Numbered from the stretch's first letter, positions 1-51,411 are shown. The stretch: 51,411 nucleotides of DNA from a plasmid (NZ_CP066773.1), one strand, 5' to 3'. Program-made: numbers and translations. Notes: generated from the letters alone by a model not told the origin.

Positions 1-6
1 GCCGGC

Positions 7-1365
7 GTGGCCACGCTGGGCGAGCTGATGACGCTGGCCAACGATCTGGGCCGAGCCTGGTGGCGCCGTGTGCCACGCATCGGCCCGGCCGCTGCGGCGA
101 CCATTGTGCGCACCCTGGCTACAGCTGAAGCGACACTAGGGCGCCTGGGCGCCCACGTCACTGGCGTATCGTTGCCTGCCGCGCTCCCCTCGCCCGAGCT
201 CGTGCCGCACGCCGGGCGCGCGGTGCCGCTCGAAGCGATCCGCCTGCCGGCGGCCCTCGATGGCCGCGCCGGCATCAACCGGGGCGACATCAACCGCTGC
301 CGCATCGACGCACTCAACGACTACCAGGCAATCCAGACCTGGTTGTCGCTGTGGCCAGCCGGTGGTCACACCTGGCGCGCGTATCGCAAGGAAGCGGAAC
401 GCTGCTTGGCCTGGGCCATCCTGGAGCGCGGCAAGGCCTTCAGCGATCTGCTGACCGATGATTGCCTGGCGTACCGAGCCTTCTTGGCACAGAAGGATTT
501 CGGGCCACGCTGGAGCGGGCCGCAGGTCGCACGCACACTGCCGGGCTGGCGGCCGTTCCAAGGGCCGCTGTCGACGCGCAGCCGCGCCTATGCTGAGCAG
601 GTCCTGGCGGCCCTATGCGAGTGGCTGGTTGGCCGCCGCTATCTGGACTCGAACCCATGGGACGGCATGCCAGCGCTGCGCGTGGCTGCACTCGATATCG
701 ACATCGAGCGCGCGGTGCCGCCGGCGGTCTGGCAAGCGCTGCAGCCATGGCTAGACGCGCAGGCCGCCGATGACGTGCGCTGGCGCACCATCCGCGCCGC
801 CGTGTTGCTGTTGCACGATTCCGGCATGCGTGTGTTCGAGGCCGCCGGCGCCGAACGATCGGGCCTGCGGCCCGCCGGCGGCGATGGCCCGCTGTGGGGC
901 GAGCTACGCATCGTCGGCAAGCGAACCAAAACGCGGATGGTGCCAATCAGCCGCCGCGCACATGACGCCCTGGTGGCGCACTGGCGAGATCTGGGGGACG
1001 AACACGCTGCAGAGGGCCCGCTGCTGGCACCTGCCGAGCCCTGCACCAGCCCGCGTGCGCTGGCCAAGGCCGCCGACGGCCGCCGCGGCTACAGCGACCG
1101 AGGGCTGCGCCACCTGGTCACTCGCGCCGGCGAGGCTTTCCGTGCGCACCTGGAGCAAACCGACCCAGATCTACGCGCCCAGGCAATCCATCTGCATCCC
1201 CATGCGTTCCGGCACGCTTTCGGCACTGCGGGCGCCGAGGCCGGCGTGCCGCTCGATGTGAGGCAAAGCTACCTGGGGCACGCCTCGCCTGCGACTTCGG
1301 CGATCTACGACAAGGCCGGCGCCCGCCGGCGCCAACGCGAAGTCGCCAAGCTGTTCAGCGTCTAG
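7..1365 (+). CDS. Tyrosine recombinase / phage-type integrase. The reading frame is open to position 1, so the gene may be 5'-partial.
   Basis: C-terminal catalytic region HLHPHAFRHAFGTAG...LGHASPATSAIYDKAG matches the R..H..R..Y tyrosine-recombinase signature (HxxR, LGH, Y). 452 aa. Confidence 0.85.
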   Translation: MATLGELMTLANDLGRAWWRRVPRIGPAAAATIVRTLATAEATLGRLGAHVTGVSLPAALPSPELVPHAGRAVPLEAIRLPAALDGRAGINRGDINRCRIDALNDYQAIQTWLSLWPAGGHTWRAYRKEAERCLAWAILERGKAFSDLLTDDCLAYRAFLAQKDFGPRWSGPQVARTLPGWRPFQGPLSTRSRAYAEQVLAALCEWLVGRRYLDSNPWDGMPALRVAALDIDIERAVPPAVWQALQPWLDAQAADDVRWRTIRAAVLLLHDSGMRVFEAAGAERSGLRPAGGDGPLWGELRIVGKRTKTRMVPISRRAHDALVAHWRDLGDEHAAEGPLLAPAEPCTSPRALAKAADGRRGYSDRGLRHLVTRAGEAFRAHLEQTDPDLRAQAIHLHPHAFRHAFGTAGAEAGVPLDVRQSYLGHASPATSAIYDKAGARRRQREVAKLFSV

Positions 1366-1610
1366 CGTCGGGAGTGTCCGCGCCTGGTTAGAGCCGCTAG
1401 GGGTCCCCCTGGGGGACATGGAGAGGGTTGCGAGGATCTGGGAGACTGTCGCGCGGCCAGCGCGCCTCGCGGGACCGAGCAGCGGGGATGACCACCAAGT
1501 TGTGCCCATGGCCACCAGCACCAGGCAGACCTCCCCTCTGCAAGCTCGCTTTTTGGCCGCGCTGGTGTTCGGAAGAGTCATCTTGTGCCGGCACGCCGGC
1601 AAATGAAAAA

Positions 1611-1638
1611 GCGAGAGGGGGAAACCCTCTCGCTTGGT
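1611..1638 (-). terminator. Rho-independent terminator hairpin. Stem gcgagaggg/ccctctcgc, loop ggaaa. An A-run on the plus strand gives a T-run on the minus strand. It may act bidirectionally for the integrase and the 1669-2118 gene.
   Basis: Perfect 9-bp GC-rich inverted repeat lying between the convergent integrase and minus-strand genes, flanked by aaaaa on the plus strand. Confidence 0.5.
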
Positions 1639-1668
1639 GCTGCGTCGGCACAGAGCCAACTCCACGTG

Positions 1669-2118
1669 TTAAAACGCGAGCTCGCTATCACCAACGGGTG
1701 CATCGGACTTGGGCGGTGCGATGTCGAGCGAAATACGCGGCGTATTGTCCGCATTTCGCGCGCGACGACCGTACACCTTCAGTCGCGGAGCAGCTTCCCA
1801 TTCTTCCTTCGTGTATTCATTCTTCACGTCGGGAGTCATGGGCAGAACGATCAGATAACCCGTGTAATCGGGCGACTTGGCGTTCTTCTTCTCGGTGTTG
1901 CGGAAAAGCCGACCCGAGAAGTGCTGCTGCCCCCTTGCACCCACCGCCAGGTCCAGGAACTGACTTTCACCACTCTCGGCATCCTTCAGGAAGGCTGCCA
2001 GCGGGATCTGCGTATCTTCGAGCTTGATGGAGCCCGAGAACAGCGGACCATTTTCAGTGCGGCGATCGTCGGAAACCGGGAACAGGACGGCAGTGGTCTT
2101 GGTAGCTGCATTCAACAT
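1669..2118 (-). CDS. DUF736-like protein (ICE-associated family commonly found beside Tn4371-type integrases).
   Basis: Motif pattern G-x-F-S-G-S-I-K, SPDY..., ...ISLDIAPPKSDAP resembles the DUF736 consensus (GFTGTLRTL...APDFR...LDDPSFPAP). By-eye assignment only. Confidence 0.45.
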   Translation of the reverse strand: MLNAATKTTAVLFPVSDDRRTENGPLFSGSIKLEDTQIPLAAFLKDAESGESQFLDLAVGARGQQHFSGRLFRNTEKKNAKSPDYTGYLIVLPMTPDVKNEYTKEEWEAAPRLKVYGRRARNADNTPRISLDIAPPKSDAPVGDSELAF

Positions 2119-2208
2119 GATGAACCTCCTTCAAAGGTAAAAGAGGCCATCCGTGGAGCGTCGTTAGACGACCCACGAATGGCAGGACGTCTAAAGACAG
2201 GTTCCAGT

Positions 2209-2508
2209 CTATGGAGCACTTTTGCAGGATGCAAGAAGATTTTTCGGGCGCCCTATTCCCTGTGTTTTCCACGGCAGCGGGTGCATGATGAAGAATCGAT
2301 CCAGCGCGGGCAGGTCGTCGTCATCGAGCAAATTGCTCAGTCGCACATAAGTGCTGCCGCTTCCAAAGTACACCCGCACGTCCAGCTCGTCCTCCTCGAT
2401 GCGGACGACTTTCTCCGGCGCAGCGCCCTCGTTGAGGCGCAAGTACACGTTATCCCCGGCGGTGATACTTGCCTTCAGGACTGCGATCTGTTCTACGCTC
2501 CATTTCAT
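2209..2508 (-). CDS. Hypothetical small protein.
   Basis: ORF in the same orientation and operon as parA-parG; high GC3. Confidence 0.35.
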   Translation of the reverse strand: MKWSVEQIAVLKASITAGDNVYLRLNEGAAPEKVVRIEEDELDVRVYFGSGSTYVRLSNLLDDDDLPALDRFFIMHPLPWKTQGIGRPKNLLASCKSAP

Positions 2509-2635
2509 GCGATCAATCCTCTATGGTTACCGGTCGTGCGGGGCACTCGCGCGCCATCGTTTTTTTCCAATGTGTGGGTGTCTGAATGGCCTGCCGGCCC
2601 CCCGTGGATAGGTACACCCGCAGTTCGATGTTTTC

Positions 2636-2893
2636 CTAGTCGATGACAGCCGGATAGACGAAATCTGCGTCCGGCGTGAATTCGTATGGTGTCGGGTCGC
2701 CCTCGAACAGGACGTAACCCTCCACACCCTTCTCTCGGAGCAGTTTGACCGCGCGTCGCGTGTTCGCGACGACGAACTCATCAATGACACCTGGGTCGAC
2801 GGGCTTGCCGCCGCTCGATGCCCCGTCACCCCTGATTAGACAAGTCATGTCTTTTCCAGAGCCGACCTTTCGTCCGAAAATTTGGTTCTTCAT
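2636..2893 (-). CDS. Hypothetical small protein. Start placed at MKNQIFGRKV, which is preceded by a GGAAGGG Shine-Dalgarno.
   Basis: ORF 2636-2965 trimmed to an internal Met with an RBS; 85 aa. Confidence 0.4.
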   Translation of the reverse strand: MKNQIFGRKVGSGKDMTCLIRGDGASSGGKPVDPGVIDEFVVANTRRAVKLLREKGVEGYVLFEGDPTPYEFTPDADFVYPAVID

Positions 2894-2930
2894 CGTGACC
2901 CTTCCGCAATTACTCACACAGTGGCTCGCG

Positions 2931-3401
2931 TCAGCGCGTTTTGACCTGCGCTCGCACTGTTGCAATGTGTTCGGGTTGAACAGCGAACTCGGCGTACTCC
3001 AGCTCCAAAAATTTCATCATCGCAACGATGCGGTGGCGGCCGTCCGTCAGACTTGCTCGTCCCTGCTCCACGCCCATCCACGGTGTGTAGCACCAGCCTT
3101 CGCTTAAATCCCGCCGAACACGACTCCACCGCGCCGGATTGAGGTTCAACTGCTCGTTGTCCGGCAACGTTGCGAGGGCGGCGCGCAGATCTATGGTGAC
3201 GATCTCAAAACTGTGGCACAGCGGAGGAACCCGAAATTCAAGATCACGTGTCGGGTAATCATGCTTCAAGCAAGGTGGCATGTCCGCCATCGTCTTAAAC
3301 CGATACCACTCGTCGCCGATCGTCTCGTCGCCTGCAGCGAATCTCATGTAAAAGTACATCGACACGCCTGCAGGAACTGGCGGCAATCTTTTTACTGGCA
3401 T
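2931..3401 (-). CDS. Hypothetical protein with a possible ParB/Srx-fold (DGxHR) motif.
   Basis: LTDGRHRIVAMMKF resembles the ParB-nuclease/sulfiredoxin DG(H/Q)HR motif followed by a hydrophobic helix. Weak; the motif is unusually C-terminal. Confidence 0.3.
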   Translation of the reverse strand: MPVKRLPPVPAGVSMYFYMRFAAGDETIGDEWYRFKTMADMPPCLKHDYPTRDLEFRVPPLCHSFEIVTIDLRAALATLPDNEQLNLNPARWSRVRRDLSEGWCYTPWMGVEQGRASLTDGRHRIVAMMKFLELEYAEFAVQPEHIATVRAQVKTR

Positions 3402-3437
3402 TGTTCAGCCCTTCTTCCGGTTCTTGCACGCAGCTGG

Positions 3438-3821
3438 TCACTGTTGCACTGTTCGTTCGCGCAGATAGTAGAGGTATACAAGGCTGATGGGCGCCAGGAA
3501 AACGGCCAAGCACCAGCACGCCATCATGGTGGCTAGCTTCCCCAGCGACACCCAGAGAACGCCCAGCATGAACTTGGTATCCCCCATGATGAAGCCCCAA
3601 ACTCGTTCATAGAGGAACCGTGCATACGGGTATAGCAGGGTGTTTACCACGGCGAGTAGGAACATCCCACCGCTGCCGGGCTGGTGATTCACCTGGGCGA
3701 GCAACATGAGCGGGAAAATCAGGGCAAAGCAAAGGTGGCGCAGGTAGTACGGAAGCGTCAGCCCACCGAGCGACTTTTCGATTACGGCATACATTTCATC
3801 CTCCATCCATCTGGTTGTCAT
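3438..3821 (-). CDS. Small integral membrane protein with 3-4 TM helices.
   Basis: Hydrophobic segments LCFALIFPLMLLAQV, MFLLAVVNTLLYPY, VLWVSLGKLATMMACWCLAVFLAPISLVYLYYL. Confidence 0.45.
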   Translation of the reverse strand: MTTRWMEDEMYAVIEKSLGGLTLPYYLRHLCFALIFPLMLLAQVNHQPGSGGMFLLAVVNTLLYPYARFLYERVWGFIMGDTKFMLGVLWVSLGKLATMMACWCLAVFLAPISLVYLYYLRERTVQQ

Positions 3822-3882
3822 TGGCGAGGTTCGACAGGCACTCGCAAATCCTGATCCTCCAGGATGCCCGGCCCATCTCTAT

Positions 3883-4080
3883 CTAGCGATTGTCCTTGAC
3901 GCCAGCAGCAACAAGCCGCTCTGCGTCATTGGCAGACAAGACTGCTCTTGCCGCCCCATATGCGAACACAGGTCCCATCGGGTGACCGCCTTCGATGGAA
4001 ACCTTAGAAAAGTCCACGCAGAAGGTCACGCTATCGAGAATGAGCGTGTTGGGCGGATGAATTCCGAGATCCTTAACCAT
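3883..4080 (-). CDS. Hypothetical small protein.
   Basis: 65-aa ORF in operon orientation. Confidence 0.3.
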   Translation of the reverse strand: MVKDLGIHPPNTLILDSVTFCVDFSKVSIEGGHPMGPVFAYGAARAVLSANDAERLVAAGVKDNR

Positions 4081-4130
4081 TTTCTTGTCCTCTTTTCGTT
4101 ATGCCGGCGCTGCCGGCGTTCCCCAGGGAA

Positions 4131-4436
4131 TCACTGACCTTCTTCGGATACCAGTTCCGGTCGCCACTCCCTGACAATGGCCTCAAATTGCGAGCCATAG
4201 CCCAAGGTGTCCGGATAGTGGTTGTTCCGTGCGGCATAGCCAAACACGACCACCACGTCTTCCACGATCTCGTCGTCGAGCCCCCAGGCCACGGTGATAT
4301 CGAACCCACCGCATTGGCCCGGGTTCCACCATGCCAACAGAAAGTCGGCGACACGTCGGCTCTGCCCGCTGTCGCGCATCGCGTGTGCGATCAGGCGTTC
4401 CAGGGCGGCTCGTTCAGCATCCGTCATCTTGGCCAT
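4131..4436 (-). CDS. Hypothetical acidic protein immediately downstream of parG.
   Basis: 101-aa ORF with high GC3, tightly spaced in the parAG operon. Confidence 0.45.
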   Translation of the reverse strand: MAKMTDAERAALERLIAHAMRDSGQSRRVADFLLAWWNPGQCGGFDITVAWGLDDEIVEDVVVVFGYAARNNHYPDTLGYGSQFEAIVREWRPELVSEEGQ

Positions 4437-4487
4437 GTCTTTCTCATGAGTTGAGTTATTGAGTTAAGCCATTGAGTTGCGCATCAG
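4437..4487. repeat. Cluster of TTGAGT(T/A) heptamer repeats downstream of parG (gagttgagttattgagttaagccattgagttg). Candidate centromere / ParG-binding site.
   Basis: Four or more copies of TTGAGTT/TTGAGTTAAG within 50 bp. The same motif family flanks parA. Confidence 0.45.
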
Positions 4488-4727
4488 CTAACTGATTTCC
4501 TTGCGGATCAGACCACGCACGAGATCTGCGATGGAAATGCCCGCCTCAACTGCTCGCATCTTCAAACGCCGATGTTCGTCCGGGTCCAGGTCGAAGTTCA
4601 CGCGCACGGGCTTAAGGGGCCGGTTTCCGACCTGCGACTGGACCATCGCAGCGCCGCCGACAAATTCGTCCCTCGACACCGGCTTACCGGCATCGGAACT
4701 CTTGGTGGCAATCTTGAATTTACTCAT
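4488..4727 (-). CDS. parG: ParG-like ribbon-helix-helix centromere-binding protein (type Ib partition adaptor).
   Basis: 79 aa. C-terminal VRVNFDLDPDEHRRLKMRAVEAGISIADLVRGLIRKE is a CopG/ParG-type RHH. Lies immediately downstream of a small ParA. Confidence 0.6.
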   Translation of the reverse strand: MSKFKIATKSSDAGKPVSRDEFVGGAAMVQSQVGNRPLKPVRVNFDLDPDEHRRLKMRAVEAGISIADLVRGLIRKEIS

Positions 4728-4766
4728 TTGCGTAACTCAAAAGAGTTGTTACTTAAACACTCACGC

Positions 4767-5414
4767 CTACGCGGCGACCTCAAAGAATTCCTGGGCGAGC
4801 AGCTGGATCTCGGCGCACGCCTGGGAATTACTCAACTCAACCACTCCATTTCCGTTGAGTAACGCATCACGGTAGACCTTTCGGTCGCGGATGATGGTGT
4901 CCGCGAGTTCGAGCTGATCGAACTGGCTTAGCGCCTCGCGCGCGTCGTCCACCTCTCGAATCGTCGGATTGGAGGGCGCCATCGACAGCACCGCGAAGGC
5001 CTTCAGGTCGGGATTCAGGCCTCGGGCCAAGCTGACTAACTCGTTGACCTTCGGCAGCGTCTCCAGATCGGCCTGGCTGGCGCGGGTAGGCACCAGCAAC
5101 AGGTTGGAAACAGCCATTGCCGACCGCATTTCGCGGGAATCGCGGCCGCCGGCATCTACCACAATCACCTGGTAGCGCCGCGATAAATCGCGCAGCGTCG
5201 CCGCGACATCGCCCGTCCGCTGGATACACGGCACCGCTGGGCCGATACCGGCTTCGTCGCGTCGTTCGGAAAACCGAGCGCATGTCGCTTGGCCATCGGT
5301 ATCGACCAGGACAACATCGACATTCTGGCGAACCAGATGCACGGCGATGTTGCTGGCAATGGTGGACTTCCCCGTACCGCCCTTCTCTGCTGCCACAAGC
5401 ACGATCATACTCAC
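4767..5414 (-). CDS. parA: ParA/ParF-type partition ATPase (small, type Ib).
   Basis: Deviant Walker A VAAEKGGTGKST, Walker A' VVLVDTDGQ, Walker B region VIVVDAGG; 215 aa. Confidence 0.9.
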   Translation of the reverse strand: MSMIVLVAAEKGGTGKSTIASNIAVHLVRQNVDVVLVDTDGQATCARFSERRDEAGIGPAVPCIQRTGDVAATLRDLSRRYQVIVVDAGGRDSREMRSAMAVSNLLLVPTRASQADLETLPKVNELVSLARGLNPDLKAFAVLSMAPSNPTIREVDDAREALSQFDQLELADTIIRDRKVYRDALLNGNGVVELSNSQACAEIQLLAQEFFEVAA

Positions 5415-5580
5415 ATCATCACCTCATTTGAGTTGAGTAACAGAGTTAAGTATAAGAGTAACGCATCACTTTATCAACTCATTTGAGTTGATGAGTTGCG
5501 CCGATGCGTCACTCTTTTGAGTTAAGTTTTTAAGTGCCTCAACCACATTGATGCGCTGAGTTGAGTTTTTACGCGGAGCT
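5415..5580. promoter_or_regulatory. parA upstream region densely packed with TTGAGT(T/A) repeats in both orientations. Probable centromere (parC/parS-like) plus autoregulated promoter.
   Basis: tttgagttgagtaac, agagttaagtat, atttgagttgatgagttg, cttttgagttaagttttt, ctgagttgagttttt. Additional copies sit at 4730-4760 and 4838-4860. Confidence 0.55.
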
Positions 5581-6232
5581 AGTCCTGGCCATCGTCCTGC
5601 GCGCACACGGCCATGGCGCCATGCTTGGGGCAGAGGGGCGCCCCGACGAGATCTAGCCACTTCCGAGAAGTCCGGGCCGTGTAGCCGCAGCTGCCGCACT
5701 TGCACTTGATGTGCCGCCGCGTCTGTTTCTTCGGCGCCGTCGTCTTGATCCCTGGCGCCTCGCCATCGTCCGAGCTATCTGCGTCTGGCCTGGTCCGCAA
5801 GCGCGCATGCGGCAGTGGCCCGGCGTCGTCCAGGATTGGCGTGACGCTTTCCTCAAAGCGCGGGCCGGCCGTCGTTGATCGCATCGGACCCTTCAGGCCA
5901 ATCCCGACCGCAACATCCCGAAAGGGCTTGCGGTGGCCAGCATCGAGGCCGACCGCGGCGTGCACGAGCTCGTGCGCAAGGATCGCGGCGACTTGCATGG
6001 GCATCAGGTCGGCCGACTCCACCAGGTCAGGCCGGATGAAGATCTCGAAGTGTGCATCTTCGCTGCAGCTGGTGTCCCAGCACTCGCCAATCCGCTTACC
6101 GCGCTGGCCTGTCGACGTGAATCCGATGGCGATCCGAATCCGACCAGGCAGCGGGGCATCGAGCGCTGCGAACATTGGCGCCATGCGGCGCGCAACATGG
6201 TTCAACCAGGCTTCACGATTGGCATGGCGCAT
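5579..6232 (-). CDS. SprT-like zinc metallopeptidase with a C-terminal Cys4 zinc ribbon. Start placed at MRHANREAW (GGAAG Shine-Dalgarno). The ORF-track N-terminal extension to 6643 is probably spurious; an alternative start is at 6327.
   Basis: HELVHAAVGLDAGHRKPF (HExxH...H) followed by CKCGSCGY...CPKHG, typical of the SprT/Mig-14-like fold. Confidence 0.6.
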   Translation of the reverse strand: MRHANREAWLNHVARRMAPMFAALDAPLPGRIRIAIGFTSTGQRGKRIGECWDTSCSEDAHFEIFIRPDLVESADLMPMQVAAILAHELVHAAVGLDAGHRKPFRDVAVGIGLKGPMRSTTAGPRFEESVTPILDDAGPLPHARLRTRPDADSSDDGEAPGIKTTAPKKQTRRHIKCKCGSCGYTARTSRKWLDLVGAPLCPKHGAMAVCAQDDGQD

Positions 6233-6275
6233 CAGCTTCCCCCTCCCGATGGAATGTGTCGCCATTATCGCGATG

Positions 6276-6293
6276 AGTGCGTGTACACGCTCT
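6276..6293. promoter_or_regulatory. Palindromic operator GCGTGTACACGC (12-bp perfect core, 16/18 extended) upstream of the SprT-like gene. A GATAAT -10-like element lies just downstream on the minus strand.
   Basis: The same palindrome occurs as a perfect 18-mer at 9316-9333 upstream of another minus-strand operon. Confidence 0.5.
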
Positions 6294-6698
6294 ATATTTT
6301 TCACTCCGAGCGCTTTTTTGGACCACATCGACCCATCCAGGACACCCCGGAGGGTCAACCAGTCCGAAAAAAACGCTCTGAGCGCCCGTATACGCGTCCT
6401 AGAGCCCTCGCGGTGGCCAACCCGACCCTCTCTCTGCCAGCAACGTGCTTTGGATGAGCGGAAAGGTGTTTGCGCGCGCCGTCGCGCCCGGATTGAGGCG
6501 CCCGGGGACCCCCGCCGAAGGCGTGGGGAGAGCGCCGACCCGGCGTAGCCGGGGCAATCCGGCTCTGCGGTTGTGCTGGCGATCGGGGCAGTCAAGCGCG
6601 CTTGCGCGCGTGATAGCCCCGCGTGCGGGGCGTAGATGAACAACCCTCACGGGTGGGCGCGAAGCGCCCGGGTGGGGTTAAAGGCCGCGGTGAAGCGG

Positions 6699-6707
6699 TT
6701 ATCCACA
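6699..6707 (+). promoter_or_regulatory. Consensus DnaA box TTATCCACA. Two further TCCACAGG DnaA-box-like motifs lie at about 6891-6899 and 6924-6932.
   Basis: Exact 9-mer match adjacent to an AT-rich GTTTT-repeat stretch (6720-6790) and the iterons. Confidence 0.55.
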
Positions 6708-6805
6708 GGCAAGCCTCGCACGCGTGTTTTTGGTTTACGTTTTACCGTTTTTAAATCGTTTTAGGCGGCGTAACTCATTGATTTAACGCGGGAAAAATGG
6801 CCTCG

Positions 6806-6919
6806 TTGGGCCTTTTCCCGGGTCTATTGGGCCTTTTTCCGGGCGCAAAGTGGTCATTTTCCGGGTTTCTAGGTCTTTTTCCGGGTGCTGTCCACAGGCG
6901 TATTGGGACATTTTCCGGG
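6806..6919. repeat. Iteron array A: five copies, about 22-bp spacing, of TATTGGG(a/c)CATTTTCCGGG. This is the reverse orientation of the downstream iteron. Forms the oriV core upstream of rep.
   Basis: Copies: ttgggccttttcccggg, tattgggcctttttccggg, ggtcattttccggg, ggtctttttccggg, tattgggacattttccggg (the last is perfect). Confidence 0.7.
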
Positions 6920-7008
6920 CACCATCCACAGGTGGCACACAACAGTTGTTGACCCAATACGCTGATTGGGCTATGTTTGTTGGTGTCCCAATACCCCGGA
7001 AGATGACC

Positions 7009-7766
7009 CAATGTTAGTCGAGGAAGACAAGCCGGTCGCGTACAGCGAGCCGGCGCTGGCCGAGCGCAACGTCACCATGAGCAACGCGCTCACGCGGGCA
7101 GCACACAGCCTGACGCTTGCCGAAAAGCGGTTAATTGCAGCGTGCATCGCAAAGAACGACTCGATCCCGTTTGTCGAGCTGCGAAGGGAAGGCGCCTGGC
7201 GGGTGCGGCTCTCTGCGGCCGAGTACGCCGAGGCCTTCGGCGTGGATGCCAACACGGCATACGAGCAGCTGCAGGGGGCTAGCGACAGCCTGTTCAACCG
7301 CTACGTGCGCACGGTGCGGGAAACCCGCAGAGGGCCGGAGGAATTCAAGTTCCGCTGGGTGGGTAGTGCGAAGTATCACAAGGGCGAGGGCTGGATCGAG
7401 CTGGTCTGGTTCCAGGAAGTGGTGCCGCACCTGTTCGGCTTGCGCCAGGAATTCACGACCTACAAGCTGCGCCAGGCGGCCGCTCTGCGCTCGGTCTACG
7501 CCTGGCGCCTGTTCGAGTGCTTCAAGTCCTGGGCGGCCACCGGCCGATACACGCCGACGATCGAGGAATTTCATCGGGCAATGGATGCGTCCGAAAGCCA
7601 GCGCAAGAACTTCAAGGATCTGCGCCGGCGCGTCATCGAGCCGGCCGTGAAGGAGCTGCGGGAGAAAAACGGCCTGCACATCGAATGGGAACCCGAGACG
7701 GCCGGTCGCAAAGTCGTCAAGCTGGACTTCCGGTTTCGCGTCTCGCCCCAAGGGGCGCTTTTCTGA
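7009..7766 (+). CDS. repA: Plasmid-type replication initiator (Rep_3 / RepA-like). Start taken at MLVEEDK; MSNALTRAA is an alternative.
   Basis: SNALTRAAHSLTLAEKRLIAACIAKNDS matches the Rep_3 N-terminal signature (qsNaL..a.y.LslnEkRl.l.lisk.d). Flanked on both sides by iterons. Confidence 0.75.
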
Positions 7767-7796
7767 CAGGCGGCGGCCCAGGTGCCGCCGACTTCA

Positions 7797-8166
7797 CCCG
7801 GAAAATGTCCCAATAGCCGTGTCCCGGTCGGAGCAAGGGCGGCGAGCCGACGCCGGCCGTACGCATCCACACGCCCGAACCACCCCGGAAAATGTCCCAA
7901 TAGGCCTCCGCAGCAACGGAGAGGCAGCTGCTGCTGACCGTCAGGTCAGCGGCAACTGCCGATTGCACCCAACCCGGAAAATGTCCCAATGGCTTGTCCC
8001 AGTAGTTCGGCCAGAAGGTTAGCGAGGGCTTGCTGCAGTTTCCGGGTTGCCCCCGGCGACACGGAAAATGTCCCAATACAACCCTGCCGAGACCCAGATC
8101 GACGTGGCCAGCGTGCCGCTGGCCACGTCGGGCGCAGCGGACCGGAACCCGGAAAATGTCCCAATA
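7797..8166 (+). repeat. Iteron array B: five direct copies of CCCGGAAAATGTCCCAATA spaced about 88 bp apart, at 7797, 7884, 7973, 8060 (variant ACGG) and 8148.
   Basis: Near-identical 19-mers. One inverted partial copy (gtttccggg) at about 8038. Confidence 0.75.
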
Positions 8167-8176
8167 GATTGTCGGC

Positions 8177-8599
8177 CTAGCCGGATTGCTTCTCGCTGCT
8201 GGGACCGAACCTGACTCCGTTTTGCAATTCGGCCAGTTGCTGCGCCCGGCGTTCGAGCATCTTCTTTCCGACCTTCTCCATGACGGCAGGATCGGCGTCG
8301 CAGACGTCGATCATGGCGCTGACGATTTCCGGCAGATCGATGACCGGCCGGATGAAGGTGCACTCCTTCATCCGCCGCTTGGCGCGCAGGAAGCTGTCGT
8401 GAAAGATCAGCACCGCCTTGACCCCAGGCGTTTTCTCCTTGGCCTTGGGCACAATCTTGCGCACGCCAAACGCCTCCGATTCGTCGTCGGCCTCCCACTC
8501 AGCGCGAGTAAAGACGACGGTATCAGGCTCGGCCGCCCCATCGTGAATCGGGGGAAGTACAACGAGCGCGTCGTTGTCATGCGGCTTCTGATTGTCCAT
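8177..8599 (-). CDS. Hypothetical protein.
   Basis: 140-aa ORF overlapping the stop of 8577-9311 by 23 nt, operon-style. Confidence 0.4.
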   Translation of the reverse strand: MDNQKPHDNDALVVLPPIHDGAAEPDTVVFTRAEWEADDESEAFGVRKIVPKAKEKTPGVKAVLIFHDSFLRAKRRMKECTFIRPVIDLPEIVSAMIDVCDADPAVMEKVGKKMLERRAQQLAELQNGVRFGPSSEKQSG

Positions 8600-9311
8600 G
8601 CTTCATTTCCTCCTGGTCCTTGAACCAATCGATGACGGTGTAATCGTCGTCGGCGACACGCCGAACGTAGGGTAGGGCGGCCGGCAAGATGAGCGCGGCC
8701 GGATCTCGGCCGGCGCGCTCCCACTCCCTGGCGAGAGTAGCGACCAACTTGCCGACCTGGACGCGGGTTGCGCCAAAGCCTGGTGTCTTGAACAGCGATT
8801 GGATCACCGCCTGCACCTCTTGCTCCGCCCGCGGCGAGCGGGCGAGTTGCCGGACGGCAGCGCGCCAGGTGTCAAAGCGCTGGTTGGTCATCCGCCAAGT
8901 CAGGCGGACGCCGCCGCCATGATTCCGATCGCGTGGCAGCCGCAGGAGTTCGTAGTCGTCCACGCGGATGCGCGTGGACGACTCCAGCGCATCGCGTAGC
9001 GGCTCCATCTGCCTGGCCGGGTGGTCACCATCGGACACGAGCAAGAACCAGTGCAGGGTCCCGTTCTTGGCCAGGTCGGCAAGGATCAGCCGGGCATTGC
9101 CCTTGCCAAGCCGCTTGCGGTAGGCGCGTTGGTCGCGGTTCAGCGCGACCTCATAGCGTTCCGCGAACTTTTGGCAGAACGCCAATGCCTTCTCGGCCGG
9201 AACTTGTGCGGCCGTGTAATGGCAATAGCCATGCCGGACAGAATCCAACAGGCGTTGCATTAGGAGCGTCTTGTATCGGATGACCAAAAAAGTTGTCGGG
9301 CGCATGCACAA
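8577..9311 (-). CDS. Hypothetical protein. The true start may be MQRLLDSV at about 9260.
   Basis: 244-aa ORF with high GC3, preceded by the 18-bp palindromic operator at 9316-9333. Confidence 0.5.
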   Translation of the reverse strand: MCMRPTTFLVIRYKTLLMQRLLDSVRHGYCHYTAAQVPAEKALAFCQKFAERYEVALNRDQRAYRKRLGKGNARLILADLAKNGTLHWFLLVSDGDHPARQMEPLRDALESSTRIRVDDYELLRLPRDRNHGGGVRLTWRMTNQRFDTWRAAVRQLARSPRAEQEVQAVIQSLFKTPGFGATRVQVGKLVATLAREWERAGRDPAALILPAALPYVRRVADDDYTVIDWFKDQEEMKHGQSEAA

Positions 9312-9315
9312 AAAG

Positions 9316-9333
9316 AGAGCGTGTACACGCTCT
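9316..9333. promoter_or_regulatory. Perfect 18-bp palindrome AGAGCGTGTACACGCTCT. Second copy of the operator seen at 6276-6293.
   Basis: Sequence is exactly self-complementary. Confidence 0.55.
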
Positions 9334-9339
9334 TATCTA

Positions 9340-10620
9340 GCGATCCACCGGAACGGTCTGACGACCATTCCGGCGGATCGATTCCAACATAATAAAAATC
9401 CAACCCAGGCAAAGGAATCCAGTCAGTTGGAACGCACCGCGTTCCAACCTGATTATAAGAGATTCCGCGCGAAGCGCGTGCGGCCAACATATCACGCTAC
9501 AATGTGATTGCTGACCGCCACAAGCGGCCCACGCGCGCAAGCATCACCTGCGTTGCCGAGGCCGCCACAAGCGGCCAGCAACGCAGCACGAGGGCGACCA
9601 ACCCTTTGCAGTACGCAGTACAGGACCGGTCGCCCGAAGTGGTAATTGCGCGCGAGCGAAATTACACGGATTGGGGGCAGACCACCGCGACGTTTTGGGG
9701 GCTGACCATCCCCAAAATTCCACTCACTTCACACGAAGCTGTAAGGCTCTAGATGCGGGCTTACCACCTGCGTCGAGTACGCCGAAGTCGTATGCGCGTA
9801 ATGGCGCTGGTACGACTACGACGAGCGCTGGACGGTGTAACTCCGTCCTTCGACTCAATCCCCGGGAGGGGCGAGTTTGGGCGACACGGAAACGGGCTCA
9901 GCGAGGAAATGCGCTGAGTTCCTGTGTAGCGTGAAAGCGGTAGACGGTGGCTGTCTGCACCGTCGTTAGCACCGCCCAGGGGCTGCGGGAGACCGTAGAA
10001 CCTGTGCCACACACGTAGGCTGCTGAGGCGTTCCGAAAGGGCGCAGGCGTGCAAGGGGAAACCTGGCGCACGCGGCACCTACCGGCGCAAGCTGGTGGGG
10101 TCGCTGTATAGCTTAAGCGTGTAAATGCGGCCGAAGAGGTCGCTATGTGGTGGGGCATCAAGCCTGTCTGAAGACGAAGCTGTTGAAGGCACAACAGGTA
10201 AGCGAGCCGCTTTGGAATCTCGGGCCGCTGAAAACCTAATGGGTGAGAGGGAACACCTCACTGTTGTTGCTGGAGGCGCAGGCGTGAAGTCCTGGCGCGC
10301 AGTTTGGCGTCAGTAGCGTTGCACTAACGTGGGAATCGCTAAGGCCATAACCGGGCTGGTAACCCGGTGGCTATGCGAGGGAGAGTGGTTGAGTAGGGCC
10401 GCGTGGCGCAAGCCACGTAGCTGTTTGTCGCGATTCGTCTGAAGCGCAAACAGCAGGCGCAAGCCTGTCCGAAAGACTGCGGCGTACGCAAGTGTGAAGT
10501 TAGCGGGGTGGTTCCCGCGGTGGTTGTTGGAACGGGCGCGGCTGGTACCCGCGCCCGGACCGAATGGGTAATTCGGTGTCCTCCAACGTGTAATTGAACC
10601 CTTGAAAAAGGAGCTACGAA
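9340..10620 (+). ncRNA. Candidate large structured non-coding RNA or ribozyme remnant (hypothesis only). About 1.3 kb with no credible ORF and very dense hairpins. One hairpin at about 9776-9812 resembles group II intron domain V.
   Basis: No frame shows the GC3 bias seen in neighbouring genes. Hairpins: ttggaacgc/gcgttccaa, ctcagcg/cgctgag, gggcgcgg-ctggtac-ccgcgccc, ccggg-ctggtaa-cccgg, accgaat/attcggt, ggacgg/ccgtcc. The loop CTGGTA(a/c) recurs. agtcgtatgcgc-gtaatg-gcgc(tg)gtacgact has the 7-bp lower stem, 2-nt 3'-side bulge, 4-bp upper stem and CGTATGCG...GTACG sequence typical of domain V (GAGCCGTATGCG...GTACGGTTC). Confidence 0.3.
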
Positions 10621-10621
10621 G

Positions 10622-11011
10622 ATGGCAATTGCCAACACCCGGCCGGGCGGATACCCGGCATCGGCAACGGCACCGCCTAGCGGTGCCGGCGTCAGTCTGC
10701 AAGCCAGCGCAGTGAGCTGGAGTCAAACCGATAGCAGTTGGATCGGCAGGCAGTTCGGTCGCCCGTATGGGGCCGGTGGCAGCAAAAACGACAGTCCACC
10801 ATGGCTGTCTCGGCACGCTGATCGCGGTTGGATCAGCGGTCAAATCAGTCCCGCCGTATGGACTGATTGCAGTACAGCAGTGGGCGCCTCGGCGCCGAAA
10901 AGTCAACCCGGCAGCAATCAGGCCGGTGGGAATGGCAGCGATGTTTTCGCTGTCGGCAAACAGTGGTCCGGCGCTACCGCGTCGTGCTCGCTGTGGCAAT
11001 CCGGGCGTTGA
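10622..11011 (+). CDS. Questionable ORF: Gly/Ser/Trp-rich 129-aa protein with a strong Shine-Dalgarno (AAGGAG, 7 nt spacing) but weak GC3 bias.
   Basis: RBS gaaaaaggagctacgaagATG; 7 Trp in 129 aa; no TM segment or signal peptide. Confidence 0.25.
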   Translation: MAIANTRPGGYPASATAPPSGAGVSLQASAVSWSQTDSSWIGRQFGRPYGAGGSKNDSPPWLSRHADRGWISGQISPAVWTDCSTAVGASAPKSQPGSNQAGGNGSDVFAVGKQWSGATASCSLWQSGR

Positions 11012-11170
11012 CCTGGAGAGTCAGTTGTCAAACGGGCCACAAGCCCGCGTCAGGGTCGATGGTGTGGGAAACCATCGTCTTGCAGTACGGCCGTAGACCG
11101 TTATCTACCCGGTCCAGTGGTGATGCCCTATGGCGGATCTGCTGTGCTCTATTTGCAGTTGACTGGCCTA

Positions 11171-11199
11171 AACCAGAGGGGGATTTCCCCCTCTGGTTT
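11171..11199 (+). terminator. Hairpin aaccagaggggg-atttc-cccctctggtt just upstream of the coupling-protein gene. Terminator or attenuator-like.
   Basis: Perfect 12-bp inverted repeat followed by tcaccgttttct. Confidence 0.35.
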
Positions 11200-11229
11200 C
11201 ACCGTTTTCTAACAAGATGAGGTAGACGT

Positions 11230-12969
11230 ATGCTCGGACACCTTGGAATGCACGCATGGGTCGGCAAGGCAATCATGGCCCTGCTGGCGTGGTCGAGTCC
11301 GTGGTATTGGGTCGTGCTCGCCGTGGCGTTGGCCACGGTCGGACTGCTGCATCCCGTGCCGTGGACATTGAAGGACGACGAGGACTCATTCGTCGCTCAT
11401 CTTGTGTTGTGGGTCCGCAAAGCGGCGGCATACACCGCGCTTTGGGGCATCTTGGCGATACCGTTGTTGGTGTATTGCAGCTTCGTTCTCTCGGCTGACA
11501 CGTCTTCTGGGCAAGCGTCTAGCGTGTTCCTGGAGTGGGGCGCTGATCGTCTGGGCCGCTACTGGATGATGGTCGCGGGAGCGTTCGTGGTTGGCCTGGC
11601 GCTGCGTTTCCTGTGGGACCGCTACGCTGTTCCAGTGCTTTCAAAGTATTGGCGATCGCTTCGCATCGAGCAGGAGACTGACAAGTTGGTCGATGCACGG
11701 GAGGAAGTCGCCACGCTCAAGGCGAAGGAGTTCAAGCCGGAAGATTACTTTGTCGACGGCAAAATCTTCTACGGCTTGGACGATGATGGCCAGCCGATTT
11801 ACTTCGATTTGGACAGGTTCCGCACGACGCACCACGCCATCCTCGGCCCGACGAACTATGGCAAGGGCATCGTGCTGCAGAGCATCTTCAAGCAGTGCAT
11901 CCGGTTTGGTTTCGGCATTTTTTACGTCGATCCGAAGGGCGACAACTGGCTGCCCTACCTGCTGCAGAACGAAGCGAAGGCGGCCGGCCGCCGCTTCGTC
12001 TATCTCGATTTGAATCCGGAAGGGCGTGGCGTTTGGCATCCGTTCCTGGGCGGCGCATTCCGCCAACGACGCACGCGCATCGTGCGCGCGTTCAACCTGG
12101 AATCTTTCGGCACGGACGCCGATGTGCACAAGGCGAAGGAGCGCGGGCTGCTCGATGACGCGCTCGAAGGCACTGACGGCACGATCAAATCGCTGTTGGA
12201 ATACGTGAAAAAGAACGCCGAAACAGGGCGCGACAACCTGTCGACCTTGCGCGATTCCTTGCGTGAATGGTCGCGTGTCGACACGTTCTCACAGTCCGTG
12301 AAGCGCAAAGGCCATTCGATCGAACAGTGCCTGATGAACAACGCGATTGTGTATGTGCGTGGTGACCTGGCCGACCCGGTGATTAAGGCCGCGACCAAGG
12401 CATACATATCGGAGCTGGTGACGGAAATTAAGCGGCTCGATGCAACGCGGCCGGCGCACGTTGTGCTCGGCATTGACGAGCTGAAGTTCCTGGCCTGCGC
12501 GGAAATCAATGAGGCGCTGGCCACGATCCGACAGCACCAGTGCAACATGCTGCTGGCCGCGCAGTCGATTGCGAACCTGGAAGCACCGGACGACAAGCGG
12601 CTCGATGGTAAGGCGCTGGCACGGGAATTCGAGGTCAACACGCCGATCAAGTTCGTTTACCGCGCTGCTGACGAGCGCACTGCCGAGTGGGCGGAAAACC
12701 TGTCGGCGGGGCAATGGCTCAATGTGGTGCAACGCGAGCAGACGAAGGCGAACAAACACGGGGGCGAGCAGTGGGAAGCGAATCGGACGGTTGGCAAGGA
12801 GGAACAGCCGGTCGTTTCGCGCAACACGTTGCTGAATCTGCCTGAGCGCATCGCCATTGCTTACATGCCAGGCCGGATTGCTTCCAAGCTGTACACCTGC
12901 CACACGCAAATTGACAACAGTGTCGCATCGTGGAAAAAGCCGGAGGAAGACACGACGATGGCGGCATAG
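11230..12969 (+). CDS. traG: Type IV coupling protein (VirD4/TraG/TraD family).
   Basis: Three N-terminal TM helices. Walker A HAILGPTNYGKG (compare VirD4 APTRSGKG). Walker B VVLGIDELKFL. 579 aa. Confidence 0.7.
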   Translation: MLGHLGMHAWVGKAIMALLAWSSPWYWVVLAVALATVGLLHPVPWTLKDDEDSFVAHLVLWVRKAAAYTALWGILAIPLLVYCSFVLSADTSSGQASSVFLEWGADRLGRYWMMVAGAFVVGLALRFLWDRYAVPVLSKYWRSLRIEQETDKLVDAREEVATLKAKEFKPEDYFVDGKIFYGLDDDGQPIYFDLDRFRTTHHAILGPTNYGKGIVLQSIFKQCIRFGFGIFYVDPKGDNWLPYLLQNEAKAAGRRFVYLDLNPEGRGVWHPFLGGAFRQRRTRIVRAFNLESFGTDADVHKAKERGLLDDALEGTDGTIKSLLEYVKKNAETGRDNLSTLRDSLREWSRVDTFSQSVKRKGHSIEQCLMNNAIVYVRGDLADPVIKAATKAYISELVTEIKRLDATRPAHVVLGIDELKFLACAEINEALATIRQHQCNMLLAAQSIANLEAPDDKRLDGKALAREFEVNTPIKFVYRAADERTAEWAENLSAGQWLNVVQREQTKANKHGGEQWEANRTVGKEEQPVVSRNTLLNLPERIAIAYMPGRIASKLYTCHTQIDNSVASWKKPEEDTTMAA

Positions 12970-13442
12970 CAACCAGGCGGCTCGCCAGGTGCGCATGCAC
13001 CTGGTGCGCGGCGCCGCCGGCGGTGCGCATGGTTCGGTGCCGGCACAGCCGGCGCTGAACCGGGCGAGCCGCGCGCCTCTGTCTCTGCCATGGCCGCACC
13101 TGGTGGCCACCGTCAGAAATATCCCGTTCCGCACGCCAGTTGCGCGATAGTGCGGCTGGCAACGGCGATGGCTTCTAGCGTCTTCCTGGAATATGAACGA
13201 ACAAAGGGCGGGAACCGAAAGGTTCCCGCCCTTTGTTTTGGCCTGGCGCCGCACGCCCGGCGCGGCCGCAAGGCGGAGGCGCCGGGTTGGGGCACCGCAG
13301 GTGCCACGAGCTGGGGCGCCGGCGGCCGCCGGCGTCTCAGCTGGGCGGCCGCGCGATCCAGGCATGACGGCTGCCTGATCCTACGGCGGCACCTCGGGCG
13401 GTCGCGTTTCAAAGGGACATACGAAATCGAGCGCAAAGCCCA

Positions 13443-14246
13443 TCACCGCCTCCGCTCGGCCGCGAGCGCGGCCGGGTAGTGCTTGGCCAAGATGAGATTG
13501 AGCTTGTCCACCAGATCGGGCCGCTTGAACGTGGCATGCCCGTTCCCGTTCTTGAACCAGCGCAAATGCAGATAGGCGTTTTCGGCTTCTCTGCGCCTTT
13601 CGTGCCGCGCGCCGGAAATCAGCGCGTGCATGCCGTTCCTGTGGTCCGCTTCGGGCTGGCCGTCGAGCACGTGGAAGACGCGCATCAGATCGTCCAGTTC
13701 GTTCGTCGCGCGGCTGCCTGCATAGCCGCCTGTCATCAGGCCCGTCACGATGACCCGCTTGCCGAACTTGAATGGCTGATTGGTTTTGTAGTCCCAAGAA
13801 AGTCGGCGGAAGCATTGCAGGACGCCGCGCTCGAACATGTCGCCGCGCGCCTCGTAGAGTTGACCGAACGTCGCCTCGATGTTGGCGGCGGTCAGTTCAG
13901 GCACCTCGCCCTCGGCAATCTGTTTTGCCCACGTATCGCGGGCCGTGGCATCCATCAAGGTGCGCAGCCCGGACTCCTGAAGCAGGTAATTCCAGCCCTC
14001 GGCGTCGATGGTGTGCAGGATGCAGGTTTCCGCCTCGTCACGCTTCGCGTAGTCGCCCGTCACGCACACGGTGCCGCGCCTCGAATAGCTGTTGTCAATG
14101 ACGAGGCGCGGAAAGCCGATATGCGCGCCGCTGGCCAGCTTCTGGGCCTCGCCCAGCAGGTCCAGCGCTTGGCGCACACGTTCCACCACTGCCGCGCGCT
14201 GGCTCGCCAGATTGGCGATGCTGACGCTCTTTACCAAGTCGCTCAT
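13443..14246 (-). CDS. Hypothetical protein (conserved ICE backbone-like). Start placed at MSDLVKSV.
   Basis: 268 aa with high GC3; no recognisable motif. Confidence 0.45.
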   Translation of the reverse strand: MSDLVKSVSIANLASQRAAVVERVRQALDLLGEAQKLASGAHIGFPRLVIDNSYSRRGTVCVTGDYAKRDEAETCILHTIDAEGWNYLLQESGLRTLMDATARDTWAKQIAEGEVPELTAANIEATFGQLYEARGDMFERGVLQCFRRLSWDYKTNQPFKFGKRVIVTGLMTGGYAGSRATNELDDLMRVFHVLDGQPEADHRNGMHALISGARHERRREAENAYLHLRWFKNGNGHATFKRPDLVDKLNLILAKHYPAALAAERRR

Positions 14247-14257
14247 GATGGGTCTCG

Positions 14258-14482
14258 CTAGATCGTGGCTGCGGTCTTGTAGTCGGGATGAAAAATGCCG
14301 ACGCTGTACGCGAGCGAATCGCGCGCACGGCACACAGCCTGGTCATGGTTGCCGCGCGCCATCAGGTCGCGCGCATCGAGCAGGCACAGTGCGGCGCTGC
14401 TTTGCATGGCCGCCGTCGTGGTTTCCAGGTTTCGCGCGGCGAGGTTGATTGCGCGGGTAGCATCGTCTTGGGACTTGAGCAT
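14258..14482 (-). CDS. Hypothetical small protein (start MLKSQDD).
   Basis: 75-aa ORF in operon orientation. Confidence 0.35.
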   Translation of the reverse strand: MLKSQDDATRAINLAARNLETTTAAMQSSAALCLLDARDLMARGNHDQAVCRARDSLAYSVGIFHPDYKTAATI

Positions 14483-14545
14483 GGTGTTTCCCTGCGGTGA
14501 TGGGGCAGATGACAGCCCCGGCACGCTGGCCGGGGCCAGAGACGT

Positions 14546-14779
14546 TCAGCATTGCCAGTTCGCGCGCAAGCCGCGCCAGTCTCGGGCCACAAAGCCCGTG
14601 GCCGACTCCAGCGCGGCGGCCACGGCTTCGGCGCGTTGGTCCGTCGAGTGGCGGCGGATCGCTGCGGCAAACTCGGGCAAGGTCAGCCGGGAACCCCAGC
14701 GCACGAGGTAGCCGCATGCTGTGATGGCGTGGCGGATCAGTTCGTTTTTGTCGGACTTGGCTGCGGTGGTCTTGGTCAT
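14546..14779 (-). CDS. Hypothetical small protein.
   Basis: 77-aa ORF in operon orientation. Confidence 0.35.
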   Translation of the reverse strand: MTKTTAAKSDKNELIRHAITACGYLVRWGSRLTLPEFAAAIRRHSTDQRAEAVAAALESATGFVARDWRGLRANWQC

Positions 14780-14876
14780 GATTGGTCTTCAATAGATTGT
14801 GGCTTGCGTGGTCCGAGCCCTCGGCTCGGACCACCTTTGTCGGGTTGCCCGCGCGAGCGGGCGGGGCCGTCTTTTT

Positions 14877-16748
14877 CTAAGGCGTAGCGCTGGCTTGCAG
14901 GACGGAGGGCAGCCAGCGCTTGCCCGCGAGCGCGCGCGCGGCGGCCTCCACCATTTGCCCCTTCTTCATCGCGGCGAGCGGTGCCGCCTCGGCGGCACCG
15001 ACGCCTTCCGTGACTGCGGCCAGCACTTGTGCCTTGGGCACGTGCGACAAGTAGCTCTCGGTGGTGGCTTCCCACCAGTCGGCCATGTCGAGCGCGACGG
15101 ATTGCGCGATCACATCGGTTTCGTGCTCGCCCGCGCGCGGCTGGATGCCGTTCACTGTCACGGCAGTGCAGAAGGCCAGCAGCGACAGCAGTTCGTCGCG
15201 CGGCATCGCCAGAAGCACCGGCCACAGCGCATCGAGTTCTTCCGGCAGGCGGGTCTTCCAAGCTTCGCTTGCGGCCTCGATCTGCTGCCACGCGCGCGAG
15301 GTTTCGATGCTGGCATCAGCCTGTGTGACGGTGTAGCGCATGTCGGTGGTGCGCACGCCGACCGCGTTGGCACGCCAATAGCGTTCCGACCACAGCGACG
15401 AAACCAGCCCATAAGCGAGCGTGGCGAGCGCAACATCGGTGCGCTCGATCAGCACCGCCTGCAGGGCCGTGGTGCGTTGTGCGGTCAGGGCGCGGGTGAG
15501 CTTTTCTGAAAGGGTGGGTGCGGGTGCAGCGTCGGTGCCGTCACCGTCACCGGATGCGGCGCGCGTGGCGGCGCGCTCGATCTTGGCAGCGGCCTTGCGG
15601 TCTTCCGGCTTGATCGCGCCGCGCAGAATCTTGACGGTGTTGTGCTGGAAGAGAACGACAACGCCCGCAAGACTCTTGTCGGCCACGACCTGCATCTGGT
15701 CGCTCAGGTCGCTCAATTCGCTTTCGATCTTGTCCCACTCGTCAGACAGCGCCGCATACGCCTCGGATTCTTCCTCGCCTCGTTCCTCCATGCTGCCCAT
15801 GTCGCGCTCGATCTTGGCTTTGCGGGTATCCAGCTTCTTGATCGCGGCGGCTTCCTTCTTGGTCGGTTCGCGCAGGGTTGTCGGAGCGTGGCCGAAAGCG
15901 TCCATATCGCTGTAGCTCGGATTCAGCAGCGCCAGCGCCCATGCCCAGCCCTCGGCGGTGCGGATCGCCTCGGCCTCTGCGCCCATCTTGCCCAGCGCCA
16001 TATCCCGCACGAGCGCACCGTCAAGCCAGTAGGCAGCGGACTGGAACAAGTCCACCTGCATGCGCCCACCCGCAGCGAGATAGGCATCCTTGCCGACATA
16101 GGCGGCGAGGGGGCTGTCCGAGCGCACGGTGTCCTGTCCGAGCAGCGCGCGGCGCAGCTTTTCCGGCGTGCGCTCATGGTGAGGCTGAAACTTCCACACC
16201 TGTTCTTGCGCCGCGTGATCGTCCGTGACGGTCATAGCCATCAGTTGTTCAAGCGACATATCGTCAGCGCGATAGGCGGCGATCAGCGCGGGCGACACCT
16301 TGGCCAGCTTCAGGCGCCGCTCCACGACAGCGGGCGTGACGCCGTAGCGCGCTGCCACGTCCTCGATGCTGGTGCCGGCGTCCACCATCCTGCGGAAGGC
16401 TTCATATTCGTCGGCGGGGTGCATGTCTTCGCGCTCGATGTTCTCCGCCGTGGACAGTTCCAGTGCCTCCGCTTCGCTCTCCGCCAGCAGGCACAGCACT
16501 TCATGATCGGCATCGATCGCGCCTTGATCGCGCAGCAGTTCCAGAGCGGCGCGGCGCCGACGCCCTGCGGCGACGGGATAGCAGGTCTTGCGGCCCTTTT
16601 TGACTTCGGTGACGACCAGCGGGTGCATGAGGCCATGCACGCGGATAGTCGCGGCAAGCGCCGGGATGTTCGGCAGTTCGCCGGTGCGCACGTTGGCGTC
16701 GGAATCGACAAGGCAGGACAGGGGGACGGTAATCAGGTTGCGTTGCAT
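14877..16748 (-). CDS. Large ParB-like nuclease-domain protein (ParB/KorB N-terminal domain plus a long C-terminal extension).
   Basis: N-terminus VPLSCLVDSDANVRTGE...HGLMHPLVVTEV...GRRRRAALELL...LAESEAEALELSTAENIERED matches ParBc box motifs. 623 aa. Confidence 0.75.
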   Translation of the reverse strand: MQRNLITVPLSCLVDSDANVRTGELPNIPALAATIRVHGLMHPLVVTEVKKGRKTCYPVAAGRRRRAALELLRDQGAIDADHEVLCLLAESEAEALELSTAENIEREDMHPADEYEAFRRMVDAGTSIEDVAARYGVTPAVVERRLKLAKVSPALIAAYRADDMSLEQLMAMTVTDDHAAQEQVWKFQPHHERTPEKLRRALLGQDTVRSDSPLAAYVGKDAYLAAGGRMQVDLFQSAAYWLDGALVRDMALGKMGAEAEAIRTAEGWAWALALLNPSYSDMDAFGHAPTTLREPTKKEAAAIKKLDTRKAKIERDMGSMEERGEEESEAYAALSDEWDKIESELSDLSDQMQVVADKSLAGVVVLFQHNTVKILRGAIKPEDRKAAAKIERAATRAASGDGDGTDAAPAPTLSEKLTRALTAQRTTALQAVLIERTDVALATLAYGLVSSLWSERYWRANAVGVRTTDMRYTVTQADASIETSRAWQQIEAASEAWKTRLPEELDALWPVLLAMPRDELLSLLAFCTAVTVNGIQPRAGEHETDVIAQSVALDMADWWEATTESYLSHVPKAQVLAAVTEGVGAAEAAPLAAMKKGQMVEAAARALAGKRWLPSVLQASATP

Positions 16749-16813
16749 GATGGGTATCCAATGAGAGAAGAGGGAAAGCGGCCAGCGCCCGCCCGGGCGC
16801 TGGCCGCGATGGG

Positions 16814-17641
16814 CTAGGCCTTGAGCTTGCGCATTTCCTCAGCGAGCACCCACAGGGCGCGATTGAGCTTGACGCCCTGGTCAATGCCGTTCACGGCGCG
16901 CGTGGTGGTGCGCTTGCCGGTCGCATTGCGACCGCGCACACCGCCCTTGATGATGTTTTCTTGCACGCGGTTGAACGTGGTCCACAGGTCGGGCGCGCGA
17001 TCATCCATGCGGCGGACGCTCAGCAGGTCGGTATCGGTGATGGGAGCGGGTGCCACGGTTTCGTCGTAGCGCAGGGCGAGCGCGGCACGCGCGAAAGCCT
17101 GCTGCTCGCCGCCGTTGAGCGTGAGCGCCTTCATGCCGTCGCGCTGCGTGTCCACAGCCTCGAACGTATCGAGCACGGTGAATGCGCCCTCGATGACTTG
17201 ATCGATCACGTTGCCCTTGTGCGGGATACGGATGTCCGCGAAGTCGTCGCCAACCACCAAGCCGTTAGAGCAGATGAAGCGATGAACACCGGCCCGCATC
17301 TGGTAGGCGCTCGATCCATCGTGGCTGTTGAGCAGGACGATTTCGTTTACCTCTTGCCCCACGTCGACCACGTGGTCGACATGGCGCAGGCGCAACAGGT
17401 GTTTGGTGTGCTCGCGCTTGCCATCGTCGCGCACGCGGGTCTGCATTGCCATGTACGGCTGAAAACCTTCCTTGCGCAGGCCGTTCAGCACGTCGATGGT
17501 GGGAATGTAGGTATACCGATCGGAGCGGCTTTCGTGCTTGCCGTCCGCGAAGATGGAGGGCGCAACGCGGCGGATGTCGTCATCGGCCAGCGGGGTCTTG
17601 GAGCGCACGACGTTGGCATTGCGCAGCGACAGGTAAGACAT
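16814..17641 (-). CDS. DUF932-family protein (phage/plasmid-like, common ICE backbone gene).
   Basis: N-terminal LADDDIRRVAPSIFADGKHESRSDRYTYIPTIDVLNGLRKEGFQPYMAMQ matches the DUF932/TIGR03299-type signature. 275 aa. Confidence 0.55.
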   Translation of the reverse strand: MSYLSLRNANVVRSKTPLADDDIRRVAPSIFADGKHESRSDRYTYIPTIDVLNGLRKEGFQPYMAMQTRVRDDGKREHTKHLLRLRHVDHVVDVGQEVNEIVLLNSHDGSSAYQMRAGVHRFICSNGLVVGDDFADIRIPHKGNVIDQVIEGAFTVLDTFEAVDTQRDGMKALTLNGGEQQAFARAALALRYDETVAPAPITDTDLLSVRRMDDRAPDLWTTFNRVQENIIKGGVRGRNATGKRTTTRAVNGIDQGVKLNRALWVLAEEMRKLKA

Positions 17642-17699
17642 GGTGAATCTCCTTTAGAGGTTGTTGAGAGCGATCCTCTCGCTCGGACCTTCCTCGCTC

Positions 17700-17900
17700 C
17701 CGCCCCTGGGGGCGGGCGGGGGGTGGGGAGATAAGCCCCTTCCCTCACGGGAAGGGGTTGGGGAAGGGTGGGGTGATGGCAGCGTGAGACACAGCCTGTC
17801 GGCCGCGTCGTCAAAGCATCCCCCCACAAGTCCCCCTCACCCCAGGTGCGGGGGTTGTGGGGGGATGCAGACGCGGCTGACGGGCTGTGTGCTGCCGGTT
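17700..17900 (+). promoter_or_regulatory. G/C-tract region upstream of the DUF932 gene with G-quadruplex potential and hairpins: ggggtggggag, ggggttggggaagggtggggtg, hairpin cccttccc-tcac-gggaaggg, and inverted repeat catccccccacaa...ttgtggggggatg.
   Basis: Four G-runs within 22 nt, plus perfect 8- and 13-bp inverted repeats. Confidence 0.4.
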
Positions 17901-18337
17901 TTCGAGGGGGCCGAGAAGCGGCCGACGTGACAGTGCGCGTAGCGCGCTGGCGCGGCGGATGCCGGCACCCTCGCGCGGCGTGGCAAGGGCCGTGACAGGA
18001 CAAGCCAGACACGTGACAGTGCGCAGCGCTGGCGCGGGTCTGGCCCTGGCGCGGTCGTTGCTGCCGCTCGTCGGACTGCGCTCCTGGAAGGAGCGCCACA
18101 ACAGGGGGTGCACCGCTGGCTGGCCAGCGGAAGCGTCAGGGATGGAAGCCCGCCACTGGCGGGGCGAGACAGGCACAGCCTGGCTCGATGCGCAGCACGA
18201 GAGCCCGGCCCGAAGCGAAGCGCAGGGAGACGCCCAGGGTGGCAATTGACGGCCAGGCTGCAGACGGAAAACGACGCAGCATCACCAGCAAAAAAATACC
18301 TGTTTGCTCCGCAAAATCGCAGGCATAGAATGGCCCG

Positions 18338-18400
18338 GTGTTGATCGACGTTCTGCCATTCGCGGGGCGTCGATTGACGCTCCCGAGTGGCCTTTTTCAT
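18338..18400 (+). promoter_or_regulatory. Promoter/operator element P1 (ttgatcgacgttctgccattcgcggggcgtcgattgacgctcccgagtgg). Contains the inverted repeat ATCGACG-N17-CGTCGAT.
   Basis: About 88% identical to the segment at 18971-19035; sits directly before an RBS and start codon. Confidence 0.5.
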
Positions 18401-18411
18401 TGGAGGCCATC

Positions 18412-18852
18412 ATGTTGTCTGCAAACCTTATCCCTGAAGTCGAGCTGAACCTGTCTTGCCTGTCTGAAGGGCCTGATTTTCGCCCTGAGAGCAGCGAGGC
18501 ATATGGCTCCTGGATCATGAAGGGCGCAATACAGATCGGCAGAGGAGCTGGTGCGATCTGGGCTGTTCTGGACGCGCTTCCGAGTCATCCAGACGCAGCT
18601 TGGTCGATGACGCTGTACACCAGAAAAGGCACGTGTGTGGGATCGCTTTGGTGCAATGCGAAAACGCACAATTGCCAGGGGCGTCTTTGGATGATCTCGG
18701 ATGCCTACCCTGCGCTGATGTTGCACTGGTGGTTCAGACTGCCGGCCTGGATACAACGGCTGAGCCGCTTGCATCGAGCTGGCTACGAGCTGAAGCTGAT
18801 GGGGTGCTATTGGTTGGACGGCAGAATCACTATGAAACCCAGCTGGGAATAA
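18412..18852 (+). CDS. Hypothetical protein (lower-GC cargo gene), start MLSANLIPEV with a GGAGG RBS.
   Basis: 146 aa, Trp/Cys-rich. The ORF-track N-terminal extension overlaps the promoter repeat and is probably spurious. Confidence 0.45.
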   Translation: MLSANLIPEVELNLSCLSEGPDFRPESSEAYGSWIMKGAIQIGRGAGAIWAVLDALPSHPDAAWSMTLYTRKGTCVGSLWCNAKTHNCQGRLWMISDAYPALMLHWWFRLPAWIQRLSRLHRAGYELKLMGCYWLDGRITMKPSWE

Positions 18853-18970
18853 TGGTGAGAAGTCGTCAGGCAGCAAGCGGGAAAGGCTTTTTAGCCGCGC
18901 GAACGGGGAGGGTGAAAACCTTCCCCGTTTTTCTTGTGACATCTCCAAAACGCCGGTTGTAAAATGACCA

Positions 18971-19035
18971 GGCATTGATCGACGTTTCGCCATTCGCGGG
19001 GCGTCGATCGACGCTCCCGGATGGCTCCACTCAAC
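18971..19035 (+). promoter_or_regulatory. Promoter/operator element P2, paralogous to P1 (cattgatcgacgtttcgccattcgcggggcgtcgatcgacgctcccggatgg).
   Basis: Direct sequence comparison with 18338-18400. Confidence 0.5.
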
Positions 19036-19049
19036 TTTGGAGATCCATC

Positions 19050-19256
19050 ATGACTCAGACGTATGGTTTGCTGGCCAAGCAGTGGTGTAACAAGCGACTG
19101 CCGTTGCGGGTTCTCAAGTCGAACGCCGGGTATTACATTGGCACGGCTGACGAAGACGGCCCATGCTCGCGCGAGTCTGTGGAATATTTCCGCACACAAG
19201 CGACGGCACAACAGGCGCTCGACGACGGTGCTTGGACGCAAAAAGAAACGCCGTGA
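19050..19256 (+). CDS. Hypothetical small protein (start MTQTYGLLAKQW).
   Basis: 68 aa, downstream of promoter element P2 with a GGAG RBS. Followed by a strong terminator. Confidence 0.4.
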   Translation: MTQTYGLLAKQWCNKRLPLRVLKSNAGYYIGTADEDGPCSRESVEYFRTQATAQQALDDGAWTQKETP

Positions 19257-19295
19257 GACACACGGGAATCGGCTCCTATAGCCAACGCAGCACCA

Positions 19296-19326
19296 AAGCG
19301 AGAGGGTTCACCCCTCTCGCTTTTTT
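19296..19326 (+). terminator. Rho-independent terminator: gcgagaggg-ttcac-ccctctcgc followed by tttttt.
   Basis: Perfect 9-bp stem, the same stem sequence as the 1611 terminator, followed by a 6-T run. Confidence 0.65.
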
Positions 19327-19360
19327 CTTGCCGCCGGCGCGCCGGCGCAAGCCTGCGTGG

Positions 19361-19708
19361 TCACTTCTTCTTGATGAGCGAGCGCAACGCCGCGATGCGG
19401 GCCCGGGCGGTGTCTGCGCTGGTCAGCGCAAGGTCGCTCGGGATCGCGATGCCGAGTGCTTTGGCCACGTTGGACACGTAGGGCCGGCGTTGGCCAGCGA
19501 GCTGCGCGACGGCGGCCTCGATGGCAGCGTCGCCGACCTGTTCGCGCAACCAGGCGAGGGATCGCCGGTCACGATCGTTGGCGACGATGACGCCAGACCC
19601 ATCAACGCCGGCCTGCAGGCCGGCGTTGATGGGGGGCGTGTCAGCTGCTGCCGCCACTCGCCCGCCTGCTGGCGGACGCCCTGAAACATCGTCGTCAATT
19701 GTTTCCAT
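19361..19708 (-). CDS. Putative HTH DNA-binding protein (Fis/NtrC-C-terminal-like helix PYVSNVAKALGIAIPSD). Its first ~35 codons are encoded by the 36-bp palindrome plus the long-range repeat; the true start may be an internal GTG.
   Basis: High GC3 over most of the ORF; C-terminal HTH-like segment. Confidence 0.45.
   Translation of the reverse strand: METIDDDVSGRPPAGGRVAAAADTPPINAGLQAGVDGSGVIVANDRDRRSLAWLREQVGDAAIEAAVAQLAGQRRPYVSNVAKALGIAIPSDLALTSADTARARIAALRSLIKKK
19598..19633. repeat. 36-bp perfect palindrome CCCATCAACGCCGGCCTGCAGGCCGGCGTTGATGGG. Candidate oriT inverted repeat or recombination/protein-binding site.
   Basis: Exactly self-complementary and centred on CTGCAG. Explains why both strands translate to PINAGLQAGVDG. 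Confidence 0.6.
19634..19684 (+). repeat. Copy 1 of a ~50-bp long-range direct repeat (gcgtgtcaGCTGCTGCCGCCACTCGCCCgCCTGCTGGCGGaCGCCC). Copy 2 lies at about 49398-49450.
   Basis: About 90% identity over roughly 48 bp between two sites 29.8 kb apart; flanking DNA is unrelated. Confidence 0.55.
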
Positions 19709-19733
19709 GGGAAACCCGAAATTTCACCAGCGC

Positions 19734-19970
19734 TTACGGCAGGAACACCATACCTGGATTGTCGGTAAGCGGAATATCGGAATCGGCCACGACCCGCACC
19801 TCTCGGCCGAAGATTTCCGCAAATGCCGTCTGAAGCGAGTACCGCGTGCAGTCGAGATCCCCGTGCGCATTCATGTGCGGACCATCCTTCAACGTGATCT
19901 CGGCCAGCACTTCATCTGTAGCGTCTTTTGCTTTGATAAAGATTTTTGTGGTGTTGCCGGTTGTCATCAT
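19734..19970 (-). CDS. Hypothetical small protein (start MMTTGNTTKIF with an AAGGAGA RBS); lower-GC cargo.
   Basis: 79 aa. Confidence 0.4.
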   Translation of the reverse strand: MMTTGNTTKIFIKAKDATDEVLAEITLKDGPHMNAHGDLDCTRYSLQTAFAEIFGREVRVVADSDIPLTDNPGMVFLP

Positions 19971-20023
19971 CCGTCTCCTTTGCCGGCCAGGCCGGCTCAT
20001 TCTTGAGTCGCTGCCGTTGAGAA

Positions 20024-20233
20024 TCACTGCGTGCCCAGCGCAGCGGTCAGCGCTTCCACCTGGCCAACGGTGAGATCCGCCAGCGCGACGTGCGCGCGGC
20101 CGTCATAGATCATCAGGCCGTAGATGCAGGCGAGGGCCCGGGCTTGCGCGTTCAAGGCGAACTCACCGCCAGGCTCTGCTGCACGCCAGTAGTTGATGGC
20201 TTGCTCGATCTGCGAGATGGTGTACGTAGTCAT
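20024..20233 (-). CDS. Hypothetical small protein.
   Basis: 69 aa; start overlaps the upstream gene stop. Confidence 0.35.
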   Translation of the reverse strand: MTTYTISQIEQAINYWRAAEPGGEFALNAQARALACIYGLMIYDGRAHVALADLTVGQVEALTAALGTQ

Positions 20234-20532
20234 ATCGCCCCTTGACGTTTCAATGCATTAGAAATGCGTTCCTTTGCGATGGCGCATATCGGATCATTGA
20301 CATAGCGAGACTCAAGGAACGCCTTGATTTGAATACTCGAAAAATCCGCCCAAGGATGTTCGCAGACAAGGTTCGCGTTGTAATCCTTCAGCACAGGCCA
20401 CGCAACGGTTGCCATTACTGCTACGAAGGCTGCTCCTACGATAAGTCGAAGGATTCTCTCAGTACGACCTGTCGTCATAAGCCACGCGACAAACGCGAGA
20501 AGGGTTGCGCCAATGAGAAATAGAAGAAGCAT
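20230..20532 (-). CDS. Small membrane protein (start MLLLFLIGATLLAFVAWL).
   Basis: Two TM helices; 100 aa. The ORF-track extension into nuc is spurious. Confidence 0.45.
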   Translation of the reverse strand: MLLLFLIGATLLAFVAWLMTTGRTERILRLIVGAAFVAVMATVAWPVLKDYNANLVCEHPWADFSSIQIKAFLESRYVNDPICAIAKERISNALKRQGAI

Positions 20533-20542
20533 GTCGTTGCCT

Positions 20543-21109
20543 TCAACGATCTGAATACGGCATTGATTGCGCGTGCAGCTGCAGGAATGCCTGCGCATAG
20601 AGCTGCGCGAGCTGAGGGTTGCCGCGAAACACATTCCAATTTTCGGAATTCCTCTCGTCGCCGGCGCGCGTGAAATTCATGCTGCCCAGGCCCACGATGT
20701 TGTCGTCGATAACGACGGTCTTCTGGTGCATGCGAGGATGCGTCCAGTCGATCCGCACGTGCACGCCGGCGTGCACCAGGTAGGTTGCCACGCTGTAGGA
20801 CGAACGAACGTTCTCCTGGTCAAGCACCACGCGCACGTCGACATGCCGGCGCGGATCTGCAGCTTGCGCAAGCGCGCGGGCGATGCGTGGGTGCGTGAAC
20901 TCGTAGCCGGCAAGCCACACGCGCGTGTGGGCCGCCTCGATGGACCGCGCGATCGCGTCGGCGGCACCGCCGGCCGGCGAGAAATAGACGGTGACGGTGC
21001 CGGTGTTCTGCAGCGAGACGCCTTCTGCATAGCTGCCGATCGGAGACAGTGCAACAGTGCTGGCCAGCACCAGGCCGGGCACAAACGAGGGTAGGCGGCG
21101 CGGCGTCAT
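20543..21109 (-). CDS. nuc: Periplasmic phospholipase-D-family endonuclease (Nuc-like, as on pKM101/R46 conjugative plasmids).
   Basis: Signal peptide followed by the HKD motif HPRMHQKTVVIDDNIVGLGSMNFTRAG (HxKx4Dx6GSxN). Confidence 0.75.
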   Translation of the reverse strand: MTPRRLPSFVPGLVLASTVALSPIGSYAEGVSLQNTGTVTVYFSPAGGAADAIARSIEAAHTRVWLAGYEFTHPRIARALAQAADPRRHVDVRVVLDQENVRSSYSVATYLVHAGVHVRIDWTHPRMHQKTVVIDDNIVGLGSMNFTRAGDERNSENWNVFRGNPQLAQLYAQAFLQLHAQSMPYSDR

Positions 21110-21300
21110 TTCATGGCTCCGGCGTTGAGTGGATGGAGCAGCGCGCTCACGTCCGCCTGGCAGTTCATAAGCACCTTGACACCCTTGTGGATGGCCAGCG
21201 CGCAGAATTCCGGTTCTGGAATCTGCGCCGTTTGTGCCGCCTCTCGCATTCGCCTGTAGTCATCAGGATGCATTTCAAGCGTGACCGTGATCCGCTGCAT
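21106..21300 (-). CDS. Ribbon-helix-helix (CopG-like) DNA-binding protein, start MQRITVTLEMHPDDYRRMREAA.
   Basis: RHH beta-strand and helix pattern; 64 aa. Confidence 0.5.
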   Translation of the reverse strand: MQRITVTLEMHPDDYRRMREAAQTAQIPEPEFCALAIHKGVKVLMNCQADVSALLHPLNAGAMK

Positions 21301-21352
21301 GTTGTGGCCTGTCCATTCGGTATCAGTCGTCTGGTGCGTCACATCAGGAAAC

Positions 21353-21601
21353 CTAGATTTCGAGCTTGATGCCGCGTGTTTCGGCCCATGCGGCAAACGC
21401 CTTGTCGCGGCGCAGGTGCTGACGCAGGATGTATTCGCCGATGTCATCCATGGATAGTTCGGCTTCGTTCATCTCCCGATAGGCATCCTGGTAATGCAGC
21501 AGCGCGGCATGCAAGCCCGCTGGAATAGTCAACTTGAGCGTGGCGTGCTGCGGAACCGGCTTGGCGACGGGCAGCATGAGGCGAGCTTTCTTTTCAGTCA
21601 T
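21353..21601 (-). CDS. Hypothetical small protein (possibly DUF2274-like, a family often found downstream of trbI in Tn4371-type elements).
   Basis: 82 aa; position and size only. Confidence 0.4.
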   Translation of the reverse strand: MTEKKARLMLPVAKPVPQHATLKLTIPAGLHAALLHYQDAYREMNEAELSMDDIGEYILRQHLRRDKAFAAWAETRGIKLEI

Positions 21602-22851
21602 GGTTTTGCGTTGAGGGTGGGTGAGTTGGGCACGTTGACGGCGCGCAGAAGCGGAACGCCGGCAATGCGTGCAATAGAAGAAATGCTTTGACGCTGAATC
21701 TCGCCAACGGCCAGGCCGTCGTCAAACCAGTTGTTGGCAAGGCCGAGCAGCACATCCGGGCGAACCAGGAACAGGCGCCAGTGCGGCCAGAACAGGAAGT
21801 CTTCGTAGCAGATGGAAAACGCCGCACGGTGGCCATCGATGGTGAGGAAGTCTTGGCTAAGGTCACCTAGAACGGCGCTCAGGGGCGCCATGGGCCGCCA
21901 CAGGCCTGCCGGCACCGGCTGGCGGCTGTCGAATCGGCCATCGCCAGCGCCGAGCACGATGGCGCTGTCAGCGTAGCGGCGGGGTGATTCCGAAACGAGC
22001 AGGTCAACACCCATGACGAGTGTTTGCCTTGAGTCCTTGAGTTGAGTAAGTGAGCTATCCCACCAGAACTGCGTAGAGTCCCGCCACAGACCGGTCATTT
22101 CTTCCGGCAAGACGACCACGCGCGCGCCGGCGTCGAACGCCTTGCGTGCGGCGAGCTGCAACGCTTCGGAGCGCGCATAGAGGGCTGCATAGCTGGCCTG
22201 GTCGAGCTGGCCCATTGCCGTATTGACCGCGACCCAGCCCGCCGGCGGCCGTGGAAGCGCCTCGGATGAGGCCACAGGAGCAACCAGGAGCACCAACGCA
22301 GCGCCGAGCGCGGCGGGCCGACGCACAGGGAACAGCCACAAGGGATAGCACGCCAGCCCGGCTAAAACGAGAACGGCATACACCAGGCTGTAGATGCCGG
22401 CACCCGGGAGCAAGACGCTGGCGACATGCAACGGCGAGACCCAGCCGACGATGCCGATGGGTGGCACGGTCGATACCAGCAGCGCCAACGCCGCGCGCCA
22501 CCAGAGGCCGCGTTGACGCGATGCCGGCGCCGGCTTGAGCACCATCCATGGCATTGCAAGCACGCAGGCCTGGGCGATCCAGAACGCGACGCCGACGGCG
22601 AGTGCCGGCGTCGCACCCAGTTCGCCGTGGACCGAGAAAAACCGGGCGCATACGACCGGGATGTCACGAGCGGCCACCAGGTAGTAGCCGGCCCACATCG
22701 TGCCCGCTGCAACTCGGCCCGGGCTTGCCGCCCAGAGCACCGGCAGCGCAAGCAGCACGATCACCCAGTTGCCGGGATACCAGGCGGCGAACGCGATGCC
22801 AGCACCGGCCGCGGCGTAGGCGAGAGCTGAGAGCAACGTTTTGGCCTGCAT
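21598..22851 (-). CDS. Apolipoprotein N-acyltransferase (Lnt)-like membrane protein: 6-7 N-terminal TM helices plus a C-terminal CN-hydrolase-like domain.
   Basis: ARVVVLPEEMTG (compare Lnt catalytic Glu in vvWPE) and AAFSICYEDFLFWP (compare the Lnt catalytic Cys in the ICYE motif). Multi-pass hydrophobic N-terminus. Confidence 0.55.
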   Translation of the reverse strand: MQAKTLLSALAYAAAGAGIAFAAWYPGNWVIVLLALPVLWAASPGRVAAGTMWAGYYLVAARDIPVVCARFFSVHGELGATPALAVGVAFWIAQACVLAMPWMVLKPAPASRQRGLWWRAALALLVSTVPPIGIVGWVSPLHVASVLLPGAGIYSLVYAVLVLAGLACYPLWLFPVRRPAALGAALVLLVAPVASSEALPRPPAGWVAVNTAMGQLDQASYAALYARSEALQLAARKAFDAGARVVVLPEEMTGLWRDSTQFWWDSSLTQLKDSRQTLVMGVDLLVSESPRRYADSAIVLGAGDGRFDSRQPVPAGLWRPMAPLSAVLGDLSQDFLTIDGHRAAFSICYEDFLFWPHWRLFLVRPDVLLGLANNWFDDGLAVGEIQRQSISSIARIAGVPLLRAVNVPNSPTLNAKP

Positions 22852-22857
22852 GCTGGC

Positions 22858-23277
22858 TTACTGGTCTTGTGACGCCGCTGCGCCCGTGGTCTTGACCGGC
22901 GCGGCAGCGCCGCGCAACACCACCTGTGGCACACCATCCACGTACCACCTCGTTGCCCGAGCTTCCTGGTTGCCCGCGCGGAAGATCAGCACATTGGCCT
23001 GATAGCTGATGACGATGTATGGATAGCTGCGGCGCCAGCTGAGAAGTGCGGTGCCGTTGGGCGTCTCAGTGAGGATGGCGGGCACGTGCGCCGGATCATC
23101 GAATTGAACGTAGATGTACTGGCCATCGTCGAAGACCTGGAACGGTTTCACCATGTCGGCGCCGCTGGTGGTCCAGCCGAAGTTGTACGCATTCGGAGCC
23201 GCGAATGCGCTGGCGGGCAGAACGGCGGCGAGCATCAGCGCGCAAATGAAGCGAACAAAGGATTTCATTGGTAGCAC
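22858..23277 (-). CDS. Secreted/periplasmic hypothetical protein (Sec signal peptide MKSFVRFICALMLAAVLPASAFA).
   Basis: 139 aa; overlaps the trbI stop by 13 nt. Confidence 0.5.
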   Translation of the reverse strand: MLPMKSFVRFICALMLAAVLPASAFAAPNAYNFGWTTSGADMVKPFQVFDDGQYIYVQFDDPAHVPAILTETPNGTALLSWRRSYPYIVISYQANVLIFRAGNQEARATRWYVDGVPQVVLRGAAAPVKTTGAAASQDQ

Positions 23278-24611
23278 TCCCCAGCAACGGTATTAGGTGG
23301 AATTCGGATAGGCGCTTTGGTGATGAAAACAAGCTTCTGGCCAGGATCGAGCCGCAATGTCGGCTGGATGTTGGAGTTGCGCTGCAGGATCGTCTGCGTG
23401 GTCTGCGAAACCGCCTGTCCAGCAGCGGAGGTCAAGCCGGTGGCACCGCCGCCGCCATTGATATTGAGCGTCGTGCCGGTTGGCTGGCTTTGATTGCGGC
23501 CGATGTATTGAGCGATGCCGGCAATCAGGAACGTGGAGCCGAAAATCTTGAAGAAGTGATTGTTGACGTCGGCTGACACGCCGGCTTCACCGTTCGGATC
23601 GGCTCCGTTCAACCCATCGAGCACCATCGATGCGCCGTTACGGAAGATCATGAGCGCGGCGCCCATCTGCATACGCTCCTGTCCGATCGCTACGTCGCTA
23701 TTGCTCGCCCCGACGATCCGAGTGCCTTTTGCGATCAATCGGCATGAGCCATTGATGCTGTCGTAGATGTCCCGGTCGACGGTCGCGCTGTACTGCCCGG
23801 GCATGTCGCTGTTGACGCCTTGGTTGAGCACAACCGGGATGGGCGTGCCGGGCATAACCATGAACGGCGATTCGGCGGCTTGCGGGGTCAACGTTGCGCT
23901 CTGGCCTTGGTTCGTCTGCTGTCCCTGCCACGCGACGTGACGCGCGTTCGTTGCGGAACCGGGCGTGTTCTGGCTCTGGCTGTTGGCCGCCGCAAGCGCG
24001 GCGAGCTGCGCTTGAATGGCAGGTGTCCCAGCTTCACCAGGCGCGGTACGTTTGTCGGCCTGTTGACGCTGCAGCGACGCGATGTAATCGGAAATCGGAT
24101 TGGTGCCGGCACTGGCTGCAGCGCCTTGCTCGCGATCGCCATAGGACACCACCGCCATGGTGTCGGTCTCCTGGGAGGCTCGCTGCAGCGCAAGACGCTG
24201 CTCCGGGGTCAGCCCTTCCTGGGAACCAGGCGCACCCGCCGGCACGCCGGCCGGCGCGGATGCGCCGCCTACCATGCCGTTCGGCACAGGGCCGGATGGC
24301 GGCGTCTTCGGCGCCGCCGGCGCCGCGGGTGCCGGATGCTCCGTTTGTGCGCGCGTGAATTGATTCTCCAGCTTCTGAGCAAGCGCATCTCCCGAAGCCG
24401 GCTGTTCCTTCGCCAGTTGTTCGAGCTGTTCGCGCCGTGCCCGTTGGTCGGCCGTTTCACGCGGGTGCGTGAAATAGCGCACAAACACGATCGACAGAAT
24501 CGTGGCACCGAAGAAAATGGAGATCGTCTTGGCCAGCCCCCGTCGCACACGAACGCGCGGGGCAGGCTCATTGGTCATGGGGGCCGCATTGCGGTCAGGC
24601 GTGGCCATCAA
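23265..24611 (-). CDS. trbI: TrbI/VirB10-like T4SS protein.
   Basis: N-terminal TM, Pro-rich linker, and a C-terminal VirB10 domain (...NGASMVLDGLNGADPNGEAGVSADVNNHFFKIFGSTFLIAGIAQ). 448 aa. Confidence 0.8.
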   Translation of the reverse strand: MMATPDRNAAPMTNEPAPRVRVRRGLAKTISIFFGATILSIVFVRYFTHPRETADQRARREQLEQLAKEQPASGDALAQKLENQFTRAQTEHPAPAAPAAPKTPPSGPVPNGMVGGASAPAGVPAGAPGSQEGLTPEQRLALQRASQETDTMAVVSYGDREQGAAASAGTNPISDYIASLQRQQADKRTAPGEAGTPAIQAQLAALAAANSQSQNTPGSATNARHVAWQGQQTNQGQSATLTPQAAESPFMVMPGTPIPVVLNQGVNSDMPGQYSATVDRDIYDSINGSCRLIAKGTRIVGASNSDVAIGQERMQMGAALMIFRNGASMVLDGLNGADPNGEAGVSADVNNHFFKIFGSTFLIAGIAQYIGRNQSQPTGTTLNINGGGGATGLTSAAGQAVSQTTQTILQRNSNIQPTLRLDPGQKLVFITKAPIRIPPNTVAGECYQ

Positions 24612-25561
24612 GCGCCCCCATCGATGTTCTTCACAGGCTTCGTATCGCAGCTGAAGAAACCACAGCCTGACCCCTTGCCATTGAAGATCCGCACCTCGTC
24701 CTTGCCTCGCTTGAGCAGCGCGCCGTACGTGACAACCTCCTGGATCTGGTACATGTCGTTGCCGAGCGGAATCACGCGCGCCATTTCACCCTGGCCATCC
24801 TTGTCCAGGATGAACACGGCCGACAGCTTGGCGTCGTGCGGCAGTTGGTAATACGTCATGCGGCCATCGTCGAACACCATCACCGGCTTGAACTCGGCGT
24901 TGCCCTCGATGCGGTAGTTCGTGTTCATGCGCGTCGCGTCGATGCGCGGGCTCCCCGTTTTCGAGCCTCCCGCTTCTGGGCGACCTGGTACACCAGGCGT
25001 AGCCGGAATTTCGAAACCGAATACGGTCGGACTTGCGCCGACACCATCGCCCAACGTGTCTGTGTATTGCCAACTCACACGTTGATATGCCGGGCCGTCG
25101 TCACCCGAGCACAGTTGAAGCTCGTAGCGTCGTTTCGACGTGATGATCGTCGCGGCCGCGCGCTGTCCAGCTGCAGCCGGCACGATGAAGAGGTCGCGCT
25201 TGGTGACCGATGGCATCGTTGGCCAGAGCTTCTTGTTTCGGTCGCCGAGTGTGAACGACACCAACGTCTCGTCGTCACCCAGCACCAGGTGCGTCTGCTG
25301 ATTGGGCCGCATCGGAATCGGATATGTGTAATCCGCGTCGTAGGCGTAGGTCGCAAGCGTCGGGTCTTGCTGCTCAGCAAAGGGGCCGAAAGCAGAAGAC
25401 TTGGCGCAGGGCGACGCCGCGCGAGCTGCCGGCGCAACCTTCGACATGCGGCCGAACTCGCCCTGGGGGCGAGGAGCGGCTGCAGGGACATCGGCATAGA
25501 CCGATGCGGCATGCGTTGCCATCGCAGCAATGATGAGAATGGCGCGAGGTAGCGTCTTCAT
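24608..25561 (-). CDS. trbG: TrbG/VirB9-like T4SS protein.
   Basis: Signal peptide and VirB9/CagX domain motifs (RYELQL, YQRVSWQY); stop/start overlaps with neighbours. Confidence 0.8.
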   Translation of the reverse strand: MKTLPRAILIIAAMATHAASVYADVPAAAPRPQGEFGRMSKVAPAARAASPCAKSSAFGPFAEQQDPTLATYAYDADYTYPIPMRPNQQTHLVLGDDETLVSFTLGDRNKKLWPTMPSVTKRDLFIVPAAAGQRAAATIITSKRRYELQLCSGDDGPAYQRVSWQYTDTLGDGVGASPTVFGFEIPATPGVPGRPEAGGSKTGSPRIDATRMNTNYRIEGNAEFKPVMVFDDGRMTYYQLPHDAKLSAVFILDKDGQGEMARVIPLGNDMYQIQEVVTYGALLKRGKDEVRIFNGKGSGCGFFSCDTKPVKNIDGGA

Positions 25562-26286
25562 TTCGTCGATCCTGGGGTAATGCCGGTGTACGGAGTAATG
25601 GACAGGCCCGTGATGCGCATGCCGATCGGGTTGTCCTTCCTGTCTTCCGGCTTGAGTTGTTGCGGCGCGGTGAGGAAGTTGATGGTGAGCAGCTTCTGCT
25701 TGGGCGTCTGGCGAACGCCGGCAATGCTCTCGGTCAGAGTGACGATCATGTAGGCGATGTTGCCGTCGGCCGAGAACGATATGGAGTTGTCTTCGAACTG
25801 ACGGGTCAGCCCGGGCGTGTTGACGACGCGCTGGGCCACCGGATCGGTTTCAGTGATGTAGGTGTCGAGCTCCTTGGTTGCGGCACCGGAGGTCCACGTG
25901 CGTGCAAGCGGGATCTGTCGCTTCAGGGTGTCTTGCGCATCCAGGTTGATCGTGAATACGCGGGTAGCCCACTTGCGCAGGAAATAGGCGTTGTTGTCGG
26001 CGGTCGGGGTGAACGCCTCGGCGTATTTCTCGCTGTAGTAGACGGCACCGCTTTGCTTGTCGCGTTCGACGAAATAGGGCTTCGGGCCAGAGTTATCGCT
26101 AATTCTGACGATCGCGACGGTCTGCCCGATGGAGATAGCCGCGAACACAATGGCGACTTTCGTTGCCAGGTGCTTGTCGAGAATTGGTTTCTGAAACGCA
26201 GCAAACCATCCACGGACGCCCTGGCCAGTTCCGGGCGGCGGAGTAATTTGCATTTCAGGGGTGGATCTGGAGGAGAAAAGTTTCAT
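25558..26286 (-). CDS. trbF: TrbF/VirB8-like T4SS protein.
   Basis: Single N-terminal TM plus periplasmic NTF2-like domain; position between trbL and trbG. Confidence 0.7.
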   Translation of the reverse strand: MKLFSSRSTPEMQITPPPGTGQGVRGWFAAFQKPILDKHLATKVAIVFAAISIGQTVAIVRISDNSGPKPYFVERDKQSGAVYYSEKYAEAFTPTADNNAYFLRKWATRVFTINLDAQDTLKRQIPLARTWTSGAATKELDTYITETDPVAQRVVNTPGLTRQFEDNSISFSADGNIAYMIVTLTESIAGVRQTPKQKLLTINFLTAPQQLKPEDRKDNPIGMRITGLSITPYTGITPGSTK

Positions 26287-27302
26287 CAGGATGCTCCGTT
26301 ACCTTGTGCCATCTTCGAAATAGCGCCTTTGCCAAAGCCCTTGAGCGAAGCTCCGCCGCCGCCGGCGTACGTGCTGGCGATTGCCGGGACCTGCCACATC
26401 AAGAACGCGCCGATCGAGGCGACGAGGGCGAGGGCGATCAGGGCCAGATAGGCCGTGTTGTAGTAGATCTCGCTGCCGACGCCGTTGGTCGCGGCGACCT
26501 TCTGCAGCAAGGCATTGAAGCCAGGCACAACGCCCTTCATGACGAGGCCCATCATGATCCAGGCGATGACCTTGTAGAGGCCTGCGCCAATGACGGCTCT
26601 CAACCAGTTCTCGAAGAGAAATTCCGTTGGCGGGAAGACGAACCAGGGCACAAGAATGGGACCAAGGCAAAAGGCGATGTGAAGCAGGATCGAGCCCATT
26701 TGCACGACCACAACGAAGATCAGCACGCAGAGCACCATGGCGATCAGAGCGATGGCCTTTGCGAGAAGCGTGAGCAGCACAACTGGCAACGTTTTGAAGG
26801 CTGTCCAGAAACTGGTGTTGTCCAATGCGTTGTCGTTGACGTCATGACAATCCTGGTGGCTGGTGCCAGTAGGAATGCCGCCGTCCAGCGTGTAATCCGG
26901 GACATCGGTACAGACTGTGTGCGATTGGGTGCGCGTGCCGGACATGACCGTCTGGATGGCGCCGACCAGGGTGTTGGCGAGCGTATTCGAGTCGGCACTG
27001 CCACCGGCGACGCGATCGGCCATGGTTTGCATGTTGCTCACGAAGTAGCTGTGCACCGTGCCTGACCAGGTGGTGAGGATCAGGAGGAGTACCGCGACCT
27101 TGACGACGTGGCGCAACATCATCGAGAAGTAGTTCGGAAAATCACCATCGAGCAGCCACAGCAAGGTGTGCCAGGTCGCGACGATCAATCCAAGCGCCGC
27201 AAGCAAGTCGATGCCGTCAGAAACAAAGAGGTTTTCGAGAGATGAGCCCGCACTTTGTACGGCGGCGAACAGTTGGTTGATTGTGCTGAGGATGTCATCC
27301 AT
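26286..27302 (-). CDS. trbL: TrbL/VirB6-like polytopic T4SS membrane protein.
   Basis: 338 aa with five or more TM helices; position after trbJ. Confidence 0.75.
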   Translation of the reverse strand: MDDILSTINQLFAAVQSAGSSLENLFVSDGIDLLAALGLIVATWHTLLWLLDGDFPNYFSMMLRHVVKVAVLLLILTTWSGTVHSYFVSNMQTMADRVAGGSADSNTLANTLVGAIQTVMSGTRTQSHTVCTDVPDYTLDGGIPTGTSHQDCHDVNDNALDNTSFWTAFKTLPVVLLTLLAKAIALIAMVLCVLIFVVVVQMGSILLHIAFCLGPILVPWFVFPPTEFLFENWLRAVIGAGLYKVIAWIMMGLVMKGVVPGFNALLQKVAATNGVGSEIYYNTAYLALIALALVASIGAFLMWQVPAIASTYAGGGGASLKGFGKGAISKMAQGNGAS

Positions 27303-27306
27303 AGCG

Positions 27307-27639
27307 TTAATCCAGGACTCCGGTTGCGTAGAGGGTTCCCATCACCAGCGCGGCCGGCACGGCGACGATGGCGGCGGCCAGGATCTGAGGCGATTCCGCT
27401 TGCACAACGAGAATGGCGTAGACCATCGACAGGCGCGCTGAGCGGCGCACACGCGCGTCCTTGACGCGGTGGCGAGGCTGCAGCGCGCCACGTTGAAACA
27501 GATTGGAGAAACGCAACGGTGGCGTCCGCTCCTGGGCGGTCGCGTGCTGCGCTGCCAGGTACGCGCGCACGACGCGGATCACGCACCGCAATTCGGCACG
27601 TGATCGACAGAGTTGGAGGATGAGCCACCGTATCAGCAT
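27307..27639 (-). CDS. Small protein with a C-terminal TM helix, in the trbK (entry-exclusion) position between trbJ and trbL. Start MLIRWLILQ.
   Basis: 111 aa, GC3 about 80%. The ORF-track extension to 28068 overlaps trbJ in another frame and is spurious. Confidence 0.4.
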   Translation of the reverse strand: MLIRWLILQLCRSRAELRCVIRVVRAYLAAQHATAQERTPPLRFSNLFQRGALQPRHRVKDARVRRSARLSMVYAILVVQAESPQILAAAIVAVPAALVMGTLYATGVLD

Positions 27640-27674
27640 GGTGAAGTCGTGTTCTTTATGAGAGTCAGAAGGGG

Positions 27675-28586
27675 TTATTGATCGCGCGGCAGTTGGAATG
27701 CCGGGGCGTTCTGGATCATGGTTTGTTCCTTCGTATTGATGTCCGCAGCCTGTGCCGAGCGAGCTTTGAGCAGCTGTGCCACGTTGTCGCGGTTCTGCGA
27801 CTGGTCCGCCTTGTCTTGCATCTGCATGGCGACTTGTCGCTGCATGAGGGCATGCAGATCGATCATTTCGCCGGCCAGGACGTTGGTTTGCTGATTCAGC
27901 ATCTGCAGCCCCTGAACGTTGCCGGTGACGCCTGGGATCTTGGATTGGATGCTTTGCAGGTTCTGAGCACGTTTGGCCAGCGAGCTGATGGCATTCAAGT
28001 CCTGGTTGAGTTGTGCCCGGTACACGCCGCCTTGCGATTTCGCGAGTGACGACAGCGCCGACAGCCACTGCGACGGCTTCAAGTTGGCCGAGCTCATGTC
28101 CGACATGGCATTGCTGAACAACTGGCTGGTGGACTGGGCCGCTTGTTGCAGGTCCGTCACGGCCGAGTAGAGGGACCGGAAGTTGTCGAGCTGCTGGGTG
28201 TAGGGCGCGATGGTCTCGTTGATGAGCTCGCCCGGCACCTGGGCGAGGTTTTGCAGCCGGGTGATTTGCGCCTGGATGTTCTGCTCGACCATCTGGGCTT
28301 GCTGGGCAACCGAGGACACCAGTTCGGCGTTGTTGAGCAACTGCGTAATCTCGGTCGCGCCGCCGAAGCCAGCCACGCTGCCGGCGAATGCTGAAGCTGA
28401 CGTGCAGAGCGCGAGCGCTGCGGCCGCGCGCTTCGCCGTGCGGGCAATACGCGAGGCCTTGACTGCATTCACCTCAGCGGAGGTCAAGCTGAGTTCTTCG
28501 TACTGCTTCCGGGTTTCGGGTTCGAGTGCCTTGGGGGCAGCAAATACGCGCACCTCGATGTCATTGCGAATGAAGGTCTTATGCAT
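27675..28586 (-). CDS. trbJ: TrbJ/VirB5-like T4SS protein (signal peptide plus long coiled coil).
   Basis: Signal peptide AAALALCTSASAFA; heptad-rich Q/L/N sequence; overlaps the trbE stop by 8 nt. Confidence 0.6.
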   Translation of the reverse strand: MHKTFIRNDIEVRVFAAPKALEPETRKQYEELSLTSAEVNAVKASRIARTAKRAAAALALCTSASAFAGSVAGFGGATEITQLLNNAELVSSVAQQAQMVEQNIQAQITRLQNLAQVPGELINETIAPYTQQLDNFRSLYSAVTDLQQAAQSTSQLFSNAMSDMSSANLKPSQWLSALSSLAKSQGGVYRAQLNQDLNAISSLAKRAQNLQSIQSKIPGVTGNVQGLQMLNQQTNVLAGEMIDLHALMQRQVAMQMQDKADQSQNRDNVAQLLKARSAQAADINTKEQTMIQNAPAFQLPRDQ

Positions 28587-31257
28587 GGCGGTCCTCGTCG
28601 TCTAGGTTGAGTTTGTCGGCTTCGATCTGTGCAGTGGCCTCCTCGATGTAGCGCTCCTTCCAGTCCGGCTCCCCGGAACGCATATGCCGATCGAAGAGGA
28701 TCTGCGCCTGCAGTTCGGAGCGCAGGATGGCCTCCGTGCGCGGAGGCAGGGGAACTGAGACGCTGCGGGAGATCCCGCCGTCCTCGGTAATGAAGTAGTC
28801 GCGCTTGGCTTTGAGCTTCTTGATCGCGTCCTGCTGGGTCTGCGTGAGACCAAACTTTTCCTCGTAAGCCTTCTTGGTATCCGGCTTGAAATCCTTGACG
28901 GGCACGAAGACGCGGATCAGAACGTTGTCGCGGATGGCGGGCCAAATCGGTGAGTTGGCGACTTGTTCGGGGGTCTGTGCGTCCATCCAAACGCAACCGA
29001 GCAGCTTGCGCATGGTCACGATCCATTCACCGATCTGCTTGGCGAACTGGTTGTCATCGAGCAGCGACCAGATTTCCGGGAGCATGACGACGGTTGGCGC
29101 GATGACCCCGCGCAACCGGCGTTGCTCGATTTCGTCCTGAATACGGTAGGTCGCGTAGGAGAGGAACGGGCGCGCAACGGCGTGATCCTTGAGGACCTTG
29201 TCCGTTGCAATCGAGGTCCACTGCGTGTCGTCGAAACCGTCTTGTTCGTTATCGAAGTAGAGCGCGTCGACCGCCTCGCCCACCCACTGGTCAAGCTCGT
29301 TTTTCAGCGGGCCATTGGGCAGGGAGGCGTGCACGAACCGCAGACGCCAGAATTGAGGGTCGCGCGTAGCAGCTGCGCGTATCGCCTTCTCGATGGCTTT
29401 TCGATCGTCCGTGGTGGGCCGATAGCCTCGCTGGCTGGCCAGCAGCACGGTCCAGTCGACCAGGAACTTGAGATGGCGGAGATGACCCAGCAGAACATAG
29501 GGATTGCAGGTTGCCCGCTCCTCTTCGGCCACGGTGTTGGCATCGGCCGCAAATTGCAGATAGCGCCCACCCTGCAGGACAGTCGGAATGCGCATCGACA
29601 AATTCATGTCGAAGCCGATCAGCCGCGCGTTCGGATATTTCCGGAACAGTGTCGCGCACAGCAACATGAAGATGGTCTTGCCGAAGCCCGAGCGGCCACA
29701 GATGAGCATGTGGCCAAGGTCCATCAGGTAGGCGGTAAACCAGAAAGGCGTACCGTATTCGGTGGTAAACGCCGCCAGCGCCGGAATCCGTGTGCGCATC
29801 TGCTTGGACAGATGCGCATTGAACATTGAGCCGCGCGAGACGCCGCGCAGCGGCAGCAAGCGGGAAACGGCTTCGGTGTCGAGAAATGCCCAGCGCGCGC
29901 ACTCGCGCCACATACCCGGAATGGTGGTCGCAAACGCCGACATGGCGTGCAGAGTCTCGCGCACCGGTATGAACTGGGCTGCGCGCAGAACGTCTTCCAC
30001 GGCGTTGTGTGTCGCCACGGCTTTCTTGTAGGCCTGCTCGCCGGCAAGACCCTTCGAGGCCGGCGTTTCCTCGAACACGGGCGAGTATGCAATGACGGTG
30101 AAGTTGTAGAAGCCGTAGATCTCCTCAAGCATTTCGACCTTGCCGGCGCGTGTGTTCGCCTCTTCGGCGGCCTTCAGGCGCGTTTTGTTCTGGCGCCCTG
30201 GCTTGGCGTCCATATCAGTCCCGCGCAGGGTCGCCGCGAGCAGCTGGCGCACATCGAAGCGCTGGCCTTCGTGGTACTTGCGGATACTGTCGATGAAACG
30301 CTTTGCTGCGCTGGGTGACGACACACGGAAGCAGTGGCTGATGGTGAGCTCACCCTTGATCTTCAGGAGGTCGTCCAGGGTCTTGGGCGACGCATTGCTT
30401 GGCCAGTAGTCCCGCTTCCCCGGAATCCCCGTTGCAATGCCGTATCGCTGGCGCCCGTTCGAGTAGAAGTGCAGGTAGTCGTGGCCCGGCGTAATTTCCG
30501 TGTCGCACATCGCCTGGTCGAGTGCCGGCGTTTCCGGGATGTCCAGTTCAGTGATGTGATCGCTTGGCGGGGAGCAAACCGCGTGCATAAATCCGCCGAG
30601 GCGCTTGCCGGCCAGACGCCGCATTTTGATGTGCGGGTTGTCGGCAGCGAAGCCGTGCAGGATAGATTCAAAGGTTTCAACAGCTGCCTCCAGTTCGGAC
30701 TGCGTGTAGGCGAACTGGTACTGGTCGGAAAACGTGGCGCGCACGGCCTCCCAGAGCGCGCTCGGGATCGACAGGTCGTCATGCGTAACGCCATGCATGA
30801 CGCGCGAGGCGAATGCGTCGAGCCCGACCTGGGGAAGAAGCGAGAACGTGACGAAATGCCGGTTGACGTAGTTGCCTTCGGCCAAGAAATTCGCGTGCCG
30901 ATCGTCGTCGACCATCTGCGCAACCTTGTCCGGCATGGGCAGGGTGACATAGCGCGAATCCAAGCGCCGATGGACCGTCCACCAGAGCGAGATGGGATAG
31001 CGCGACAGGTTGCCCAGGCTGGCGGCGACGTGCTCGTAAAGTTCACGCATCACCGTCATGGAAATGCTGTTGGAATCAGGTGCCGTGAATTCAAAGGACA
31101 CCATCAAGGCTGAATCCTTGTTGGCGATCATGAAATCGCTGTACTTGAATAGCCACGGCACGAGCTCAGCGGTCGATCGCCTCCGGCCTGCTAGGCGTTC
31201 CTCGATCTGTGTGAGCGATTCTCGGTCGAACGGCGAGAGCGTAGGGTTGTTCAGCAC
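28579..31257 (-). CDS. trbE: TrbE/VirB4 conjugative ATPase.
   Basis: 892 aa; Walker A GRSGFGKT; Walker B region; VirB4 size and position. Confidence 0.9.
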   Translation of the reverse strand: MLNNPTLSPFDRESLTQIEERLAGRRRSTAELVPWLFKYSDFMIANKDSALMVSFEFTAPDSNSISMTVMRELYEHVAASLGNLSRYPISLWWTVHRRLDSRYVTLPMPDKVAQMVDDDRHANFLAEGNYVNRHFVTFSLLPQVGLDAFASRVMHGVTHDDLSIPSALWEAVRATFSDQYQFAYTQSELEAAVETFESILHGFAADNPHIKMRRLAGKRLGGFMHAVCSPPSDHITELDIPETPALDQAMCDTEITPGHDYLHFYSNGRQRYGIATGIPGKRDYWPSNASPKTLDDLLKIKGELTISHCFRVSSPSAAKRFIDSIRKYHEGQRFDVRQLLAATLRGTDMDAKPGRQNKTRLKAAEEANTRAGKVEMLEEIYGFYNFTVIAYSPVFEETPASKGLAGEQAYKKAVATHNAVEDVLRAAQFIPVRETLHAMSAFATTIPGMWRECARWAFLDTEAVSRLLPLRGVSRGSMFNAHLSKQMRTRIPALAAFTTEYGTPFWFTAYLMDLGHMLICGRSGFGKTIFMLLCATLFRKYPNARLIGFDMNLSMRIPTVLQGGRYLQFAADANTVAEEERATCNPYVLLGHLRHLKFLVDWTVLLASQRGYRPTTDDRKAIEKAIRAAATRDPQFWRLRFVHASLPNGPLKNELDQWVGEAVDALYFDNEQDGFDDTQWTSIATDKVLKDHAVARPFLSYATYRIQDEIEQRRLRGVIAPTVVMLPEIWSLLDDNQFAKQIGEWIVTMRKLLGCVWMDAQTPEQVANSPIWPAIRDNVLIRVFVPVKDFKPDTKKAYEEKFGLTQTQQDAIKKLKAKRDYFITEDGGISRSVSVPLPPRTEAILRSELQAQILFDRHMRSGEPDWKERYIEEATAQIEADKLNLDDEDRHA

Positions 31258-31607
31258 AGTTCACCTCGCGCGAAGCCCTTGGGGCGAGCATTACGTGTCT
31301 GGCGAAGCATCGGCCGCGGCTCGTAGAAGTCGCCCTGTTTGCTGTAGCGCAAATAGCAGTTGAATTGGTCAGGATCGCGTTTCGTCGCGAGCCACAGGAT
31401 CAGATGCGTCGGCGGGAGCGCCAGCAGGACCCACGGATTGCGCAGGCCTACGGCGGTGAATATGAGGATGGCGAGCTCGCCGGCGCAGAGCTTCCTGTCA
31501 ATGCCCCCCATCAGGAACTTTTCGAGCATGGTCTTGCGGATGGGCACGGACAGGGAGTCGGCGGGCGTATCCGCCGCCGGCGTGCCGGCTTCGATCGCGG
31601 TCGTCAT
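31251..31607 (-). CDS. trbD: TrbD/VirB3-like small membrane protein.
   Basis: 118 aa with a TM hairpin; overlaps the trbE start by 7 nt. Confidence 0.6.
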   Translation of the reverse strand: MTTAIEAGTPAADTPADSLSVPIRKTMLEKFLMGGIDRKLCAGELAILIFTAVGLRNPWVLLALPPTHLILWLATKRDPDQFNCYLRYSKQGDFYEPRPMLRQTRNARPKGFARGELC

Positions 31608-31612
31608 GATCG

Positions 31613-32029
31613 TCAGGCGGTGCAGGCCACGCCCTTGTTAAAGAGCTGCGACCACAGCACCGGCATGTTGATCAGCGCCATGGTGCCGACGAACCCGCGC
31701 AGGATGTTCTGCTTGATCTTGCTGTGGCCGTCATCGAGCAGCCACAAGATGAACGCCCCGGCAAATGCAGCGAGGGACACGATCATGATCAGTTCGTTGT
31801 CAAGCACCTGCTGGTAGATGTTGCACAGGCCCCCGTTCCAGATGCCAGCACGCGCGAGGCCGGGGATGGCTTCGATCCAGAGCGCCAACAGCACGCTGCG
31901 GATCAAGCTGCGGTGACGATCCACCTGCGCGTGAATCGCTTGCTTCGTGTCCGCAAGGCGCGAGTGCGTGGTGAGATAGCCCTGCGTAACGAGGTTGGTG
32001 ATGCGGTGCAGTTGGGACAGAACGTTCAT
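31613..32029 (-). CDS. trbC: TrbC/VirB2 pilin-like protein.
   Basis: 138 aa with two hydrophobic segments typical of T4SS pilins; position between trbB and trbD. Confidence 0.6.
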   Translation of the reverse strand: MNVLSQLHRITNLVTQGYLTTHSRLADTKQAIHAQVDRHRSLIRSVLLALWIEAIPGLARAGIWNGGLCNIYQQVLDNELIMIVSLAAFAGAFILWLLDDGHSKIKQNILRGFVGTMALINMPVLWSQLFNKGVACTA

Positions 32030-32046
32030 TACAGACTCCTGGTTGA

Positions 32047-33078
32047 TTAGGCGAAACGGGAAAACAAAAGGCGTGTCTTGTAGCGGCCGTCCTCAACGCC
32101 CAGCACTTCGCGGAGCTCAACAGGCCCGCGCGTGCCATCACCTTGTCGATCGGCATGCAAGAAGAAGCGGAAGGTCGAGGCGATCTTTTTGCGGAGATCC
32201 TCGGTGGCGATCAGGCGGCCTTCCTCGCTCATGCGGATGTACGACTCCAACTTGTAGGGTGCTTCATCCGCGCTCGTGGCGTGCAGTGTGCAAATCGAGC
32301 CGTCATGCCCGGTGTTCAGTGCTTCCACCAGGTCGAAGGCCTCGGCGCCCCGGACCTCGCCCACAAAGATGCGGTCGGGCCGAATGCGCAGTGCGAACTT
32401 AATGAGATTGCGAATCGTGATGTTCTGGTTCGCTTCGAACGACACGAAGTTGGGCAAAGCGATCTTCAGTTCGGCGGTGTCCTCGATGGTGACAATGCGA
32501 TCGGATTCCGGAATCGCTTCGAGCAACGCATTGAGCAGGGTGGTCTTGCCGGATGAGGTGCCGCCGGAGAACACAATGTTGTAGCGCTGGCGCATGATCC
32601 ATTGCAGGCAGCGCATCAACGCCTCGCCGCCTTCAGCGGCGTGGTCGAGAACAGTCCGATCCTGCCGGCCGATGAAGCGGTTCTGCGAGGCGGGCAACAC
32701 GGCGAAAGCACCGTTGCGCACGTAATCATCCAAGGCGATGCGCCGCACGGAGTGCTTGCGGATCGACATCATGTCGCCGTGGATTGACACGGGGAATCGG
32801 GCGGCTGCGATGCGCAGGCCTGGCAGGCGCGCATCGAGCAGCGGCGCCTGATCCTTGTCGTTGATATTGGTCAGAACCGTGATGGCGGTATCGAGCGCGG
32901 CAGGCGCGATCGCCAGCCCTTCGATGCGCTCCATCACACCGCGCCGCTCGCGGTACACGACATCGTGGCGGTTGATCATGATTTCGTTGGTTTCCGGGTC
33001 TGCCATCATTTCCTGCAGATCACGCAGGTAGTCATGGAGGACCTCGAACGCGAAACCACGTGTCTGCTGGTCATTCAT
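32047..33078 (-). CDS. trbB: TrbB/VirB11 secretion ATPase (start MNDQQTRGFAFEV).
   Basis: Walker A FSGGTSSGKTTLLNAL; Asp and His boxes; about 343 aa. Confidence 0.85.
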   Translation of the reverse strand: MNDQQTRGFAFEVLHDYLRDLQEMMADPETNEIMINRHDVVYRERRGVMERIEGLAIAPAALDTAITVLTNINDKDQAPLLDARLPGLRIAAARFPVSIHGDMMSIRKHSVRRIALDDYVRNGAFAVLPASQNRFIGRQDRTVLDHAAEGGEALMRCLQWIMRQRYNIVFSGGTSSGKTTLLNALLEAIPESDRIVTIEDTAELKIALPNFVSFEANQNITIRNLIKFALRIRPDRIFVGEVRGAEAFDLVEALNTGHDGSICTLHATSADEAPYKLESYIRMSEEGRLIATEDLRKKIASTFRFFLHADRQGDGTRGPVELREVLGVEDGRYKTRLLFSRFA

Positions 33079-33622
33079 TGGGTGGCTCCCAGGAGACGAT
33101 GGTGATGTCCGATGACGTGTTCGTCTGCAGGCGGCGCGCAGCAGCACGCGGCGCCTCCACAGGCCGTACTGAGGCTACTGGGTTGGCAATTGCGCGGCTC
33201 GGCGTAGAGCTGGCCGTCGCCAACGCCTGATAGACCTTTCGCGCGTAGGCGAGACGCTTTGCCGGGCTCTTGGCGTTGTAGGCCCCGACGGCATCCCACG
33301 TGAGGCCGAGCTGCTGGATATTGCGAGACAGAATCCAACTTCCTACGTAGGCGTTGACACAAGCATCAAACAGATGCGCCCGGGTGATGCCATAGCGCGC
33401 CAGGCTGGGTAGCCAGCTTGAGTTGATCTGCATGAGACCGATGTCGGTACTGCCATCGCTGTTGGCGCCAACGGCGTCCGCGTGCATCCGCGACTCCACC
33501 TGGGCGATGGCGCGCACCAAGCGCGCATCGACCTGGTGGAACCTGGCGGCTTCGTCAATACAGTCGGCAAAGGCCAGCGCCGGCAATAGCGCCATGACGA
33601 GCAGGAATGCAGAGCCCTTCAT
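33071..33622 (-). CDS. Lytic transglycosylase (SLT domain), VirB1-like.
   Basis: Signal peptide plus the SLT catalytic motifs (E in AQVESR; GLMQINSSW; AYN). 183 aa. Confidence 0.8.
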   Translation of the reverse strand: MKGSAFLLVMALLPALAFADCIDEAARFHQVDARLVRAIAQVESRMHADAVGANSDGSTDIGLMQINSSWLPSLARYGITRAHLFDACVNAYVGSWILSRNIQQLGLTWDAVGAYNAKSPAKRLAYARKVYQALATASSTPSRAIANPVASVRPVEAPRAAARRLQTNTSSDITIVSWEPPNE

Positions 33623-33972
33623 GACGCATCCCGATCGAAAAGGTCACGGGTCCGCTCACAGCGATGCGCGGGAATGGCTTCGCCGACGCGGACAAATGCC
33701 GTGCAGCAGGGCTGCCCGTCCTGGGCGTACTGCCATTCCTTGGGGTACTGCGCGTCCTCGATGGTGTATGCAAAGGTGGCCCCGACGATGAGGCAGGCGC
33801 TCGCATCAAATTCGAGAGGTTCCATCCCGGCGTGCGTAGCTCGCACGCAGTTGCGGCACCAGGCGTCGATGAAAAGCTCTCCTTCGACGCCGTTGTGCGG
33901 CCGGTATTTCTCTCCGGCGCGGGCCGCACAGAACTGGGCGAGACTGTCAGGAAAGATGGCGCGCGAGTTCAT
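33619..33972 (-). CDS. Hypothetical Cys-rich protein (start MNSRAIFPD).
   Basis: 117 aa between ssb and the SLT gene. Confidence 0.4.
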   Translation of the reverse strand: MNSRAIFPDSLAQFCAARAGEKYRPHNGVEGELFIDAWCRNCVRATHAGMEPLEFDASACLIVGATFAYTIEDAQYPKEWQYAQDGQPCCTAFVRVGEAIPAHRCERTRDLFDRDAS

Positions 33973-33992
33973 CGACGGGCTCCGTGGATGAA

Positions 33993-34385
33993 TCACAGCG
34001 GAATCTCGTCTTCGCTCTCGAAATCGTTAGCGCCTGCCGTGCCACGATCGCCGGGCGCCTTGCCAAGCATCTGCAGTTGGTCTGCGACGATTTCGGTGCT
34101 GTATTGCTTCTGGCCGTCCTTCTCCCACTGGCGAGTCTTGAGGCGGCCTTCGATGTAGACCTGCGAGCCCTTCTTCAGGTATTCGCCGGCGATCTCGGCC
34201 AGTCGACCGAAGAAGGCGATGCGGTGCCACTCGGTGGTTTCCTTCATCTCGCCGCTGGCCTTGTCCTTGTAGCGGTCGGTGGTCGCCACGCGGATGTTGG
34301 TGACGGCATCACCGCTGGGCATGTAGCGCGTTTCGGGATCGGCGCCGAGATTGCCGACGATGATGACTTTGTTGACGGATGCCAT
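33993..34385 (-). CDS. ssb: Single-stranded DNA-binding protein (short plasmid-type SSB).
   Basis: OB-fold SSB motifs ([21 protein letters not shown]...W; acidic tail ending DEIPL). 130 aa. Confidence 0.85.
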
Positions 34386-34421
34386 GCTGTAGGTCCTCCT
34401 GGTGCTAGTGCGGGTTGGGAA

Positions 34422-34634
34422 TCAATCGCCTTTGGGCTGGTGCGCGCGTACATACGCCAGGCACGGTTCGTTGCGAACAGGCTGGTCGAAGAACACGCGC
34501 GTCGCCAAGGTGCTCAGCGTATGAAATGCCGCGGCATTGACGATCTGCAGGCGCTGCAGCGTTGCTTCGATTTCGTCGAAGCCCTCAGCTGCGGCATCTG
34601 TGAGCGCCTGCCGTTCAAGAACAGTCAGGTGCAT
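34422..34634 (-). CDS. Hypothetical small protein (start MHLTVLERQAL with a GGAGAAG RBS).
   Basis: Only this C-terminal part of ORF 34422-34961 shows GC3 bias. Confidence 0.35.
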   Translation of the reverse strand: MHLTVLERQALTDAAAEGFDEIEATLQRLQIVNAAAFHTLSTLATRVFFDQPVRNEPCLAYVRAHQPKGD

Positions 34635-34899
34635 GCCAACTTCTCCCGGAAAATCACGGACAGTCAGAAACGGCAAATCCGCTGGGTAAGCTGGCTCGCA
34701 GGCAGAGAGGGCAGACAGAAAATCGCCCGAGACACGACACCGCGCGAGGCTGGAATGGCAACGCCACTGCTCGTGAGCGCGCGCACGTTGGCGTGAGGCT
34801 GTGACAGCCGCAGCGCGCAACGTTGCACGCGCATACGGAGATGATGGAAGGCGGCGCGAATATTCGCGCCCGCTTTGGCTGAAAAGGCGAGTGCCATGG

Positions 34900-34975
34900 T
34901 TCATTCCTCTGTTGGGAAACTGGGGCTTTTGCGGTAACGCGCGCTTCGGTGGTGCAAACACCTTGGCGAGCGATT
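34900..34975 (-). promoter_or_regulatory. Conserved promoter-like element, copy A: TTCCTCTGTTGGGAAACTGGGG...CTTGGTGGTGCAAACACCTTGGCG.
   Basis: Two conserved blocks (22 bp and 24 bp) shared with copy B at 47609-47685. Both lie on the minus strand immediately 5' of an operon start. Confidence 0.5.
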
Positions 34976-35054
34976 CGTTCAGATGACTATGGGCCGTTTT
35001 TCATGGGCGTGATCTGTTGAGCAGAAGGGTTCTTTTCAGGAAGACGTTTGCGCT

Positions 35055-36080
35055 TTAACCCACGACATTGCCGGTCGTGAACGTAAAGTTACGCGAGAAC
35101 GCCGTGCCGTTGACGGTGCCGGTCAGAGTGACCGAATACTGCGTATTCGGCAGCAGCGGCGACGTCGGGTAGGCGACGGCCTGATATGCACCAAGAGCTT
35201 TGTTCGGGTCAGTTGTCGAATTCAGGATCTGAAGTGCAACGCTGCCTGACGGGCCAGTCATGGATGCGTTCTGCAGGATGATCGTGTCGGACGTGTTGCC
35301 CATCACGACAACCGGCGTGCCCCAGCCCGAGTTCGAGACGTTCGGCGGAGTGGGGCTCTCGCTTGTCGATTTATACGGCACACCGGTAACCCCTTGGCAG
35401 GGGAACGTAAGCGGCGTGTTGCTAAAAATCGAAGACTGGCTGACCAGCACGCTGATGCTTTCCCACGCATTCGTCCAAGCCAGACCACTGCTGGTAGATT
35501 GCGTTTCGTATTCCCCAATCCCCATCGTATTGGAAGGGTAAGCAACGATTGCAGCGTGGTACACCCCCGCCAGCAGGGAATTGACAAACATCTGCCCTGC
35601 TTGAGCAGCCGTAAAGCCGTTAGTTGTGATCGAAGCACCTCCGCTCACACCTGTGCTAAACGTGGAAGTCGGCAATCCTGCGGCCACCGCTCGATCTTGA
35701 TAAGACGCACCGGTAAATCCAGTGCTTCCCGATGTTTCGCTATCCGATATGGCGCTGTTGAGGCCCATGTACTTTGCATGGCTCTGTGCTGCCTGATCCA
35801 GTACGGTGTTCTCCTGCAGCGCGGGAATGCCGCACTGGGCACGGTATTGATTGAGCAGATTGAAGGCCGTGATTTGCGCGCTGCCGCTCGTGTATTGAGG
35901 CGTTGATAGCGTGCCAGTTACGGTTTGCGACGTCGATCCTCCTGACGAACTTGAAGATCCGCTTGTCGACGAGGAAGTGCTACTGTCTCCACCGCCACCA
36001 CCGCACGCTGCGAGTGCGGCAACGAGGGAGAGCGAGGCAAGCGACTTGGTGATGCAGATTGTTTGGCTGGTGTTTCGCAT
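35055..36080 (-). CDS. Lipoprotein with a Ser/Gly-rich linker and a possible CAP/SCP (PR-1-like) domain. Lipobox LAAC, start MRNTSQ.
   Basis: Lipobox VAALAACGG; the segment ITAFNLLNQYRAQCGIPALQ...AQSHAKYM...HAAIVAYP loosely resembles CAP-domain motifs. Confidence 0.45.
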   Translation of the reverse strand: MRNTSQTICITKSLASLSLVAALAACGGGGGDSSTSSSTSGSSSSSGGSTSQTVTGTLSTPQYTSGSAQITAFNLLNQYRAQCGIPALQENTVLDQAAQSHAKYMGLNSAISDSETSGSTGFTGASYQDRAVAAGLPTSTFSTGVSGGASITTNGFTAAQAGQMFVNSLLAGVYHAAIVAYPSNTMGIGEYETQSTSSGLAWTNAWESISVLVSQSSIFSNTPLTFPCQGVTGVPYKSTSESPTPPNVSNSGWGTPVVVMGNTSDTIILQNASMTGPSGSVALQILNSTTDPNKALGAYQAVAYPTSPLLPNTQYSVTLTGTVNGTAFSRNFTFTTGNVVG

Positions 36081-36200
36081 TCTTCTTCTCCAGTTGAGCT
36101 TTGGCGAGAGGCGACCTCTCTGGGTGTTCATGATATCATCGTAGCATGCTATCTTGCTATCAGCGAAATATATTCGCTCTCAAATTTGATCAGGACAATC

Positions 36201-36362
36201 ATGACTGAAGACAAAAAAGGGGTATTGGTTCGCCTACCGCAGAAACTCCACCAGGACTTGCTGCGCGAAGCTTCACAGGAATCTGTGAAGCGTGGCGAGA
36301 CTGTTTCGGTCCCACGCCTCATCTTGGAAATTCTTCAGGCACGGGCCAAGGCGAAGAAATGA
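36201..36362 (+). CDS. Arc/MetJ-type ribbon-helix-helix regulator (53 aa), transcribed divergently from a gene inside the pilus cluster.
   Basis: KKGVLVRLPQKLHQDLLREASQESVKRGETVSVPRLILEIL. AT-rich upstream region with the near-palindrome GCGAAATATATTCGC. Confidence 0.45.
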   Translation: MTEDKKGVLVRLPQKLHQDLLREASQESVKRGETVSVPRLILEILQARAKAKK

Positions 36363-36385
36363 GGTAACTGGCGGGTCTGGTTAAC

Positions 36386-36991
36386 TTAGCCCACGCCACC
36401 ACCACATGCCCACGGGTTGTTGACAAAGAAGACACGCGACAAGTATTGGGTCGCGGTATTCGGGTCCGAAGGCTGGGGGATGTACATCGGCTGATAGTAA
36501 CGAGCGTAGTTCTGGTTCATATATGCCGCTCCATTGCTGAACATCTGATCCCAAGTACCAGAGAAAGACTGGCTCCAATCGGGATTGCTTGCGTCATACG
36601 TCCCGTCAGCATATGTATTGAAGGCCCCAAGGGTTCCGCAGCTGTTGGTGGTGGCCGTTGCCACAACCACGTGACCTGGCGGCGGTGACGGTGGAGCAGG
36701 CGGCGGAATTACCGCGCACACCGGCTGGCTCCATGCTTCCCCGTTCCACACAGGAGCTGATGTTTGGGTGCTGCCCGCCGGGCACGTAGGCGCGGGCGGC
36801 GGATTGTTTGTCAGACATCGCAGCAAGCCGCCATGACTTGGCGACGATCCCCAATGATCGCCCGGATGACAATCCGCGACTGTGAACGGTACGGCTGGCA
36901 ATTTAACCAGCTGCGCTTGAGCCTCACCGAATAACGCGGCGCAGATCGCAGCGCAGGACAACACCGTCAAGGCCACTTGCTTCTTGCACAT
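36386..36991 (-). CDS. Secreted Pro-rich protein (signal peptide MCKKQVALTVLSCAAICAALFGEAQA).
   Basis: 201 aa. PPPAPT and PPPAPPSPPPG tracts. AGGAGAAG RBS. Confidence 0.45.
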   Translation of the reverse strand: MCKKQVALTVLSCAAICAALFGEAQAQLVKLPAVPFTVADCHPGDHWGSSPSHGGLLRCLTNNPPPAPTCPAGSTQTSAPVWNGEAWSQPVCAVIPPPAPPSPPPGHVVVATATTNSCGTLGAFNTYADGTYDASNPDWSQSFSGTWDQMFSNGAAYMNQNYARYYQPMYIPQPSDPNTATQYLSRVFFVNNPWACGGGVG

Positions 36992-37014
36992 TTCTCTTCT
37001 CCTCACACGTTCGG

Positions 37015-38253
37015 TCAATACTGACAGCCCGTTGTCAGCGTACCCACGAGCTGGCCACCAAGATTTCCGGTGTCGTTCCCGCTGTACCAGGTCGACGACG
37101 AGCGGGCCGATGCCTGCGCATACCAGACCGCGCCTTGGTCGATAGCGGTGAAAAGGTTTCCTTCAATTGGCGGATTCACATAGCCGGTATCGTTCACAAG
37201 GAATGTCCCCGGCGTATACATGGCCCAAGGCGTGCCGCCGGGACAACTATCTTTGGCGAAGGTCATACCGTCAGTAACATTTGTGAACTGGCGATTGATC
37301 GCGAATCTGCCCATCGCATTGTTGATCGCCACATATTGATTGTTTTTACAGATATAACCGGCATTGGTTGCATCTGTGGCGATCTGACCGTTGTTGTTGC
37401 AGGGCATGCCATTGGTGACGTTAGCTACTGCGGTGCCAATCGGCTCCCAGACGCCGGTGCTGGCGCTGCAGATCACTAGGCCGGTTCCCGTCGCGCTGGT
37501 GCGAATAGCACCGGCGCTTGCGCATGCCGTGTTTGGGGCGCCAGTACCGGTCAGATGCGCCTGTGTGGCGTTCGCATTGCCGATGTTGTTGATGTCGTTG
37601 CCCGTCATGTCGAGCGCTGTCTGCATCTGGTTGAGTTCCGGGTGTCCAGGAACCTGTACCCGGTACAGATAGTTGTTGTTGACCTGTGCGCCGCCAAACG
37701 CCAACAGCGAAGCCAGGTGGCCGCTTCCAGGGTTCGTGTAACCGGTGAGCGACACACGCCAGCCGCCGAACGCGCCATAGGCATTGTTAGGTGTCATGGT
37801 GGCGTCGCCCAATTGCCCGGTGTAAGGCACGAAACCACCTTGCGCTCCAGCCTGCGCCGCGATCTGCACCAGCTGCTTGACGTCGGTGACCGCCCGGCCG
37901 CCCTGTGTGGTCACAAGGGATTGCAGCGTGTTCGCAGACGGCTGCAGCACCTGTAGTAGCCAGGTTTGACCGAAGGCATTGGTCGACGAAAATCCCGCAG
38001 GCAGATATGAGGGGGTTGAATTGATCAACGTGGCCGTGGTCACCGACACCGGCGTAGTAGCTGTAGCCTGAGCCACGAGCGTAGCGGCGTTGTCCTGCAC
38101 GTACTGCTGCGCAGCTTTGTTGAAGACGAGCATCTGGCTCGCCACGGCCGCAGTTTGCACGTTAGTGACACCGACCTTGGCCCATGTCGTGAAGCCGGCA
38201 AGACTTAGCATCGACAGCACCAGCGCGACGATGTATCCCAATAGGGCGTCCAT
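37015..38253 (-). CDS. pilV: PilV-like minor pilin / tip adhesin of the type IVb thin pilus.
   Basis: Class III (prepilin) N-terminus MDALLG-YIVALVLSMLSLAGF, near-identical in style to the major pilin. Large Gly/Asn/Thr-rich C-terminal domain with Cys pairs. 412 aa. Confidence 0.6.
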   Translation of the reverse strand: MDALLGYIVALVLSMLSLAGFTTWAKVGVTNVQTAAVASQMLVFNKAAQQYVQDNAATLVAQATATTPVSVTTATLINSTPSYLPAGFSSTNAFGQTWLLQVLQPSANTLQSLVTTQGGRAVTDVKQLVQIAAQAGAQGGFVPYTGQLGDATMTPNNAYGAFGGWRVSLTGYTNPGSGHLASLLAFGGAQVNNNYLYRVQVPGHPELNQMQTALDMTGNDINNIGNANATQAHLTGTGAPNTACASAGAIRTSATGTGLVICSASTGVWEPIGTAVANVTNGMPCNNNGQIATDATNAGYICKNNQYVAINNAMGRFAINRQFTNVTDGMTFAKDSCPGGTPWAMYTPGTFLVNDTGYVNPPIEGNLFTAIDQGAVWYAQASARSSSTWYSGNDTGNLGGQLVGTLTTGCQY

Positions 38254-38264
38254 GAATCAATTCC

Positions 38265-38744
38265 TCAGGTAGTCGTTTGCACCCAATCAATCAGCGCGCC
38301 AACGGGAATCATGGTTGGCACGGCGTAGGTCACGCCGGTCATCATGTTCACAGCCGTGCCCTGCCTGCTGACCCGAAACCACGCCGCATTGCCCTGGGTG
38401 TTTTGGATCAAGAATCCCGCCGCGCCGGGTGCCACCGGCATATAGCCGTAGATGTCGCGGCCGCCGCCAGCGCGAGCAGCAGCCATGCATACCGCGCCAG
38501 CCGGCGTCGAGACGCCAGCTGGCAGTGCTGGTGAAATGCTTACGCTAATCAGGCCCGGCGTCGCGCTAGCTGTTGCCACGCAAGCCGCACCGAAGACCAG
38601 CGCCTGTTGTGCCGACACGTTGGCCGCGGCTTCCATGCGGCCCGGCACGCCCGCGCCGGGCACAGCCTGCGCGAGCTGCCAGGCCTGGACTCCGACACCC
38701 AGGAAAAAAAGCACTGTGATGATGGGCAGCATCAAGAAAGCCAT
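38265..38744 (-). CDS. Membrane-anchored protein of the pilus locus (function unclear).
   Basis: N-terminal TM helix; 159 aa. Confidence 0.35.
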   Translation of the reverse strand: MAFLMLPIITVLFFLGVGVQAWQLAQAVPGAGVPGRMEAAANVSAQQALVFGAACVATASATPGLISVSISPALPAGVSTPAGAVCMAAARAGGGRDIYGYMPVAPGAAGFLIQNTQGNAAWFRVSRQGTAVNMMTGVTYAVPTMIPVGALIDWVQTTT

Positions 38745-38775
38745 GGCGCTGACTCCAGCTTGTGAAACATCATGC

Positions 38776-39276
38776 TCACTGGAACGTCACGGAAAACGTG
38801 GCCGTGGCGCTGCAGGCCGCACCAGCAGTGACCTGATCCGGCAGGTTCGCTTGAGTAAAAACCTGACCGTTGATGTCCAGTGATACATAGTCCTTCATGC
38901 CGGTGGCTACCTTCACGCATTGCGAGGCAGTCTCGCTGCCGCCGCCACCGAAGCCGACCACGCCTTGCGAGGCGTTATTGGTCGAAGCAAGCGTGACCGG
39001 GTTACCCCATGGATCAACGACCGTATTGCCACGCACCATGTCGGTCGGGAACATACCGCCGTTGATCATTGCCGGAACGTTGGCCGTGGTGAAATTTGCA
39101 TAGCCGTTATTGCTTTGTGAGAACCCTGCACGGGCATTGGTAATCATCTGCGCGACGTCGTTGACTACCACGCCCGCCTTGTGATTTTGGAAGCCGTTGT
39201 AGCCCGCGTAGGCGAGTCCGACGAGCGCCAAGAGCGTCAGAACAATGGCGATAATGTTTCCGAGAAGACGATCCAT
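38776..39276 (-). CDS. pilS: Type IVb major prepilin (PilS-like).
   Basis: Short leader MDRLLG followed by the hydrophobic NIIAIVLTLLALVGLAYAGY helix; C-terminal Cys pair. 166 aa. Confidence 0.65.
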   Translation of the reverse strand: MDRLLGNIIAIVLTLLALVGLAYAGYNGFQNHKAGVVVNDVAQMITNARAGFSQSNNGYANFTTANVPAMINGGMFPTDMVRGNTVVDPWGNPVTLASTNNASQGVVGFGGGGSETASQCVKVATGMKDYVSLDINGQVFTQANLPDQVTAGAACSATATFSVTFQ

Positions 39277-39311
39277 GAATAACCTCTAAAAGTGAAATCA
39301 CGCCCGAGCCA

Positions 39312-40352
39312 TCAGATTTGCCCCATCGCGGACGTGAGAATCGATGAAAGCGAGTTGGCGCCAAGCTGCAGCACCACGAAAGCGAGAAACATGAACCCCG
39401 TGAAGACCGCCGACATCAACATGCCCCGCGCGAGCAGTTGCCGCTCGATGACTTCCGCGTACTGGCGCACGGCCACGGCGATCTTGTCGGTGAAGTCGTC
39501 AAAGCCGGCGTAGGCGCCGATCTCATCGATCAAGTCCGGGGATGGAAAGCCGTACCCGGTAGCCCGCATGGCTTCCGGTAGGCTCAGGCCATCAATCAGC
39601 CCATTGCGGATAGGTTTCAGACGCGAGGCAAGCCACGGCGAAGCGGACGCAATCTGGTTGTCCAGCGCCACCGTGTCTGGGATGCCGGCGCGCAATAGCG
39701 CGACGAACGACAGTAACCAGGTGAAGCCGGTGATTTCCCGATACACCGTGAAGGGGAACAAGCGCCTGTCGCAGAACGCGCGCGCGGGTCCAATCCAGCG
39801 CGGCAGCGCCCACCATGACCAGACGGCATAGATCAGCAGCCCGCCGAAGCAAATCGGTGCCGGCCAGCCGACGGCGAGATCCCCCATCAGGTACATCGCA
39901 TAGGCCCAGTCGGTCCACTTGGAGAGCGGCAGCACGTCCAGGAACTGCGGCACGATCGAGGCACCAATCAACAACAGCACCGCGTACAAGCTAACCAGGT
40001 AGACGGAGGGTGCGAAGAAACTCGCCTGCAGCTTCTGACGTAGGCGCGTGGTGAGATCACGCACTTCCATCACCAGGCGCATGGAATCCGGCAACTGGCC
40101 GGCTTGGTCGCCGGCATCGAGCACGCTGCGCTCCAAGTCCGAAAGGTCGTCGCCCAAAGCTAGAACGAAGGGATCGCCGTCCACCACCCGTCGCGCAACC
40201 TCATCGGCGGCCTCTGCGGCACGCTTGCGCCCACGGCGCGCTAAGCGCGTGCTGAACTCCCCAAGCACCTGCGAAAGCGTCATCCCGTTATCTAGTTGCG
40301 ACGAAGCCTGTTGATACAGGCGCCGGCGCAGCGTCCACGACAGGCCGCTCAT
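39312..40352 (-). CDS. pilR: Pilus inner-membrane platform protein (GspF/PilC family; R64 PilR-like).
   Basis: 346 aa with T2SS-F domain architecture: cytoplasmic domains alternating with three TM segments. Confidence 0.8.
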   Translation of the reverse strand: MSGLSWTLRRRLYQQASSQLDNGMTLSQVLGEFSTRLARRGRKRAAEAADEVARRVVDGDPFVLALGDDLSDLERSVLDAGDQAGQLPDSMRLVMEVRDLTTRLRQKLQASFFAPSVYLVSLYAVLLLIGASIVPQFLDVLPLSKWTDWAYAMYLMGDLAVGWPAPICFGGLLIYAVWSWWALPRWIGPARAFCDRRLFPFTVYREITGFTWLLSFVALLRAGIPDTVALDNQIASASPWLASRLKPIRNGLIDGLSLPEAMRATGYGFPSPDLIDEIGAYAGFDDFTDKIAVAVRQYAEVIERQLLARGMLMSAVFTGFMFLAFVVLQLGANSLSSILTSAMGQI

Positions 40353-42178
40353 GGTGTCACCTCCGACGTTTCGTCCGGCGGCAGATCGATTTCATCCCGC
40401 ATCGGAATGGCATCGACTCGGCGCTGGGCATCGCGAGGGTCCAGCCGGCCCGCGAGCACAAGATCGATCGCGTGGGCAATCATCGGCTTATCGGAGCCGG
40501 CACGCCGGCGGTGGTTACGACGTGCTACCAACACGCCGTGCTCGATGCAATCCTGCATCAGCGCTTCGCTGGTCACCACCACCTCGGCCACTGCTTGCTC
40601 ACCAGCGATGCCTTTGCCGTCGCAGTGCGGGCAACCCGTGCCGCGCACGCGCACGCCGGACAAGTCCCCCCAGGTATGCAAGGCTCGCAGCATGTAGGCT
40701 GGCAACTGTTCGCTGGCCTGATCGAGAGGTACACTGCAGTGCGGGCACAGCATCTGCACGATGCGCTGCGCGATCAGGCCGATAATCAGGTTGTGGTTGC
40801 AGATGATTTCCAGTGACAGCCGCACATGGTCCATGCCCATCAACCGCGTGAACGTCTCGAATGGGTCAGTCACGTGCAGCGTGGTGGGCACCTGGTGCCC
40901 GGTTGCGGCGGCCTGCAGGGTGGCCTCGCCCGCGTCCGCGTCGCGGATCTCGCCGAGCAGGACAACATCAGGGTCCATGCGCAGCGTCTTGGTCAGCATC
41001 TGCGGAAAGCTTTTGCTGTCGGTGACGAGCTGGATCGCCCAGTTCATCGGGTATTCGGTGGGGTCCTCGATGGTGATCAGGCGGTCATGCGGGAGCAGGC
41101 GCGCCCGTTCCCGCGTGTATTCATAGAGCGTGGTAGTTTTACCCGAGCCCGTAGGGCCGGTCACGATGACAGCACCCATCGGGCGATGCATCAGCCGTGA
41201 GACGAGTTCCACCTGCAGCGGCGTGTAACCCATCTCTCCCAAGCGGAAAGCGCCCGGTGGCGCTTTGGGCGTGCACAAATCCAAGCGCTTCGCAACTTCT
41301 GGGGAGCCCTCGGATTGCGCCGCAAGATCACGATATTGCAGACGTGCAACCAAGAAGCCGCCACCGGACTCCACCGGAAATGATGGCCCTCGAATAATCC
41401 GAACAGAGGTGAGCCCCGTGCCGGGCAACGCTTCACCTGTGATCTGTGCATTCTGGAAGTTCAGCGCCTTGTAGCTGTCCTCCTTGATGGTGGCCAAGCC
41501 CGAATACATAGAGCGCGTCAGGCGTTCACCTTCCTCGCGGCGCATCGACATCGAGGCGACTGTCCACAGATCGCCCTTGATGCGGATCTGGACCTCGGTG
41601 TGGTCCTCGCGCACCAGGATGTGAATGTCAGAGGCGCCGACTGCGGCAGCATCGGCGATCAGTTGACGCGCCTTGGCCAGGGTCTGTAGATCGGTATCGT
41701 CCAGCCGCCCGGCATTGGCCAACTCCCGGCGCAGCGCCGCCAGGTCCTGAGCGGAGGCTTTTCTGACCTGGGGCGTGGCACCCAGGCGCCGTAGCGCGGC
41801 TTCCCATGCCAGAAAGCGCGGGGTGCCATAGTGACGTGCATCCACGTGCACGACAAAACCCTGCGCGGCCAGCACACGTTGCACCTGTTCGGACGATAGG
41901 CCGAACGTCGGCGCCAGGTATTCGACATACCCACCCTGCCCCGCAGCCCGCTGGCGCAGTGCCTGGGCCTGGCCTGTAGAGAGCAGGTTCAGATCAACTG
42001 CGATCTGTTCAAAACGCGGGCCGAACACTCGCGGATAGACGACGTGGGGTGCCAGCGCTTCGGGCGGTTCGGGCACCAAATTGGCCTTGTCCGTGGCTGC
42101 CACGGCACCGCCACGGCCAGCCTCGCCGGGATCGAGCCGCGCCGGTTTGCGAACAAAACGGTTCAGGAAGGCAAACAT
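40349..42178 (-). CDS. pilQ: Pilus assembly ATPase (GspE/PilB family; R64 PilQ-like). Start MFAFLNRFVRKP overlaps the stop of the upstream gene by 1 nt.
   Basis: Walker A VTGPTGSGKTTTL; Asp/His boxes; C-terminal tetracysteine CPHC...CPHC. The first 62 codons of the ORF-track call are spurious. Confidence 0.85.
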   Translation of the reverse strand: MFAFLNRFVRKPARLDPGEAGRGGAVAATDKANLVPEPPEALAPHVVYPRVFGPRFEQIAVDLNLLSTGQAQALRQRAAGQGGYVEYLAPTFGLSSEQVQRVLAAQGFVVHVDARHYGTPRFLAWEAALRRLGATPQVRKASAQDLAALRRELANAGRLDDTDLQTLAKARQLIADAAAVGASDIHILVREDHTEVQIRIKGDLWTVASMSMRREEGERLTRSMYSGLATIKEDSYKALNFQNAQITGEALPGTGLTSVRIIRGPSFPVESGGGFLVARLQYRDLAAQSEGSPEVAKRLDLCTPKAPPGAFRLGEMGYTPLQVELVSRLMHRPMGAVIVTGPTGSGKTTTLYEYTRERARLLPHDRLITIEDPTEYPMNWAIQLVTDSKSFPQMLTKTLRMDPDVVLLGEIRDADAGEATLQAAATGHQVPTTLHVTDPFETFTRLMGMDHVRLSLEIICNHNLIIGLIAQRIVQMLCPHCSVPLDQASEQLPAYMLRALHTWGDLSGVRVRGTGCPHCDGKGIAGEQAVAEVVVTSEALMQDCIEHGVLVARRNHRRRAGSDKPMIAHAIDLVLAGRLDPRDAQRRVDAIPMRDEIDLPPDETSEVTP

Positions 42179-43437
42179 CAAATTCCTCCGTGTACAGGCG
42201 CCGCGCCTCGCGCGGTGTAAAGCGTGCCGTTGGCGGTCCATTGTTGAGCTCGCGCGTCGTAGCCCAGGTCGACTACGCGCAGGCCCGGCACTACATCGAA
42301 AGCCGCGGCCAAATCCAACCAGGGCGGTGCGGCCAGCGTGAAATTCGCCGTCACCTGAATCCAAGGATCGGGGGGTGGCGCATCCTTGTCCGCCTGCGCT
42401 GGCGAAGGCGGTGGATCGGTCAAGCGCAAAGTCAAGCCATGTTCCTGCGCGAGCATCCAGATGTTCTTGCGTGCGGCAGTAAGGGGGAGCACGTCGACAT
42501 TTGCCGGCGGCCCAAAAGGCGAGGAGGCCTCACGAGAATGATTGGCCGACTGCCCGTCAGCCGAGAGTGCGCCAGGCGCATCCGCCGCAAGGCCGCCTTC
42601 TCGGTTCCACGATGTCTCGATGGCAATGCGGCCAGCTTCGGGGGCGTTACCAGGACGGGGCTTGCAATGCCAACTGGCGAGCGTCCAGCCACGCATGGCC
42701 AACTCCTGCTCGTGCCAGGCCGCCCGGCAGGCCTCGAAGAACATCGCCGGCGTGGGCTCGCGAAGCCAAGGTTGGATGCGTTGCTGGGCAGCAGCAGCAG
42801 CTTTACGCGCGGCCGCTGCCTTCTGGCGGGCCTGAGCCGCCAAGCGTTCGGCCTCTTGCTGTTGGTCATACAAGTACCAGCCGCCAAAGACAGTTCCCAC
42901 CACAAGCGCAGTTGCCGTTACGGCAAGCGCGGCAGTCCGCCAGGAGCCAGACTGCACGTCGTGTAAAGCCGGCACGCTCGTGGCCTGGCGTGCAAGGTTG
43001 GCCAAGTCGTCTAGATTGCCCTCGATCTCTGTCCAGCCTGGTAGCGATTGGTGATAAGCGCGAATCGCAGCCAGTTCGCTGAGCGTGCCAACCTGATCGC
43101 CGCCGGCGATGACAGCTTGCCCCTGGCGTACTGCGATGTACCAGTAATGCTCGCCGCCCAGGTGATACAGGCCTGCCCAGGGTTGCGGATGCGCAGTGGC
43201 GACAATGGCCGCTAGAGGTCTGGCCCGTGACGGTTTGACGCCTGCGATTGGTTCACACAGCGCACTTTGAAAGGTGCCATGCGCATTCTTGAACGCTACG
43301 CCCCATCGCACGTTGGGCCCGAGCTGACGTGCCAGCTTGCGCAAGCTTTGTGCCTTTGGCAGGTTTTCCTCGTGTTGCCACGACAAACCAACTGCAAAAG
43401 CACCCTTCGCACCGGAAAAGGTAAGTGCGTGCGCCAT
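42178..43437 (-). CDS. PilO-like type IVb pilus biogenesis protein.
   Basis: 419 aa; central TM plus coiled coil; position between the secretin-side genes and the ATPase, as in R64 pilO. Confidence 0.45.
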   Translation of the reverse strand: MAHALTFSGAKGAFAVGLSWQHEENLPKAQSLRKLARQLGPNVRWGVAFKNAHGTFQSALCEPIAGVKPSRARPLAAIVATAHPQPWAGLYHLGGEHYWYIAVRQGQAVIAGGDQVGTLSELAAIRAYHQSLPGWTEIEGNLDDLANLARQATSVPALHDVQSGSWRTAALAVTATALVVGTVFGGWYLYDQQQEAERLAAQARQKAAAARKAAAAAQQRIQPWLREPTPAMFFEACRAAWHEQELAMRGWTLASWHCKPRPGNAPEAGRIAIETSWNREGGLAADAPGALSADGQSANHSREASSPFGPPANVDVLPLTAARKNIWMLAQEHGLTLRLTDPPPSPAQADKDAPPPDPWIQVTANFTLAAPPWLDLAAAFDVVPGLRVVDLGYDARAQQWTANGTLYTARGAAPVHGGI

Positions 43438-43439
43438 GG

Positions 43440-44006
43440 TTAGGGCCTCAGAATACGCACACGCTTGCCGTTGACGATCTTGATGCCCGCGTCATCAACG
43501 CCAGCGACCTTCCAGCCGCCGTCAAGCGTGTCGCCAGCGCGTACAGGAATCGCCTGGCCGTTTACCTCCACCATCGCGGTGTACTTGCCGTCGTAGGCGT
43601 GCAGCGAAATCGCGCGCGGCCCTGCAGCAAGCGCGGATGCGGCCGGTGCAGCTGCGGGGACGGCCCCCTGTGCTGCTGCCATGGTGGCTGCCGGCAGCGG
43701 CGCGGCCAATCCCACGGCCGGCTCCGATTTACGGACCTCGGCCTGGTACTTGGCGATTTCGGCACGTGCTTTCCACAGCGGAATCTGCTTCTGCAGGTTG
43801 ACCAACTCATCGGACTCGGAGCTGCGTGCACCTTGACCGAGCTGCGCGCCTGCGGCGGCGGCCGGGCGGACAGCTGACGACGTGCCTTGCTGTGCGCCGG
43901 CACTGGCCAGAGAAGCTTGCGGTGCTGAAGCGTTCTGCGCGCGAGCGGAAATCGCAATACCGGCCAGCAGCGCACTCGCCAAGACATTCATGAGGGTTCT
44001 GTTCAT
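43440..44006 (-). CDS. PilP-like periplasmic pilus biogenesis protein (signal peptide, Ala/Pro-rich).
   Basis: 188 aa with a signal peptide; locus position. Confidence 0.4.
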   Translation of the reverse strand: MNRTLMNVLASALLAGIAISARAQNASAPQASLASAGAQQGTSSAVRPAAAAGAQLGQGARSSESDELVNLQKQIPLWKARAEIAKYQAEVRKSEPAVGLAAPLPAATMAAAQGAVPAAAPAASALAAGPRAISLHAYDGKYTAMVEVNGQAIPVRAGDTLDGGWKVAGVDDAGIKIVNGKRVRILRP

Positions 44007-44023
44007 GTCGGAATCTCCCTTGG

Positions 44024-45709
44024 TTAGAGCAGGCGCGCAGTGATGACGACAGCGATCATCGTGTCCTTCTTCTGCGCATCGACGCCACCGCCCAGCAGCG
44101 GCATGTACGGCGAGCCGATACCGTTGTTGGTTGTGCTCGTGGATTGCTCGCGCATGCCAGTGAGTACCAGCGTTTCGCCAGGCCTGAGCCCCACCGACTG
44201 CTCGAAGCGCGCCAGAGGCATCGTTCGCAGTTGGACGGTCGACTGACTCGCACTGCTGCCCGAAGTAAAGGTTTGCAGCGGTTGAAGCTCCGAGATGGTC
44301 ATATCGAAGACCATCATGATTCGGCCATTGATGACCTTGGGCCGGAAATTGCCGGTGAAGCCGGAGATGTTGGTAGAGGTTTGAATAGCCGTCGTAGAGC
44401 CGACGTTGCTGGCTAGCGTTGTTTGCGTGCCTTGCACGAAGTCCTGCAGCGTCGCGTCCTGCAGCGCAAGAACCTTGCCGTTTTGTGTGACGCCACCGCG
44501 TTGCAGAACCCGCGAGACATTGCCCAAGGTGGACAGCGCTTGGAGCGCGGCCTTGGTGCCGTCCAACTTGCCGCCGACGATGGTGGCGCCAAAGGTCATT
44601 GGCGATGCCGTGCTCGTTACGCTTGGAACACCAGCTCCAGTGAATGTCGCGCCGGTATGGCCGTTGCCGGACTTGTAAGCAAGCGACAGATTCAAACCGT
44701 AGTTGTCTTCCTGCGACAACCGGACTTCATAGATCTTCACGTCAATGCCGATCTGTTTGCCGAACATGGCGTCCAGACCTTTGACCCATTCTTCAAGGCG
44801 ATCACATTGCGGCGGCGTGGCTGTGACCGTTACCGAACCGAGATGCTTGTCGGCCACCACTGTTGCATCTGCTCCTGCGATTGTCTTGGCGATCTTCTCC
44901 AGATTCAGCCACGGATCAGATACCACAGCGAGCGTCGCTGTCTGGCCGCCGTTGCCGGAACCGCTCGATGAACCGGTGCCCGTCGATGCCGTGCTCGTGC
45001 CGGACGATCCCGAGCCAGCCGCCCCAGTTGAGTTAGCCGAAATCGAGCCATTCATTGAGGCGACTTCGCCCAGGTCTGGCAACGGGAAGGTGCGCGTTTC
45101 AGTCTTGAAAAATGCAACGGTGCCGTCGCGGTAGCGATCCCACACGCCCCAGTGTGCGTCAATCGTTTCAAGGAAACCGCGCAGGTTGCCGGTATAGCTC
45201 AACACCAGTGGCGCGACCGCCGCGCTCGCCGTCGTGCCAGCAGAGATTGCGGCGCCGGTCGGTGAGAGTGGCGCCGCACCAGTGCCGTAGCTCGATGGCA
45301 GGGGGCCGTTCAAATCCGACATGCGTTGGGGCGCGTTCCCGGAGCTGGACCGGGCCATCTGGAGCGGGATAGTGGCGGCCGAAGCTTCGACGGTGGCACG
45401 TACGCCAACGTTCTGGGCGATCCAATCCGCCGCTTCAGTGAGACTAGCGAGCGACCCCTTGAACACCACCTGCTTGCTGAAAATCTCCGGCTGCGGTTTG
45501 CTTGCGCGGATCTTCTCGCCCATCAGCCAAGATCCATCGTGAATCCGGACTACCGGGCGGCTACGAGGTGCCCCGTCAAGCTTGGCCTGTGCGTCCGAAA
45601 CGATTGCCGCTTGGTTCTCACGTACCTGCGTAATGCCGCAACCCTGCAGAGCAGTTACGGCGATCAGTGCTACCACCAGGGGCTTGATTTGAGGATTCCA
45701 GTTTTTCAT
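44024..45709 (-). CDS. pilN: Secretin lipoprotein of the type IVb pilus (R64 PilN / BfpB-like). Start MKNWNPQIKP, lipobox LQGCG.
   Basis: Lipobox followed by a long periplasmic N-domain and a C-terminal secretin domain (...VLTGMREQST...MPLLGGGVD...). About 562 aa. Confidence 0.7.
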   Translation of the reverse strand: MKNWNPQIKPLVVALIAVTALQGCGITQVRENQAAIVSDAQAKLDGAPRSRPVVRIHDGSWLMGEKIRASKPQPEIFSKQVVFKGSLASLTEAADWIAQNVGVRATVEASAATIPLQMARSSSGNAPQRMSDLNGPLPSSYGTGAAPLSPTGAAISAGTTASAAVAPLVLSYTGNLRGFLETIDAHWGVWDRYRDGTVAFFKTETRTFPLPDLGEVASMNGSISANSTGAAGSGSSGTSTASTGTGSSSGSGNGGQTATLAVVSDPWLNLEKIAKTIAGADATVVADKHLGSVTVTATPPQCDRLEEWVKGLDAMFGKQIGIDVKIYEVRLSQEDNYGLNLSLAYKSGNGHTGATFTGAGVPSVTSTASPMTFGATIVGGKLDGTKAALQALSTLGNVSRVLQRGGVTQNGKVLALQDATLQDFVQGTQTTLASNVGSTTAIQTSTNISGFTGNFRPKVINGRIMMVFDMTISELQPLQTFTSGSSASQSTVQLRTMPLARFEQSVGLRPGETLVLTGMREQSTSTTNNGIGSPYMPLLGGGVDAQKKDTMIAVVITARLL

Positions 45710-46305
45710 TCGCCTACTCCTGCTTGGTGTACCACCATCACCTGGTTGCCTTTCCAAATGTCCGCTTGCACGTCGGCACCGTTGGCAGCAAGCTGCTCGA
45801 TCGTCTGTTGCGCGGCGCGCGCAAAGTCGTTACCGAGAGGCTGATCGTTGGGAACGATCCAGCCGTCCGGCACATTCCATTCCACAGTCCAGCCCGCGCG
45901 TGCCGCCCACGCCTCTAGTTGCGCCTGCATGGATTTGCCCCTGACCAGTACGAAGGCATCAGCCGCCGGCGCGGGTGGCGAAACAGGTGCCACGGATGAG
46001 CGGGAGATTTCGGATGGACGCTTACCGTTCGGCATTTCAGTCGCGACTCCCGATCGCACTTGAACTGATTTACTCGGTGAGGCCGGCGTCGATCCGAGCA
46101 GTTGCCAGCCTTCTTCAGGAGACGGCTCCATAGCGCCCTTGGCATCGGCGATTCGTTGCCAAGTACCATCAGGCATTTCTTGCCAGTCCGTAGCTGCTTT
46201 GGCCTGGGCCGGCGCTGTTCGCGCCTGGGCGTCAACGGTCACGCCAAGGCCAGTCAGCAAGTAGAAGATGAGCATTGCTCGGTGGAATGGATGGAATGTG
46301 CGCAT
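45706..46305 (-). CDS. Periplasmic secretin-associated protein, TcpQ/PilM-like.
   Basis: Signal peptide; C-terminal ...AGWTVEWNVPDGWIVPNDQPLGNDFARAAQQ...KGNQVMVV resembles the TcpQ family. 199 aa. Confidence 0.4.
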   Translation of the reverse strand: MRTFHPFHRAMLIFYLLTGLGVTVDAQARTAPAQAKAATDWQEMPDGTWQRIADAKGAMEPSPEEGWQLLGSTPASPSKSVQVRSGVATEMPNGKRPSEISRSSVAPVSPPAPAADAFVLVRGKSMQAQLEAWAARAGWTVEWNVPDGWIVPNDQPLGNDFARAAQQTIEQLAANGADVQADIWKGNQVMVVHQAGVGE

Positions 46306-46334
46306 GGTTTTGAACTCGTTAGATCAGAGAGAAA

Positions 46335-46772
46335 TCAAGGCAATGCCGCGCGCTGCAGCGATTGCCACCGCGTGTAGATCTGATTGGCATATCTGAGCTG
46401 CTTGGCGGGTGTCGTCGCGTTGTAGGCGCCAACCGCGCGCCATGTCGCGCCAAACCGGTCGATGTTGGCGTGCAAGATCCAAGCGCCCACATACGCGTTA
46501 ATGCAAGCGTCGAGCAGCTGCTGCCGCGTGATGCCATAGCGGGCCAACCGTGGCAGATGCGCGGAATTGATTTGCATAAGGCCCAGGTCCTGCGAGCCAT
46601 CACGATTTCGATTGATGGCCAGAGGATTCATGTGCGATTCATGCAGCGCGATGCTGCGCAGGAGCGCGCCATCGACGCGGTGGTACGCCGCTGCGTCGTC
46701 CAGGCAATCTGCGTGGGCAGTTGGAGACGACAGAGACAGAACCAGTAGCAGAATCGGGCCGAGGCGTTTCAT
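46335..46772 (-). CDS. Second lytic transglycosylase (SLT domain), R64 PilT-like. Paralog of the 33071-33622 gene.
   Basis: Signal peptide; ALHESHMNP, GLMQINSAHL and AYN motifs. About 55% identical by eye to the VirB1-like SLT. Confidence 0.8.
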   Translation of the reverse strand: MKRLGPILLLVLSLSSPTAHADCLDDAAAYHRVDGALLRSIALHESHMNPLAINRNRDGSQDLGLMQINSAHLPRLARYGITRQQLLDACINAYVGAWILHANIDRFGATWRAVGAYNATTPAKQLRYANQIYTRWQSLQRAALP

Positions 46773-47608
46773 GGGCGCACCGTGCTAGGCCGCTCATAGA
46801 AGCGCACCCGCGCAATGCGATCGACATGCACGACCTCGCCATCAGCGATAACAGCGAGCTGCCTTGCGATGCCATTGAGCCTGTAGTACCGGCCTTTGAG
46901 CGTGCCGCTGATCGAATGTCCATCGCCAAGCACCGAAACGCCGCCTTTGGGCTCGTCGAAGGCGAGATAGGTAGCATCGCCCTCATCGAATACCTGTTCG
47001 AGCCCAGTCAAGTTGCTGGCAGGAAATTGGTATTCAGTGCTCTGCACACGAGCGACATCGACGGCTTGACTGAAACCGTTCAGCGTGAACCGAGCTACTG
47101 GCGGAAGGCTCAGGATGTTGCCGCGCCAAGTAGCTGGAAGCAGGCGACCTTGCACATCTGTGAGGCGTAGATCCGCTGGCGGTGCACCCTCGAAGCGGAT
47201 TTCGGTGGCGCCGCCTTTATTGTCCCGAATGGCGATGGCACCGAAGACTGCAGCCAGCATGGACCCCGTTCCTTTGCTGGAAGCCGCCGGCTGCTCGCCT
47301 ACCTCGGAATTCGGAGTGGATCGGGTTGGGGCGCGATCAGGCGCTGAGAAGGAAATTGCCGTCGCCGCCAAAATGGTCGGCGCACGTTCTGGTGTCTTGG
47401 CCTTGCTCAGTTCACACAAGTTGGCTGAGCCAGGCCCCGCAGACACATAGGAGATGATGGCGCCTGGTTGCCCGTCACTATCAAGCGGGCAAAGGACGTT
47501 GGTGCGGGCGGCAGCGGGCGTCGTATGAAACAACGCCGTAGTAGAGAAGCATGCTATAAAGCACGCGCGCAACACTGCGCCCGCATTTGCTAGAATGCGG
47601 GAAGCCAT
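46769..47608 (-). CDS. PilL-like lipoprotein, first gene of the pilus operon. Start MASRILANAG with an AGAGGAA RBS.
   Basis: Putative lipobox FIAC; 280 aa. Preceded by conserved promoter element copy B. Confidence 0.45.
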   Translation of the reverse strand: MASRILANAGAVLRACFIACFSTTALFHTTPAAARTNVLCPLDSDGQPGAIISYVSAGPGSANLCELSKAKTPERAPTILAATAISFSAPDRAPTRSTPNSEVGEQPAASSKGTGSMLAAVFGAIAIRDNKGGATEIRFEGAPPADLRLTDVQGRLLPATWRGNILSLPPVARFTLNGFSQAVDVARVQSTEYQFPASNLTGLEQVFDEGDATYLAFDEPKGGVSVLGDGHSISGTLKGRYYRLNGIARQLAVIADGEVVHVDRIARVRFYERPSTVRP

Positions 47609-47685
47609 GAGATCGTTCCTCTGTTGGGAAACTGGGGTAGGCTTTTGGCTAGGCCCGCCTTGGTGGTGCAAACACCTTGGCGGGC
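47609..47685 (-). promoter_or_regulatory. Conserved promoter-like element, copy B, upstream of the pilus operon.
   Basis: TTCCTCTGTTGGGAAACTGGGG...CTTGGTGGTGCAAACACCTTGGCG, shared with 34900-34975. Confidence 0.5.
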
Positions 47686-47781
47686 CGCTTTTTGCGCGGC
47701 TTGCTACGGACTTCTATTCACCGCGGACCTCCTAATGAGTGCAGAAGGCCACGATGCCGATCTGGTGAGTCGTGACATTCT

Positions 47782-48051
47782 TCATTTCTTCCCTTCCCGA
47801 TCGCCGTCTCGACTCGACTGCGCCTCGGGGTCAGTCTTCAAAACACTCCCCACCTTGCGGGGCGGGTGATCAGCCAGAACCAATTCATCCCATGCCACCT
47901 TTCGCGGGTAGCGGGCGCGGAAGAACTTGAGCCACGCTCTTGGGATGTAGTTGCCTGTCTGCCATTGGTAGATGCGGCCCTCTGTCAAGCCGGTTAACTT
48001 CACCAGCTTCGGGACCCCCCCAAGGGCGGCAATCAGTTCTCGTGCGTTCAT
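47782..48051 (-). CDS. Cro/YdaS-like HTH regulator.
   Basis: MNARELIAALGGVPKLVKLTGLTEGRIYQWQTGNYIP matches the YdaS/Cro-family HTH. Divergent from a CI-like gene across an AT-rich 70-bp spacer. Confidence 0.55.
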   Translation of the reverse strand: MNARELIAALGGVPKLVKLTGLTEGRIYQWQTGNYIPRAWLKFFRARYPRKVAWDELVLADHPPRKVGSVLKTDPEAQSSRDGDREGKK

Positions 48052-48121
48052 ACGCCCCGATCTTAGAACACTAAGGAAATAAACTCAATAAGCAAAGGGT
48101 GTAATCGCTTAGTTTTCTAAG

Positions 48122-48535
48122 ATGCTTAGCGAACGAATCGAAACCATCCTCAGAGAGACAGGGACCAAGATCGGAGCTCTCGGGGAAGTGGCTGGCGTCT
48201 CTAGCGGGACGGCGAGCATGTGGTTAACCGGTCAGATCAAATCTATAAAGCTTCAGTACGCGATAAAAATTCAACGAAAGTACGGCTACAACGCTACCTG
48301 GATCGTTCTTGGGGAGGGGCCTAAGACATTGATCCCTCAGTCGAACAACCTGTCGCCCAGCATCCAAGCGCTTGCGCTTCGAGTGGGCGCACTCAGCTCG
48401 CAACGTCGAGCCCGCATCGAAAGCATCATCTCTGCGTGTCTTGTCGATGCCGAGCAGTTGGACAAGCTCGAAGCCATCGAACAAGGCTCGAACCCTGTCT
48501 TAGCTGCAGAGGGTGCCCGTCGTTTGTCCGAATAG
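48122..48535 (+). CDS. CI-like HTH (XRE-family) regulator, paralog 1.
   Basis: N-terminal HTH ...GALGEVAGVSSGTASMWLTGQIKSIKLQYAIKIQRKYGYNATWIVLGEGP. Confidence 0.55.
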   Translation: MLSERIETILRETGTKIGALGEVAGVSSGTASMWLTGQIKSIKLQYAIKIQRKYGYNATWIVLGEGPKTLIPQSNNLSPSIQALALRVGALSSQRRARIESIISACLVDAEQLDKLEAIEQGSNPVLAAEGARRLSE

Positions 48536-48688
48536 GTGCACTTCTCTGACTGGTCGGTAAGTTCCGCCAGATTTTTTACTCCCCCACGCGCGAGTCGGGT
48601 GGCTTCGCGCGTTCGCAAGACATTACCATAATTTCCTATGGACGCGAAGCCGCATTTATTATGGTGGGTAGCACGCTAGCTTCATGAG

Positions 48689-49078
48689 ATGCCTCTCTAT
48701 GAACGAATGCAACTCATACGCAGCGAGACCGCTGTTTCAGTCGCTGCCATTGCCAATGCTGCCGGCGTTTCTAAAGCGCTGGTAGAGCATTGGCTGAGCG
48801 GCCATGTCCAAAAAATTAGACTGGAGCATGCCATTGGCATCCAAGATAGATACGGGTACAACGCTATCTGGATTGTGCTTGGCCGAGGCCCTAGGGAGCT
48901 CTCCACGTCGTCCATTTCGGACCTGCGCGAGGAGGTCCAAAGTTTCGCCCGCCGGGCCGCAAAGCTAAGCCCAGCAAGCTTTGCCAAGCTCAAAGGGCAT
49001 CTGGCAGACTACGAAAAAGTGGATGCGTACGATGCGGCAGCGATCGCCGCTACCAAGGACTTGATAAACGCCGCCTAG
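48689..49078 (+). CDS. CI-like HTH (XRE-family) regulator, paralog 2.
   Basis: Same architecture as 48122-48535 (...AAIANAAGVSKALVEHWLSGHVQKIRLEHAIGIQDRYGYNAIWIVLGRGP). Confidence 0.55.
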   Translation: MPLYERMQLIRSETAVSVAAIANAAGVSKALVEHWLSGHVQKIRLEHAIGIQDRYGYNAIWIVLGRGPRELSTSSISDLREEVQSFARRAAKLSPASFAKLKGHLADYEKVDAYDAAAIAATKDLINAA

Positions 49079-49235
49079 TGCGGGTGAAGTAACCCCATAC
49101 TGCCTAAACTGGAAAGTTTACAACAATTGGTTCTCGCCACCGCGACCCCCCATTAGGAGGGTTTTCTTTCATACGGACTCAATTGCAAAAAAGAGTCAAC
49201 GAATATTTTCCGTTGTCGAAGAACAACAAATACAT

Positions 49236-49258
49236 TGATATTAAAAAATATCAATTCT
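49236..49258. repeat. Inverted repeat TTGATATT-aaaa-AATATCAA within a 300-bp AT-rich tract (49080-49400).
   Basis: Perfect 8-bp arms. Local GC falls far below the window average. Confidence 0.4.
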
Positions 49259-49397
49259 GATTTTCATGGTGTTTAATTCTGCGCATGTCGGATACTCCCT
49301 GATTTGCGCAAATGAATATGGCGCACTTAATCGGAGCGCTACAGCTTAATCTAGCCTAGCTGACATCGACTCCAGCCTGCTGGCCTACGTCGCTGTG

Positions 49398-49450
49398 GGA
49401 ACGTGTCGGCTGCTGCCGCCACTCGCCCACCTGCTGGCGGGCGCCCGGAA
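49398..49450 (+). repeat. Copy 2 of the ~50-bp long-range direct repeat (acgtgtcgGCTGCTGCCGCCACTCGCCCaCCTGCTGGCGGgCGCCC). A TTGAGT-type inverted repeat (AACTCAATTAAGTTGAGT) follows.
   Basis: About 90% identical to 19634-19684. Confidence 0.55.
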
Positions 49451-49502
49451 GGCGATAACTCAATTAAGTTGAGTAAATACACACCAGAAAAGGAGCTGCC
49501 AA

Positions 49503-49730
49503 TTGGAACAGCAAAAAGAGCCCAGCCTTGTCCCCGTCCTGGCCGTGATTGGCGCCCTACTCGTCGCAGCGTTGCTCGCAGCCCTCTACTACCGCAGCAT
49601 AGAAGCGCAGAAGGCTCGTGACCGGGAAATCGCCGCCAGCCTTGCCAGGCAAAAGCAGGCTGAAGAGATCAACCGCCAGGAACAGGCCGTCATCAAGAAA
49701 GCCCCGCCACTGAAGCTGCTGCGCGACTGA
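49503..49730 (+). CDS. Small single-pass membrane protein with a C-terminal coiled coil (TTG start, AAGGAG RBS).
   Basis: VPVLAVIGALLVAALLAALYY TM segment; 75 aa. Confidence 0.4.
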   Translation: MEQQKEPSLVPVLAVIGALLVAALLAALYYRSIEAQKARDREIAASLARQKQAEEINRQEQAVIKKAPPLKLLRD

Positions 49731-49768
49731 CGCAACCCCAGCTCAACTGAGCTGAGGGTTCGAGTGCC

Positions 49769-50008
49769 TCAGTCGATCAAGCGCAGTTGGCCGCGACGCT
49801 CTAGCTGCTCGCGGTCGTCCTGGTCGCTGCAGGGCTTTGCCCGCAGACGGGAGGTGCCGCAAAACGTGCAGGTCCAGGTATCGGCCGCCTGGCCGGCATC
49901 GAATGGAGTGAGCTGAACGGTAGCGCGAACGTGATCGCGCAGGACACCGCAGGTGGTGCAGCCGATCCAACGTGTGGCGCCTTGCACAGTGCCGCGGCTG
50001 ACCGTCAT
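49769..50008 (-). CDS. Small zinc-ribbon protein (CTTCG...CTFCG), translationally coupled to the toxin gene.
   Basis: Two CxxCG pairs; its start overlaps the mazF-like stop (ATGA). Confidence 0.4.
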   Translation of the reverse strand: MTVSRGTVQGATRWIGCTTCGVLRDHVRATVQLTPFDAGQAADTWTCTFCGTSRLRAKPCSDQDDREQLERRGQLRLID

Positions 50009-50376
50009 AGATTCATCAGAAGCCGCAGCGCATCTTCCACGCGGCGCAGCTGATTCGTGTTCAGCGTCGTGATGGGCTTGTCGCCCATCAGGCGGTCGTT
50101 CGAGATCGCGCGGATCTGGTCGATCAGCAGATCGGTCGCCTCGTCGACGGCCTGGCCCGGCAGGCGGCCCAGCGCGACGCGCAGCGGGAAGCAGTCCTCG
50201 CGCTCAACGTCCGAGGTGCCCGGGATGACGATGGTGGTCGCGTGGCCAGCATCGTTGAGCAGGTTGGTCTGAATGACAAGAGCCGGGCGGTTGCGCTTGC
50301 CCGGCTCCTGCTTGTGGGTCTGCGGCTCGAAATCGACGGCCCAGACCTGGCCGCGTTTGACTTTAGGCGAGGCCAT
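50005..50376 (-). CDS. MazF/PemK-family toxin (mRNA interferase).
   Basis: KRGQVWAVDFEP...KRNRPALVIQTNLLN...IVIPGTS matches the PemK/MazF core. 123 aa. Confidence 0.85.
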   Translation of the reverse strand: MASPKVKRGQVWAVDFEPQTHKQEPGKRNRPALVIQTNLLNDAGHATTIVIPGTSDVEREDCFPLRVALGRLPGQAVDEATDLLIDQIRAISNDRLMGDKPITTLNTNQLRRVEDALRLLMNL

Positions 50377-50592
50377 CGGCGATCGAGCCCTCGATGGCTT
50401 GGTTTTCCGCCAGATGCTTGGCCGACAGCTTGCGCGACAGCGCAGCGATGCGCTCGGCCATCATGCGCTCGTTCTTCTCGCGCACGGCTTCGCGGATGTA
50501 GTCGGAACTCTTCAGGCCGGCCTGCTCGGCCAGCGCGCGCGTCTCGGTGACAAAAGCGTCGCCGGCGCGGAAAGACAGGGTGTGGGCTTGCA
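50363..50592 (-). CDS. Cognate antitoxin (RHH/CopG-like). Start MQAHTLSF with a GGAGGG RBS.
   Basis: 76 aa; overlaps the toxin start by 14 nt. The ORF-track upstream extension is spurious. Confidence 0.55.
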
Positions 50593-50760
50593 TGTTTCCC
50601 TCCATGGGCATGTCCTGACCGAATATTAGCAGAAAACGTAATACGAAGATGTAAGACAAAAACGCATACGCTTGGTTCGCCCCTTGCCGATAAATGCTAT
50701 TATCGGCATGGCGTTTTAGCCGCAAAAGCGGGGTTTTGCAGAAAATAGGTCGTAATTTTT

Positions 50761-51021
50761 GTGTCGCTTAGATCACACGATAAGTGTGCACCGGAGGCAC
50801 CGCATGAAGATGAACGGCCGTTACGGCCCCCTTCACCCCCAAGCCGGAACAGGCGCCGCACTACCGCAAGCGGCAGCGACGACAGGAAGCGGCCGGTCGC
50901 TTTCTACGACGAGATCCACTACGCGCTGCGCTACAGCGGTTGCTGTTTGCCCGAGTGCGAGGCCCAGCTGGAGCAACGCGAGCGCGCGAGCGAAGAAGAT
51001 TCAGGCACGCCAATTGAGTAG
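50761..51021 (+). CDS. Small ORF of uncertain frame. GC3 bias supports this frame from about 50890 onward (...RPVAFYDEIHYALRYSGCCLPECEAQLEQRERA...). An overlapping frame carries the GGAGG RBS and the ATG.
   Basis: Frame-specific GC3 comparison by eye. Confidence 0.25.
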   Translation: MSLRSHDKCAPEAPHEDERPLRPPSPPSRNRRRTTASGSDDRKRPVAFYDEIHYALRYSGCCLPECEAQLEQRERASEEDSGTPIE

Positions 51022-51029
51022 GTGAGTTG

Positions 51030-51411
51030 ATGAAAAACTCAAATCAAGCCATCGATGTAACCCGTGCCCAGTACGCCGCCATACGCGCCTGGCTGCAGGG
51101 CGTGGCGGCGGTCGACGTGGCCGACCGTTGGCTGTCGGCCGATCCCGACATCGAGTGGACGGAAAGCCTGGCCCTGCGTGCGCTACGCGCGATTCGCGCC
51201 ACGCTCGCGCAGCTGGCGCTGCGTCATGAACAGGAAGCGCTGGCCAGCCTGTTGGCCACCGGGCCGCGCTCAACCACGGCGTTGAACCAGGTGCTCGCAG
51301 GCCTGCGGCGCCTGGAAGAATTGGGTACGCCGGCACCGGCGACCAAGCACGACGTGCGTTTGTGGTTTGCTGCACCACTGGCACGCCGGCTGCAGGCCGC
51401 CGGCGTGGCCA
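51030..51411 (+). CDS. 3'-partial gene running off the window end (MKNSNQAIDVTRAQYAAIRAWLQGVAAVDVADRWL...). It is absent from the ORF track because no stop codon falls inside the window.
   Basis: Open frame of at least 127 codons with very high GC3. ATG preceded by TTGAGT-type repeats (caattgagtaggtgagttgatg). The overlapping track ORFs 51001-51384(-) and 51064-51285(+) are likely spurious. Confidence 0.5.
   Translation, partial: MKNSNQAIDVTRAQYAAIRAWLQGVAAVDVADRWLSADPDIEWTESLALRALRAIRATLAQLALRHEQEALASLLATGPRSTTALNQVLAGLRRLEELGTPAPATKHDVRLWFAAPLARRLQAAGVA

Follow-up and report, generated by a model that had tools for sequence, protein, structure and literature searches.

The window analysed here, 51,411 nt of the plasmid NZ_CP066773.1, contains a 1.9-kb stretch (9340–11230) ahead of a type IV coupling protein (T4CP) gene, and the question is whether this stretch is decayed or overlooked coding DNA or a large structured RNA. 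The first-pass annotation had described it as non-coding and hairpin-rich, and had listed a group II intron without an intron-encoded protein, or a ribozyme derived from one, among its options. The non-coding character is confirmed by GC contents that are flat by phase at 9340–11229 (0.58/0.61/0.61), against 0.41–0.45 (GC2) and 0.76–0.81 (GC3) in the neighbouring genes, and the two longest ORFs of the stretch, 10622–11011 (+) and 10310–10999 (−), had no match in Pfam or NCBIfam. The richness in hairpins is reflected in the fold of 9721–10615, with an energy of −410.6 kcal/mol (z = −4.9 relative to 20 shuffles).

The plus strand at 9721–10483 is identical at 763 of 763 positions to the row NC_012851.1 (Ralstonia pickettii 12D) in the Data S2 alignment of the group II ribozyme class that is circularly permuted (CP) (Roth, Weinberg, Vanderschuren, Murdock and Breaker, 2021, iScience, PMC8637638), which bears out the ribozyme option. 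The published consensus structure, projected onto the window RNA, gave 203 standard pairs of 211. The gene-context table of that study gives Rep_3, two reverse hypotheticals, the RNA and VirB4/TrwB_AAD_bind for the Ralstonia copies; this is the layout of the window and supports the identity. The domain order, the UN bulge, the bulged A, the NU and GGGCG splice motifs, the short linker and the P2–D2 pseudoknot all match the published description. The best explanation of the whole, with a probability of about 95%, is that the core at 9721–10483 (+) is a CP group II ribozyme of this class that extends, by conservation, to ~10615. The class is already known and, judged from its sequence, the window copy is a rediscovery of the published Ralstonia plasmid example: the core shows no differences, the gene context is the same, and the window copy of the partner protein AcpG is identical to the published rows. 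The window RNA differs from the published class in being conserved for ~130 nt past the published Ralstonia row and in having the triad AGU instead of AGC in its lineage, and the Burkholderiaceae plasmids add a further structured block downstream. The ribozyme thus accounts for ~0.9 kb of the 1.9 kb first delimited, and the rest consists of the intergenic region between acpG and the RNA and of a second structured leader. The features of the ribozyme are as follows; P1, P2, domains 1–3 and J2/3 were placed by projection of the published structure, and domains 2 and 3 are named after the published order.

9721–9745, plus strand: P1, specific to the permuted class.
9746–9782, plus strand: P2, specific to the permuted class, with a hairpin at 9752–9774 and the loop CUUACCA at 9760–9766.
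9787–9816, plus strand: domain 5 (D5), the catalytic hairpin, with the triad AGU at 9786–9788, a UG bulge at 9808–9809 and the loop GUAAUG at 9798–9803.
9823–9856, plus strand: domain 6 (D6), with the bulged branch-point adenosine A9853.
9857–9859, plus strand: AAU, followed by the 3′ splice site (NU motif).
9860–9878, plus strand: linker, predicted to be excised as a 19-nt circle, CCCCGGGAGGGGCGAGUUU; 9861–9870 forms a small hairpin.
9879–9883, plus strand: GGGCG, preceded by the 5′ splice site, which lies only 19 nt past the 3′ splice site.
9885–10331, plus strand: domain 1 (D1).
10336–10378, plus strand: domain 2 (D2), with the loop CUGGUAA.
10379–10384, plus strand: J2/3, purine-rich (GGGAGA).
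10385–10480, plus strand: domain 3 (D3).

The domain order of the class, P1-P2-D5-D6-linker-D1-D2-D3, is found in the window RNA by this projection. A hairpin resembling domain V had been recognised earlier at 9776–9812; it is a real group II D5 of the described shape (a 7-bp lower stem, a UG bulge on the 3′ strand and a 4-bp upper stem), although its position is 9787–9816. The group II reading derived from it was correct as to D5 and missed the permutation, which puts D5 near the start of the RNA and not at its end. All 11 pairs of D5 are kept in seven distant homologues, five of them with compensatory change, and an invariant U–G pair identifies the plus strand as the folded one. In the published description (PMC8637638), five pairs separate the AGC-type triad of D5 from a “UN” bulge, and the window D5 agrees with this. 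The triad AGT, which had also been pointed out, is a compensated lineage variant, with U–A here and C–G in E. coli, Azotobacter, Thiothrix and Halomonas; among only those loci that are readable by a simple pattern, 11 have AGT and 24 have AGC. D6 has 11 pairs (100% paired, five compensatory, including an A–U to G–C change beside the bulge), and A9853 is unpaired within an invariant CGAC, 6 nt ahead of the last intron base U9859. The NU and GGGCG motifs are left out of the circle, for which a range of 15–86 nt has been published (Roth et al., 2021, PMC8637638), and our own estimate of the linker length over 63 loci is 13–54 nt. The P2 loop UUACCA (9761–9766) is complementary to the D2 loop UGGUAA (10357–10362), as in the published P2–D2 pseudoknot. 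The D2 loop (10356–10362) and that of a hairpin in the 3′ extension (10543–10549) are the shared CTGGTA(A/C) loops that had been noticed in the sequence. Several helices of D1 (8, 10, 12, 13, 15 and 16) are 95–100% paired with compensatory changes, and its loop GCUUUGGAAUCUCGG (10209–10222), invariant in seven distant sequences, may be the EBS1-bearing loop. The ribozyme (9721–10483) is flat in GC by phase and contains no ORF for an intron-encoded protein. The published D4 is unaligned in the Ralstonia row, and conserved D4-like hairpins come after D3.

A search with nhmmer linked 72 other loci to the window RNA. In an independent alignment of seven sequences (Ralstonia, Paraburkholderia, Thiothrix, Azotobacter, Halomonas and E. 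coli), 39 of the 101 pairs were changed on both sides, values that were reached by 0 of 500 shuffles, and 88% of the cells paired versus ~42% with the partners slid; the covariation across homologues called for by the first-pass annotation is present. An Rfam match had been proposed as a further check, its absence being taken to speak against a ribozyme. No model of Rfam 15, Intron_gpII and group-II-D1D4 included, matched the stretch even at E = 10, yet the identity stands through the published alignment; since no Rfam 15 model matched the published RNA, the lack of an Rfam hit is a poor criterion.

Self-processing in vitro, which yields a small circle and a branched RNA, has been published for CP group II members of five species (PMC8637638). 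By analogy with the tested family members, the window RNA would fold round D5 and back-splice. In the first step, the 2′-OH of A9853 in D6 would attack the 5′ splice site before G9879, and in the second the freed 3′-OH of U9878 would attack the 3′ splice site after U9859. The linker 9860–9878 is predicted to be freed as a 19-nt circle, while the 5′ piece P1-P2-D5-D6 would stay bound via a 2′–5′ branch to the 5′ end of the D1–D3 piece and the downstream transcript. One family member is expressed in its own host, cryo-EM structures have been reported for the C. testosteroni member, and deletion of most of the ribozyme from the Thermus plasmid pTT8 left replication unaffected. With canonical group II introns (IIA/IIB/IIC) the RNA shares the D5 triad and 2-nt bulge, the D1–D3 scaffold, the purine-rich J2/3, a bulged branch A in D6 7 nt from the intron end, EBS–IBS type recognition and, as known from published work on the chemistry, the two-step transesterification. 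It differs from them in the order D5-D6-D1-D2-D3(-D4), in splice sites that are reversed and lie 19 nt apart inside the RNA, in lacking a D4 ORF and evident mobility, in the 5′ motif GGGCG instead of GUGYG, in a triad G that pairs with C and not U, and in yielding a tiny circle plus a linear RNA with a branch instead of ligated exons and a lariat. The hydrolytic endonucleolytic ribozymes (HYERs) are ORF-less group II-derived RNAs proposed to cut nucleic acids in trans, and keep the normal domain order. The window RNA resembles them in its group II origin without an intron-encoded protein, whereas its domains are permuted and it has both splice-site motifs along with a conserved branch site.

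Upstream of the ribozyme are the gene for AcpG and an intergenic region.

8580–9305, minus strand: acpG, encoding the published partner AcpG, divergent from the ribozyme and just upstream of it.
9306–9720, no strand assigned: acpG–ribozyme intergenic region, with several hairpins and short direct repeats.

The intergenic region carries two identical copies of the 15-mer CCGCCACAAGCGGCC (at 9515 and 9562), the repeats 9666–9684/9690–9708 and 9382–9398/9442–9458, and a perfect hairpin at 9426–9448; conservation with Paraburkholderia begins at ~9418. It presumably holds divergent promoters, and no match to the sigma-70 consensus was found within it. The pentamer GTGCG reported near 9478 is present at 9478–9482; however, it lies outside the ribozyme and is not a splice site, the corresponding motif being GGGCG at 9879–9883. 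An AcpG homologue accompanies the RNA at 56 of 73 loci, upstream and divergent at 49, and the family comprises 1045 cluster representatives (50% identity, E up to 0.001). Among 39 AcpG members, the reverse transcriptase (RVT) and maturase families of Pfam gave 0 matches at E up to 10, and a PDB sequence search with AcpG gave no match. Neither YxDD nor RT1–7 motifs were found in AcpG, and the invariant residues are W86, R112, E119, W137, M139, P175 and Q183. The β-hairpin turns are GGG or variable; as neither conserves an aspartate pair, AcpG is unlikely to be a polymerase. Two AcpG models found their best structural matches in group II maturases (PDB 7uim_D and 6me0_C) and Prp8, with 166–181 residues aligned at 6–8% identity. 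AcpG may be a relative of the RT/maturase of group II introns that has lost its catalytic activity, and may act as a protein cofactor of the RNA. Like the RT/maturases it is encoded beside a group II-type RNA (theirs beside or inside), but it has ~240 residues as opposed to ~400–600, shows no profile-level similarity, and has its gene on the opposite strand, outside the RNA; RNA binding is a supposition in its case.

On the other side of the ribozyme lies the T4CP gene.

11230–12969, plus strand: T4CP gene, downstream of the RNA on the same strand.

Its product matches Pfam TrwB_AAD_bind (5e-8) and TraG-D_C, and the NCBIfam TraD subfamily (4e-20). A T4CP homologue follows the RNA on the same strand at 14 of the 73 loci including the window, Photobacterium and Endozoicomonas-like contigs among them; at a fifteenth locus (E. 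coli L003) it is upstream on the opposite strand. This neighbourhood raises the possibility that conjugation proceeds here without a relaxase and that the RNA/AcpG pair processes the DNA instead, or that the pair cooperates with an oriT located in the flanking hairpin blocks. The reverse reaction would then nick or tag the transferred strand, AcpG would link the complex with the T4CP, and small plasmids bearing the RNA would be mobilised in trans. The pair adjoins the T4CP gene, which is the usual seat of MOB modules, and in the published table the T4CP domain ranks second among the neighbours by frequency. Besides a T4CP, the window plasmid encodes a complete VirB-type type IV secretion system (T4SS) and a type IVb pilus. 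No relaxase family was found among the 30 window ORFs scanned against Pfam; the first-pass annotation had seen no relaxase-like peptide in the stretch. An unrelated 34-kb E. coli plasmid shares this combination and likewise lacks an annotated relaxase, and all 23 PLSDB carriers of the element were typed as non-mobilizable (MOB-suite). The RNA is 96–97% identical between E. coli T4SS plasmids of 27–35 kb and RepL plasmids of 3 kb, a pattern of helper and mobilisable plasmids, and Roth et al. (PMC8637638) considered that the reverse reaction could cut DNA. However, all of this evidence is circumstantial. Many of the RNA loci lie on chromosomes or show no T4SS gene within their 8 kb, a large and a small plasmid occur together in only one of 21 E. 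coli genomes, a relaxase may hide unrecognised among the window ORFs of unknown function (1585–2646, 5579–6643 and 21598–22851), and DNA may not be what the T4SS transfers. We consider such a role in conjugation unlikely.

The combination of an RT-like protein with a large ncRNA also recalls the defence or plasmid-competition systems of the DRT2, DRT9 and retron kind, in which case the branched ribozyme would act by cleaving invading DNA or RNA. PADLOC gave no match for three AcpG proteins, the missing aspartate pair makes a polymerase improbable, the closest structural matches are group II maturases and not defence RTs, and no effector gene is consistently beside the pair. A defensive function is accordingly quite unlikely.

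The conserved RNA continues beyond the published row, and the remainder of the stretch falls into three parts.

10484–10615, plus strand: conserved 3′ extension, unaligned in the published Ralstonia row.
10620–10880, plus strand: variable region built of hairpin modules, in numbers that differ among plasmids, overlapping ORF 10622–11011.
10880–11200, plus strand: second structured block, conserved within the Burkholderiaceae lineage.

In the 3′ extension, GUGUGAAG (10492–10499) pairs with CUUCACAC of P1 (9727–9734), a closing pairing of the 5′ and 3′ parts that covaries, with compensatory changes in three sublineages. D4-like hairpins follow at 10503–10518 and 10525–10589, the latter with inner hairpins at 10534–10557 (loop CUGGUAC) and 10560–10577, and a hairpin at ~10605–10616 (CCUU/AAGG) pairs part of AAGGAG. 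The conservation of the extension among 11 Burkholderiaceae loci (0.8–0.94) exceeds that of the start of the T4CP gene, and RNAalifold gave 33 pairs, seven of them compensatory. The variable region is conserved at 0–0.67 with indels, and has a 31-nt repeat at 10730 and 10820. For the second block (nine sequences), RNAalifold gave 89 pairs, 23 of which are compensatory; about 81 of 801 cells are G–U, which would be A–C on the opposite strand, so the folded strand is plus. The block varies without codon-position periodicity, has no match in Rfam, and ends in a perfect 14-bp hairpin (11170–11199) 30 nt ahead of the T4CP start codon.

Coding DNA, either a relaxase pseudogene or a live small gene at ORF 10622–11011, is a very improbable explanation of the stretch. 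The ORF has a good AGGAG-N8-ATG, three sublineages keep the GGAG and the start codon, and a C-terminal LWQ(S/A)G motif recurs. On the other hand, its GC by codon position is 0.58/0.70/0.62 within a stretch that is flat by phase, and changes show no third-position excess (27/42, 20/42 and 23/43, compared with 24/33, 16/33 and 30/33 in the T4CP gene). The peptides cannot be aligned beyond the hairpins conserved at the nucleotide level, the conserved stop is lost in two loci, the two longest ORFs lack a family match, and what is conserved is compensated hairpins. ORF 10622–11011 is probably not coding, and the evidence does not support an origin of the stretch from a decayed relaxase. An ORF-less group II intron or HYER-like ribozyme of the conventional, non-permuted kind, with D1–D4 upstream of D5 and a 5′ splice site at GTGCG ~9478, would suit the canonical shapes of D5 and D6 and the presence of that pentamer, but is scarcely tenable and already refuted by the domain map: distant homology begins at D5 and runs downstream, the sequence upstream of 9781 is conserved in close relatives only, D1–D3 map downstream of D6, and the Rfam intron models gave no match.

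For the CP ribozyme, the preferred reading, the arrangement in this plasmid lineage suggests that the ribozyme and the structured leader (10620–11200) belong to the 5′ leader of the mRNA for the coupling protein, and the branch would serve as a protective or regulatory 5′ end of that message. The T4CP genes downstream on the same strand at the 14 loci and the plus-strand structure of the intervening block with its 23 compensated pairs argue for such a leader; against it as a general arrangement, the 30-kb E. coli plasmids have the T4CP gene behind acpG on the other strand, and many RNA loci have no T4CP gene nearby. The lariat-capping (GIR1) ribozyme is a working analogy only: it also derives from a self-splicing intron and gives a downstream mRNA a 5′ end with a 2′–5′ branch, but it is group I-derived and forms a 3-nt lariat in a one-step reaction, and co-transcription with the T4CP gene is presumed here.

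In the literature searched, we found no report of the extension of the conserved RNA to ~10615, of the second covarying structured block (10880–11200) before the coupling-protein gene, or of the recurrence of the RNA/AcpG pair on T4SS plasmids without a recognisable relaxase and on small plasmids. It is conceivable, though improbable, that the CP ribozyme and AcpG, as a dead descendant of the intron's own RT/maturase, form a ribonucleoprotein that replaces the relaxase/oriT module on a family of T4SS plasmids. If so, this ribonucleoprotein would process or tag the transferred DNA by the reverse reaction, or control the coupling protein via the branched 5′ end of its mRNA. Small RepL plasmids on which the RNA stands alone would be served or mobilised in trans, and the class would gain its missing biological function.

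The flagged stretch (9340–11230), bounded by a minus-strand ORF ending at 9305–9311 and the start of the type IV coupling protein (T4CP) gene at 11230, lies on a Ralstonia plasmid of ~50 kb. A blastn search against plasmids indicated that the queried stretch is 99.7% identical to the R. insidiosa plasmid NZ_CP012607. The GC content by phase is flat (0.58/0.61/0.61) and carries no coding signature, unlike that of the adjoining genes (GC2 0.41–0.45 and GC3 0.76–0.81), which bears out the first-pass annotation of the stretch as non-coding. Within it, 763 of 763 bases (9721–10483) are identical to the R. pickettii 12D plasmid row (NC_012851.1) of the published alignment of circularly permuted (CP) group II ribozymes, which was taken from the supplement of Roth et al. 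(2021; PMC8637638). This identity supports the leading reading of the first-pass annotation, a group II-derived ribozyme, and the domain V-like hairpin noticed there is a genuine D5 located at 9787–9816. The gene layout of the window also agrees with the published context table for the Ralstonia copies, which lists Rep_3, two reverse hypotheticals, the RNA, and a VirB4/TrwB_AAD_bind protein (Roth et al., 2021; PMC8637638). Finding the ribozyme here is a rediscovery, as a 2021 publication already gave the RNA together with its structure, in vitro reaction, and partner gene, this exact sequence included.

The homologues of the stretch point to the same class. In a sensitive blastn search against plasmids, Paraburkholderia and Pandoraea plasmids were found to keep the whole stretch at ~81%, and a core beginning at the D5 hairpin (9781–10236) gave 65–76% matches in four other groups, namely E. 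coli plasmids (3 kb and 30 kb) and plasmids of Halomonas, Azotobacter, and Thiothrix. The core homologues are unannotated DNA and always lie within an unannotated gap of 1.2–2.3 kb. An alignment of seven sequences contains invariant blocks between helices with evident compensatory changes, and its U–G pairs mark the plus strand as the folded one. The D5-like hairpin is followed by a D6-like hairpin with a bulged A, and this order was the pointer to the CP group II ribozymes (Roth et al., 2021; PMC8637638). Folding of 9721–10615 is much stronger than that of shuffled copies (z = −4.9).

Across the whole window, nothing in Rfam 15 matched at the gathering thresholds; E-value mode at 9200–11300 gave only chance matches, and no group II model, the class anticipated earlier, appeared there even at E = 10. 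The empty result means that none of the Rfam 15 models fits the RNA and is not evidence against the RNA. RefSeq and PLSDB have no annotated feature over the ribozyme; an element overlooked by current annotation was thus recognizable from a reading of the raw sequence. Specific tests speak against a conventional intron, against a pseudogene (an alternative raised earlier), and against a small gene. GOLLD, ROOL, HEARO, OLE, and raiA-type large RNAs, RNase P, retron/DRT ncRNAs, and single-strand promoters were dropped after the published alignment matched.

Features of the ribozyme and of the region downstream (plus strand).
9721–9745, plus strand, P1 (projection of the published structure)
9746–9782, plus strand, P2, with the loop CUUACCA
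9787–9816, plus strand, D5, with the triad AGU at 9786–9788 and the bulge UG at 9808–9809
9823–9856, plus strand, D6, with the branch A9853
9857–9859, plus strand, 3' splice motif, AAU
9860–9878, plus strand, linker of 19 nt with a small hairpin within
9879–9883, plus strand, 5' splice motif, GGGCG
9885–10331, plus strand, D1 (projection of the published structure)
10336–10378, plus strand, D2, with the loop CUGGUAA
10379–10384, plus strand, J2/3, GGGAGA
10385–10480, plus strand, D3 (projection of the published structure)
10620–10880, plus strand, variable region made up of hairpin modules, the copy number of which differs among relatives
10880–11200, plus strand, second conserved structured block (RNAalifold) between the ribozyme and the T4CP gene

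When the published consensus structure was projected on the window, 203 of the 211 pairs with both residues present were standard. Covariation was examined by direct pair counting on a separate alignment built here, not on the published one. Pairing was present in 88% of the cells, as against 40–45% with slid partners, and both-sided changes occurred in 39 of 101 pairs; none of 500 shuffles attained the observed values. Pairing is complete (100%) in both D5 and D6, and each has 5 compensated pairs. Most relatives have AGC as the D5 triad (9786–9788 with 9815–9816); in the Ralstonia/Paraburkholderia lineage it is AGU, and a G-to-A change on the opposite strand compensates for it. The AGT that had appeared as a deviation is a compensated lineage variant, with U–A here and C–G elsewhere. 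The P2 loop UUACCA is complementary to the D2 loop UGGUAA, forming the published P2–D2 pseudoknot (Roth et al., 2021; PMC8637638), which accounts for one of the several CTGGTA loops observed previously. The GTGCG pentamer at 9478 that had been associated with the intron-like elements lies outside the ribozyme RNA.

The conserved RNA extends past the published Ralstonia row to ~10615, with conservation of 0.8–0.94 up to that point among 11 Burkholderiaceae loci. A 5'–3' closing pairing (9727–9734 with 10492–10499) has compensated changes in three sublineages and is followed by D4-like hairpins. Beyond the variable region, 89 pairs are predicted by RNAalifold in the second block (10880–11200), 23 of which are compensated, and about a tenth of the cells are G–U, which indicates that the plus strand is folded. 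This block ends 30 nt 5' of the T4CP start codon, was seen only in Burkholderiaceae plasmids, and has no Rfam match. An ORF in this region (10622–11011, plus strand) has a good ribosome-binding site (AGGAG-N8-ATG); the GGAG and start codon are retained in three sublineages and a C-terminal LWQ(S/A)G recurs. The codon-position pattern is absent, the peptides are not conserved, and the ORFs of relatives range over 70–250 aa. The ORF was rejected as a gene and is probably non-coding. The hairpin at 11170–11199 is unconvincing as a terminator, with a U-tract that is weak in Ralstonia and absent in other sublineages. Three small hairpins share a CACAA loop. Those at 9515–9529 and 9562–9576, 5' of the ribozyme, are identical 15-mers (CCGCCACAAGCGGCC), and the third, at 11023–11037 in the downstream block (CGGGCCACAAGCCCG), covaries in relatives (AGGCCACAAGCCT). 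A single protein might bind all three.

The divergent ORF at 8580–9305 (minus strand) encodes AcpG, the published protein partner; its residues 7–202 are identical to AcpG rows of the published protein alignment (PMC8637638). A 7-bp hairpin followed by a T-run is present just upstream of the acpG start codon (9316–9333, minus strand), within the would-be acpG 5' leader. RNA loci were searched for with the invariant 18-mer GGGCGACACGGAAACGGG in one genome per species, and the matches were checked by nhmmer. The 18-mer gave 115 genome hits. About 49 of these lacked nhmmer confirmation and are either fortuitous or copies that are truncated or strongly diverged. The resulting RNA-carrying loci number 73, including six plasmid loci and the window. 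An AcpG homologue is found in 56 of them, and in 49 of the 56 it is upstream and divergent, usually 100–500 nt from D5. The AcpG family comprises 1045 cluster representatives at 50% identity.

Roth et al. (2021; PMC8637638) detected no homology between AcpG and any known class of proteins. AcpG likewise had no match here in Pfam, NCBIfam, PADLOC, PHROGs, or PDB sequences, and ten longer relatives contain no fused Pfam domain. The modelled fold of AcpG suggests a group II reverse transcriptase/maturase that is truncated and inactive. At lower ranks, the fold matches include the G2L4, DRT9, DGR, DRT2, retron, and AbiA reverse transcriptases and Prp8. No conserved aspartate pair is present at the hairpin turns of AcpG. 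Because Foldseek against the PDB returned no usable match, the resemblance is a grey-zone fold match and not proof. We infer that AcpG may be a maturase-like cofactor, inactive and derived from a reverse transcriptase, whose gene lies next to the RNA and not within it.

Of the 73 RNA loci, 14 have a same-strand T4CP homologue downstream of the RNA. In the published table T4CP domains rank second among the neighbours by frequency, but no mention of conjugation or type IV secretion was found in the main text (Roth et al., 2021; PMC8637638). The window plasmid carries a VirB-type type IV secretion system (T4SS), a type IVb pilus, and the T4CP (e.g. 23265–33147, 37015–45757, and 11230–12969). Its ORFs encode VirB6/8/9/10/11-like proteins and an 892-aa protein in the VirB4 position without a Pfam match, and the pilus set consists of PilO, a secretin, two ATPases, and a shufflon-type PilV. 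No relaxase family was detected in the 30 window ORFs scanned. ORFs of 300–420 aa without a family are present at 1585–2646, 21598–22851, and 46769–47671. The opposite strand downstream of the T4CP gene (13443–17641, minus strand) encodes a DUF4942 protein, a 623-aa ParB-like protein, and a DUF932 protein, a trio that occurs in integrative and conjugative elements.

The same combination is found on an unrelated 34-kb plasmid of E. coli, where acpG and the T4CP gene share one divergent operon. The RNA in this species occurs on 15 plasmids of 27–35 kb and, at 96–97% identity, on 7 plasmids of ~3 kb without acpG; both types occur together in 1 of 21 carrier genomes. Small RepL plasmids (locus L001, 3,064 bp) and T4SS plasmids with acpG (loci L003 and L122, 30–34 kb) share a 719-nt segment of the RNA at 96% identity. 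A 150-aa hypothetical protein downstream is common to both types (74% DNA identity) and is confined to that lineage. The PLSDB carriers of the element are all typed as non-mobilizable.

In vitro self-processing has been demonstrated for five CP group II members, which yield a branched RNA together with a small circle made of the linker; one member is expressed in its host (Roth et al., 2021; PMC8637638). Cryo-EM structures of the Comamonas member have been reported. We take the published chemistry to apply to the window copy: branching would occur at A9853, and a 19-nt circle would be released with a 2'–5' branched product, with AcpG serving as a maturase-like cofactor. In the Ralstonia lineage, the ribozyme and the structured leader may form part of the T4CP message, and the branch might then define where that message begins, by analogy with the branched mRNA 5' end left by the lariat-capping ribozyme. 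The leader proposal cannot be general because the gene arrangement in E. coli differs. A bolder alternative, in which the RNP would act in place of a relaxase module, agrees with the gene neighbourhoods and with the occurrence of the RNA on both large and small plasmids, but we consider it improbable. A defence role is less probable still.

The cellular role of the class was described as unknown (Roth et al., 2021; PMC8637638), and the later literature found brings no change. The interest left lies in the function of the class and in the leads from the AcpG resemblance, the T4CP neighbourhood, and the sharing of the RNA between large and small plasmids. If AcpG is derived from a maturase, the permuted introns would have kept their protein partner, relocated outside the RNA, rather than losing it.
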